Notes under the pieces: generated by a model
Told to the model about the DNA's origin: nothing
What the model saw: only the letters and a program-made list of their open reading frames with translations
Database searches by the model: none
DNA from: Cycas panzhihuaensis
Taxonomy: Eukaryota; Plantae; Cycadophyta
Length of the DNA stretch: 64,000 nucleotides
Direction: 5' to 3'
NCBI GenBank assembly: GCA_023213395.1
Contig: CM041465.1
Coordinates: 147,443,741-147,507,740 of the forward strand
Translations under genes and position numbers: made by a program
Shown here: positions 1 to 64,000 of the stretch, in pieces
How the letters are laid out: every line of letters starts with the position of its first letter
Numbering within the stretch: the first letter of the stretch is position 1

Positions 1-499
1 TTGAATTGATTTTTGACCTTAAAAGTTGATAGATAACTTCATCAATAAGGGTCATGTGACTAGTCATTTCAAAGGCATCAAAACAAGCTTTCCAACTTAT
101 TTGACGAAATTGAAATCTGATACTATATGTGAAAGTTATAGTAGAAATAGTACTAGTGGGTAGAAAAGAACTAGCATTGAACCAAAAAATTGGCTTTAAC
201 TCTTTTTGTGTTTAGCATTTGGTTATCTAAAAAATGCATATGATCGAGTGGTAACAGGTTTGGGCAAACTTGAAATCAAATTCAATCGTATTAAATTAAC
301 ATTGAACTTTAGAAAAGAAAGAAAATGCCTTAAAAACATTTATCTTTTTAGAGTTCTTCAACACACGTGTCTTTGTGTCATGAAATTCATCTAAGTCTTT
401 GCATATTTGTGTTTGCGACCGATTTGGGTATCTATTTTTGTCCATCACAACTCTTCTACTTCTTCTATTCATGTCGTTTGACATTCTTCATAAGTTTTA

Positions 500-1882
500 A
501 CACATCTCATGGCCCCTCATAGGTTTATCATTTCACTATTGAATGGTGGTGCCCTTTATTCTTCACAGCATGCAATACATCTCTCCTTGTTATGGTGGCC
601 CATTGACTACTTTTCACACTACTTGCAACCTCCAAATCTTCAACATCTCTTCTTCAGGTGCCCTTGCTCAGTGTCTCACATTTGATGAACTCCTTCAAAC
701 CCCAAAAACATTTTTAGTCTTCTTACAACACATCTCAACCTTGCCTTAGGTCAATGATGGATTTGGTGGCTTATCTTTGCTTTTCATATCTTATACAACC
801 CTTTTGTGGATGGTCAGCAACATATAATATTTGACTCTTAGTCTCCTTGTGGGTTTCTCCTCAATAACGTCGCCTCTTTGTTTCTTTCTGCCCTACTTGG
901 GCTTCACATCCAACAATATTCATGTTCCAATGTGAGTGAGTTCAAGTTCTTCAAACCCTTTTGGGCTTGTTCTCAACCGTAGATCTCACTTCATGGGTTT
1001 CATTGTGCCTTTAAAATCATTTGGCTCTATAGATGCCTTTTCCTAGGCATGAATTTTTTGAGGTTTCATAGACTTACCAACATTTTTGCACAACTTTCGC
1101 TACTTCAGCTACCATATTCTACCTACAACGTTCAAATTTCTTGGAAGTGCCAACTAAATTTCAATAGCATTCATTCTCAAGAGCATCTCTAAGTCCACTA
1201 TGTGGGCTTCATTTAGCTAGCAATTGCTAACTTCACATCGCCATAAGAAGGTGATAAGGCCTACATCGACAATCTTCTCATACAAACTAGTAGCACTCAC
1301 TTCCCAACTGATGTGGGTACTCCACTTTAAACAATAGGTCATCATGACCTTATTATGCCCATATGAACTTTCTCTACACCACCTGAGAATCAATCCAATT
1401 ATCAGTCTTATATCCCTCCGATCGAAAAAAATAAAATAAAATACTAAAATATAATTGAGTATGTGGACCAAACTTTAAAATCCCTGTGTGCTTAATATAG
1501 GTGCACCACATGCATAAATATAGTCCACTAAATCACTTCCAAAAGCAATCTCACTATAAATTTGAGATCTTGGCTTCATAATTCACGTAATCCTTACCCG
1601 TTTCCCATATTAGGCATAAAATCCATAAATAGGTTTTGTTGAAACACCTTTAAGCAAATACAATTAATGTATCTAAAAGATATTTGGCATGCATGATTTC
1701 TTCGGATATAAGAGGACTCTAGCATGGGAACAATGCCCAAGATCTTCATGGCAACAGATCTCTACTTACCTCTATTTATTGCTCTAAAGGAATCCTTAGC
1801 ATCCAACAATCAAACCATGGTCACCAAAGATCATTCCATCAACTCTAATACCAAATGTTGGGAATAAAGGGTGCTCTGATAT
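500..1882 (-). mobile_element. Old LTR-retrotransposon remnant (outermost host): decayed internal region, degenerate tRNA-iMet PBS and start of its 5' LTR, which resumes at about 16315-16530
   Basis: ACTCTAATACCA at 1842-1853 (reverse complement of degenerate TGGTATCAGAGC), then TGTTGGG at 1856. After removing 1883-16314 the sequence continues to CCAACA at 16530, matching the TGTTGG terminus. That continuation shares AAAGATGAAATATGCAC and TTCAAGTATT with the LTR-like segment at 41575-42181. Left boundary is arbitrary. Confidence 0.45.
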
Positions 1883-2249
1883 TGTAGGAATGAGTGCATA
1901 GGAGTAGGAGACATGTCATAAAGCACATGTGAAAAGTGCACAAGAAATGACAATACGAGAAATGACTCACAACTCTCCAAATCTCATTAAGAGAATATGC
2001 AAGGTACAAATACATATTTATAACTTTACACTAAGTCTAAATGTAGGAGGTGGTTCAACAACTCCCATTATTTTTGGTGTGTTCAAACTACCTCATTAAT
2101 AGTTGAGCATCTTTGACTTCTAGAACCTTTGACTAAGAATCTTCTCTCACTAGAATATTCTCATCAAGAATATTCTATGTGAGCAATTATTCTAATGAAA
2201 TGAAATGAACTTAAATGGACATGTAATAGGAATGTACATTATTCCAACA
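1883..2249 (-). repeat. 3' LTR of element A
   Basis: TGTAGGAATG...ATTCCAACA; about 14 differences in 367 bp versus the reconstructed 5' LTR (hand count). Confidence 0.93.
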
Positions 2250-2259
2250 CCTTCCCATA

Positions 2260-2480
2260 ATGTTAAGTTCATTTCCTTACATAAATATCAGTGTCCTAAG
2301 TCTCTCAAAATTTCTTACAACTTAAAGTCTAAGTGAGAATACAACTTGAGGGACAATACATCAACTTAACTATGCCGTGCTTTATATGCTGTCGAATAGA
2401 ATGATGGTGATCTTCCACAAGCTTGACTCTGTCATGGAATCCCAATTCTTCGATAGTTGGAAGGCATTTTGTTGTAGTAG
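2260..2480 (-). pseudogene. Decayed Copia RNase H C-terminus
   Basis: Hand translation with frameshifts: QNAFQLSKN/GFHDRVKLVEDHHHSIRQHIKHGIVKLMYCPSS...KKF/RLR...NELNIMGR. Fits the Copia motif FHxRxKHIExxxHFIR and parallels the end of the Copia at 31175-31405 (NELIIKEG). Confidence 0.7.
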
Positions 2481-2589
2481 AACAACTGAAGAAGTCAAAA
2501 GAAATCAATTAAGTCCAAAATGGCTTTTCAAATGCTATGACTATTGCTTTGCATACCGTCTTGGTGGAATAAGCTATCCACATCAAGAG

Positions 2590-2829
2590 ATCAACAAGAA
2601 TAAGGTGCTATACATATCCTATCGTTGATTTGGCCTTTAACTGCTACAAGAGATCAACCAGAATCAAGTGGTCAAATGCACATCCTGTCGTTGATTTAGA
2701 TCAACCAAAACTAAGTGTCATCCACATCTTATCGTTGAATTGACTCAACCAGAACTAAGTGGTTAATGCACATCCTGTCGTTGATTATGATCAACCAGAA
2801 CTAAGTGTCATCCACATCATGTCGTTGAT
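2590..2829. repeat. Five 40-46 bp units, each bounded by the inverted repeat (A)TCAAC...GTTGA(T)
   Basis: Units start near 2590, 2653, 2700, 2744 and 2790; consensus ATCAACCAGAACTAAGTG-(GTyAATG/TCATC)-CACATCCTGTCGTTGAT. Confidence 0.85.
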
Positions 2830-3679
2830 TTACCTTTGCAGTTGCCTTTACAAAGCTCCCAAAGAGGATTTCATCATCCTCTTGCAGTACATACTAGTTG
2901 TGATTATCAATGCGTGAATATCACGCTCATTATCCTGCTTCTCCAAATATCATAATCTTGGTATGCAATATCGTGCTTGATTTTATGCACTATTGTCATT
3001 TTCCAAGACATTGTTGCTTCATAGAATTGTTAGGTGTTTTTCATTAACACCACAACACTGCTATATCATCGCCATAACACAATAAGCTACAATAAGCTAC
3101 CCAACTCACAAATGAAAGAGTTTGCGGTAGACAAAGGTATGATAAGTATTATGCAGGTTGATAAGAGTTATATACTCTATAATTCAACAACACAAGTCAC
3201 TCGTCTCCTTCAGTTTGAGACTAGATATTTTTTAAGAGTAAGCAAGTATCAAGACTTTGATAAAATATTAAGAGTCATTTTGCATCATATGCAAGCAAAT
3301 AAAGATGAGCAATCTACTCATCAATTACTAGCAAATTGATGAATGCTAGTGTTCTAGGTTCCAATTCTGCCACGTCATGTCGTGTCATGTCGTATGACAC
3401 CATGTTGTGATATATTGTGCTGCACCATGTTGTCTTTAATTGGATATGATTAGGCTTCCTGTCTTCTCCTTCAACAACTCCCATAGGTCTTTGTAAGACT
3501 GGAAAGTGTTAGATTACATAGAACTTACATTTTGCTTTAGTGAATCTAGCAAATTTTAGCTAGTAATTCACAGATATTTTATAAAGTCTGTAATTAAGAA
3601 AAGTAAGGAGAATTAGTGTTTAAATCACTGCAAGTGTGAGTGTTATATCACTCAGTGACCACAAGGCGAATTACACTTA

Positions 3680-4600
3680 AAAGAGTACAAATAAAAAGGT
3701 TTAAAACACCTTTAACATACATCATTAAAGAGGAAGAAGTACATTAAAAGATCCTCTTAAAGTGCTTTAAAAGATGACTAAGTACTTTAAAAGCTCCCCT
3801 TACAAATTCATCTCAAGTACATTGAAAAATCCTCTTCAAATAGAGTCAAAGATATACTCTAATGAGGATTGAGTATATAAGAAAAAACCTTGAAGTACTC
3901 TTACATTGAAGCCAATAAAATACCTTTTTAAAAGAAGACAAACTCCTTAAGGTATTATGCCCTTGAAAGAAGACAAAATAAAGCTTGATAGCTTAATGTC
4001 TTCATGAGGTATCACATCCTTTTATACCACTAAGGATAAAGTACATTGAAAACCTCTTTAAAATACTCTTTGAATGTCGCCTTAAAAACATATAAAGAAG
4101 ATAAAATGTTTAAAAATCTTCTTGAAATATGCTTTTAAAATAGAGCCAAGGTGTACTTTTAAAAACAGGACAAATTATATGACAAAAGACCTCTTAAGTA
4201 CCCTTTACATGTCGCCAAAAAATGCTCCTTTAAAAGGAAGAGGATGAACTGCTTTAATAATCCCCTTAAAACATCTTTATGCCACCAATAACATCTCCTT
4301 TAAAGAGGATAAATTACATTAAGATCCTCTTATATACCACTAATAATGTATCTTTAAAGAAGAGGATAAAGTGTATTTAAAATCCTCTTAAGGTACTTGT
4401 TATGCTGCCAAAAAATGATCTTTTGTGCCACCAATAGATACTTTTAAAGAGGATTAAGCACTTTAATACAATCCTCTTAAAGTATCCTTATGTCGCCAAA
4501 AAATATCCCTTAAAAAAAGGATAAAATACATATCAAAAAAGTTCCCTTGAAGTGCCCTTTTTATGTTGCCAAAGGATATACCTTAATGAATGATTAATGT
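3680..4600. repeat. Degenerate array of 60-80 bp hairpin-forming units (AAGAGGAT...ATCCTCTT stems)
   Basis: Clear stems at about 3726-3760, 4303-4331, 4360-4389 and 4437-4486, separated by a recurring TATGyyGCCAAwAA linker. Confidence 0.75.
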
Positions 4601-5403
4601 TAAAGATTTATAAAACTTTAAACATTAAAAGTAACTCATTATCAAAAGAGGTATATTCTTTTGAATATACTTAAATTTATAATGTAATGTTTCAACACAT
4701 TACAAAATCCTCCAAATAAATATTAAACCGAGTCGAATTCGACTCGCAACGGCTCTAGCGACTAATTCAACAGCGGCGACGTTTAGCTCGTTCCATGACT
4801 GTGGCGGTGGTGGCTGGACAGCGAGGCGCAGGACATCTAGCGGCAGGGCTTCGAACGACGGTTCCTCTGACTTCTGGCGGCTCCATCTGGCAGTCTGGAC
4901 AGGCTCCCCTTGGCAGTTGGTTATCAATGAATAGAGGGAAAACAGAAGGGCGTCTAGTTGTAGACCATGCAGTGGCGGCTGAGTGAACAGAGCCGACTCA
5001 ACTGGCAGCTTCCTTACGTTGCGTGTAGGTAGCTCTGTGTACAATGAGGGTGGCAGCAGCTCCATGTGATAACTGAGAACAGCGGTTCTGATGACCAGTA
5101 AAGAGCTAACTCCCCATAGACGGACGAGCTTTCATAGCCCAATGGGAGATGCCAGTTGTTGCCTTGGACGGTAGGTTTTCTCCTCAAAGAGCAGCAGCTA
5201 AACAGTCACACAAAAAAAGCAGCAATCTTTGAACATTATGAATGGCTGAGTCACTCTTCTATTCACAAATGTATTCTGAGTTAACTAGTCACTAAAGATA
5301 GTATTTAGCACAGAATACAAATAAATATAAGTTTAAGGGAAGGACAAGCTTCTTAATACAGAACCTAGTACAAACATGCAGAAATCAAATGTCAAGAACC
5401 TAA

Positions 5404-5415
5404 GCTCTGATACCA
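5404..5415 (-). promoter_or_regulatory. Primer-binding site (tRNA-iMet) of element A
   Basis: GCTCTGATACCA = reverse complement of TGGTATCAGAGC, directly adjacent to the LTR. Confidence 0.92.
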
Positions 5416-5544
5416 TGTAGGAATGAGTGGATAGGAGTAGGAGACATGTCATAAAGCGCATGTGAAAAGTGCACAAGAAATGACAATACGACAAATGACT
5501 CGCAACTCTCCAAATCTCATTAAGAAAATATGCAAGGTACAAAT
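5416..5544 (-). repeat. 5' LTR of element A, PBS-proximal (U5) part, interrupted by the Athila-like insertion
   Basis: Matches 1883-2011; ends in TSD CAAAT. Confidence 0.93.
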
Positions 5545-6429
5545 TGTTGACTTATAGATTTCACACCCCTTATGAGATCAATACACTTGTCAAGGTTACA
5601 CAGGTTATAGTCTGGTTTAGGACACAGTCAACATCATCATCCACATAGTTCACATAGATTTATTAACATTTCCACATGATTACAACACAATGGCACATAG
5701 CAGTACAAAGATCAACACATATTCCACATTCAATCTTTGCAAACACAGAGAATCCAGAATTTCCATGCAACTCTTATTTTATTAAGCAATAAGTTCTTTT
5801 ACACAAGGTGCTGGAATGCATTCCCTATGCATTCCAGCCTCATACATTCACTCTGTCACATGCGTACCCAGGAGGTACCCATCAAAATACACGGCTTAGG
5901 TTGTTGTCATACGTACTGGTCTCCATACCAATGCGTACTGGAATACTTGGCTCTCACCCTTGAGAGTATACCATAGGATTGAATCACTTGGCTCTCACCC
6001 TAACCGAATGGTCCTTAGGAAGCTTCATAAATATGCTCCTTTGGTGTCCTTTGGCTGAAGGGTTATGACTGTCTATCATAACCATAACTTTTCAGTCAAG
6101 CGTACCTCTTCCTAACCATTGGTTAATTTTCTTAATTGACTATCTTATCTCAGTGCATGCGTGCATGCGTGCGTGCGACATCATCCTAGGCTTCCTTCTG
6201 TCTAGTCTTCTCGTGCGTACCATTTATGTTTGCTTGCATTCTGCCTAGAGGTACGTATCTATGTTGCGTACCTTTACCAAGTACGCACCTGTCATACGTA
6301 CCCAGAATGATGAACTCTTCACTTCTTGCTACATGCGTACCTTCGTATGGTCCGTACCTGCACAATCCAAGGATACCCAGTCTCTCTCTGGTCTGCCCAT
6401 AGTCCAGCCTGTCACAATATGCTCCAACA
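5545..6429 (-). repeat. 3' LTR of the Athila-like element
   Basis: 885 bp, aligns end to end with 15194-16066. Confidence 0.95.
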
Positions 6430-6512
6430 TCTATCCCGGGTCAACATGAAGGGTTTGAGCATCCTTGTTCAACAAAATTTCAAAATTCGAGGTTTTCCTC
6501 CTCCTCCCCTTC

Positions 6513-7865
6513 TCAAGGCTGCTCCTGTGGCCGCTGTCCTGTAGCCAGAATTTCTTCATTAATTTGGGTTAGTGTGGCAATTATTGCATCTTTTTCTTTA
6601 AGTTTTTCCTTAAGGGCTGCTATTTCTGCTTTGTATGCTTCCTCCATTTCCATAATTAACTGGATGATTTGACTTGATTTATTATCCAGTGGGGGTGGTG
6701 CTGATGTCTCTTCCGTTTCCATTACGGGCGGAAAGTCTTCCCATTCTTCCAAAGAATGTTCTACTTCTTCTGCTTCTATTGGTTCTTCCTCATCCTTCTT
6801 TCTTTTGCTACTCTTCCTTATGGTTTGCTTAGCCCAATGAGGAATGGGTGTCCCAAGGGTTTGTTGTAACCATTTGAGAACTTTATTCATTTGCTTTTGG
6901 ACCCTCTTTTTTAATTCCTGATTTTGTGTCGTATCCGAAAATTCAGTCACCCACCTTTTAATTAAGGGTTCCTTTGGAGAAGTAGTTGTTTTTATCAATT
7001 GTACATTTGGACATTGATAAAACAGAATAGCTAACAACAATGAAGGATGACGAAAAGGATAAATCATTATCTCCACGAATCTCTGCGCATGTTGTTATGC
7101 GCGAGAATTGACCAATCCATTTTCTCTCCATCCTGAATCTTTAGTAGTATTGGCATCATTCCCCCTGGAATATATGTGTATTTCCTCTTTGATAAAAACC
7201 TGGAATTAACGACTTTTGCTATCCACTGCAATCGGATATCTTTTATGTCTGCCACACGGATTTCTCTTGAAGTCAGTTGTGTATTTTCTTGGCAGAATTC
7301 TTTTAACCATAGCTCACGGTCCACTTCCGATCGCTTGGTTGCCGCGGGTACTTCCCCTTCGTTGGGAAGTCCTGTTATCAAATGCACAATCTCTGCATCT
7401 AACTTAATTTTGCTCATATCCTTTTTTAATTGTGCTAAGATGCTTTCCATAATTTCTGGGTCATAATACATGGGGTTACAATATATGTACTCTCCCCAAG
7501 CAGTTTGCTTGATCTTGGTCTGAATTGAGAAGGTAAAGCTTCGAGGTCTTTCCTTAATTTAGATAGAAAAGTCTCCTGACAACCTATTGTCCTCATGATG
7601 GCTATGGGATTCCAAAGAGAAAACTGAAATAACTTGGAATTATAGATACGAACCCTACATGCGTACCTTTGCTGGTATTGTCACTGTTTTCTGGAATTAT
7701 AGCTGCTGATTTGAAGCTGGATTTCATCCTTCTGTCTCCCTGGATCGCAAGGGTTTCCCTCGGCTGCTTGCTGTTGAGAATCCGAGCGGAATGGTCCTTG
7801 ATTTCCTGTTGTGTTTCGCGCAGGAATGCTTGCAGGTACGTAATATATACTTTTGTCTTATTCAA
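6513..7865 (-). pseudogene. 3' extra ORF downstream of integrase (plant-mobile-domain / Athila ORF2-like region plus coiled-coil tail), broken into three pieces
   Basis: Sense-strand ORFs 7602-7865, 7067-7471 (IVHLITGLPNEG...IQDGEKMDWSIL) and 6513-7076 (acidic stretch, then heptad-like EEAYKAEIAALKEKLKEKDAIIATL). Family assignment is by motif recall only. Confidence 0.6.
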
Positions 7866-7939
7866 CTATTTTCTTCTATGCGTACTTCGGCTACATACTT
7901 TTTCAAGTACGCATAGTGTAAACCGATTAACTTGTCCAC

Positions 7940-8180
7940 TTTTTAACTGTGTGTACCCCGCAGCGTACTTTTCTGGTATGTATAATGTATTTTGGCCTAT
8001 TTTACACAGTGTGTACCAGATAGCGTACTTTTCTCGGTATGCAAAGTGTATTTTGCCTTATTTTATACAGTGCGTACCAGATAGCATACTTTTCTATATG
8101 TATAATGTATTTTGACTTGTTTTACACAGTGCATACCTAGTAACATACTTTTCCTGGTACGTATAGTGTATTTTGTTGGT
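7940..8180. repeat. About four copies of a 60-bp tandem repeat between integrase and the extra ORF
   Basis: Unit approx. TTTACACAGTGTGTACCAGATAGCGTACTTTTCTGGTATGTATAATGTATTTTGnCyTAT. Confidence 0.85.
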
Positions 8181-8399
8181 ATGTATGTGAAAAAATCAGA
8201 TTTTTTGATAGAATTTTTTTCTTATTGCTTATGTATATGGTATGAGTTACAATTGTTTTTCCTTGTTTTTTTAATTTTTCTTTTTGTATTTTTGTTTCCA
8301 TACTGAACTAGATCACATTCTGGTATCAAGGCAATTCGATTTGCCTCAACTTCATGCAACACGCTATGGTACAACCAGTTGATCCGGCTGGTAAGCTAG

Positions 8400-9500
8400 T
8401 CTATTGGATGTACGGTTTCAACCGGATACCATTCACTTGAGTTGGTGGCAATGGCCCATCAATTTACCGTAGTTGCACTGATCCATTCTCGAAGATTTTC
8501 TTTGCGATGTAAGGTCCTAACCATCGCATCTTGAGTTTGCTGGGGTGCATTTTGAACTTACTGTCGTAGAGCAACACTTGGTCACCTTCTTTAAATTGAG
8601 GTTTGCGTAAATGTCGATCATGCCACGCTTTTTGTTGTTTGTTTTCTATACTTTGCAACCATTTTGCCATATATCGTTTCTCTTCTAATCGCACCAATTC
8701 TTCCAATCGTTGTCGTAAGGATTGAAAGTCGTCTAATCGACACTGCATGGCGGTTCTTAGGCTTAGTATCTCAAACTTTGTCGGAAGAATGGCCTTTGTT
8801 CCGTAGACGAGCTGGAATGGAGTCTGTCCAGTTGACCTTTTATAAGTTGTTCTAAATGCCCATAACACGGATGGCAGTTTCTTGGCCCAATCAGATCTGC
8901 CAACGTCACATATTTTTCTTAAGCAGTTTTCAATTATTTTGTTTGAACTTTCTACTTGCCCATTTGCCCTTGGGTAGTATGGTCTAGACTTCCGATGGCT
9001 TATCATAAAGGCCGATGTCAATATCTCTATAGTTTGATTCAGAAAATGGGCACCTTGGTCACTCACAATCTCCAGAGGGCATCCAAAACGTGTAATAACC
9101 ATTTCGTATAGCAATCGGGCCGTACTTTCCACATCTGCTTTTCTTAAGGCTCTTGCTTCTACCCACTTAGTCATGTAATCCGTTGCCACTAGGATATATC
9201 GAGCTTTAGATTGTCGGGCGGTTGGTTTAATTGGTCCAACGAAGTCGAGTCCCCATTTCTCGAATGGTGCCAGAGGTAGAATGGGATGTAGGGGTTGGAA
9301 ATCTTGCCGATTAGGTTTCCCAACCCATTGACAATAGTCGCAGGGTTGAATCCATCTTCTTACGTCTTCGAACATGGATGCCCACTAGAATCCGGACATC
9401 AAGATTTTCCTCCATGTGGCTAATTTACCCATGTGTCCACCCGCTACCCCTTCATGTGCTTGGGACATAATCTGGCTAGTCTCGTGTGGCCGGACGCATC
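8400..9500 (-). pseudogene. Integrase of the Athila-like element
   Basis: HHCC zinc finger (AHEGVAGGH...CDYCQ), WGLDFVGP, IVSDQGAHF, NGQVESSNK catalytic motifs, GPY motif; main ORF 8464-9375. Confidence 0.95.
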
Positions 9501-9689
9501 GCCGCAACACTTCATCTGGTCCCAGTTTATATAATTCTTCGTTTATTAATTGATACGGTTCTGCTTTTCTGACAAAATTCCGCCATTCCGTACGGTCCAA
9601 TTCTATCGGCACTTCCCCAGTCACTAAGTACTCTGGTATTCCCTTATACCAGTCCGTTGGAACTGCCTCTACGCTGAACAATGCTGCAT

Positions 9690-11130
9690 CTGTTGTATTC
9701 CCTTTCCCAGGTTTCACGATGGTTTTAAAAGAAAACTCCTGAAATAGCAGTAGCCATCTACTGATTTGCCCTCTCATTATTGGTTTGTTTACCAGATACA
9801 TCAATGCTTGATGGTCCACAAAGAACAAGAATGGATTTGCTACTAAATAGTGTCGAAACTTCTGCAATGCATACACCATCCCGAGCGCTTCTCTTTACAT
9901 GCGTGGTATAATTACATTACGCCTTTGTGAGTTTCTGACTTGCGAAGTATATCGGATAGTCCATCTTGTCATCACTAGGTTGGGCCAATACGCATCCAAT
10001 AGCGTATTGTGAAGCATCCACATGTACATGGAAGGTTTTCTTCCAATCAGGAAATCGTAGTATGGGTGCTGATATGATGGCTCGTTTTAATGCTTCGAAT
10101 GCTTGCTGTTGTTCTTCCATCCATTCCCATTCAAAATTCTTTTTTAACAATTCCTCCAGGGGTACCGATATGTATGCATATCCCCTGATGAATTTTCTAT
10201 AATATCTGGTTAAACCCAAGAAACATTTCAATTGTCTCCTCGTGAGTGGTGTAGGAAAGTGTAAAATTGCAGATACTTTGGCTTGATCTGTCAGCAATCC
10301 CTCCTTGCTGATGATGTGTCCCAATAGATTTCCGAAGGGTACCAAAAAGGTACATTTCTCTGGGTTTAAACACAACTTATTCTCTCGACATGTCTGTAAC
10401 ATTTCCCTCAAGCTTTCCATATGATCTTTCATCAATCTGTATAACATCCAATCGTCTAAGAATACTTCCACTCTTTTCCCAATAAATTTCCGAAATATGT
10501 TGATCATGATCCTTTGGAATGTGGCCGGTGCATTCATAAGACCGAATGGCATTACTTTGTAGGTGTAAGTTCCCCATTCTGTCATGAATGTGGTCTTTGC
10601 TTGGTCCTCTGGGGCAATCTGCACTTGATTGTACCCACTAAATCCATGGGTGAAGGAATATATCTCATTTCCTTCCACCGCTTCCAAAATGTCATTTGTA
10701 AATGGTAACGGAAAGGGATCCTTCTTCGGTACCTTATTCGGTTGTCTGTAATCCACATAGACACGTATTTTCCCATTCTTTTTGGGAACTACTACTATAG
10801 GGCTCACCCAGTCACTGTAGTCAATCTCGTAGATGTATCCTGCTTCCAGCATCTTATCTAACTCTGCTTTCACTTTTTCTTTATACCTAGGATTCATGCG
10901 GTATGGTCATTTGCTTCCTTTGGTTTTGCTTCCTCTACCAAATCAATGTGATGCATTCCTATCTCTAGGGGAATACCTTTTAGGTCTTTATATGACCACG
11001 CGAATATGTCACGGAACTCCTCGAACAATTGCTGAGCCTTCGCTACTGTTTGATTATCCCAATAGTTTCTGATTCGTATCAGTTTGGGATCCTCTTCTTT
11101 CTTGACATTAATTTCCATAGTTTTTAATTT
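9690..11130 (-). pseudogene. Reverse transcriptase and RNase H of the Athila-like element
   Basis: WVSPIVVVPKKNGKIRVYVDYR, MPFGLMNAPATFQR, VFLDD; RNase H VHVDASQYAIG and VDHQAL; ORFs 9917-10897, 9385-9879, 10894-11427. Confidence 0.95.
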
Positions 11131-11349
11131 GGTTACTTCGATATCCTCCTTGTTTCCGGTTTTGTGCCTAGGGGTATCTTCTATTTTTCTTTCCCTAATG
11201 TTAACTTCCGTAAATTCTGCAGGGTAATTCAGGATTTCTTCTTCCTCACCATATGCTGATTCTTCTTCCTCCTTATTTATAATTCCTTGTTCTAAATCCA
11301 TGCTCATTCTTCTAATATTCTTCAAGATTCTATCTATATTTTTGTCTTT

Positions 11350-11810
11350 TGATGCATGCATAAAAGTTTTTATAAAGGATTCCTTCAAATTTCCCCAAGT
11401 CACATCCAGGCTTTGTTCCCTTGCCAAGAACCAATCCTTTGCTACCTGTCCTAGAGTGTGATAAAAATAGTTATGCCAGATTTTCTTGGGTATACTTAGG
11501 GATGTCCACTTTTGTTTACATTTCTGTAGGTGTTTGCTAGGGTTTTGGCCTACATGGAATAACAGAATGTCTAAATGTTTGGGATGGTCGAATCGAAGTC
11601 TAAACGTTGCTTGTAACTCCTTCCAATTTTGGAGAGTGGCCTGGTGGGCTAAGTAAGGTAAGTACTAGGTCTTTTTGCCACTGATTTTTATCCTAATTTC
11701 CATGCTCCATCCAGTATTCAATGCAGCGAGTTAAATGAGTAGTCCCATATAACTGTTTTCCATAGAAATGCTTGACATGATTCCTAATATAAGTTTCAAA
11801 GTTCGTTTCC
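11350..11810 (-). pseudogene. Two tandem Gag capsid-NTD-like domains inside Pol, between protease and RT
   Basis: Hand translation: HFYGKQLYGTTHLTRCIEYWMEHG...QWQKDLVLTL/.ATLQNWKELQATFRLRF, then LLFHVGQNPSKHLQKCKQKWTSLSIPKKIWHNYFYHTLGQVAKDWFLAREQSLDVTWGNLKESFIKTF; fits the retrotransposon-gag pattern F..TL.g.A..W.......W..Lk..F...F. Confidence 0.75.
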
Positions 11811-12499
11811 TATGGGATAATTACCCTATTGCCTAGACCAGAGTCTCTAAAAGTATTTACCGCCGATTCTCCTTCCATTCCCTTGGTTTTGGCGCCAATC
11901 GTTGGAAGGGACCAATTGTTGGGTGGGTATACCTCTAAAGAAGATGAGGAAGGAATGTTACTTGCTTCCCCGGGTTGTAATAAAGGGGGGAATAGGGAAT
12001 CTACCTTAGGACCCACGCCTGAGGTAGAAAGGAGGTTAAGATTACTACTAGCTACTATAGGACTATGAAAAATACTAAGTCTACTAGGGGGGTTTTGGTC
12101 TAGGTTTACGTTATCCACTAAGCTATCATTAGTCATTATATATTCGAAAGAACCTGAATTAGCATTAATGTTTCCAATTACACATGTAGACAATAAGTTA
12201 CATCTATGAGAGGAATAATTTACTTCATAGGTGTCTTGCAACCAATAATCCACAAATCTCATTCCATTTTCGTCGTCTGAAGAGTTATATATTTCCCCAA
12301 AATAAGTTGGTTCGGCTTCTTGATAATCGATTAGCTTGGTAAGCTCCTCAGTCGTATGGTAAAGATTCTCTTCATCGTGGAAAGAGGCTATTGTTTCACT
12401 TACAACAGTCGTACTGGATCCTTCATCCGGTATCATCTCAATGGAGTTTCTTCCTAACATTGGTAATAGCACTTTGTTTGCATCATCTGATAAAGTGAA

Positions 12500-12800
12500 G
12501 GTCACATTCTTCTAGTTTTGGAGACACTGGGTCTTGTATAGCCAGGGCCTCCCCAATAATGCTAGATAGGGTGTTGCACCCTTTTCTGTTTCTACGATTG
12601 TAAAGTCAAATTTTACGACGATCCCTGCTACATCCATTTTAATTCGTTGGCCAATTTCAACGAATATGTTGCTGCCTCCAGTTTTGGGCTTCCTAATTTC
12701 CGTCATGTCGAAGTAGGTAGTACATTTACGGCTGTGCCCCCATTGACAATCACTTTCGGGAATGTTTCTCCCAATACCATCATGGTCACCATGGGATCTA
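12500..12800 (-). pseudogene. Aspartic protease of the Athila-like element (catalytic D mutated to N)
   Basis: KVIVNGGTAVNVL (DGG motif with D>N) and YLALLGRPWL. Confidence 0.85.
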
Positions 12801-13203
12801 TGTCGAATAATGGCATCACTTTCTTTAAACTCTTGGTGATTCCTCGTTGTACTATCCCTCCTTTAATCCAATCAATTACTTGGCATAGAGGAATAGTTAA
12901 TCACAACTGCTTTACCAGATTTTCCATCAGCAACAACATTCTTGGAATGTCTTCGGCTGGTAATCCTTTGAATAGTTCCTCCATCTGTACCATTTGAGGT
13001 TGTATTTTCGGCTCTTCTAGTACCTTATCTTTCTCCTTTTGCTTATTCTTTCTTACATATACATATTTAGTTTCTGGCTTCCCCATTGGTAATGCACTCT
13101 CTTCTTGAGTTAAGTCTTCTAACACTTGTTTCGCTTGTTTAAATCGATTTGTTTCTGTTTGTGGATTCAGATACACTTCGTCTTCTTTCTCCTTTCGTTT
13201 CTT

Positions 13204-15053
13204 TTAGAGTTTTACAGTTTTACTCTCTGGTATGATTGTCATGAGATTGGTAGCTTTAGCTTTTCCCTTACAATCTTCTGTTTTGTGCTCACTTGGTCCA
13301 TAGTTGTTACATACGAATGGTTTTTGTTCGTATTCCCGTTTGGTTGGGCATTCAGATTTCCAATGCCCGAATTGTAAGCATATGAGACATCTTCCCATTG
13401 GTTGTTTCTTCCTCGAGGGGTCCTGTGTACTCCTCGTTGTATATATATTTCGAGGTGAGTTGCCTCCCCTTCCCCTACCTCGTCCTCTGTATGATTTTCC
13501 TCTTGGGTTGTAGAAACAATCTTTTGTCATATGCATATCCACATCGCATATGTGGCAGCATTTGTCCCTTTGGTGCAATGCACTATTCTTTGGATTGAGT
13601 TCACATTCTTTAGTCGTGTGTGAACTTTCTTCACAGATGTGGCACCATTTTTCCACTCTGCCTTCGTGATCATTTTTCTTCTTTGTTGCTTCCTCTTCTC
13701 TGATATTTCTTATTTTTAGTCTTGCCACTTCCTTTCTTAGGGCTTCTAATTCTGATTCCTCTTCTGCTACTCCCACCTGGCAGAAGGGTCGATTATACTG
13801 GTGTTGTTTGATTTCCTTGATCTCTTCTTGTAATCTCAATAGGAGGGAGTCATTTCCTCCAGCCTGCGCATCCATCTCCATCTCAAAGTCAAGTGCTAAA
13901 TCTTGGGCATTCTTAAATGACTTTAGTGGATGTGCATGCATCATAGCTCTCAGTTTCTCATTCAGTCCTCTGACAAAATAATTTTTCATATTATGGTGCA
14001 TTCTGGTTTCATTGATCATACTGGCCACAATGATTTTCATCCTACTGATATAAGTTAATACTGATTCTCCGGGCCTTTGTTTAATTTCCCTAAGGGCAAT
14101 TTCCACCGCTTCATTGCTTCAAAATTTTTGAAATCTTTCCTCGAAGGATTTCTTTATTTTTGCCCATGAATCTTTCTTATCCAACTCTTTGTACCAGGCC
14201 AATGGTACTCCCCTTAATGTCTGTAGATCGGCTTTTATCTCGTCTTAAATGCTGTAATCTTCTTCACGTCGATCAGATTTTGCAAGAGATATACATGTTC
14301 GGCTGCATCTGAAGTGTCGTTGAAAATCAACTTCCCAAAATCTCTGTAATCATCTATCCTAGGAGATTGTACCGGTGTCCCACCTAGTGGTGATTCTTCC
14401 CCTTTCTCCTCCTCACTGGATTCTATCTCCTTCCCTTCACTCTTCTCTTTTGGAGATGTGCTTGGAGTGCTTACTGCAATATTATCTTTCCCAAATAATG
14501 GGTTCTTAAATGGGGTTTTAAGATGTATAGGTTCTAACACACCTGGCACTTGTATTGTTAACGGTGTCACCGTTATGTATGATTGATCAGACCCCCTGTC
14601 TGATGGATCCTCAAAAAGCTGCCTTGTTAGCTTGTTTTCCCAATATGCCGAGGGGCCTTCCTCCACCTTCTTCTCACTATCACTTAGGTCCTTTAGAGTG
14701 TCTTCCACAGGTATACTTTCCTCTTTTGTTAAAGTGTCTTTATGTTCTTTATCCACCTTTGGTGTTTCTTCATATTCTGGGCTAAACAGGTCATCCTTGA
14801 TTGGGGCTGGTGTTAGTACCATTTGTTCGCCATTGTTTGCCTCTCCTTGTTCTTGAGGTGTCTGGGCTCCACTTGCCTCAGATTCTTCAACGGACTGTCC
14901 TTTAGTCTCGTTATTCTGCGAACTTAATGTCCTTGCCCTTCTCAGTTTTGACTCTTTTGACCATCGTAATGCCCTATGTTTGCTTGTTTCTTTCCCTTTA
15001 GGTGAAGTATCCTTTTGTGGATCTTCCACCTTTGAAGGCCTTTTAGGTGGCAT
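13204..15053 (-). pseudogene. Gag of the Athila-like element: long acidic/basic N-terminus, capsid, four CCHC knuckles
   Basis: ORFs 14235-15053 and 13204-14106; capsid TLRGVPLAWY...SWAKIKKSFEERF and IKQRPGESVLTY; knuckles CHICEESSHTTKEC, CHICDVDMHMTKDC, CLICLQFGHWKSEC, CNNYGPSEHKTEDC. Confidence 0.9.
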
Positions 15054-15179
15054 TGGAAGGTCCCCTGGCTTTCGAAGGCTTAGTTACGGCCTACCATCAC
15101 GACGACAGCCAGGGTCCTCTGTCCTTTACACATTCCTCCTTTTGAAACTCCTGGGCCCTATCCCTCCTCAATGGACGTA

Positions 15180-15192
15180 GGCAACAGAACCA
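15180..15192 (-). promoter_or_regulatory. Primer-binding site, tRNA-Glu type
   Basis: TGGTTCTGTTGCC one base after the 5' LTR; pairs with the recalled plant tRNA-Glu 3' end GGCAACGGAACCA over 13 nt with one G:U. Confidence 0.7.
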
Positions 15193-15193
15193 A

Positions 15194-16066
15194 TGTTGAC
15201 TTATAGATTTCACACCCCTTATGAGATCAATACACTTGTCAAGGTTACACAGGTTATAGTCTAGTTTAGGACATAATCAACATCATCATCCACATAGTTC
15301 ACAGTTTATTAACATTTCCACATGATTACTGACAATGGCTGCAGTAGTACAAAGATTAGCACATATTCCACATTCAATCTTTGCAAACACAGAGAACCCA
15401 CAATTTCCACACAACTCTTATTTTATTAAGCAATAAGTTCTTTTACACAAGGTGCTAGAATGCATTCCCTGTGCATTCTAGCCTCATACATTCACTCTAT
15501 CACATGCGTACCCAGAGGTACCCATCAAAATACACGGCTTAGGCTGTTGTCATGCGTACTGGTCTCAGTACCAATGCGTACTGGAATACTTGGCTCTCAC
15601 CCTTGAGAGTATACCATAGGATTGAATCACTCGGCTCTCACCCTAACCGAATGGTCCTTGGGAAGCCTCATAAATATGCTCCTTTGGTGTCCTTTGGCTG
15701 AAGGGTTATGACTATCTATCATAACCGTACCTTTTCAGTCAAGCGTACCTCTTCCTAACCATTGGTTAGTTCCCTTAATTGACTGTTTTATCAGTGCGTG
15801 CGTGCATGCGTCGTCGGCGTCATCGAACTTCCCTACATCTAGTTTTCTTGTGCGTACCATTTATGTTTGCTTGCGTTCTGTCTAGAGGTACGTATCTGTG
15901 TTGTGTACCTTTACCAGGTACGCACCTATCATACATACCCAGAATGCTGTACTCTTCACTTCTTACTGCATGCGTACCTTTGTACAGTCCGTACCTGCAC
16001 AATCCAAGGATACCCAGCCTCTCTCTGGTCTACCCATAGCCCAGCGTGTCACAATATGCTCCAACA
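15194..16066 (-). repeat. 5' LTR of the Athila-like element
   Basis: 873 bp, followed by TSD CAAAT. Confidence 0.95.
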
Positions 16067-16309
16067 CAAATACATATTTATAACTTTACACTAAGTCTAA
16101 ACATAGGAGGTAGTTCAACAACTCCCATGATTTTTGGTGTGCTCAAACTACCTCATTAATAGTTGATCATCTTTGACTTCTAGAACCTTTGACTAAGAAT
16201 CTTCTCTCACTAGAATATTCTCATCAAGAATATTCTATGTGAGCAATTATTCTAATGAAATGAAATGAACTTAAATGGACATGTAATGAGAATGTACATG
16301 ATTCCAACA
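16067..16309 (-). repeat. Remainder of the 5' LTR of element A (starts with the duplicated CAAAT)
   Basis: Matches 2007-2249; followed by TSD GATAT. Confidence 0.93.
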
Positions 16310-16719
16310 GATATCATGATAGAAAATTACATAAGTGCTTAGATACGATGTTAAAAATATTATATGAGAATTTATGAATCCATGATAAAGAAAGATGAAA
16401 TATGCACCAATGTATAATACAACAAAAATGGGAAGAATGGTCAATTTTCAAGTATTGTATTAGACAAGGAACATATTGATAGATACAATCCACCTCATAG
16501 AGGTCTAATAAAATAGGAAAACCTCCAACATAATGTATGCGAATACATGAAAATATGAGTTCTAACACACATTTTAATAATGCTCACAGATTAAGAATCT
16601 TCAAAAGTGTGCACCTCTTTAAGATATGTATGCATTATATTTGAGGGATAACTAATTTAATAATTACAATAATGGTGGGTTGATCATAAATATTATTCTC
16701 CTACAAGCGCACTTAGTTC

Positions 16720-17045
16720 ATCACCTCTCATGCTAAAGGTAAAGGTGGTGTAACCATTTTGACTAGGACATTCCTTTGTGATAAGATCATGATGTTTAAT
16801 TCTAACTTTGAGAATAGGTGTGCCTGGATATTGTTGAGAATTGAAGATATGTTGTTAGGGATTACCGACATCTATGCCCCTAATCTCTTGATTGAGTTGA
16901 AGACCCTCCGAAATTGGCTTGGTAGTGAACTTCTTAAGGCATCATAGATTTTGTTCGAGGACTTCGACTTGATTGAATCTCCCACAAATAAAGTTGGTGT
17001 TAGGCCATTCAAATGGAATCAAGAAGAAAATACTATGTGGTTGCA
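16720..17045 (+). pseudogene. L1-type LINE ORF2 apurinic endonuclease fragment
   Basis: KGKGGVTIL...ITDIYAPN...*ILFEDFD correspond to APE motifs GGVAIL, NIYAPN and WILGGDFN. Confidence 0.75.
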
Positions 17046-18380
17046 TGTTACATCCCACAAGAATGGATAATGTTAAACTCTTATATTAACAAACTTACTT
17101 ACTAAATAATATCCAAACTTTACAAATTATAGTTGCCAAATCCACAAGTTCATAGATAACAACTCCTCTCCATTCAATATCCTATATTGCATAATAAATG
17201 TGCTTTCAAGAGAGAAGAGATTAAAATGAAGACAATGAAAGAAAATCTTGATGAGAGTATTTAACGGTGAACAAGTAGGTAACTAAATACGAAAGAGAGC
17301 CAAGCAATATCACCATTGTGGGCAAAAATAATATTGCTTCCACCATAAACTACCTCTCATCCAAACTGTAGCTAGAGGTTAGTGCATCCTATTAACCATC
17401 TCACCTTGTTAGAATCAAATTTCATAAGTGGATCTACTTGACACATTATCTCCATTGTTAGGCTTGCCTGGACATATAAGTGTTGACCAACAATGCTACA
17501 TGTAGCATCTTTCACAATAGGGCTACATGGAACAATAGCCTTGTTACATGCAGTAGTTATCACAAATGGGCTACAAATAGTAGCCCCCTCTAGGTGGAAT
17601 CCCTGGGCTTGCGTTGGTGTAGCTGTCCTTATAAGATCATCTATAGAAGCAAACATTAAAAAACTCATATTGAACAATTTCCTTCCATCCCTATTCACTT
17701 CTCTTTAAATATTACATGAAATGACAGCATGAAAGGAAATGAACTAAAAGGTCATTAGTGAGGTTAGGGTCACAAGTCACCCTTGATGGTTGTATAAATA
17801 CCCCTTTCATAAGTGATGACTTCCTCCACTAGGCATAGTCTCTTTGAAATGCCTAAGTCCAATGTTATAATAGTAGTACATGGTCCTGCTCATGATTACA
17901 ATAACAGTACATAAACTTTATTGCTGTGTTACAATATTCTCTCCTTGGGGAGATCATTGCCCTTAATGATTCATCTACAACAAATCATTTAGCTTTATAA
18001 AGGCCTAAGATTCCCAAGTAGCCTCTTCAATTGGTTGATCTGTCCATTGTATCAAGTACTCAATAATTTCTCTATTTCATAGCCTTTGAGACCGAATATT
18101 TAAAATCCTTTGTGATTCATGCACTATAGGATCAACAACTTGGACATCTATGATCATGGAAATCTAGTTGTCAAAACATGGTAAAGCCTTCTTTAACCAA
18201 CTAACATGGAAAATTGGGTGTACCTTCACATGTGATGGCAATTTCAAATGATAAGCCATATCACCAACCTTTTGCAACACCTTGAATGGTCTACAATACT
18301 ATGGAGATAACTTGGAACACTTCCTTGTGGACAAGGAATTGCTCCTTGGTTTTACTTGGAGGAAAACTTGTTCAGCAATT
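17046..18380 (-). mobile_element. 3' end of a chromoviral Gypsy element: integrase tail, chromodomain, PPT and probable 3' LTR (about 17046-17932)
   Basis: RPFKVLQKVGDMAYHLKLPSHVKVHPIFHVSWLKK and EYLIQWTDQPIEEATWES on minus; TTCTCTCC (PPT complement) next to TGTTACA at 17932; interrupts the LINE fragment. Confidence 0.7.
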
Positions 18381-18382
18381 TT

Positions 18383-21051
18383 AATGTTTGATTAATGTTT
18401 ATTTATGCCTCATAACTTAGATTATAACCCTTCCCTTAAAATTTTGTTTAATATTAGACATTAGAATTATTTAATTATTATATGAGTAATGAGTCATCGG
18501 GGGTTACAACTCTCACATCATATATGCCACCTAGTTAGGGTTTAGATTCTTTTCAAAATTTGTATTTATGCACATACAATGCACTATTGAAATTTAATGA
18601 GAGATGATTTTATTTTGAGATTGTATCATTAATATGAATGTAATTTTCATGTTATTTTGATAATGAATCTTGTAAAATTAGGTCTTCATTCCAGTTACAT
18701 TTAGTGTTTAATACCTTACATGGTATCAAAGCTAGTTTTTTAGTGTTGTATTACTATTTAGGAAGCTGAAAATTCACCTTTTTAGTAGGTTTTACGGGAT
18801 GTTGAGTGTTGCAGGTTGGTGTTTGTGTAGAGGCGCTCTCCTATAACGACTATTTTTCAAACATTGTCATCTGAGTGCTGTTGAGTAGACAAAACTAGTT
18901 TTTTTCTTTAAGGAGGAGCAACCACTAACAAACTGCAAATGTTTGTTTGATAAAATTTAATGGTATAATTTAATTCACAGGTTGAAGATACCTGTTCAAC
19001 ATGATTTATTTAATGTTTTTTTTCTTTGCACTGAACTTTGCAATGCTTATTGTATGAAGTTTTTTTAAATCTTGTATGCATTTGTTAATCTTTGACATGC
19101 AGATACATTAAGTGACTCTTTAGCAAGAATTTATTGCTCTATTCATTGAGCAAGTTGTACATTATTCTAACAGTGACATGTAGGTTGGATAGAAGATACA
19201 CTTTTTGCAAAGCAAATGACATGCAGGCTCAAAAACTTACATGCAAACAAATCCAATGTGTATGCACCTACAGATAGTGAGCAGTGAATAAGACCTCTAT
19301 TGAATGATGAACAAAGTACCTCCACTAAAGTGATTAATATCCTCTAAAGAAGTAACTGAAAAATAAATATGAGAAATTGATAAAGAAAATTGATTGTAGT
19401 GAAAAAGCATTGAGATGAAGGATGATTAAATGACAAGACAAATTATTGAAATACATTAAAAAGGCTTAATTTATGAACTTTATAAAGGGGTCCAAAGATA
19501 AACAAGGGTATATTCTTTATGAATATCCCAAAATGTATAAATTTTAGTTTTGAAACTTTATAAAAAAATCAAATTTTTTCAATACACAATTGCCATGCAA
19601 CCTACGCATTCACGGACGAATTGTGGTGGGTTAAAACAACAAGAATTCGATCAAACGGCCAACAAACCCTATCTGAGATAGGCACCCACCTCCTAGAGAA
19701 CCAAAAAGGCGATTAGTACTTTTAAACAATAAAAATTTTGCTCAGAAAAGTTTATACAGTCAGTAAGAGCCATACGCCCATACGATGAAGCAGAGGACCA
19801 AGTCTTTTATTTTGAATCAAACAAACTATAGAGTAGGCACCAAATCGGTCTCAAATAGTAGCACAAAGTATATCATGGGCATCAGGCAAGCACATGAAGC
19901 AAATCAAAGGAGAACAAAGTAAAATGAGTGCCCAAACAATGGAAAAAATCACATAAACAAACCCCATTGAACTTGGAATCAATATATGTTGCATGCAGAC
20001 CTGTTGCAGGGAAAATGGGGCAACATGCATGAAGTATTGACAAGAACCAAGGCTGAACCTACTCTCCATTGTAAAATTTTACTTACAGAAGGCAGATCCT
20101 GAACGTAGGAGGGAGATGATCGTTTTTGCATGCCCAATCATGAAAGATGCGACGAAACACCTAACACTGATCTATCATTTTAATACTTGACAGCCTGACA
20201 ATGTAATGGATGAGTTATTTTTGAATGAAACGACTTTATTTGTCAAAAAAAGCAATTTTTGTGGAGAGTTTAAACACCATCCACATTGGTTTTTTGAATA
20301 TTTCGTAGAGAATATTCCTTATTAAACTTTGGTTAAAATATATTTAATATTTTCTAAAGTTTAAGTGGCATTAAATTCAATTAGGTTTTGATTTGGAGTC
20401 CAACATGAACCCCCACTATTTACCAACCCCTGATCATGCATTGTTTTGGGACCCAGAGCCATTTCTAGACTATCCAAAGTCAATTTTCAGAAAGTAAATA
20501 CAAAACGGCACACAATTTTTCGAGATTTATGATCTAGCAATAGTCATATGTAGCGACTCATAACAAAATCTTGGTGAAAAATCAAATTTTTATGTTTTAT
20601 GGCATATTCCAACTACTTACAAGTAGACCGAGGCAATAAAATTGATCATACCAGCTACGTGTGTATAAAGTGATGACATTTACAACTTTTATTTTTTATT
20701 TTTATGCTTGTTTAATTATTCTTTTAATTATTATTATCTATTTGTTTGCTTAAAATGGATTCTAGAGGAAGCATAATGGGAATTGTCAGAGAAAAACTAA
20801 TTGGTCCTAAAAATTATACAACCTGGAAACATCAAATGCATAGTGTCTTTCATCTGAATGATCTTTGAAAGTACGCTGACAATTTTGTAATGGGAAAGGA
20901 CGTTCCAAATTAGATTGAAGATAGATGATGACTTCAACACTGAGTATCAATCGAAGATGAGGATAACATTTTGATTTCTCAGCATATCAATCAGTGGCAA
21001 TGTTATTTTGAACATTAGGGACACTACTACACTGAAGCAAATGTGGGACAC
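18383..21051 (+). mobile_element. 5' part of a Ty1/Copia element: LTR to 18720, iMet PBS, long leader, gag N-terminus; cut by the Gypsy insertion
   Basis: ...CCTTACA followed by TGGTATCAAAGC at 18721; gag MDSRGSIMGIVREKLIGPKNYTTWKHQM from 20755 to TTTLKQMWDT at 21051. LTR start and the linkage of PBS to gag are inferred. Confidence 0.65.
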
Positions 21052-24000
21052 TAAAGGGCCTTGTTACCATTTGAAGCAATATGATATTACAGACAGCAGC
21101 TCTTGCACAATAAATCGAAGATGAGGCAAGCAAAATAAAGGACAATTGCTTTAAAAGGACAATTGAAGTCTAATAACAAGGCAACAATACTTATCTTCCA
21201 AAAGGCTGAAAAAATACTGATAAGTAGGATGAGGATAAATGCTGGAATAACTCTTACTAGTGCTACCCTCTTCGAGGCGAGGTTTCCTCCAAAAGTGCAG
21301 CCTTAAAGGCGATAGAGCAACAACCCTAAGGCTGAGATTATTGCAGTCCAAACTCAGTTATGAGATGCCTAGGAATGGGGTCAAATGACCCTATATATAG
21401 GCGATAAAATAGACATGAAAAACTCACCATCTTTAAGATGGAAGTTGGCCAAAAGGAATGTTAGAAGTTAGCCAGAATGGGAGTTACTCTTAATAGTATT
21501 AAGTCAGCCAGATTATAGGCTTTCAAGTCGGCCAAATTGGGGGTCAATTTGTTCACAACATGTCCTTTCCCTCGAAACCCTAATTTGCCCTCAAAGCATG
21601 GGTGAATTTGGGTGGCGTTGTATCCATTCTTTTGATTCCCATGTTGCATCATTTAAATCTAAAGTTTTCCACTTAGTGAGATGTTCTTTGACCTTTCTAG
21701 ACTGTAATTCTTTTGTTTGTATCTGTAAAAACCCCTATGGTTCAAAGATAATCTTCCCTTCTTCATCTAGCTTAGGGACTATTGTCTGAGGGGTTACCTT
21801 TTCCCCTACCTTCTTCTTAAGGCATGATACATGAAAGACATTATGGGTCCTGCTTCCTGGTGGTAATGCTAGTTGATAGGCCACTTCCCCAATTTTCCTG
21901 ATAACTTCATAAAGTTTGAAGAATCGAGGTGCCAATTTATGTTTGTTTGTTTGTTTCATTGATGATTGCTTGTAAGGTTGGAGTCTTAGAAAGACCCAGT
22001 CTCCTACTATGAAGCTTCTTTCAGATCTTTTGGTGTCAGCTTGTTGTTTCATTCTGTTCCTCATTATATTCAAGTTATCTTTTAAAATCCTCATTGTTTG
22101 CTTCACTTGTTCCTATTGTTCGCATGTTGCTTGTACTTGTGATATTTTTGTTCGCGTGAGTATAAGTGGCTCATACTCCTATAATGCCTAAAAAGGTGTC
22201 ATTTTTTGTTGTCGTATGGTAAGTGGTGTTGTACTGCCATTCAGCCAAATGAAGCCATCTATGCCATTGAGTTTGTTTATCAGAAGAAAAGTTCCTTAAG
22301 TATCCTTCTAGGCATTTGTTGATTGCCTTTGTCTGTCCATCTGATTGTGGGTGGTAGGCTATACTCATATTTAATTTTGTTCTTGCTACTTTGAACAAAT
22401 CTTGCCAAAAATGGCTTGTGAACTTTGGATCCCGATCACTAACTATAATTTTGGGAAGCCCATGTAGATGATATATCTCCTTCATGTATATCTTTGTTAT
22501 TTGACTTGCTTTTGCTATTGATTGTGTGCCCCTAAAATGTGCATATTTAATTAACCTATCTACTACTACAAAGATGGCGTCTTTCCCTTTAGATTATGGG
22601 AGTCTTGTGATAAAGTCCATTGAGATTTCTTCCCCTTTTTGATACGGAATGGGTAACGATTATAGCAGTCCCAGACTTTTTGTGCATTTGCTCTTGCTTA
22701 GTTGCCATGAATCGCATTCAAATACATACTTGAGGACATTTTCTTTCATTCCCTTCCAATAAAAGGAATTTTGTACCTTTCGATATGTTTTGTTTATTCC
22801 TATATGTCTTGTTGTTGGCACCAAGTGGACTTCTTCTAATATGACCACCTTTAATTTAGAAGCCGTTGGGATAAATATCTTCCCTTTCCTTAGAATTAAT
22901 TCTCCTTGTAATTCGAACTTGGAAGACTTCTGGTGCTTAATCTCTTCTAATATCTTCTGCGAAGGTGGATTGATCTTATATTCCTTGATTAATTCTTGAC
23001 CCCAGCTGGGTATGGCTACCGATATTGCTTTAGCGAAACTTCTTTGTTGTTGTCCTCAGGTAGTCTTGAGATAGCATTTGCAATGACATTCTCTTTACCC
23101 TTCTTATATACTATATTGAAATCAAAGGTTTGGAGCTTGCTAACCCATTTTTATTGGTCGTCAAACAGTGTCTTTTGATTCAAGAAATATTTGAGAGTGT
23201 CATGATCCATTCAAACTATAAACTTGTTCCCTAATAAGTACTGCCGCCATTAGTGTGTGGCATGCATGATCGCCAACATTTCTTTGTCATAAATAGGTTT
23301 TAGCTTCTCCCTATTATTTAATTTCCTGCTTTCATAGGCAATTGGTCATTCGTTTTGAATCAGGACTGCCCCTATTCCGAAGTGTCGCATTCTAAAATGA
23401 ACGGTTGTGAGAAATCAGGTGTTGCTAGAACTGGAGTTGTGACCATCATCTTCTTAAGTTCTTCAAAAGCACTTTCTGCTCATGGATTCCATACAAAAGC
23501 GTCCTTTTTTGTAAGGTCCATTAATGGGGGTGCTATGTGGGCATATCCTTTTATGAATTTTCGAAGAAATCCTACTGTTCCTAGGAAACTCCTTACTCCT
23601 GTCATATTTTTTAGTACTGGCCAATTTATGATAACTTGAATCTTCTTCGAATCTATTTTTATTCTTTCTTTTGTGATAATGTGGCCTAAATATTCCAGTT
23701 CTTTTTTCCCAGATGTGCATTTCTTCTGATTTACGTAGAATTGATTGATTTGTAGGATTCATAGTATTGCTTTGATATGGTCTAGATGCTCCTCCCATGT
23801 TTTACTATAGATCAAAATGTTGTCAAAAAACATTAGCACAAATTTTCACAAAAATGGTTTGAGGATTGAATTCATAGTCCTTTGAAAAGTTGTTGGGGCA
23901 TTCATTAGCCCAAATGGCATGACTTTGATCTTAAATAGTCGCTTGTGCGTACGAAAAGTTGTTTTGTATATATTTTTCTCTCTAATGCGAATCTGATAAT

Positions 24001-26309
24001 ATTCTGATCGTAGGTTGATTTTTGTAAAATACCATGCTTCGTGTATTTCGTCTAATAAATCGTCTATCCATGGAATAGGATAACGATTCTTTACTATTAA
24101 TTTGTTCAACCCTCGGTAATCAACACATCCGATATAATCCATCCCTTTTGGGATTGACTACAACCAGTGATGCAAATGGGATTGAACTAGTTGCGATATA
24201 TCCTTGACTTAATAATTCCCTTGTGATTTTTTCAATTTCTCTCTTCAAATGATAAGGATGTCTGTAGGGCCTGATATTTACTGGGGTCGCTCTAGGTACA
24301 AGCTCAATCGAATGCTGACAATCCCATTGCGATGGATCCCTTTGGGTTCTTCAAATACTACTTTGTGCTCATCTATGATCTTTTGCACCTCAGTTGGTAG
24401 GTCTTCTATTGCTATCTTGTAACATGTTAGTATGTATGTAGACGAATTCTTCTTCAATATCTTTTCCATGCGATGCAAGGATATCAATTATACTGGAGGT
24501 GTGGTCAATGCTTGTAATATGTATTTGTGCCCTTTCTGACAGAAGCACATGAATAAGGACATATAGTTGGTAACTATATTTCCCAAGGTCTGTAACCACT
24601 GAATTCCTAAGACTGCGTCTACTCCTCCTATAGGCATCACGAACATACATGTATTTACTGAATAGTCTCCTATTTGAAATTTAACCTTCTAACAGTAACC
24701 TCCATAAGGAGTAGTTTTCCTATTTGCGATGGATACTTGAAATGTATTTAAAGGTTGTATTTTTAATCCTAGATTTTGTGTTATGGCCTTGTTAATGAAG
24801 TTGTGAGTGTTGTTGCTATCCACAAGTACTGCAACTAGAGCTCCTTTGATCATCCCTTAGAATCTAAGGGTTTGAGGTGTAATGCTTTGTCTTGTTATGG
24901 CTTGTAGCGAAATTTGGGCATTCTCAGTATCAACTTCTAAAAGTTCATCTACTTGTGCTTCCTCTTCTTAGATCTGATTTACTTCTTCTTGTTCTTCGTC
25001 TGGTATTTCCACTTCGTCATTATTGATTATAAACACCTTCTTCATTGGGCATTAATGTTCTTTATTCCACTTCCCTTCACATTTGAAGTAGGTCCCCTTT
25101 TTGAGATGTTTGACTCTGCTTGTTTCATTTGTATCTTTTATTGCTACTAGTGGGTCTACTTTTGTGCCTGATTTGGCCCAATTTGGATTCGATCCCTGTT
25201 GCTGTTATGATTTAGTTTTGCGTGTATAGATGGGTATGTTCTCTCTAAATTTTGCTTCTACGTTCCTATCATATCGGATTGCCTCATGAATGTTTGAGGG
25301 TTTCATATTCTTAATGCGAATTTGATTGTCCCCTTTAATCTATTGATGTAAGTTTCTATGATGTATTCAGCTGGTATTCTTTTTGGTATTAAACATTGAA
25401 GCATCTGGAATTGCTCGATGTATTCTTAGGATGTTCTGTTTCGTTGTAATCTTGTTAATTGACTGAAGTAGTCGGTATTCCAAGAATCTTTGTACTATTT
25501 TATTAGTCATGCCTTTAGATAGTCCCATGATTCTGGGTGGCCCAGATTGTTCTTTCGCCACCAATAAAACCATTCTAACGCCCTTCCATACAAGTGTAGA
25601 GATGTTCTTATCTGATAGTTCATACACTTGGAAGTATGTTTCCATTTATAATAACCAACTCTGAATGTTCCTTGTTCTTTTTGGATCAAAATTTTCTAAT
25701 GTAAATTTGGTTCCTCTAAGACCATGATCTAATTGGGAACTCTTTTGATTCCATCATTCGTAGGTAAAACCCTTGAATTTCCTTAAATTCCTTTGTTGTT
25801 CATTCCCTTGGTTATCTTGATTTGGGAATTCTTGGTTGATTTCTTCCATGTCTTGGTGTTTCTCTACTACTGGCTCTCCCTCTTGTAGGTCCAATCTCCT
25901 GTTTAAAGTTTTGAACGAAGCCTAGAGGCTTTTCATGGAAATGATAAGCTTGGATGACAAATGGGATAATACTTCTTCAATCCTACTTCCTTCTTCTTTT
26001 GCTATTGTTGCTTGGTGGTTCACCATATTATTGGAGACAAGACTTTGTCTTGATTTTAATTCTATCCCTTGGGGGGAGAAAAAATTGGGCTAAATTTTTA
26101 TACATTATCTTCGAATTCCCGCTTTGAAATGAAGCTCTGATACCGCTTGAAGCGCCTTGTTACCACTTGAAGCAATCTGATATTATAGACAGTAACTCTT
26201 GCACAATAAATTAAAGATGAGGCAAGCAAAATAAAGGAGAATCGCTTCAAAAGGACAGTTGAAGTCTAATAACAAGGTAGCAATACTTATTTTCCAAAAG
26301 GCTGAAAAT
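21052..26309 (-). mobile_element. Chromoviral Ty3/Gypsy element B, decayed, 5' LTR truncated
   Basis: 3' LTR about 21052-21560; 5' LTR 26148-26309 (matches the first 160 bp); PBS complement GCTCTGATACC 26134-26144; PPT GGGAAAGGACA; gag, PR, RT (YPIPWIDDLLDE, MPFGLMNAPTTFQR), RH, INT (IVSDRDPKF, QSDGQT) and chromodomain (LTKWKTLDLNDATWE). Confidence 0.9.
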
Positions 26310-29300
26310 CCTGCCATTATATTTTTATTTTTTATAAAGTTTAAAAATTTTAGGTTATTAAAATTAGCATATTCAAAGAGTATTATATTTTTGATAAAGG
26401 TCTCTAACCTAAAGTTTGTCATTTTATTTTTTTTAATCATTTTTAAACCATTTTAGGCCTATTTTTTAATCAGTTTTAGGCAATTTTTTAGTTTTTTAAG
26501 GCATTTTTTTTGTTTTTACTGCTTAAAACATATAATTTTTAATTTTTAATCACAATAAATCTTTTAAAAAATTCAAAACATAGAAAAGATAAATACCTGA
26601 ATTAACCACCCTTATACCATCCTTGCAAAAGCAATGGTTAGGACCCTTAAAGCTACCACTTTGCACACACTAGTGGTCTTTTTCGAATTTTGCGAATTTT
26701 AAAAGAAGCCATTAACTATTAGGTGTATTTAGTGCCAGGCTGAGGTGTTATACCCCAAAACCTTGGAGTTTGGAGACCATGCTATACTCAAAGGGGGTGA
26801 GTGCCTTGGTTGTTAAGTGTGCCCTTAGACAAGGATCTATCGTTCAAGTTGTAAATCTGACGCAAGTGGGTCAACGATGTCGGGGGGGCAGTCGAGCCTT
26901 CTGTAGAACCCGCATACCTTCAGGTATATTGGGTCCCCAAGCTACCACTTGTGAGCAGGTACACCATCCGACAGAATTGTCTCAACTACCAAGGGCTATT
27001 AGGATTAGAGACGCTGAGACATAGATCCTAGTTGAGCATACATTTTCAAGTAGATAGGACACATATTTCAGACATCATGGCACTTATTATGGTTACAAGT
27101 AGTACAATTAAACATTTTGGCAGTGATAATTTCTTGGCTTAGAAGAAACACTTCAAGAACATATTGATAATAAACAAACTTTGGCCTTATGTTTCTAAAA
27201 AAATTCCTATGCCAGTTGCCACCTAATGATCCTCAGAATCTCATTCCTCATGATCATGAGGTTGTAGTTGACTTTCAAGAGTTTGATGAAGTTGCCCTTT
27301 CCTTTTTACACCTATTTTGTGAAGATAATGTCGACCAAAACATTGAACTAGCCCCTACCTCTGTTGATGCTTGAAATATCATTTGTGTGCTCCATGAGAG
27401 GAAGGACAATGCCAGGGCAATGATGCTCAAAGCCCAGCTTTACTCTATTTCATTTGCAGGATCTATAACAACTCATTTGTCCTAAATCAAAGTGATTAAG
27501 AATTAGTTGACAGTGATGGGTCAACCAATAGATGACAATGATCTTGTATCCTACATAGTTAATGTTTTGCCACTTGGAAATAATTCCCTCATATCCAATT
27601 TGTCACATATAAATTGACTTGCCACTATTGACTTCAACACATTTGAGGGTCTACTGCTGCAAGAAGAATGCATTCAAAACCAATCTGGGAATCTAGGTGC
27701 TTCCTCTTCTATACCAACATTTACAACCTATCATAGAGGAAGACAACAACATCCATAATTGTCCCATCAATTTAGTTCAATTAATTTGAACTAGCAACCT
27801 TATAATAGCCATATCAGCCACATTAGCCTTGACCACCATACAATCCTCAAGTTGTTTGTTACTATTGTGGCAAACTTGGACATGTAGCACCTGATTATAG
27901 AAAAAAGAGAGTTGACCTTTAACAACAATAGTCTTAGAACCACCTTGTCATGTGGGGTAATCAGAATCATGGACACATAAATTATCAAGGACCACAAAGG
28001 CAAAATCAATCTAATTATCAGGGACTAAGGATTCAAAATCAAAATGCTCCTCAAATGAACCAGCAAAATAAGAATCACGACCAAAGACAGAATCAAGGAG
28101 GCCACATGGTTGACTCTCAAAATTTTTTCTTTGCTACTTTATCAACTCAAGATTTTAACATATCTCAGTTGATAGATTCAGGTGCCTCTTAGCATATGAC
28201 TGATTCAAAAGAACTTCTCACTGATACAAGACCAATTTAAGATCAATCAATCATTTTTGGAGATGATGTTGTCTAGAGGTCACCAAGATTGGCAATGTTC
28301 CTATTTCGTTGAAAATTTGAGATACTCCACATCATCTCAACAATGTTCTCTATGTACCTAGCATGATACGTAACCTATTATCTATTAACTAGATAAATAA
28401 GCAAAACTTTGATGTTTTGTTTAGTCATCTTGAAAAATGCCTGATTATAGATCTAAATGGCAACCTAATTGCCTCAAGATATGAAGATCAGGGACTATAC
28501 AAGCTTGATGCAGTAACTAGACCTTTGATCCATTCATATGAGTTTGGTTCTTGTAGCAATTTAGTTTCCACTTCTAATCCTTCTACTTCAACTTCAGATT
28601 CAGATGAGCAATTTGCTTCAAAAGCATTTGTTTCTCCTAGACTCCCAAAAGACCAGTTATCGCATCAACACCTAGATCACTTGAACATGAACAACCTTCA
28701 TTTGCTTTATAAACTGAATATGGTACATGGTATATTGAATATAAAGCAAATTAAATGTATTTGTGAGGCCTATGTTATGGGCAAATATCATCAAGCTTTA
28801 TTTAGGTTAGATGGAAGAGTCAAGTGTGTCAAGGAACCTTTAGGCCTAGTACATTCAGATATCTGTGGGCCCATGTCACAAACATCCTTTGGAGGCTGCC
28901 ATTATTTGATTACATTCACTGATGATTGTTCTAGAAAAGTATGGGTCTATTTTCTGATGCAGAAATCAGAAGCCTTTAATAAGTTTAAAGAATCTAAGCA
29001 TGGCATTGAACTTGAATCTAGAAAGTCACTCAAAATCCTTCGTTGTGATAACGGAGGTGAATATACATCAAATGAATTCACCAAATTCTATAAGGATAAT
29101 GGCATCAAACAACAATTTTCTGCCCCATATACACCTCAGTAAAATGAAGTTGTCGAGAAAATGAATTGGACCTTAGTCAGCAAAGGCAAAGCCATGCTTG
29201 CCACAAAAAAATTGGGACTTCAATTTTGGGATGAAGCCCTTCATACAACCACTTATCTCACAAACATAATTCCAACCAAGGCAGTGTTGAGCTTAACTCC

Positions 29301-31782
29301 TGAGGAGGCTTGGTTAGGTCAAAAGCCCACAGTCTCACAATTGCGCACTTTTAGTTGTACAACATACATGCTCATACCAAAAGTACAAAGGAAAAAGCTA
29401 GATGATAAAAGCAGGAAATGCGTCTTTATTGGTTATCAACCTAGCTATAAAGCATACAAATTATATGATCCTGCCACCAAGCAAATGTATACATCTCAGG
29501 ATGTTATTTTTTAGAAGAGAACACAGATTTGGATATCACACAAATCTTATTCTTTGACGATCAATCTGAAAATGCACATGTTGCTCCTCCTACTCCACAA
29601 AATGTTCCTACAGAACAAATGCCTCCTGCATTAACATACACTCTTGGCACATCATCTATACCACCTGCCTCTATATCTACATCTACTCCAATCAATCTTT
29701 CAAAAGACATCCAAGATGAGGCTACTTTAAAGCGGCTGCCCAAATGGTATATGGAGACAATCTCTTCTACTTCTTCACCACCTAAACAAGCTAAGAGGTA
29801 GTCAAAATATAGGTCATCCACCAACTTCGCCTTAATGGCAGAAGTGTTGTCAACCTCTAAACCAACTACTTTTGAAAGAAGCTATTGTAGATCAAAAGTG
29901 GCAAGCAATTATGACTAAAGAGATGGATTCCATCCTACAAAATGATACTTGGGAGCTAGTTGAGTTACCTAAAGGTAAGAAACCTATTTATTGTAGATGG
30001 ATTTATAAAACAAAATTTCATGCAGATGGGTCCATTAAGCGACATAAGGCACATTTGGTTGCCAAAGGTTTCAAACAGGTTGAAGGTGTTGACTATGACA
30101 CATTTGCACCAATAGCCAGCATGACCACTATCAAGCTTGTTTTGGCACTTGGAGCTCAATTCAATTGGCTTGTTTATCAGACAAATGTAAAAGGCACCTT
30201 CTCGAATGGCAATTTGCAGGAGGAGATGTATATAAATCAGCCTCCCAACTTTCTTGTTTGAGGAAAGGAACACTTAGTTTGTAAACTAAAAAAGGCCTTG
30301 TATGGCCTTAAGCAATCACCTCGTGCATGGTATGTGAAAATTGATGAATATTTTCAAAAGCATGGACTCATTCACTTATTTTCAGATTCAAATTTATATA
30401 TCAGAATTCATAATGGTTTGATCACTTTGGTTGTACTTTACATTAATGACTTGTTGATAATTGGTAATGACACAGAGTGGATTATACATCTCCAAGGAGA
30501 ACTAAATAATAACTTTGAAATGACTATCCTCAGGTTGCTTCACTACTTTCTTGGCATGGAAGTCTAGTAGGAGCCAGGGCATATCTTCCTCTCACAGTCG
30601 AAATATGGAAAATAGATTCTTTCAGAATTCAGGATGGAAGAATGCAGATCGTCGCCAACTCCTATGGAGACAGGTCTGAATTTGAACATTGATGAGCATG
30701 GAAACCCTGTGGATCCTACTTTGTATAGACAACTTGTGGGGAAATTAATTTACCTCACTCATACTCAACCTAACATTGCATATACCATTAGGATTTGCTC
30801 AAGGTTCATGACACAAACCAAGACGTCACATTGGAAAGTAGCAATGAGGATCCTGAGATAACTTTGGGGTATTCTTCAACTTGGACTTGATTACTGTCAT
30901 GTGGATAATCCTTTATTGATAGGTTATACAGATGCAGATTGGGTTGAATGTAAAGATAGTCGTAGATCAACCTTAGGGTACTATTTGGACTTGGGTTTTG
31001 CTTCAGTTTCATGGTGTTGCAAAAAGTAGCGTAATGTTACTCTTATCTTCAACTAAATTTGAGTATAAAGCCATTGTTAGTGTAGTTGTTGAGGCTATCT
31101 AGCTTAGAAGGATCCTTGAAAAGCTTGGAATCACTCAAACACAAGCTACACTACTATTTTTTGACAATCAGAGTGTGCTTAAATTGACCAAGAATCTTGT
31201 GGTCGATGCTAGGATAAAACAGATTGAGGTTCACGATCACTTCATCAGGAAGCATGTACAAGATGGTGAAACAGATTTGATTAACAAGCCTACCGATGAT
31301 CAGATAACAGATATCTTCACAAAGGCACTCTCTCGCAATAAATTTGAAAGGTTCCAGCTTGGCCTCAATGTCAAAATTAATGAACTCATCATTAAGGAAG
31401 GCTGATAGAAGTATTAATAATTGAATTCATTAATTCATTGATGATTAATTGTATCACACTTGTAATATATTGTAAATGATTTACATGAGGATCTTATTGT
31501 CATAAATTAGTTAAGTCACAACTTATGTTGTGAACTTAGGCGTGTGTGGGTATTTTTGCTCTCAATGTTAAAATATTGTTAATGTGGTTTAATCATGCAA
31601 GGTGCCAACTGTCACCTTGCATGATCTTACTCTTATTATTCTATATGTTCATTGTAATTGCCTCTTTTGTTGCATATGCGAGGCTTTTGTATGTAATGTA
31701 CATCTTGTATTGTATCTACGTGAAATTAATGCAATTGTGATATATTTTAGAGCTTGTGACCAATTCCTCTCTCGTTATATCG
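26310..31782 (+). mobile_element. Ty1/Copia element D lacking a 5' LTR; decayed gag-pol 27077-31405; 3' LTR about 31403-31782
   Basis: Gag start MALIMVTSSTIKHFGSDNFLA*KK; PR LIDSGAS; INT LVHSDICGP, LRCDNGGEY; RT YGLKQSPRAWY, LYINDLL; RH ITDIFTKAL; PPT AAGGAAGGC then TGATA...TATCG. Confidence 0.9.
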
Positions 31783-31849
31783 AATGTTTATTGAATGCTT
31801 TATTGGAAGTATTATGCATGAGAGTGAGTTTTGAACTTTAGTCTAAACC

Positions 31850-32990
31850 AGGCTTGATCCTCACTCTTTCAATTTTAAAGAACTTCTTGAATGCTTACCT
31901 CAATTTTGGGGTGAAAGTGGAAAAGCAGAAGAACACAAAGGAATGTATTAAGCTTTTTGAAAATAATGAAACTGATTGGTTGTATATGTTTCCCTTTTCT
32001 TTGAATGGTCAAGCTTTAGCTTATTATGAGATACAAAAAACGCAGTTTTGTAACTGGGAAAGAATGGCAAGGACATTTTCAATCTGATTCCAAAAACAAA
32101 ACAATAGGCTACCTGTATTTACAATCAATCCTAAACAACACATTCGGAATTGTGTAAAGATTTGAGAACAAGATCAAAGTCCGAAGTGGGAATGGGTACA
32201 TCAATTACCCATATCCCTGACAAGTACCAGTTTGATCTAGTATTCAGCTGGGGAAAGGCAAAATGAGGGAAATAGGAAATAGGAGACAGTAGCAAGGAAC
32301 TTTGTACAAACGTTTTCCTTCTACAGTCCATGCAAGTCGACTCATAAAATTTTACTAGCCTTCAAAGAAAATTTGAAAATCCTATAAAGGACTATTGCCA
32401 AATAGAAAAGATAAAAAGAACAGGAATTGGAACTCAATCCGTTAAGGGAAGAGGGGGGTGAGGTACAATTGAAGGCTTTCCCCCCATCCTATTCCAAATT
32501 GGAATATGGACAACAGGAATTCAATCAAGCCCCAACCTATGAATTACAGCCTGATGGGAAGGCAGTACAAGGGAAGGATCTCCAATTAAAAAAAATTAAT
32601 ATTGGAATTGAGGCAGAACATAAATTGGTCACCATAGGTAACTATTAGGACCAGGAGACAATTTAGCAAGAAACAACTCTTGTTATGGAGTATAAAGATG
32701 TTTTTGCATGGTCCTATAAGGACTTGAAGGGGATTTCCTTGAAACTTTGAGAACATAAAATTGAGTTGTTGGAAAATGCAAAGCCAGTTAGACAGAGACC
32801 ATATAGAATGAACCTAAAATACAAAGAGTAAGTCAAGAATGAGTTAGATAAGTTATTGGCGGCAGGATATATATTTGAAGTAGAGAACAATGAATGGGTT
32901 AGCCCAGTAGTGGTGGTGCCTAAGAAGAATGGGAAGTTAAGAGTCTGTGTGGACTACAGAGCTTTGAATAAAGCCATCAAAAGAGATAAC
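31850..32990 (+). pseudogene. Fragment of a second, diverged Athila-like Pol: two capsid-NTD-like domains followed by the RT N-terminus
   Basis: DWLYMFPFSLNGQALAYY...NWERMARTFSI*F; NPKQHIRNCVKI*EQ...WVHQLPISL...K*ETVARNFVQTF; then LKKINIG, YKDVFAWSYKDLKG and WVSPVVVVPKKNGKLRVCVDYR, homologous to 10700-11130. Confidence 0.85.
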
Positions 32991-33364
32991 ATTCTTCATC
33001 TGCAACACAATCTATATCATGATACCATTCTTCATCTGCAACACAATCTTATTAGGGTATATGGGACAAACAACTCCCATTTTATACCATGATCAAGGTA
33101 GAACTGATTTTAAGGCAATCTCGTCATACACCTTTCGATTATCACTTCGATTTCATTACAAACACACAAGTGAATCTACAGCAGACTTGTTTATATATGC
33201 ACAAATGTTGATCCAACATTCGACAGGCTATAAACCTCATGTTACCATTAGTTCAACCACCCAAAGTATAATGGTCCACCATGAATTGATAACCACTTAT
33301 ACAAACAAGCCAATAAATTGCAATTCTGTACACTTCTCCACACACAACTAATGTAAAAACACTA

Positions 33365-33469
<105 letters not shown>

Positions 33470-34070
33470 ACCTAAGCACACTTGAGACGTGGGTCTTTAA
33501 ACTTGATAACTAGTTATCCAACTAAAGGTGATTATATTTTAGGTAGAATGAGTTGTATGAATACCACTTGTGATTGGTACCATTTCCTTAATGAAGGAGA
33601 GATCATTTTATTCATGGATGTTGGATTCTTGTGCCCTAAGGAGGCCAACTACTTAGGGTTATACCCATGTCCAAAAATGAGACCTAGACACCATTCCTAT
33701 ATTTGGTGTGTGGGAGCACCACCATAAAGATGGGCATTACAGAGGGTGGATGTGCAAGGCATAGTTCTAGCCAAGGGCTGAGAGCAATGCATATGAGAAT
33801 GCCTTAAGGTGGCCCTATGTCACATAGTGAGTTCTTATTAGAGATCTCCCTATGAATTTACCTTCCACATATTGAGTCTAAATAACTCTATGAAAGCTTT
33901 ATTGATCATAATTTTGAAATATGGATGGATTTTGTAGGGTTTTGAGGCTAGTTAGATGATGGAACAACTCTTGGGATGTAAGATGATCTAACTCAAATAG
34001 AATTTGTAGTAGAAAAGGAGGGTTTACCACACACAATCATTAGTTCAGGTGATGGGATCAAAGTTGCTAT

Positions 34071-37000
34071 TGTAGCATCACCACTGAGGGTGATCACAAT
34101 CTCACAAGCCTAGTATGCACATCATATTTTCATAGTAGCAAATATATATAGCAAAATCACATAACAGTGGATGACATCACAACCATAGATGAATATATTA
34201 GATTTATAGAATAGTAATTGAATATTCCAAAGTATCTCAAATATCCATAAAAAGGGCTACAAATAAGTGAGTATAAGATAACAGTTCAACCCTCCAAATA
34301 ACAAATCCCTCTTCGAGGCGAGGTGCCCCTCTAGATGTTGCTCAGTCCACAACAAATTTCGTTCTACTTTCTCTAGATGATACCTAACTTCTATTTGGTG
34401 GTCCTATATATAGGCCACACCCTTAAGATATCTAGAAGAATTATATTGGTCGGCCTTATTACTGAAGTTAGCTAGTAAAGTATTAATATTAGTTAGCCTT
34501 ATTGAAGACAACTAGAAAAGTATTAACCTTGGTCAGCATTATTGAAGTCCTGAGGGTTTGGAATGCTATATGTCCTTTCCCCTCAAAGCATAGGGATATC
34601 AACATGTTGTTGGTACCAATCTTTGGATTTCCATGTGGCTTCTTTGTGCTCTTAATTCTTCCACTTTATTAGGTACTCTCATATTTCGTTGGAGTGTAGT
34701 TTCCTTGCTCATATCGATAGGATCCCTTTTGGTTCTATCATCAACTTGCCTTCCTCATCGAGTTCTAGTAGTTTTGTCTGAGGCACAACATTTTGTCGTA
34801 GCTTTTGTTTGAGAAATGAGACATGGAAGACATTTTGTATATGACTCCTTGGTGGCTGATTATGTTGGTATGCGACATCTCCTACTTTGCCCAAGATTTG
34901 GTACAAGCCAAAGAATCGAGGTTGTAATTTGATCTTTCTTGATTTCTTCATTGTGGCTTGCTTGTATGGCTAGAGTTTGAGGAACACCCAATCTCCTAGC
35001 TCAAATGATCTTTCTATCATGTGCTTCATGTGGTTTCTGATAGTGTTTAGGTTGTCCTTAGGTATCTGTATAGTTCGTTTCATTTGCTTGCTCCTATTGT
35101 TCTTAGACAGATTGGACTAGTGGTGTACTGGCCCATGTGAGGAGTGATGGGGGCTCAAAGCCATATAGTGCTTGGAAGGAGTTCAGTTTGTTTGATGCAT
35201 AATAGGTAGTGTTGTAGCACCATTTAGCTAGGTGAAGCCATTTATGTTATTGTCATTGTTTGTTGGATGCAAAATTTTATAGGTATCCTTCTAAGCATTT
35301 ATTTATTGCTTCTATTTGCCTATATGTCAGTGGATGATAAACCATGGTCATTGAAAGTGTTGTGCCTACTTGCCTAAACAATTCTTGCCAGAAGTTGCTT
35401 GTAAACTTGGGGTCACGATCACAGACAATGACTTTTGAGTATCCATGAAATTGGTGGACCTCCTTTATAGAGAGCTCGACAATTTAACCAACTTTGGTAG
35501 TTGCTTGGACTCCTCTGAAATGGGCATATTTGGTTAGGCGTTCTACCATGACAAGAATTACTCCTTGCCTTCTGATGTAGGTATCCCTGTTATGAAATCC
35601 ATTAGAATTTACTCTCATTTTTGCTTAGGTATGTGTAGTGGTTGTACTAATCCTAGTATCTTTATGCTCTCATTCCTATTCCTTTAACATATGTGATATT
35701 TTGAGACGAGATTGTAGTGGTTTGCCTTCATTCCCTTCTAAAGATAAGTATTGCAGATTTGACAATAGGTTTTATCAATGCCCACTTGTCTTGCAGATGG
35801 AATGGCATGCACCTCTTGAAGGATTTTGTCCTTGAATGGTGATGTGGACAGAACTATAATCTTTCCCTTCTGCAAAATTAAGCCACCTCTTAGTCTGTAC
35901 TTGTTGTGCCCTTCAACATGAACTTCTTGAAGCATCCTTTGAGATGTTGGGTCATTCTTATATTTTTGAACTAACTCTTGGATCCAGCTTGGGATGGCAA
36001 TAAAGACTACATGTATGGAGATGTCCTAAGGAATTCTTGATAATGCATTAACAATGACATTTTTCTTCCCCTTCTTATAAATGATATCCAAATCAATTGC
36101 TTGAAGATTAATTACCTATTTTTGTTGCTCGTCTGATAAAGTTTTATGGTTTAGGAAGTACTTGAGATTATCGTGATCAATTTTAACCATGAATTTGATG
36201 TTGTGAAGGTATTGTTGTCACTAGTGTATGGCATGCATGATTGCTAACATCTCCTTGTTGTAGATAGATTTTTGTTGCCCTTTTGTATTCAATTTGCGTC
36301 TTTCATATGCCAATGGCTAATCATCTTGGAGAAGTATTGCACCTACCCCTACCGTGGATGCATTGCATTCCAAGATGAATGGGTAGTTGAAGTCTAGCAT
36401 TACAAGTATTGGGGCAATCGCCATTGTTGTTTTGAGTACTTGGAAGGCTTCCTCGGTTGGTTCACTCCACGCAAATTCCCCCTTCTTTGTTAGGTCCATT
36501 AGAGGTGCCATGATGTGGGTATATCCCTTGATGAAATGACGTAGGAACCTGACTGCACCTGGGACACTCCTTATGCTAGTTATATTTATTGGAGTAGACA
36601 AATCAATGATTGCTTGGACTTTCTTAGGATCTATTTTAACACCTTTTTCTGTGATAATGTGTCAGAGATATTCTAACTCTATTTGCCCAAAGGTACATTT
36701 GGCCTTATTTGCAAAGAACTGATTATTGGCTAGCACTTACAATACTACTTTGAGGTGCTCTAGATGCTCCTTCTAGGTTCTCTTGTAAGTCAAAATGTCA
36801 TCAAAAAATATTACCACGAACTTGCATAGGAAGGGCTTTAGTACCTTGTTCATGGTTCTCTGGAAAGTGGTGGGAGCATGGCTTAAGCTGAAAGGCATGA
36901 CTCAAACCTTAAATAACCATTCCTCGGCTCAGAAGGTTGTCTTACAAATGTCTTCTACCTTAATGCAAATTTGGTAGTATCTCTAGCATAGGTCGATCTT

Positions 37001-40000
37001 CAAAGAAAACATAGCCCCATGCAACTCATCAAGGAGGTTGTTTATTCTTAGAATCGGGTACCTATTCTTGATTGTGAGTTTGTTGAGTGCCCTAAAGTTG
37101 ATGCACATACAGTATGCTCCATCTTTCTTTTGCCTTAGTACAACTAAGAATGTGAAGGGGCTTGAGTTGGGTGTGATATATCCTTATTGTAGAAGCTCAT
37201 GTGTAATACGTTCAATTTTCTTCTTGAAATGATGGGGTTGCTAGTATGGTTAGATGTTCACTGGTACTACTCCTGGTGTTAATTCAATGTTGTGTTCGCA
37301 TTCCCGATTTGGTGGTAGCCCTTGGGGTGGGTCCTTGAAAACCACCTTGTATTGATTAATGACAGCCTATACCTCATGAGGAACATCCTCAATGGAAATT
37401 TTATAGCACATCATCGGATATGAGGCTGGACTCTTCTTTAAGAGTTTCTCGATCCAATGTGACATTATTAGTTTAGCCAGCGGTAATGGTGGTGCTTACA
37501 ACTTATAGTTACACCCTTTTAGCAAAAGCTCATGAAACAAGTCCTATAATTGACAATGATATTTTCAAGATTTGTAGCCATTGTATGCCAAGGACTATGT
37601 CTACTCCTCTGATTGGCATAGTGAACATGCAAGTGTTGGTCATGTAGTCTGCAATTTGTAAGTATACGTTTTGACAATATCCTCTATATGGCATGTTGTT
37701 CCTATTTACAATAGGGACTTGAAATGCATTGAGTGGTAGTATTGGTAGACCTAGTTTAGTTGTTGTTGGTCTATTGATGAAGATATGAGTCCTACCATTG
37801 TCTGCCCAGACTAAGATTTTAGTGTTCTTGATCACTCCTTCGAAACGTAGTGTTTGAGGTGTGTTAATCTCCCCAGTAATAGCTTGTAGTGAACCGGTGC
37901 ATTTTCTTCTTTGGTCTCCTTAAGTAGGTCCTCGATCTCAGCCTCCTTGTCAATTGGTGATTGCTCTTCTTTCGAATTGTCAGCATCTAGGATTTCGGCA
38001 TTTTCGTTGTTGATCATGAACAACTTCTTTACTGGGCATCTATGGTCATGGCTCCATTTCCCTCCACAGTTGAAGCAAGTCCCTTTTCTTATGTGTTCTA
38101 CTTTGGATAACTTGTTTACAATTGATTTTGCTTCTCATATATCTATAAGTAGGTGTTCAAATTTTGTGCCTGATCGATTCTAGTTACGCTGGTAGCTCTT
38201 GCGTGAATAGCTTTGCCCTTGGTATCGAAGTGGTTCTCCTTGTCACATGTAACTTGGTCTTGTCTCTCGGATTTTAGTCTCAATGTTTCTTGCTTGACAT
38301 ATAGCCTCATTTAAGGTGCATGGTGTCATTGTTTTCAAGCAGAACTTGATAACCCCTCTAAGACTTGCAATATATGTTTCCAAAAGTAACTCCGGTTTGA
38401 TGTCAATGGTGATCAACTCTATAGATTTTGGAATTGCTAGATGTAGGCTTTAACAAAATAGGTCTATTTTAATCACATAAGCTGGGCAAGGTAATCTGTG
38501 TTCCAAGAGACCTTGTATTGTTCAATAAGAGCAATTTTTAAGGAGTCCCATATGTAGTGTTGTCCTCCTTGATGTATTTTATTCTACTAGTGAACCATTT
38601 GAGAGCCTTACCGTAGAGGTGAAGGGATGTTGCTAAGATTTGTCCTGCTCTGTGCCTATATTCATCTACAAGTACATCTCCATCTGGATTATCCTACTGC
38701 AGATGTCTATGGATTTCTCTGGATTGAATTTCTCTAAAGAGAACTTGGTATCCTAGAGCCATTGGTTCAACATGTTTTGTCGATCTTCCTATTGCCCTTC
38801 TTGTGGAAATCTTCCCTTTGTGTTGGATGTTCCTGCTTCCTCACTAAAGTCATTGCTCGATCTTCTACATAGCCCTTGTATAAGTTTATACAAAATTTTT
38901 ATGTCAGTTTTGCTATCCTTCTTCCATTCGTTGAGTTGGTTTGATATCTCCTTCTTAATGGTTGCTTGGTTATCCATTTGTACTCCGTTGATTCAGGTCA
39001 TTAGCTCATTCCTTTGCTTTTTAATACCACCCCTGATGGTAGCTTGGTTCTCGATGGCATCCAACCTCTAGGGCATATCCTCTATTGTTTTGGATGGTTG
39101 GTTTACCATCTTTCCTGATCTTAATTCTGTCCTTGTACATACTGCAATGATATCTTATGGACTTTGTAAGGGACCGCCCTATTGAGTCCTCAAGCCTTGC
39201 GAGGTGCCATTGGGACTTGTGCTTGGTGTCAATACCTTCTCACTTTAGGAATTTTGTTTTTCTAAGTTTGTGTTTCTTGGCGTCTTTGCATTTTCCTTCA
39301 TGGCCTCCATTTTTCTTAAAGCCTATGTCTACTGCCCACGTTTAGGTTTGTTGCTCGTGTCTACTGCATAGATCTGTGTTTTTCTTTGTGTATGAGCTTG
39401 CCTCTTCTACGCCTATCTACTACCTGAGTATGGGTCTATTGCTCTCATATGTTACCCAGATATGACAATTCAATGTACTTAATGGTACTGCAAGGTAATG
39501 GTTTTCGCAAGTTCTATCCTTCTTATGGTTCCCATAGCTTGTGCACCTACTCTAATACTAGTGTAGCATTGCCACTGAGGGTGATCACAATCTTGCAAGC
39601 CTAGTATGCACATCAGATTTTCACATTAGCAAATGCATATAACAAAATCATATAATAGTAGATGACATCACAACCATAGATGAATATATCATATTTACAT
39701 ACTAGTAATTGAATATTCCAAAGTATCTCATATATCCATAAAAATAGTTACAAATAAGAAAGTGTAAGATAACATTTCGACCCTCCAAATAATAGATCCA
39801 TCTTTGAGGTGAGGTGCCCTCTAGATACTGCTCGGTCCATAACGAATTCTATTCTACTTTCTCCATATGATACCTAACTTCCAATTAGTGGTCCTATATA
39901 TAGGCCAAACCCTTGAGATACCTAGAAGAATTACATTGGTCGGACCTATTGAAGCCAGCTAGCAAAGTACTAACATTGGTCGGCCTTATTGAAGTCCTCA

Positions 40001-40017
40001 GGGTTTCGAATGCTACA
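34071..40017 (-). mobile_element. Full-length, decayed chromoviral Ty3/Gypsy element C (related to B)
   Basis: LTRs 34071-34570 and 39562-40017 (TGTAGCA...TGCTACA); degenerate iMet PBS 39549-39560; PPT GGGAAAGGACA; remnants of gag, PR (VDIVLGIQWL), RT, RH (ILECNASTVGVGAIL), INT (KLQPRFFG) and chromodomain (EYLIKWKN...EATWK). TSD not clean (GCTAT vs ACTTC). Confidence 0.9.
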
Positions 40018-41561
40018 ACTTCCATTCTCAACTTTAACAACCCAAATTCCATTCAGTTTTGTGGCCAAATGAAGAAGATACAATAGTTTTCATGAAGCAA
40101 TCCTCAACTAATATGGTGCATAGCCTTTAGCATATTTCAATCTAAATTTTTTGCAAAATTTCAATACAAAACACCAAATATTTGCTGGGATCAAGTTCGC
40201 TGACATCTAATACAATTGCAATTTGAATTTCGATTAATTTTGTGCTCAAAGGAGTAAGATATGTTAATTTTTATGAAAAAGCCCTCATTGTTTCTTGAGG
40301 TTGTATGACTCCATACAAAAGCCCATGAGGAATTTGATTGTCCTAATCAGGTTGTCAATGTTTGTGACACCCACTTCTAAAAATTTGTGCCATTTCAAGT
40401 TTCTTTGATAGGCCAAATGATCACTAGAGATCACATACTTCTGTATGTGACTATTTGTTGAAGGTTAGGGGGCTTCAAAGCAGAGTTGACACAACATTCC
40501 AATCCAGTTAAATGTTTGTGAAACTTTGTAAAATAAAAAATATATCAAAAGATTAAGAACTATCATTTCACTTCATGTTGCCATGACTATGCATTGCATC
40601 TATATGGTCATCTAGGCATGTGGATCTATTAGAGTTAAAGAAGCTTGTAGAGATGTTCGTCGGATCTTGATTATGGTCTTCCTTTTCTTGCATAATGCTC
40701 TCCACAAGCTGTAATCTCTTGAGCTACATTGCAACTTACTAAGGAGTCATTGCTCCACATGTAAGATTCCCTTTCAAGGCTTTGGCTGAGACAAAATATG
40801 CCCTAAGTGAGGCTTACACCTATTCAACAACTGAAATGCCCTTTCATGGGCTCTTCTTTCTATAATGAAATGCCCTTTAATAGTTTTTTTTTTTCCCTTT
40901 TTTTTTTTTGTTTTTGGCCTACCATTTGCCCTCCATTAGAGCTATTATCTGCTTCAACTGTTCTTTACTTCCAAACCCTCGTGGGTTTGTTGATAATGTC
41001 TTCATTCTTGTAGCAAAATCTAGAATAGGACACTTGCAACTGCCTTCAAAATCTCCACAAATTTTCTCAAAAAAGAATCCATCATCGCAACTCTATTTTG
41101 CCTTCTTCACACGGCAATGTATTCACAAAATTGACGCCAATATTAACTACTTTCTTCACGTGGGTTTTGTATGCTTGCTCCCATATAACATAGTTGTTGC
41201 AAGGTGCACAAATCTATGCAAAAGTTTCTTTTGCAAAGTAGGACCTCTCATAACTTGTGGACAAACATCAATTCACTTGCATGCCCGAAATAGGCTACCC
41301 ACATGCATAAAAAAATGTTTGCTAAACCAAAATAATACTATTGTCAGTTTGAAAGTATAATCCTCACACTTGTATACAACTTCAATTTGACAACTTGCAC
41401 CAATTTTTCATGGTCATATTGGACACAAAACTAGTTATGCTAATCTTAAAAGCTTTGGCTAAAACTTGCTTCCAATGATCTATTTCAAGATCACACCAAA
41501 ATCAATCTACCTACATCACTTACGAGCAACCATGGCTCTGAAATCACATTTGAGCAATTGT

Positions 41562-42190
41562 GGCTCTAATACCATTGGAGAAATTTTGGTGTAGGTTTGA
41601 TACCTTATTGGAAATTCGCATGTTAATGTGGAAGCACTAAATATCAACTCTGATACCACATATATGAAAACAAACCCAAGCTCAATGTTGATGAACAAAT
41701 ATATGTGAAATATGAGGTAAAATGTAAGATCAAACACAAAACATAATAAAGATGAAATATGCACACTATGAAAAGCACAATAATATGGTGAAACAATGAA
41801 ACAATGAATACTCTTCAAGTATTACATTAGATAAGTGTACATATCATAGAATCGTTTCTCCTCTTGTCCAACCAATAATATGTAAGAACCTATAAGCCTT
41901 CCAATTGTTTTACAACGAGTTAGGTGAACATTTGTATAATTCTTCATTATATTCACATATTCACAAACTTGTTAGAACCTACAAGAAACAAGAGCATTTC
42001 AATACATAATTTAATAGTGTTCACAATGCGTGTGTATCCCTAATAAGTCTAATGACCCTCAATGATCAATGTGATCAGTATACAATATTACATAACATCA
42101 CACTCCTAATAATTGCGTTGCTAGCCCACCATATAAAATGTAAGAGAGAACAATGGTGCATAATCATATAACTGCCTAACAATCCCCCTT
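41562..42190 (-). mobile_element. LTR-like segment with iMet-PBS-like motifs on the left and a PPT on the right
   Basis: GGCTCTAATACCA 41562-41574, ACTCTGATACCA 41647-41658; right end CCTAACA at 42181 followed by ATCCCCCTT; shares motifs with the old LTR at 16315-16530. Confidence 0.5.
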
Positions 42191-42861
42191 TATAATTTAT
42201 CCACATTGTTTCCCTCATGCCTAGCCTTCTTAAGCAATGACCATGGGCTTATCATGTCATGGCATCAAATAAGAGAAAACATCATCATCACATAGACACA
42301 CAACAAATTCACAGTGGTGACATATAATTTTAGAATTTAATCCACAAATTTCTCATAAGAAGAATTTATTTTTATTTCATCAACCATCCCAACCAACTAG
42401 GGTTTAAAGAGAGTACACAAATAGCCATAAGGAAGGACACAGTCCATAAATATTTATCCACTAATCATTGCAACAACAAAAACTCTATGTTGCAAGAATT
42501 TTCTCTAGAAAATGAGAAATTTAACCACACATAGTAGCTTATCGGAGGTTTTCAGCCTCACACAGATTTCTAGCCATTGAATTTGTCGTTTAAACCACAA
42601 AAAATTATCCATATTAAATTCTAATCATCAATTGACAAAGCCATCTATAAAAATCTATTATTTCCCATTTAATTTTAGTAACATGTTCTTATTCCTAAGT
42701 TTTTTGCAAGTTACTGATGAGTCTTTTGGGTGACAGAGTGGCACAACGTAGTGGAAAGGTGCATGGAACAATAATCATGATGTGGAATAATACTAGCAAG
42801 CAAGGGTCTATATAGCTCCATAATAGTTGTATGGGCCTTAAATGCAACCATATAACACATT

Positions 42862-43017
42862 GCATATAACACACATGTAGATCATATAGCTGCATACACA
42901 ACACATGGTCACTCGAAGTCACAAAAACCGAGAAATAAATTCAACCATATACCACACATGTAGATCATACAACTGCATACACAACAAATGGTCACTCAAA
43001 GTCATAAAAATCTAGAC
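42862..43017. repeat. Two-copy direct repeat of about 70 bp
   Basis: CACACATGTAGATCATAyArCTGCATACACAACAmATGGTCACTCrAAGTCAyAAAAA occurs twice, 83 bp apart. Confidence 0.85.
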
Positions 43018-43399
43018 ATACTTACCTCATCATGTGTTCTATGGATGCTTGTAGTTGGCTTGTGGCCTTTAGTGGCTCCCTGATGCTAAATAATGCTCTC
43101 TAATAATTCTTCCTTCTCCTTGGGACAATCACTAGTATATAGAATAAAACTTCTAAGGAGTCTTCATTGTAGGATTTTAGAATGGAGAGAGAGAGAGAGA
43201 GAGTCTTTTAGAGCTATAGAAACAATTCCAAGGTGCCATGGAGGCACATTTGATTGTTATTTCACACAAACACATATGCATAAGAGAATAATTGGCTTTA
43301 ATACACACACCTAACATTGATGCCTTCCAAAGATTGCGGAAGATCTAAAGGAGTTTGATTTCACCTCTCATCCAACCAAACATTATGTTAGTATAAGAG

Positions 43400-44060
43400 T
43401 CATTAAAGCTTGAAAGTTCTTCATTGTGGTTTGCATAAGGTTCATGGCATATGGGGTCTTTGAAATTGCTAAAGGAGCTCCTTTTTTTGATAATTATGCA
43501 CCCCACTTTGCACCCATCTAACAAGGTTCTTTTGCCTCTCGGTCATTTTTTATCACATTTGAAGGTAATTTTCATCCTATAGTAGATGCAAATTAAAAAA
43601 CTTAGTTTTCTATTACTCTATATAACGAATGATTGAATACTCTCATTTGAAGGGGCATACAAATCATTTCAAGGAGATCTTCGTAAATTTATTTATTTCA
43701 TTGATTAATTGTTCAATTAATTTATGGTGCTTCTGCTAAACAACTAGAGAATCCTCCAAGTGAATTGCAATGGCCCATGTCTAAAAGAGCACATTGAGTG
43801 AGAAATATCATTTTGTCATCTTAAGCCACATTTCATAATCATCTCTTGGTTTCTTCTTGCCATCAAAGGCAAGGACACAAATTTTCTTCACCTTTGATAA
43901 TGTGCAAGCTGCCACTATGTCTTACATTTGATCCTCCTCTTCTTTTCTTTGAAGTAAGAATGCAATGAACACATGGTGATACCATGAGTATAGTAATGAT
44001 GTTGATCACCATCCAACTCATCATTATCCATCACTTGAGTTTTATTTTTGGTGCCATTTT
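43400..44060 (-). pseudogene. Highly decayed Gypsy gag remnant
   Basis: Hand translation LAFDGKKKPRDDYEMWLKMTK*YF...AIAIHLEDS fits the capsid N-terminal pattern F.G.......W.....YF. Confidence 0.5.
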
Positions 44061-44589
44061 AAACTTGAATTTGCTCAAACTTCACATGATGAGGACAATC
44101 ATGAACCTCTTTACTCTATAGATAAAAAGGGATAAAAGTCCACTCTATATGTGTGTGTGTATGTATTTCATTGATAGTTCTTTCCAGTGTTATAACTTTG
44201 ACATTACTTAATGGATTATCACGACCATAGATCTCTAGCCTATTTTGAATGCTTTGTGAAACTCTTGTTATGACATTGAATAAATTGGTGGATTGTTCTC
44301 CCAAATGCCTACATGTGAGTTTGAAGTCACCGTCTAATTTCTTGTCCACAAATCCAAACTACAAAAATTAATGCACCTATATTCTAAGTACCACCAACTT
44401 GCATGCCTATATGGTGTTACAACCACGCAAAGTTTATATCGCATAAAAATCAAATAAAAAAAAAGTTAATAACATATAAAAACTTTTTTAAATTTTTATG
44501 GTCAAAATGTTTTCATCACCAAATATATCACACCTCTCCTCACTCGCCCATACAATTAAAATTTTTGTTCTTTTCAAACAAGGATTCTC

Positions 44590-45660
44590 ATGTTTCACAA
44601 GCACGTGCACGTCCGTCTGCTATTTTTCGTGTGTACGATAAAAGACATAACTTATATTCGAACAAAGCTTCTCACTCGGGAGGCATTCACTATATACAAC
44701 TGTAATAAAATAGTAATTGTCGCCTCGTTCGCGTAGTTATGGTCCTTTGCATAAAATAAGGTAGCGGATGAATATTTTTGCAACCTCTAGTTCGAATACC
44801 ACCATCCTTACCCGCAAACATCAACAGTAACCATCAAAGCTATAACTGTCCTCATTAATTGAGTGTTCCTCCATAATGATAATGAAGTGATTAATGTTTG
44901 CAATGTAAAAGCGGGTCAAACGAAAACCTTCATCCTGGTTCTGGTTCTGCTGCAGGAGGCGGCTTACGGCCTTCTTTCGCTGCAAGTTATTGGATGCGAG
45001 GCGATGGGAATGGAACGAAGGGCAGCTTTAGCCATGCTCCCTCCGTCATGTACAGCCTAACGCGGTCGACAGGCCCGGCGTACAGATCAAGAATTCCATG
45101 TATTTTGCTTTTGTCTCGAGGATTCAGCATACAACGGTTTGTTGTGCTCTGCTTCTGTGATTCATTAGACATTTGGCCGTAGAGCTTCGAGTCTTCTACT
45201 GTTGCTTTCTTTGAGAATTTCACCCAGTCTCTAGTCTGATATAGGTCATATCATACAGTCTGAACTTCCAGGCTTTGGATCTTCTTACGAATGGGATAAT
45301 AATATTATCATTTCCAACATTCCTCCATAACTTTCGGTAAGCTTTGATCAAACAGCTTTGGAATGTGCGTTTTTGGCGTGCGAATGGAAGCTCAGGATAG
45401 GCGACCGCGCCCAGAAGAGCAAGGATTACTGAGCGGGTTTCGGCGTTCTCTCTGGAGGGAACCGTCCACCAAAACACCGGTTATATCAGTCTCGGAAGGT
45501 GCGGGGGACATGTAGAAATAAAATTATGGTCTGTGGACTTCTGAACGAGGCCCCCTCCTCATATTATTTGTAATAGGCTTAGCTCAAAGCGATCATGGTT
45601 CGCCGAGTTCTGATCATTCCCTATGCGCTTCTCTTTCAGAAGTCCGTCTCTATTTCACAA
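44590..45660. promoter_or_regulatory. CpG-rich non-TE island; candidate host promoter and first exon(s)
   Basis: CpG retained at high density, unlike the CpG-depleted flanks; G-box CACGTG at 44602; TATATA at 44691; candidate ATG-to-donor exons at 45384-45498 (+) and 45035-44968 (-). Confidence 0.5.
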
Positions 45661-45860
45661 TTTTTAGTTTTCTTATTAACTTTTGTTTTCTGTAGTTTCG
45701 CTTTGACATATATCTCCTTTGGTTGAGCCTTAAATTACAAGGTTGATGTTCTCCTAATCACAATTTTTAGTTTTCTTCTTAACTTTTGTTTTTCATAGTT
45801 TCACTTTGACATATATCTCGTCTGGTTGAACCTTAAATTACAAGGTTGATGCTCTCTTAC
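45655..45860. repeat. Tandem duplication of about 103 bp
   Basis: TCACAATTTTTAGTTTTCTT...CCTTAAATTACAAGGTTGATG present twice, head to tail. Confidence 0.92.
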
Positions 45861-47162
45861 TTAATCAGATCAAAATGTTCGAAGACGTTAATATAGCACC
45901 TTTTCACTTGCAATATTGGTTACTGTTTATAGTTCGACATTATTCGATTAAATGCTCAGGCATCTTAGGAATAGCACCATGAGTATAATTATTTATATTT
46001 GTTAAATCTTCAACCTCTACCTGCAAGTGTTGTGTATCAGCATGTATACACTATTAATAGTTCTCTCCTACTGCATAGTTATTCAGCACCATTTTGTAGG
46101 ATTTTAGTACTTGGATTTGCAGTCATTTGCAACCAAGTATTGAGAAGTTAGAGTTGCATGCTAATATATCTGCTTCTTCATAATAAATGTTCTAGACAAG
46201 CAGTAACCAAGTTTAAGCTCTCTTTGTCACTAAAACATTAGAGAGTAAACTAAGCTTTCATAAGCACAAACACTTTTCTTATTAAGTTTTGAATTCTTAG
46301 CCTATCGAACCCTTTCCTTTCCTTCTCATTTTCCAAATTTCCATAGCTTCACATAACTATCATATTGGTGTTTTATTTCAAAATCTTACATGTGTGAGTA
46401 GACTCGTACAAACTATATTTCAAGACCTTAATAAGCATTGAATTTTAATCATAGGAGCAAACACACCTATGGGAATTAGCTTCTATTTGCAATCTAATAT
46501 TGTTTCTTTATGAAAGAACATAAAATCCAACAAATGCTTCAAATCACAACATATGACCTTTACAAAAATTGCCTAGTTATCTCTTTATTAAATGAGGGAT
46601 ATAAATACATATATATAATGGTGATGTGAATGTGCAAGGTCTTTATTTTTGCACACTAGAATCAATAATAGCAATTGCAGCATGTTCATGCCCCAATACA
46701 ATAAAGAACCACCTCCATGTCGAACCCATGCCATATATGACTCGATCAACCTCATACCACACCAACCATAGGATGAGGCCACTATCTCTCCATTGTCGAG
46801 TTAGGAAAACCAAGTTTCAAAGTGGTTGTCCACTTTATCTTCTAATAGTTTTTTATCACTTGTTTACATGGTGTAGAATTTACAACAAATAGTACTAAAA
46901 TAGTAGTTTGACACACTAAACAAGCTCAATATTTGTTGATGAGGCCTAATTATGTCCTTATCTGTGTTGATTTTGTAACTATCTTGTTCTGATGTGTTCC
47001 TCCTTTGATGTATTGTTTTGAAAGGCTCTAGGCTTAAAGGTCTAAATTGACAAAGTGAAATAGACATTTTGTGAAGCCTATATTTCGATATATAAGTGTG
47101 AAAAATAGTTAGGCATATATCTAGATGAAGTCCCTTCTGTCTCAGTTCAAGGGAGTTAATTG

Positions 47163-50100
47163 TGGTGACTGTGAAATTCTGCTCACCCATGTGTCATAAA
47201 TAAATTGTAATCTTATGATGTATTTGTAATTGATTTTATGTTTTGATGATGAGATCACTTAAGTGCAAAAGTGATTCCATCAATTAATGGTTAGATAAGT
47301 TAGGACTAATTGATTTTCTATTCATAATAGATTATTCCAATTAGAGTATATTCCACTTTCAGTAGTAACAACTCCCACAAAATTAAGAAGCTTGGAGTTC
47401 TCTTTGCATGCATGTAGAAACACTCCAAGGGGGGAGCATTAATGAACTATCCATGATTGTACACAAGAAAATTCTTGGTGTTCTTGGAATGAAAGCGAGA
47501 TTTTTCCAAATGTCTGGATGTCCATTTACTTTATAATTTTTTTAGTTTTTATGCTGCCTATTCCTAGAGGTCATATGGACTATGTACTCCATAGATTGCA
47601 ATGAAATTTTAAAGAAAGAAACACTTTTGAGTTTTCAATCCTCCCTTGAAATTTCATCTCAATCTAACATTTAGAAAGAATATTATAGACATTTTAGTGA
47701 AGGTTGCTTTTTTTGTTTGCAACATTTGTATGAGCCATACACACACTAGATTGGCCTGAAATTTTGTAGGGGAGAGCACTTGGAGTGTCCTAGCCTCCTT
47801 TAAAATTTCATCTCAATTCAAATTTGAGGGAAAAAGTTACAATCATTTTCATTTTCCTTCTCCAAGAAGATCACAAGTTTGTTCCCAAGCATTGTAAGCC
47901 TCTTGCTTTCCCACACAAAGGAATCAAAACACTTTGAGCCTTGGCAATGACATATCGGTTGGCATCACGACCTGAGATCAGGCTTGAAATTCTAAAACTC
48001 TTCAGATTTCTTTTCTCCAAGTTTGTTTGTGACATTTTTTGCAAGAAATCATGTTTGAGATAAATGAACTTGAAGCCAACCAAGAAATGTACTTAGATCC
48101 ATCCCAATTATTCTTTGATGCACTTTGAGAACAAGGCAAGCAACAAGAACATGTACTATGAGAGTAGGGTCAAACCCAAACACAGCCCATGAAGTACATG
48201 ATGCAGATGTTCTAGCAGATAATGGCCCACCAAGTTGGACCTCAAGAAATTCCTATGGGAGCTCCTCAAAATCAGCCCTGGTTCAAGCTAGATACTTAGA
48301 TAACCATTGCCCATTTTGATGGTGCTATCAATGCAAATGTACTTGATGGTTGGATCCATAGCTTGGAGGTATGTTTCAAGCGTCAATAGCTCAATGATGG
48401 TCAAAAGATCACAACGATAGAAATGCACATGTAAGAACAAGCCTTAATATGGTGGTAGACCCATGTGCAAATACATGCACCCATCCTCATATGGGATATC
48501 TTCAAGCAAACTTGCCAAGCCAGATTCTACCCATTGAGATATGTTGATGAGAGGATGAAGAGATGGTTGCATCTTTGGCAACAAGTTGGACAAAGCATGC
48601 AACAGTACATAGATATCTTCCAGAAGATGCTTATCATGGCAACATTGACAGACTTTGAGCACACATTACAACTTAAGTTTGTGGGAGGATTATTTCCTCA
48701 TTTGTAGTAGGAGCTTGAACTCCTCACCATCACTTTCTTGGACCAAGCCTTTAGTACTCATTGAAGGTTGAGAGTTAAGTTCAAAAGAAGCCTTTCAAAG
48801 ATTGTTGTAGCAACAACAAACCTAGTAGAGACAACCTTTCTAGCAAAGAAGGGGAACTTTTGGAGGAAAATTCCATTAACCTCCACAACACTAGATGATA
48901 ACTATTACTCCAATACATGGAAGGAATGCACCGACAACCAAGGGAAAGGTGCCCAAATGTACTGCAACTACCACAAGTCTTTTGGCTATTCCAATGAGGA
49001 ATGCTTGAAGCAAAAGAGGCAATTTAGACCCAAAACTCTAGTAGCAGAAGAAGTAGCAACAAATGCTAGCACATCCAACGATCTAGTTGATGACTCCACA
49101 CTATTGATCACAAATCATGTTTTGGCCAATCCTTGCTTGGTCTTCATGGCCAAGAACTATTTAGCTTCAGAAAGGAAGGCTTTGTTTACTCAAAATTGTT
49201 AGGTAAAAGACAAGATTGTTTTATGCATTATGGGCATTGGTAGCATGAAGAACTTAGTTTCAAATCAACTTGTCAAAGATCTTGGATTCCTTCCAAGCTG
49301 CAATTATGCTCTTATAACCGAGGTTGGGTCAAAAAGAGAGTATTATTAACTCAAGCAAATTGGACATATAATGTCACTTTTGCAATAGATCTGTTCATGG
49401 ACACCACCATATGTGATGTGACCTCGTGGGTTGTTGCAAGCTTCACTTAGGCCATCCCTATCAGTATGATAAGCAAGTAATGTAGTACAAGAACACTCAC
49501 AAGTTGTACAAGGTGCGTTAGACATACCAGTGCACTCAATAGGCTTGCGAGTGCCACGAAGGAAGACACCATCCTTTTCATCAAACCAGCATAAGAGACC
49601 TTAACACTTCCATTAGGAGACATTCGTCTAGAGATGCAATAGTTACCGAACAACTATCCTGATATCTTTGAAACACCTAAGAGACTTTCACCTACTTGAG
49701 TAGTTAAACACTCCATAGACTTGTTATTGGGAGCTACTTTGCTCAATGGACCATTGTACAAAACATTAGTTCTTGAAGGGAAAGAACGGAAATGGCAGCT
49801 AACAAAATCATAGAAGAAGGTTGCATTTAACTAAGTTCCTCTCCATGTGGTTTACCAGTGCTTTGGGTACCTGAGAAGGATGGCACATGGCGTCTTTGCA
49901 TAGACTATCGAGCACTCAACCATATCATAGTGAACAACAGGTATCCACTCCCCCACATAGATCATTTGATGGACGAGTTGTAAGGAGCCAGATCCTTCAC
50001 CAAGATTGACTTGGCATCAAGTTATCACCAAGTGAGAATTGAGACTATTGACATATGGAAGATAGCTTTCAAAACCTAATCTGCATTATTCGAGTGGTGG

Positions 50101-53100
50101 CTCATGCGTTTCGGCTTCATCAACACTCTAGCTACTTTCACGAGGCTAATGAATGACATACATCGACCTTTCTTGGGAAGTTTGCTATTGTTTTCTTAGA
50201 TGACATCCTCATCTACAACTAGACTTGGGCTGAACAAATTCATAATGTGCAATAGGTTTTGGACACTCTTTGAAGCTATCAACTCAAGGCCAAGAAGAAC
50301 AAGTGTTGCTTTGGATAGGAATCAATTGCATACTTGGGTTTTATTGTTGGCTCACAAGGAATCTGCATTGATCTCGAGTAGGCAAGAATGATTTGTAATT
50401 GGCCAACACCTTAGTTAGTCATAGAGTTACTTTTGCAAGAAATTCATCTACAGGCATGCAGATATAGCCAGTGCCTTGCATTTAGCTACAAAGAGATGTT
50501 TGGGACTCATTTTAGTTGGGAAGCCATTCAAGAAATTGCCTTCAACAAATTGAAGGATGCATTGTGTTCAACACTAGTTCTTGCTTTGCTAACTCTTCAA
50601 CAACCCTTTAAGGTTAAAACTAATGCTTCTCAAGTGGCCACGGGATTAATGCTTAAGCAACAAGGACATCCCATTGCTTACCATTTAGAGACTTTCTTAT
50701 AGGTGAAGAAAAATTACAACACCTATGACAAGGAATTTTATGCTTTTATTCAAGCAATCAAATATTGGAGACATTACCTCCTTGGCAAGGAAACCATTGT
50801 CCACATGGACCATCGACCATTGCAGTCACTCCAGTCATAATGTAGGGTTCATGAGCATTGCCACATATGATGGGCTTCTTACTTGTAGTAGTTCCATCTT
50901 GTCATAAAGTATAAGAAGGGGTCTCCTAAAAAGGTAGCGGACTTTCTTAGCTGGCCACTAACTCATACTCTACTTAGCATGCTTGATACCAGATGTGTAG
51001 GTTATTTAGAGTGGTGAGATCATTATGGTTTCGACCTAGATTTTGGTGTTATATATTGAGTTGTATAGCAACCTAGTCAGGTAAATTAATAGCAATACCT
51101 TGATTTTCCTTTGAATGATGGTTTATTGTACCAACTTTCTTAGCTTGGTGTGCCACAGGGTAGTGGCAAAGATCAACTTCTTAAGGAAGGCTATAACTCC
51201 AGTTATGGAGGACATTTCAAAGTCCACAAGACTCTACAACATTAACAGAGGCACTTCTATTGGCTTTCTATGTAAAAGCAAGTTGAACATTTTATTCGCA
51301 ATTGTGCTTTGTGCAACTAGTCTAAATCCTCCATTTAGAAGGTTGGGCTATATCAACCTTTATCAATACCTTTTCACCCTTGGTAATCCATACCCATGGA
51401 TTTTATTAGTGGGTTACTTATGACATGGCGTAACCATGATTGCATTCTAATGGTGGTTTGTAGGTTCTCAAAGATGGCAATCTTCATTCCATGCACCAAG
51501 TCTATTGGTGCTCAACATACTGCCTAGTTATTCTTTGATCATGTATGGTTATATTATGTGTTACCTAACTATATTATTGCTAGTAGGGAAGCATGTTTCC
51601 TTATACATTTCTAGTGCATGTTCTGGAAACTTTTGGGGAGCAGCCTTAATTTCTCTACTATTTTCCATGCTCAAATCATTGGCTAGAGCAAGGTAGTGAA
51701 CAAGACCCTAGTTCACTCTCTTCACATTTTTCATCATGTATCTAGTCAGTGGGATAGATCCTTGACGACTATTTAGCATAATTGTAACTGTGTTGTCCAC
51801 ACCTCAATGAGATATTCACCTTATAGTACTTGTTATGGTTTCCAAGCAGTAGCTCCTTATGAACTATTGGTGGTACTCCCTTCTCCAATAACATGACATG
51901 GGCAAATTGAGCAATGAAAGGCAATATCATATATTGAGCATATCCACTGCATATATGTCTCACTAGACCCCAAGCAAAGTACAAGTTGCAACATGATCAA
52001 CACTAAGTTTCACATAACTTCCAAGTGGGAGATATAGTTTGTCTTCACTTGGATAAGCAATGATTCAAACACCTAGCACATCATAAACTTAGACCCATCC
52101 GATTTGGGCCATACCAGATTATAGAGGCCATCAGGGCCAATGCATTTGACTTGTATTTGCCAACTCATCTTGAGATGCATGATATCTTCAATGTTAGTCA
52201 TCTCAAGTAATATAAGCCACCATTGTTGGGAGATGAAGTGGAAGTGATACATCCAGAGGATATGATTATAGAGATTCAACCTCCACTTCTAGCCAACAAA
52301 CTTTTCGACACTCAAAATTGTACCATGAGAAATTGACAAACTACTTCTTACTTAACAGTCAAAAAGGGCAGCTTGCTTACACATGCTAAATGGATTTTGC
52401 AAGCCACGTTTTATTGAGACTTTCCACATCTGAAGGAGCCAGTAGAATTGGGGACAAATTCTTCTTAAGTAGGGAGGAATTAGTGAGTGTGAAATTCTGC
52501 TCACCCACATGTTGTAAATAAATTGTAATCTTATGATGTAATTGTAATTTATTTTATGTTTTGTTGATGAGATAACTTAAGTGCAAAAGTGATTTCAACA
52601 ATTAGTGGTTAGATAAGTTTTGAGCAATTGAATTTTTATTTATAGTAGATTATTCCAATTCGAATAGATTCTACTTTCAACGGTAACCACTCCCTAAAAA
52701 TTAGGAAGCTTGGAGTTGGAGTTCTCTTTGCATGCATTCACAAACCCTCTAAGGGGGGAGCATGCATGAACTATCCATGATTGTACAAAGGAAATTTCTT
52801 GGAGCTTTTGGAATGAAACTGAGTTTTTTCCAAATGCTTGTATGTCCAATTAATTTATAATTTTTCCAATTTTCATGCTGCCTATTCAAAGATGCTATAT
52901 GGGTTGCACACACCATGGGTTACTCTAAAATTTTATAGGAGGGATTATCTTTGAGTATTTTATCCTCCCTTGAAATTCCACTTGAATCTGGCATTTATAG
53001 AGAAAATTATAGGCATTTTAGTGTACATTGTTTTTTGTTGTTTGTGGCTTTTGTATGGGCCATACACACCAGATTGACCTGAAATTTTGCAAGGAAGAGC

Positions 53101-53281
53101 AACTTGGAGTTTCCTAGTCTCCTCTAAAATTTCATCTCAACCAAATTTTAGGTGAAAAGGTCACAATCATTTTCGTTTTTCTTCTCTGGGAAGATCACAA
53201 GTCCATTCCAAAGCCTTGTAAGCATTTTGCTTTCCCACACATAAGAACCACAACACTTTAAGCCTTGGCAATGACATATCA
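47163..53281 (+). mobile_element. Full-length, heavily decayed CRM-like Ty3/Gypsy element E
   Basis: LTRs 47163-47957 and 52481-53281; TSD AATTG/TATTG; PBS-like TGGCATCA 47960; PPT AGGGAGGAAT; gag [39 protein letters not shown] tail PIRFGPYQII...IFNVSHL; same lineage as element F. Confidence 0.9.
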
Positions 53282-53571
53282 TATTGTTTGTAAGTTCTAA
53301 CATATGTTTAAATTGATCTAAAGGGATTTTCTCTTCAAACCAATATGAAGGGAACTTCCCTTTAGCATGACTTGAAGGGAAACCTATTTATTCTCACACA
53401 TAACAAAAAACACCACCAAGTGGAAAAGTTGGTTTTGGTCATTCTAAGTCCTACTAAAGATTTGTAACCATATGTAGTAATGCATGTATAAATGGGCTAT
53501 TGCAAAATGTAATAAAATAGAAGGGATTCTCTTCTCAAGGGATTTTGGCTTGTGATCATCCCACAATCAAT

Positions 53572-53637
53572 GTTTAAGCCTATTAGATCAAGGTAAGAGT
53601 GTCAGTTTGAGCCTATTAGATCAAGATAATAGTGTCA
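53572..53637. repeat. 33-bp tandem duplication
   Basis: GTTTrAGCCTATTAGATCAAGrTAAkAGTGTCA twice. Confidence 0.9.
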
Positions 53638-54399
53638 TGCATCTGCAAGTGTATAGTGTGGGGGATGGGTGACCACTTTGTAGCTAGGATACGTGTTCTT
53701 TTGGATCTTGTTTGAGCACTTTGTCTTGCTTTTACAAGTCTCATGACATGGTTGAGAGCTTGAAATGCCCAAGGACAATTTGATCATAGGATTGGTAGTT
53801 TCTATTCATACTATTAGACTCTAGTGAATGTAAAATTTATTGTCTATCACCATTAATAAGTGTACATCCCTAGTTTGACCTTACAACTCTAAGAACTTTT
53901 GGCACGTCAAAAGCTTATCATTTTGGCATTGTTGGTTGGGAATGGTGTCCGTTTACTAATTAACACAATAACCATAGATAATAAGAGCCAGATAATGGGG
54001 AATAGGCCTTATGATTCTCTAAGAGGTGGCATTTAGTGTTGAAATCAAAGAGACACCCTAGAGAAGATAGAATCAAATCGCCTGACTAATATCATGATCA
54101 TGCTCACCATGTACAAGACTATAAATTGAAAAAGAAAAGAATAAAAATTGATGCAGTGATCATTTGTTGGTGTAAGATGATTAAAAGACTTCATGGAACT
54201 GCAATTGACAAGAGAAAAGAAGAGGTTGCAAATGGATGCAAGGGTTTACAGGATTTGATGACATTTGATAGATTATCAAAGGTGGAATTTGTCAATTATT
54301 AATGTCAAATATCAACCTTGCAATAAATGAGTGTGGATTAGAAAAATCCATTGGTGATTCTTGCTTGTGTGGGTGAAGTTGCATTTCTTTTGAAGTTAT

Positions 54400-55180
54400 A
54401 TATGACACAAAACGGAGTCTCTAATGAACATCCAAGAAGTTGCATTTTGGGCTTTGCTTTTGAAGCTTCTTTGTGAATGGCATTAGGATGATAAAATTTT
54501 GATGATTATGGAAAAATGATATTCACAACATTTGAGGTCAGTTTGTGATTTCATATTGATTGTCGTGTCTTTTGCATTCTATTTTCTAAAAGACATCTTG
54601 GGGAGTAGCAATTGCTCAACCTAAAAGTGTAGAGGCGATTTTCGTTCCATCTAAGGAATTGTTGTTGGAGATTTTCTAATTCAAATCTAGCCCAGGGCAA
54701 AAAGAGTTTGGCATAATTGTTGATAATTGGCAAGTGCTTTTCAGAGGCACTGTGGAGAAATCATGAAATCTTTAATAATCACTTCCCATTTGATTTGTCA
54801 AGATTGTAATGCTTAGTCATAATGTAATGAATAGGCAACTTGGTCTATCAAAACTTCAATGCTCAAGGAATAGGCAAACTTTGATGGCTACAATGCAATG
54901 ATATTGTGCAAAGTATAAAATCTTAAAGGGCGTTTCAAGATTTTTTAAAGATCTCCATAAATCTTAAAAGCATCTTTGGTTTGTTTGCTTGTTCCTGCAT
55001 GGGGTTTGGCTACAACTCACTTTGAGAAGACCCATTCAATTTAGTTGCAACATGCTAAATAGGCTACAATGTGATGTCGCTTATGTGGATGCTAAAATGG
55101 AATGTGTTTAAAGATCTTTGGTGACAATAAAGATAATTGTGTGGGGCATTTGAGATCTTTTTTTAAAATGATCTTACTAC
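54400..55180 (+). pseudogene. Possible highly decayed PIF/Harbinger transposase
   Basis: Scattered motif-like pieces in the expected order across frames: DDK..., KMIFTTFE (FRM...TF), EFGI, CDVAY (D.AY), GAFEI (E.AFG.L). No open frame. Confidence 0.3.
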
Positions 55181-56787
55181 TCTTCTACCAAGTATGGGAA
55201 GTACTTGTTAGGTATGGTTTTCATAGGCCATAGGTTCATGGTCCTCTTCACTAGCTTATCAAAATTAACACATTCCCTAATATGTAGGGCATGCACATCC
55301 TTGGAAATTAGAAAGGTCCCAAATTTTTGGATGAACAAAGTGCGTAACACAATTTAAATGGTTTCTATGCCATTGACTCAACCATGAGCATCAAGACAAT
55401 AATTTATTGGGCAAGATTCGTGATGTTCCACTAAGGACAATTGCACATGCCCAACAATAGTTCCTTCGATGGCAAAAGCGAGGGGCATGGCGTCTGAATT
55501 TCGTGACAATCTAGACATTAGGTGGTAGTCCTTAGGGAAGAAAATAATATCTCCTTAGGAATTGGCTATGCAATAAATAAATAAAAACCATAATGTACAA
55601 TGACAAAATGATATATTTAAAAATATTTGTCAGAGAAGAGCTCTCTATAAAAAGGGGCATTTTGAGATATCATACTACTTATGCCCACTTTACAGTAGCT
55701 ACAACGCTTTTTTTTCTTGATTCTTGGATGAGATCAAGACATTTTTCTATTGGACGCCGCAGTAAAAATCGATGTGGAATTGGAAGTTGATTTTGAGGAT
55801 GTAGAATAAATTTTTGCTGAGCACAAGAAATATCTACTAGGCATCATCATCATAGGTTGACTCAAATGGCATTGATGGAGTGCTATAAGTTTTGAAGATG
55901 TAGTTTACAATGCCTTTTTCTACAACCATTTCAAGCCAACTTACTAGAATTGAGGTAGTTCTGATAGAGAAAGTAGTAATTCAATGGATTCAAATAATTG
56001 CAGTTAATGTTCCATGTAAAAATTTTGTGGGTTCAAGTTCTTTTAATTCATTTGTATGCATCAAGTTTTTTATTTTGTTGATATTCAAGAAAAAAATGAA
56101 CTTGGTCTAAAGAGGAGAGTACTCAAAGATGGGTCTAATTAAGCTCTTAAAGAGAGAGTGTTTTTTAGTGTGGTCCTCCAAGCAAAAGAACATAATGTCT
56201 CTAAGTTGATTTCATCTATAGTGGTGGGGGTGAGTAGCAAATCATAACAGGAAAAATCTACAAAATTGTAGGTTGAATATTTGAATCTACATGTGCAGTA
56301 ATGATCCCATAGATAACATTCATACAACCAACAATAATCATGATTTTGAGCTAGATTGAAGGTATGCTTTTGTTTTTCCCAAAAGACAATTCCAACTTCT
56401 GATATAGTCTTGATCTGCTCACTTGATTGAAATTGGGGAAAGCAATCTTTTGATTACATGTTGGAATGATTAAACTTAGCCAAATGCAACCGTTGAAGTT
56501 ATGTTGAGAGTTGGTTTGTTGCAACACTTGGACCTCATTATTTCAAGAGAAGAGGAGCAAAATTTCTTTTATTCATTGTCTCTCCTTGAACTAATGAAAA
56601 TTCCATGATGTGTTGAAACAGGGGTAACAACATAGAAAGCCCAAGATGCCCTCCTTAAGTCTAGTTGTAAACATCTATATAAGAACGTTCGAGTCCAAGC
56701 TTTGGGAAATTTAGTGTTGAAGTGCCTGAAATTCATCTGCATACATTTCAATAGAAGTAGTTGAAAGAAAATGGGCAAGCAAAACAT

Positions 56788-56972
56788 ACTCTAATACCAC
56801 GTGTAAGAAACTAAATGCCCATACATAGGTCTAGGATCTAACAAGACTATGAAATAAAGACATACAGGTGAACAATAAATTAAAGAATATGTACAAACAC
56901 ATAACACAATATACTTGTGGGAAATGATCACTTCCAATTGTATTATGCCAAACCAATACATAAATACATATA
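56788..56972 (-). mobile_element. Degenerate iMet PBS and PBS-proximal part of an older LTR (element G), interrupted by element F
   Basis: ACTCTAATACCA at 56788-56799 followed by TGTAAG at 56802 and A-rich LTR-like sequence up to the F insertion. Confidence 0.5.
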
Positions 56973-57139
56973 TGATCCATTTTCGGATCTTTAAATACTT
57001 TTAAAATACTTTGTTTTCCATGTAAATGGTCTTTATGTAGTAAAAAATTGCCTTAAAAAGGCTTAATGGTCTTCATTTAGTAGAAATATGCCTTTAAAAG
57101 GCTCAAAAAATGTAAAAAATATATTTCTACAAGTGCAAA

Positions 57140-57330
57140 TAGGTGCTACTAAGGTCAGAATCGCTACCAAGGTGCTACTAAGGTGCTACAACTGCTACCA
57201 AGGTGCTATACAAGTGCTACGATTGCGGCCAGTGCTGTCATGAGTACTACAAGCTGCTGCATTGCTACAAGCTGCATCAACTACTACGCAACAAGCTGCT
57301 ACAATCAAGCTACAACACAACTACGCTGCA
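57140..57330. repeat. Short tandem repeat (about 11 bp, AAGGTGCTACy) in U3 of the F LTR; counterpart at 63046-63220
   Basis: Repeated AAGGTGCTACT, AAGGTGCTACA and CAAGCTGCT units. Confidence 0.85.
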
Positions 57331-58345
57331 ACTAAAAGTCAAAAAATAGAAAAATAAGAAAAACGGAAATGATTTTGGCAGCGCAAACGGGATCCGTTTG
57401 ACACGAAATTTGAGGAGAGAGTATGCACACGTGTCCTCTACACATTTAAAGAGGAAAAACTCTAAATTAAAAGGATTTTTCCAAGATTTCACAAGCCGTT
57501 TTGGAATCCGTTGGAAAACGGAAAAACGGAAATAACTCTTGCAAATGAAAACGCTTTTAAGGAAAATTCTAGAGAAGAACAACGGGGATATCGACAGAGA
57601 TTATTGTCAGGAAAAGGAGGACGCCGCATGACCCTAGGCCTTGACATGGAGCAAGATTCGAGGAAAGCTTCGAGAAAATCATTTTTTCGGAAAGAGAACG
57701 GCTCCAGAAAGTGAAAGTCTGCATTGAGAGAGAAGAAGACTAAACGCCGGAAAAAGCACATTCGAGGATCTTGAAGGAGCCGGAAGATTGTAGTTGCAGC
57801 TGAGTGGAGAAGACAAAAGTTGCAGCAGTCCCAGAAAGAGACGCTAGCCAGTTTTTTTTTTTCTTTACCAAAAAGGGGTTTTTGGTAATAAATGACCAAA
57901 AACATTTTGTAGACTTTGAGACGGAGGTTCCAGTGAACGAGTAGCAGCTCAAGGAGCGCCCAGCACTCAATTTCTCTCTCCTAAAACGCTGTAGCAGTCC
58001 CTTGCATGCTCAATAGAGCACAAACAAAAAGGAGTTTTGTAAGAAAATTCCAAATATTTTCAATTCTATGTAATAATAATGTAAATTGTTTTGGATTTTG
58101 TTTCAATTGGTTAAAGTCTTCACTTTCCCATTCAAGGTTTAGATCAATATTTTGGTATCAGAGCTAGTTTCTTGAAACCCTTGGGATCCTAGGGATTTTA
58201 AAGAAAAAAAAAATAAAGAAAAAGAGAAGGAAAAAACCGTCTTACTTTCATTGTGGAAGTTTTTATGAAAACTAGATATCAATATTTGCTAACGGGTGAA
58301 CCATTAACCGAACCTCTGGAGAAAGAAAGAAGACAGCGAAGGAAG

Positions 58346-59964
58346 ATGGCTGATCCGGAACAGAAAATGGAGGAAAGGTTCGTGAAAATGGAGCAAAACC
58401 TCGACAGGTTAACCCAACTTGTGGCGCAACTAGTTTCAACTTCTTCTTCAATAGCCAAAGGCGTAAAGAAGGAAGAAGATGAACCAATGAAAGAGGAAAC
58501 GAATGAAGAGCTGGTAGAAGACCAACGAGAAGATGAAGAAAATGACAATCCAGCAGTATTCACACATCCATTCAAGGTAGAGGCAAAATTTGAATTGCCC
58601 ATCTATGATGGAACGTTGGATGCTGAAAAATTAGATAGTTGGTTGGACCAACTAGAAACTTATTTCTCCATTTATGGGTATAAAAACCAGCAGAAAATTA
58701 CTTTTGCTAGGTTAAAATTATCTAAACATGCATTAGTTTGGTGGAATGCATACCTTAAATCCCATAATATAAATGAAATTACACAGCGGCAATTTAAAAT
58801 CTTCATAAAGAAGCAATTCTATCCTATTGGATATGAAGAGCAACAGAGGATTAAATGGCAATATTACGGACAGGAAAGAGGCCAAAATGTCCAAGATTAT
58901 ATAACAGAATTTCAAAAGCAAACTGTTGTGTTGGGCATCTCTTTATTGGGTAAAGACATAATGCTGAAATATATTGGAGGACTGCACTAGCATATTCAGC
59001 AAGAACTTCAACTGTTTGAAGTCAAATCGCTCGATGAAGCCAGCAAGAAGGCGATTGCCATAGAAAAGAGGAACAAGAAGGTTTATGCTGAAAGGAAAAG
59101 GTTTGCACCTCCAGAAGGTAGCAACAAACCTGCCCGAGGAATGAAGTTTCCAGGTAAAGTTGGACAACGATCATTAGGGGTTTTGGCAAGATGAAACAAG
59201 CCAATACCACCCAAATCAAAATCACTTGTACTCATTGCAAGCGAGCGGGTCACAGCATAGAAGACTGTTGGTTCCTACACCCAGAGAAAAGACCCAAGAA
59301 TAAGGGGAAAGGTAAAGTTAAAACTGAAGGTAAAACTTTACTTAACTCTATAGGTGATGAAAATGTTTGTGGCATTGAAGAAGCCAATGAGAAGTTGATG
59401 CTCATGGCTAATGTGGAGCCTGGAAGTAACCATCAGCAAGTTGATCCAAAGATTAGAGAGGAGCTCTTCATGGTAAGAATCCAAGTGAAGCAAAGCATGG
59501 TTGATGCCATCTTTGATGGAGGAAGTCAAAAGAATTTAATCTCAGAAGCATTGGTAAAGAAACTGGGATTAAAAATGCATGCACATCCAAAACCATATCC
59601 TCTTGGATGGTTGCAAAAAGATTCAGAATTGCAGGTTACTCACCAATGTAAGTTTAAATTTGCAATATCTGAAAAGTTCATTGATGAAGTTGAATGTGAA
59701 GTAGTCCCTTTGGATGTTTGTCAAGTTGTGTTTGGAAGCCCATATCTCTATGATAGAGATGGAGTTCATCATAGGAGGCTGAGAAAGATTCGACTCATCA
59801 AGGATGGGAGATCATATCTGATCAATGCATCAAAGCCACAGAAGAAGATTTCTCTTATATCTTCCCAACAAGCAAAAAGATTAATTAATGCTTGTAGGAA
59901 GTTTGTGCTGCTAATGATAAAGCCAAAGGTGGAAGAAAACGAGCAAGCAGAGTCCTCAATATAG
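58346..59964 (+). pseudogene. Gag and protease of element F
   Basis: LPIYDGTLDAEKLDSWLDQLETYF, QERGQNVQDY, CTHCKRAGHSIEDC, AIFDGGSQKNLIS, VFGSPYL; internal stop at 58988 and a frameshift. Confidence 0.92.
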
Positions 59965-62840
59965 GCCTTTGGATAGGAAGCAAGTGCAGATTGAAGGCCT
60001 AAGGAATAGGTACAGTGACGTATTCCAAGAGCCGAAAGGGCTGCCCCCTAAAAGGGCAATTGAACATGAAATCCAGTTGGTTGCTGATTCACCTTTGCTG
60101 AATCTTAGTCTCTACTGAAACTCAGTTTTGGAGAATGAATAGATTAAGAGGCAGATTCGAGAACTCTTGGAACAAGGAGTGATTAAGCCGAGTTGTTCTC
60201 CATGTGGATCACCTACTGTTTTGGTGCCAAAGAAAGATGGAGGATGGAGAATGTGCATTGACTATCGGGCCTTGAACAAGATCACCATAAAGAATAGACA
60301 TCCCTTACCACGGATAGATGACTTGTTGGACCAGCTGCAGTCGGCAAGATATTTCAGCAAAATGGATCTGAAATCAGGCTACCATCAGGTTCGAATCCGA
60401 GAGGAGGATACTTGGAAGACAGCCTTCAAATCGAAGCAAGGATTGTTCGAATGGTTGGTGATGCCATTTGGTTTGTGCAATGCACCTGCCACCTTCATGA
60501 GGTTGATGAATGAGGTATTAAGACCCTTCATTGATGACTTTGTAATTGTTTATCTAGATGATATTTTAATTTTTAGCCATACATGGAAGGAGCACCTCCA
60601 ACATGTTGAGCAAGTGCTCAAAGTTCTCCAAGAGCAGTAGTTGAAACTAAATCTAAAGAAGCGCGAGTTTGGAAAGCAATCTCTCGTCTTCTTAGGTTTC
60701 GTGGTTGGAGGAGGAGAATTGAAGATTGACCCAGCAAAGATCAAAGTCATTCTCAATTGGCCCACACCCAAGACAATCACGGAGGTAAGAAGTTTCATTG
60801 GTGCATGTCAATATTTAAGAAAATTTATTTTTAAATTCTCTCAAATTGCAGCACCTCTTCATGCATTGACGGGAGGACATGCAAAGTTTCATTGGGAGAA
60901 TGAACAAGAAAAAGCTTTCAGGCTTTTGAAGCAGAAAATTTGTGAGGCACTAGTGTTAGCTTTACCCTCACCGAAGCCATTTGAATTGGAGGCGATGCTT
61001 CAGGCTATGCCATGGGAGCAGTATTGAAGCAAGAAGGAAAACCGATAGCATACCATTCAGAGACATTTAATGGAGCTATCATAAACTACTCAACTTACGA
61101 TAAGGAGCTCTATGCATTGCACCAAGCAGTAAAGCATTGGAGACCCTATTTGTTGGGAAAGAAGTGGTCATCCACACCGACCACAAGCCTTTGCAATTTT
61201 TCTGAGACTCGGTCAAGTTGCAGCAGGCTAGGCACATGAAGTGGATGTCCTATTTGTAGCAGTTTCACATCGTAGTTAAATACAAGAAAGGAACGGCAAA
61301 TAAGATTGCAGACTTGCTGTCCAGACCTCCTCAACAGCAAGGTAATTCCAGTTTGTTGGCAGCTATGCAATTTCAACCTTTCTGCCATGATGAATATGTT
61401 GATTTGTATTTGAAAGATGAGGCATTCAAGCCTATCTTTGAGCAGCTACAACAAGGAAAAGTAGTTGCTGATTTCCAGCTGAAAGATGGACTTCTATGTA
61501 AGCAAGACAAGCTTTGCATTCCAAAGCATGCAGACTGAATGAAGTGGATAAGAGAAGCTCACATCTCTCGAGTTGCAGGACACTTTGGAGTGGGAAAAAC
61601 GTTGCTAAACTTGTAGCGATATATGTATTGGCCAAATATGCAGCAAGATGTGACTATAGTAGTACGAGGGTGTACATTATGTAGCGCATCAAAGCCGGCT
61701 AATAGGAAGTTTGGATTGTACATTCCACTTCCTGTTCCATCATGACCGTGGGAAAGTATCTCCATGGATTTCCTGGGAGGACTACCACAAACCAAAAATG
61801 GTATGGATTATTTGTTTGTAGTTGTTGATCAGTTCAGTAAAATGGTGATGTTGATTCCCTGTAGGAAAACACATACAGGAGAAGACATAGCTAGATTATT
61901 TTTCCAGCATGTTTGGAAGTATTTTGGACTTCCCAACTCAATCATTTCTGATCGAGACAGCAGATTTCTGAGTCATTTTTGGCAAACACTTTGGGGAATG
62001 ATGGATACGAAGCTAAAGATGAGCACGACTTTTCATCCTCAAACAGACGGCCATACTGAAGTTGTCAACAGGACATTGGTACAGTTGTTACGAGGATACA
62101 ATGCCAAGCATCCTAAGACTTGGGATGAAAGTCTCCCATACCTGCAATTTGCATTTAATAGAGCTATCCATAGCTCAACCCAAAAATCACCATTTGAGGT
62201 ATGTTTGAGATTTCTGTCTGCAAGTCCTTTCAATCTAGAATTCTCTGCTCAACTTTCTACAGGAAATGGAAAGGAGGAAGAAGGAGATGAAAAGGCACAA
62301 AGATTCTTGGAAAGAATCAGAAAAATCCATCAACAGGTTGAAGAGCAGCTTCAAAAATCTCAACAGAGATACAAACAGCGACATGATGCACATAGAACCA
62401 GCCATTCCTTTAAGGAAGGAGATAGAGTTTGGTTGCACCTCAGTAAGAAAAGATTGCAAGGTGAAGACAAAAAGCTAAAGCCTTTACGATATGGTCCTTT
62501 TACAATCCTGAAGAAAATTGGGGAAAACGCTTTCCAGCTTGAACTTCCAGAATTCATGAAGATGTATTCCATAGTGAATGTTGAGAATCTGAAGATGTTC
62601 GAGCCATCCATGTTGGATGAAGATGAAGACGGAGTTCCACTCTTACCAAATCCAGAGGAGTTGCGGATAGAGAAAGAAGAACCAATGCAAAATGATTGCA
62701 TTCTTCAAAGGAAGCAGACCCAGACTCGAAGAGGCATAATCGAGTCCTTCAAAATTGCAGAGAAAGGACAAGTACCTAGCAAAGCAAAATGGTACAATAA
62801 GGAGATAGGGAAAATCAAATTCTCTCATCTACAACTATAA
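59965..62840 (+). pseudogene. RT, RNase H, integrase and atypical C-terminal (chromodomain-like / CR-type) tail of element F
   Basis: [57 protein letters not shown]; tail ILQRKQTQTRRG...KGQVPSKAKWY; several stops and frameshifts. Confidence 0.93.
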
Positions 62841-64000
62841 AGTTCATGAGGCCATGAACTTCTAAAAAAGGGGAGTTCTGATTCGTTTTCGGATCTTTAA
62901 ATACTCTTAAAATACTTTGCTTTTCATGTAAATGGTCTTTATGTATTAGAAAATTGCCTTAAAAAGGCTTAATGGTCTTCATTTAGTAGAAATATGCCTT
63001 TAAAAGGCTAAAAAAATGTAAAAAATATATTTCTACAAGTGCAAATAGGTGCTATTAAGGTGCTATAACTGCTACCAAGGTGCTACTAAGGTGCTACAAC
63101 TGCTACCAAGGTGCTATACAAGTGCTACGAGCGCTCTGCTACAAGACAGCTGCGTCAACTACTCTGCGGCCAGCTAAGAATCGTGTCAAGCCACACAAGC
63201 TGCGGCAAAGAATCGCTACCTAAAAGTAAAAAAATGGAAAAATAAGAAAAACGGAAATGATTTTGGCAGCGCAAACGGGATCCGTTTGGCACGAAATTTG
63301 AGGAGAGAGCATGCACACATGTCCTCTACACATTTAAAGAGGAAAAACTCCAAATTAAAAGGATTTTTCCAAGATTTCACAAGCCGTTTTGGAATCCGTT
63401 GGAAAACGGAAAAACGGAAATAACTCTTGCAAATGAAAACGCTTTTAAGCGAAATTTTGGAGAGGAACAAAAGGGATATCGACAGAGATTTTTATCAGGA
63501 AAATGAGGATGCCGCAGCCCTAGACGTAGCACGGAGTAAGATTCGAGGAAAGCTTCGAGAAAATCGTTTTTTCGGAAAGAGAACGGCTCCAGAAAGTGAA
63601 AGTCTGCGTTGGGAGAGAAGAAGACAGAAATGTAGCGGAAAAAACCTGTTGCGGGGATCTTGAAGGAGCCGGAAGATCGTAGTTGCAGCTGAGTGGAGAA
63701 GATGGTTGCAGTCGAGAAAGAGACGCTAGCCAGTTTTTTTTTCTTCACCAAAAAGGGGTTTTTGGTAATAAATGACCAAAAACGTTTTGCAGACTTCGAG
63801 ACAGAGGTTTCAGTGAGCAGTAGCGACTCAAGGAGCGCCCAAAGACTCAATTTCTCTCTCCCAAAACGTCAGAGTCCCTTGCATGCTCAATAGAGCACAA
63901 ACAAAAGGAGTTTTGTAAGAAAATTCCAAATATTTTCAATTCTATGTAATAATAATGTAAATTGTTCTGGATTTTGTTTCAATTGGTTAAAGTCTTCACT

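Follow-up and report, generated by a model that had tools for sequence, protein, structure and literature searches.

In the textbook retroelement, Pol is laid out as protease (PR), reverse transcriptase (RT), RNase H (RH), and integrase (INT). To our knowledge, the accessory inserts of Pol are either enzymes or chromatin readers (an extra RNase H, a dUTPase, or a chromodomain). The junction (J) peptide that lies between PR and RT in Ty3 is said to be short and dispensable and is not known to be capsid-like. Among plant elements, TatI and TatII carry an extra RNase H at the PR-RT junction (PMC6317226, PMC4408406), and Ogre elements are described as having an intron between PR and RT (cited in PMC4408406). 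In Ty1, p22/p18 is a truncated Gag that serves as a restriction factor (PMC4551931). Full-text searches, and readings that took in the Tat papers, a survey of plant LTR retrotransposons, and other literature, turned up no account of a capsid-like domain at the PR-RT junction; an earlier reading of the locus described here, made from the letters alone (the sequence-only reading), had likewise known of none.

The locus lies in a 64,000-nucleotide stretch of Cycas panzhihuaensis DNA (contig CM041465.1), here called the window, and belongs to a plant Ty3/gypsy LTR retrotransposon with two capsid N-lobe-like units in tandem, D1 and D2, between PR and RT. Like the Ty3 J peptide, which is said to be released from the same position of Gag3-Pol3, this D1-D2 module is a nonenzymatic stretch, but it differs from J in consisting of two folded, conserved lobes. 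Like the insert of TatI/TatII elements of club-mosses and gymnosperms (PMC6317226, PMC4408406), it is a lineage-marking accessory domain at the PR-RT junction of non-chromovirus plant elements; the TatI/TatII insert is an archaeal-type RNase H, whereas the insert here is capsid-like. Pfam found no RNase H family either in the spacer between PR and D1 or in two ORFs downstream of INT (6516-7471). P0318, an intact relative in which a gag knuckle, PR, the spacer, D1, D2, and the start of RT lie in a single ORF of 699 amino acids, matched no Pfam family over its whole length at E ≤ 0.01, and so no RNase H match was reported for its PR-D1 spacer. The additional aRH of Tat elements (REXdb OTA|Tat) was not found, and a degenerate aRH in the spacer was rejected as a reading.

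With Ogre elements (cited in PMC4408406), the locus shares additional sequence between PR and RT and the stop codons found in many copies. Unlike Ogre, P0318 is open from PR through D1-D2 to the start of RT with no stop; an Ogre-type intron was rejected for this reason, and it follows that the stops of the window copy reflect decay rather than an intron. As with Ty1 p22/p18, a capsid-derived fragment is encoded by the element besides full-length Gag; p22 comes from an internal gag transcript and represents the C-terminal half of Gag, whereas the module resembles the N-lobe and forms a distinct segment of Pol, in frame with the rest. Finally, D1 and D2 have the signature, the profile match, and the four-helix lobe in common with the Gag N-lobe (PF03732; Arc, dArc1, PNMA2), but, unlike an ordinary Gag N-lobe, they stand in tandem without a C-lobe or a CCHC nucleocapsid, in Pol downstream of the protease, alongside a normal Gag.

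The element spans positions 5545-16066 of the window on the minus strand. When the two LTR regions were compared by blastn, they formed a pair of 885 bp with 91.5% identity. They are bracketed by a perfect 5-bp repeat, ATTTG (16067-16071 and 5540-5544), and because identical ATTTG sequences on both flanks mark a target-site duplication, all of the sequence between the LTRs must have entered the genome as one unit. One base past the 5' LTR, at 15192, lies the PBS-like sequence TGGTTCTGTTGCC, which, as a lead only, resembles with three mismatches the tRNA-Asp PBS that, together with an env-like ORF, marks the Athila lineage. ORFs, translations, and Pfam matches gave the minus-strand order gag, PR, disordered spacer, D1, D2, acidic linker, RT, RH, INT (Table 1), and the minus-strand translation thus confirmed the order of PR, spacer, two capsid-like units, and RT given by the sequence-only reading. 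The paired TG..CA LTRs with their target-site duplication and the gag-PR-RT-RNase H-INT order are those of a Ty3/gypsy element. The C-terminal chromodomain on INT that defines chromoviruses is absent: besides rve, the INT ORF gave only two weak, subthreshold Pfam matches, to DDE_Tnp_IS240 and TrmI-like_N.

Table 1. Features of the module-bearing element and of a second, truncated copy (window coordinates)
Feature	Position	Strand	Observations
5' LTR	15194..16066	-	TG start, CA end
gag	13204/13207..15053	-	ORFs, translations; acidic N-terminal part, capsid N-lobe motif (14122-14244), Retrotrans_gag C-terminal half, 3-4 CCHC knuckles
Aspartic protease	12515..12900	-	Two overlapping frames; stop-free pieces; ends LLGRPWL
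Ser/Pro/acidic spacer	11813..12511	-	Stop-free over 233 codons
D1, first capsid N-lobe-like unit	about 11590..11809	-	Stop-free pieces; comparison with relatives
D2, second capsid N-lobe-like unit, with one trailing helix	11305..11559	-	Pfam PF03732; intact in window copy
Acidic linker and pre-RT segment	10897..11304	-	FAWSYKDLKGI motif, conserved
Reverse transcriptase	9920..10897	-	Pfam RVT_1 (E = 6.9e-24), RT_RNaseH_2
RNase H	9388-9879	-	Pfam RT_RNaseH
Integrase	8467-9375	-	Pfam Integrase_H2C2, rve
3' LTR	5545..6429	-	TG start, CA end; flank ATTTG at 5540-5544
Copy B, divergent and truncated, same layout	31842..33092	+	D1 31842-32084; D2 pieces 32088-32384; linker 32415-32786; RT start 32808-33092

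The two ORFs downstream of INT (6516-7471, minus strand) are successive, are 134 and 187 amino acids long, and lie between INT and the 3' LTR, the position occupied by extra ORFs in Athila/Tat-type elements; neither matched a Pfam family significantly. Just downstream of INT, in the internal noncoding part, a unit of ~60 bp is repeated three times in tandem (7977-8175), the repeats being 75 to 81% alike.

The window copy is a dead element, with stops or frameshifts in Gag, PR, D1, and the start of RT. The sequence-only reading had taken Gag to be complete at 13204-15053; it matches the zinc-knuckle families and positions 52 to 97 of the Retrotrans_gag profile in Pfam, but a frameshift near 14240 and a stop codon at 14119-14121 interrupt it. 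PR has one frameshift and a stop at 12512-14, and its active-site motif is VNGG, not VDGG. Residues 204 to 392 of the intact P0318 mapped by tblastn onto 12753-12179 of the window. The acidic, Ser/Pro-rich spacer of ~230 amino acids (11810-12505) in the earlier reading corresponds to the 233-codon spacer of Table 1; it matched no Pfam family, is ~120 residues longer than that of P0318, and aligns with P0318 only in its first part. The acidic linker and pre-RT part is the target of most database matches, and the start of RT is frameshifted relative to the pre-RT piece.

D1 and D2 share the motif H-x3-C-x3-W ... W-x3-F ... W(Y/F) ... W-x6-F-x3-F. D2 lies inside a 256-codon stop-free piece (10897-11664) and in the same frame as ORF 10894-11427, as the sequence-only reading had placed it. 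It matched PF03732 (Retrotrans_gag) with an E value of 2.1e-5 and 25.1 bits, above the curated gathering cutoff of 24.1, over residues 66 to 122 (window 11299-11469) and profile positions 2 to 61 of 97, with an additional, weaker match to Ty3_capsid, and it scored 161 bits with the module HMM. D1 of the window copy is interrupted by an in-frame stop (11693-11695) and a frameshift near 11660 and is apparently shortened. Its C-terminal part is in register with the D1 of relatives in the alignment, and its N-terminal part was matched by eye to the Ginkgo proteins P0021 and P0155. By itself, window D1 gave no Pfam score because the stop and the frameshift leave pieces that are too short. The sequence-only reading had also stated that the units lack a capsid (CA) C-terminal domain and knuckles. 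This holds: no CA C-lobe follows D2, the Pfam match ending at profile position 61, and instead of a CCHC knuckle, there is one helix and the acidic linker after D2 in the window copy, P0318, and P0336. The module thus does not contain the full set of parts of a complete Gag (N-lobe, C-lobe, and CCHC nucleocapsid).

The relationship of the units to Gag was examined by profile comparison. By hhalign, D2 matched five genuine Gags on their N-lobe segment with a probability of 96.9% and an E value of 1.3e-10 over 82 columns, D1 matched the Gag N-lobe segment with an E value of 1e-4, and D1 matched D2 with an E value of 1.5e-4, with the N-lobe motif in register in all three. A D2-derived profile matched Ginkgo D1 and also the true Gag N-lobe of the long polyproteins P0057, P0014, and P0008. 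Retrotrans_gag was matched by 10 of 35 module family members; the Ginkgo protein P0155 scored 40.0 bits, in two stretches that cover D1 and D2, and P0336 scored 30.4 bits at residues 117 to 167, upstream of RVT_1, RNase H, and Integrase_H2C2. A sequence-profile search of the PDB returned no meaningful match for the module. The capsid likeness proposed by the sequence-only reading stood in comparison with other Gags; against the element's own Gag N-lobe piece (14122-14244), the module HMM gave an E value of only 0.04. The solid part of the deduced Gag link thus comes from profile comparison with other Gags. Chance motif similarity was rejected as an explanation of the units.

Structure prediction pointed in the same direction. 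An AlphaFold2 model of P0158, built with a 40-row alignment, had a pLDDT of 77 (D2, >90; D1, 73 to 84) and a pTM of 0.69, and in it each unit is a four-helix bundle, with one further helix after D2. The best 11 Foldseek matches in the PDB were capsid domains of dArc1, dArc2, Arc, and PNMA2, at E values that were weak (0.02 to 1) because the lobes are small. The Arc N-lobe alone was superimposed on the model with a TM score of 0.65 to 0.80 and an rmsd of 2.2 to 2.9 Å. In a search of viral folds (BFVD), retroviral Gag and caulimovirid coat protein appeared only among the noise, with no significant match. Taken together, Pfam, hhalign, and AlphaFold/Foldseek support the identification of D1 and D2 as Gag capsid N-lobe-like domains.

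The same arrangement was found outside the dead copy. The window holds a second, divergent copy on the plus strand (copy B), which by tblastn is 26% identical to the module element (E = 1.7e-18), with 64.5% identity in the RT start, and is colinear with residues 428 to 699 of P0318; no PR or gag of copy B was detectable elsewhere in the window. Directly upstream of copy B lies a Ty1/copia element (27950-31405, plus strand) with a gag knuckle region and integrase, RT, and RNase H ORFs. Single ORFs carried the module in P0318, in P0336 (931 amino acids: D1, D2, RT, RNase H, and the N terminus of integrase), and in P0163 (the end of PR, the spacer, D1, and D2). D2 continued into the N terminus of RT in P0173, P0009, P0086, and P0246, and the Ginkgo biloba gene models P0021 and P0155 contained D1 and D2. 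Probing with P0318 showed colinearity in both window copies and in metagenome loci L001, L002/L003, and L004. A further locus, L005, is a 1-kb metagenome contig on which a module fragment is flanked by inverted RT fragments, and it is rearranged or chimeric. In the Ginkgo protein P0156 (Gb_26725), a long, low-complexity stretch rich in Asn, Gly, and Gln precedes an acidic run and the start of D1; therefore, the spacer upstream of the module differs completely between families.

Broader searches returned mostly short sequences. A search of 1.84 billion protein representatives with D2 and the linker gave 275 matches, mostly to the RT linker, with no long module-bearing protein among them, and an alignment query added ~30 short metagenome fragments. 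A word-index search with the Ginkgo protein P0021 found three Ginkgo proteins and nothing more, and a scan of viral contigs with P0318 found no match. Named relatives from the RT search were all from ferns and liverworts, with identities of ≤55%. In one unrelated element (P0006, 554 amino acids), the protease is followed by the pre-RT linker segment four times in tandem, another odd expansion of the PR-RT junction.

In an RT tree, the seven module-bearing rows (the module element of the window [window A], L001, L002, L004, P0246, P0316, and P0336) formed one clade with an SH-aLRT support, from a quick search, of 99, and all 13 module-free rows fell outside it, including P0150, P0273, P0216, and P0292 and the Riccia proteins P0008 and P0260. 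Module-bearing rows were required to have at least 130 RT residues. A row was counted as module-free if one ORF held the end of PR and RT with only a disordered stretch between them or if at least 200 residues upstream of RT lacked the module. Stops in locus-derived rows were read as X, and the tree was built without L003 (the same family as L002), the rearranged L005, and most of the 120 RT matches. The RT fragment of copy B, at 62 residues too short for its placement to be used, lay inside the module clade in one tree and was unresolved at the base in another. The sister groups include elements of a fern (Adiantum) and of liverworts (Riccia and Marchantia). Four more Ty3/gypsy RT/INT remnants in the window (60137-62531 and 49777-50660 on the plus strand; 35160-37231 and 22168-24124 on the minus strand) are 28 to 38% identical to the element's RT and have no module; three of them served as the outgroup. 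Wherever the PR-RT region of a clade member could be read and enough of its RT was available, the module was present, which shows it to be a mark of this lineage. The proposal of the sequence-only reading that the module is lineage specific, rather than a nested insertion, is borne out by the colinear relatives, the intact ORFs of P0318 and P0336, and this clade.

The sequence of the module has been retained to a degree that can be compared with that of RT. D2 has the signature H-x3-C-x3-W ... W-x3-F-x3-L ... WY-x3-E ... W-x6-F-x3-F-x-F, whose residues were present in 20 to 24 of 25 to 26 relatives, counted over nonredundant sequences with <80% mutual identity, many of them at ~25%. Between two intact families, identity was 71% in D1, 61 to 65% in D2, 33% in the D1-D2 link, and 87% in the RT core. 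The module thus evolves faster than RT, and the constraint on its folded parts, as judged from these identities, is moderate and Gag-like. On the first D2 helix (about 11515-11529 in the window), 23/25 sequences keep a His and 24/25 keep a Cys, at a spacing of four residues, a pair that might have a metal or redox role; genuine Gags have a hydrophobic residue where D2 has the Cys.

The most likely origin of D1-D2 is a duplication that placed the coding sequence of the Gag N-lobe at the PR-RT junction, and the pair has stayed in frame ever since, across families whose identity is now only ~25%. As to what the module does, the sequence-only reading had suggested that it may tether RT-IN, change particle geometry, or act in self-restriction; we tentatively favor, at somewhat less than an even chance, a structural, capsid-interacting role within Pol. 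On this reading, the module would be a nonenzymatic part of Pol, translated together with the shell protein as one Gag-Pol polyprotein, and its two N-lobe-like bundles would bind either the lattice of Gag capsids or a peptide motif in Gag. Such docking might retain the RT-RH-IN precursor, or mature RT, within the particle as it assembles, or fix its place there; alternatively, it might help set the time and place of PR cutting. Against such docking, an element with Gag and Pol in a single ORF already has its own Gag to carry Pol into the particle, and the need for a second tether is not obvious. A related but unlikely possibility is that the module would be a capsid-derived assembly subunit that coassembles with Gag, for example as an inner layer or at particular places in the lattice, and sets the geometry of the particle or the stoichiometry of packaged RT-IN.

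It is likewise improbable, and about equally so, that D1 and D2 form a peptide-binding adaptor that is not a component of the lattice and that recruits a host factor (for import, targeting, or chaperoning) or a polyprotein motif to the RT-IN complex. The best single-domain structural matches were peptide-bound Arc N-lobes (6tq0, 6tno, 6tnq, and 4x3i), and the C-lobe, which makes most capsid dimer contacts, is absent, both of which would suit an adaptor; however, no ligand motif was identified, and conservation centers on buried aromatic residues, as is typical of maintenance of a fold.

We give no better prospects to the idea of a tolerated relic, in which part of gag was duplicated into a permissive, disordered junction and persists there as a functionless spacer. 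Relatives have a long junction that varies and takes other inserts, and in the module-free proteins P0150, P0273, P0216, and P0292, ~150 to 200 disordered residues occupy the same PR-RT site. The faster evolution of the module than of RT and the reported dispensability of the Ty3 junction peptide also fit a relic. Yet a signature of ~14 positions is kept across families at ~25% identity, conservation is higher in the folded units than in the intervening link, and the module is in frame in all of the intact members seen.

Less probable again is an assembly inhibitor, freed by PR or expressed separately, that would cap or poison the lattices of the element's own Gag, as a form of copy number control, or those of competitors, by analogy with Ty1 p22/p18. 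A truncated, capsid-derived protein without a C-lobe or NC follows the general logic of dominant-negative Gag fragments. But in P0318 the module is in one frame with Gag-Pol, so that it would be equimolar with Pol and always present, and the module resembles the N-lobe, unlike Ty1 p22, whose source is the C-terminal half of Gag. One family of the module clade, moreover, comprises at least 137 near-identical protein fragments in a 90%-identity cluster, which does not suggest strong self-restriction.

We regard as similarly doubtful the view that D1-D2 is a full second bilobed capsid protein, with D1 as the N-lobe and D2 as the C-lobe, that forms an inner shell of its own or takes special lattice positions. 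Foldseek alignments of 126 to 156 columns took in D1 as well as D2 and matched them to the two-lobed capsid domains of dArc1, dArc2, Arc, and PNMA2 with probabilities of up to 0.99, and the pTM of the predicted model may point to a defined arrangement of D1 and D2. The rmsd across both lobes, however, was 12 to 15 Å, and D1 and D2 both map to one Gag N-lobe segment (Pfam profile positions 2 to 61); the lobes of Arc-type capsids are similar in fold, so structural alignment cannot tell them apart. Last, a nested gag fragment of another element, a chimera of two elements, or an assembly error, which a window full of nested retroelements and a heavily decayed copy might bring to mind, was rejected as highly improbable, since the element in its entirety lies between the two arms of a perfect target-site duplication, its junctions are found again in copy B, in four metagenome loci, and in unbroken ORFs of other origin, and the module-bearing RTs form a single clade.

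A conserved, duplicated piece of capsid in Pol is a different kind of accessory from the enzymes and chromatin readers, and it offers structural biology a natural capsid derivative made of N-lobes only. It also matters for annotation, in that automated annotators (Pfam architectures or REXdb/DANTE-style schemes) would take a second GAG match between PROT and RT for a nested or chimeric element, and a whole lineage could thus be misclassified or discarded, one that seems to be abundant in at least some land plant genomes. If a subunit of Pol does coassemble with Gag, it would couple the incorporation of the enzymes to the assembly of the shell, a route not described for any retroelement. The module bears, finally, on how the products of Gag and Pol find each other in elements that make a single polyprotein.
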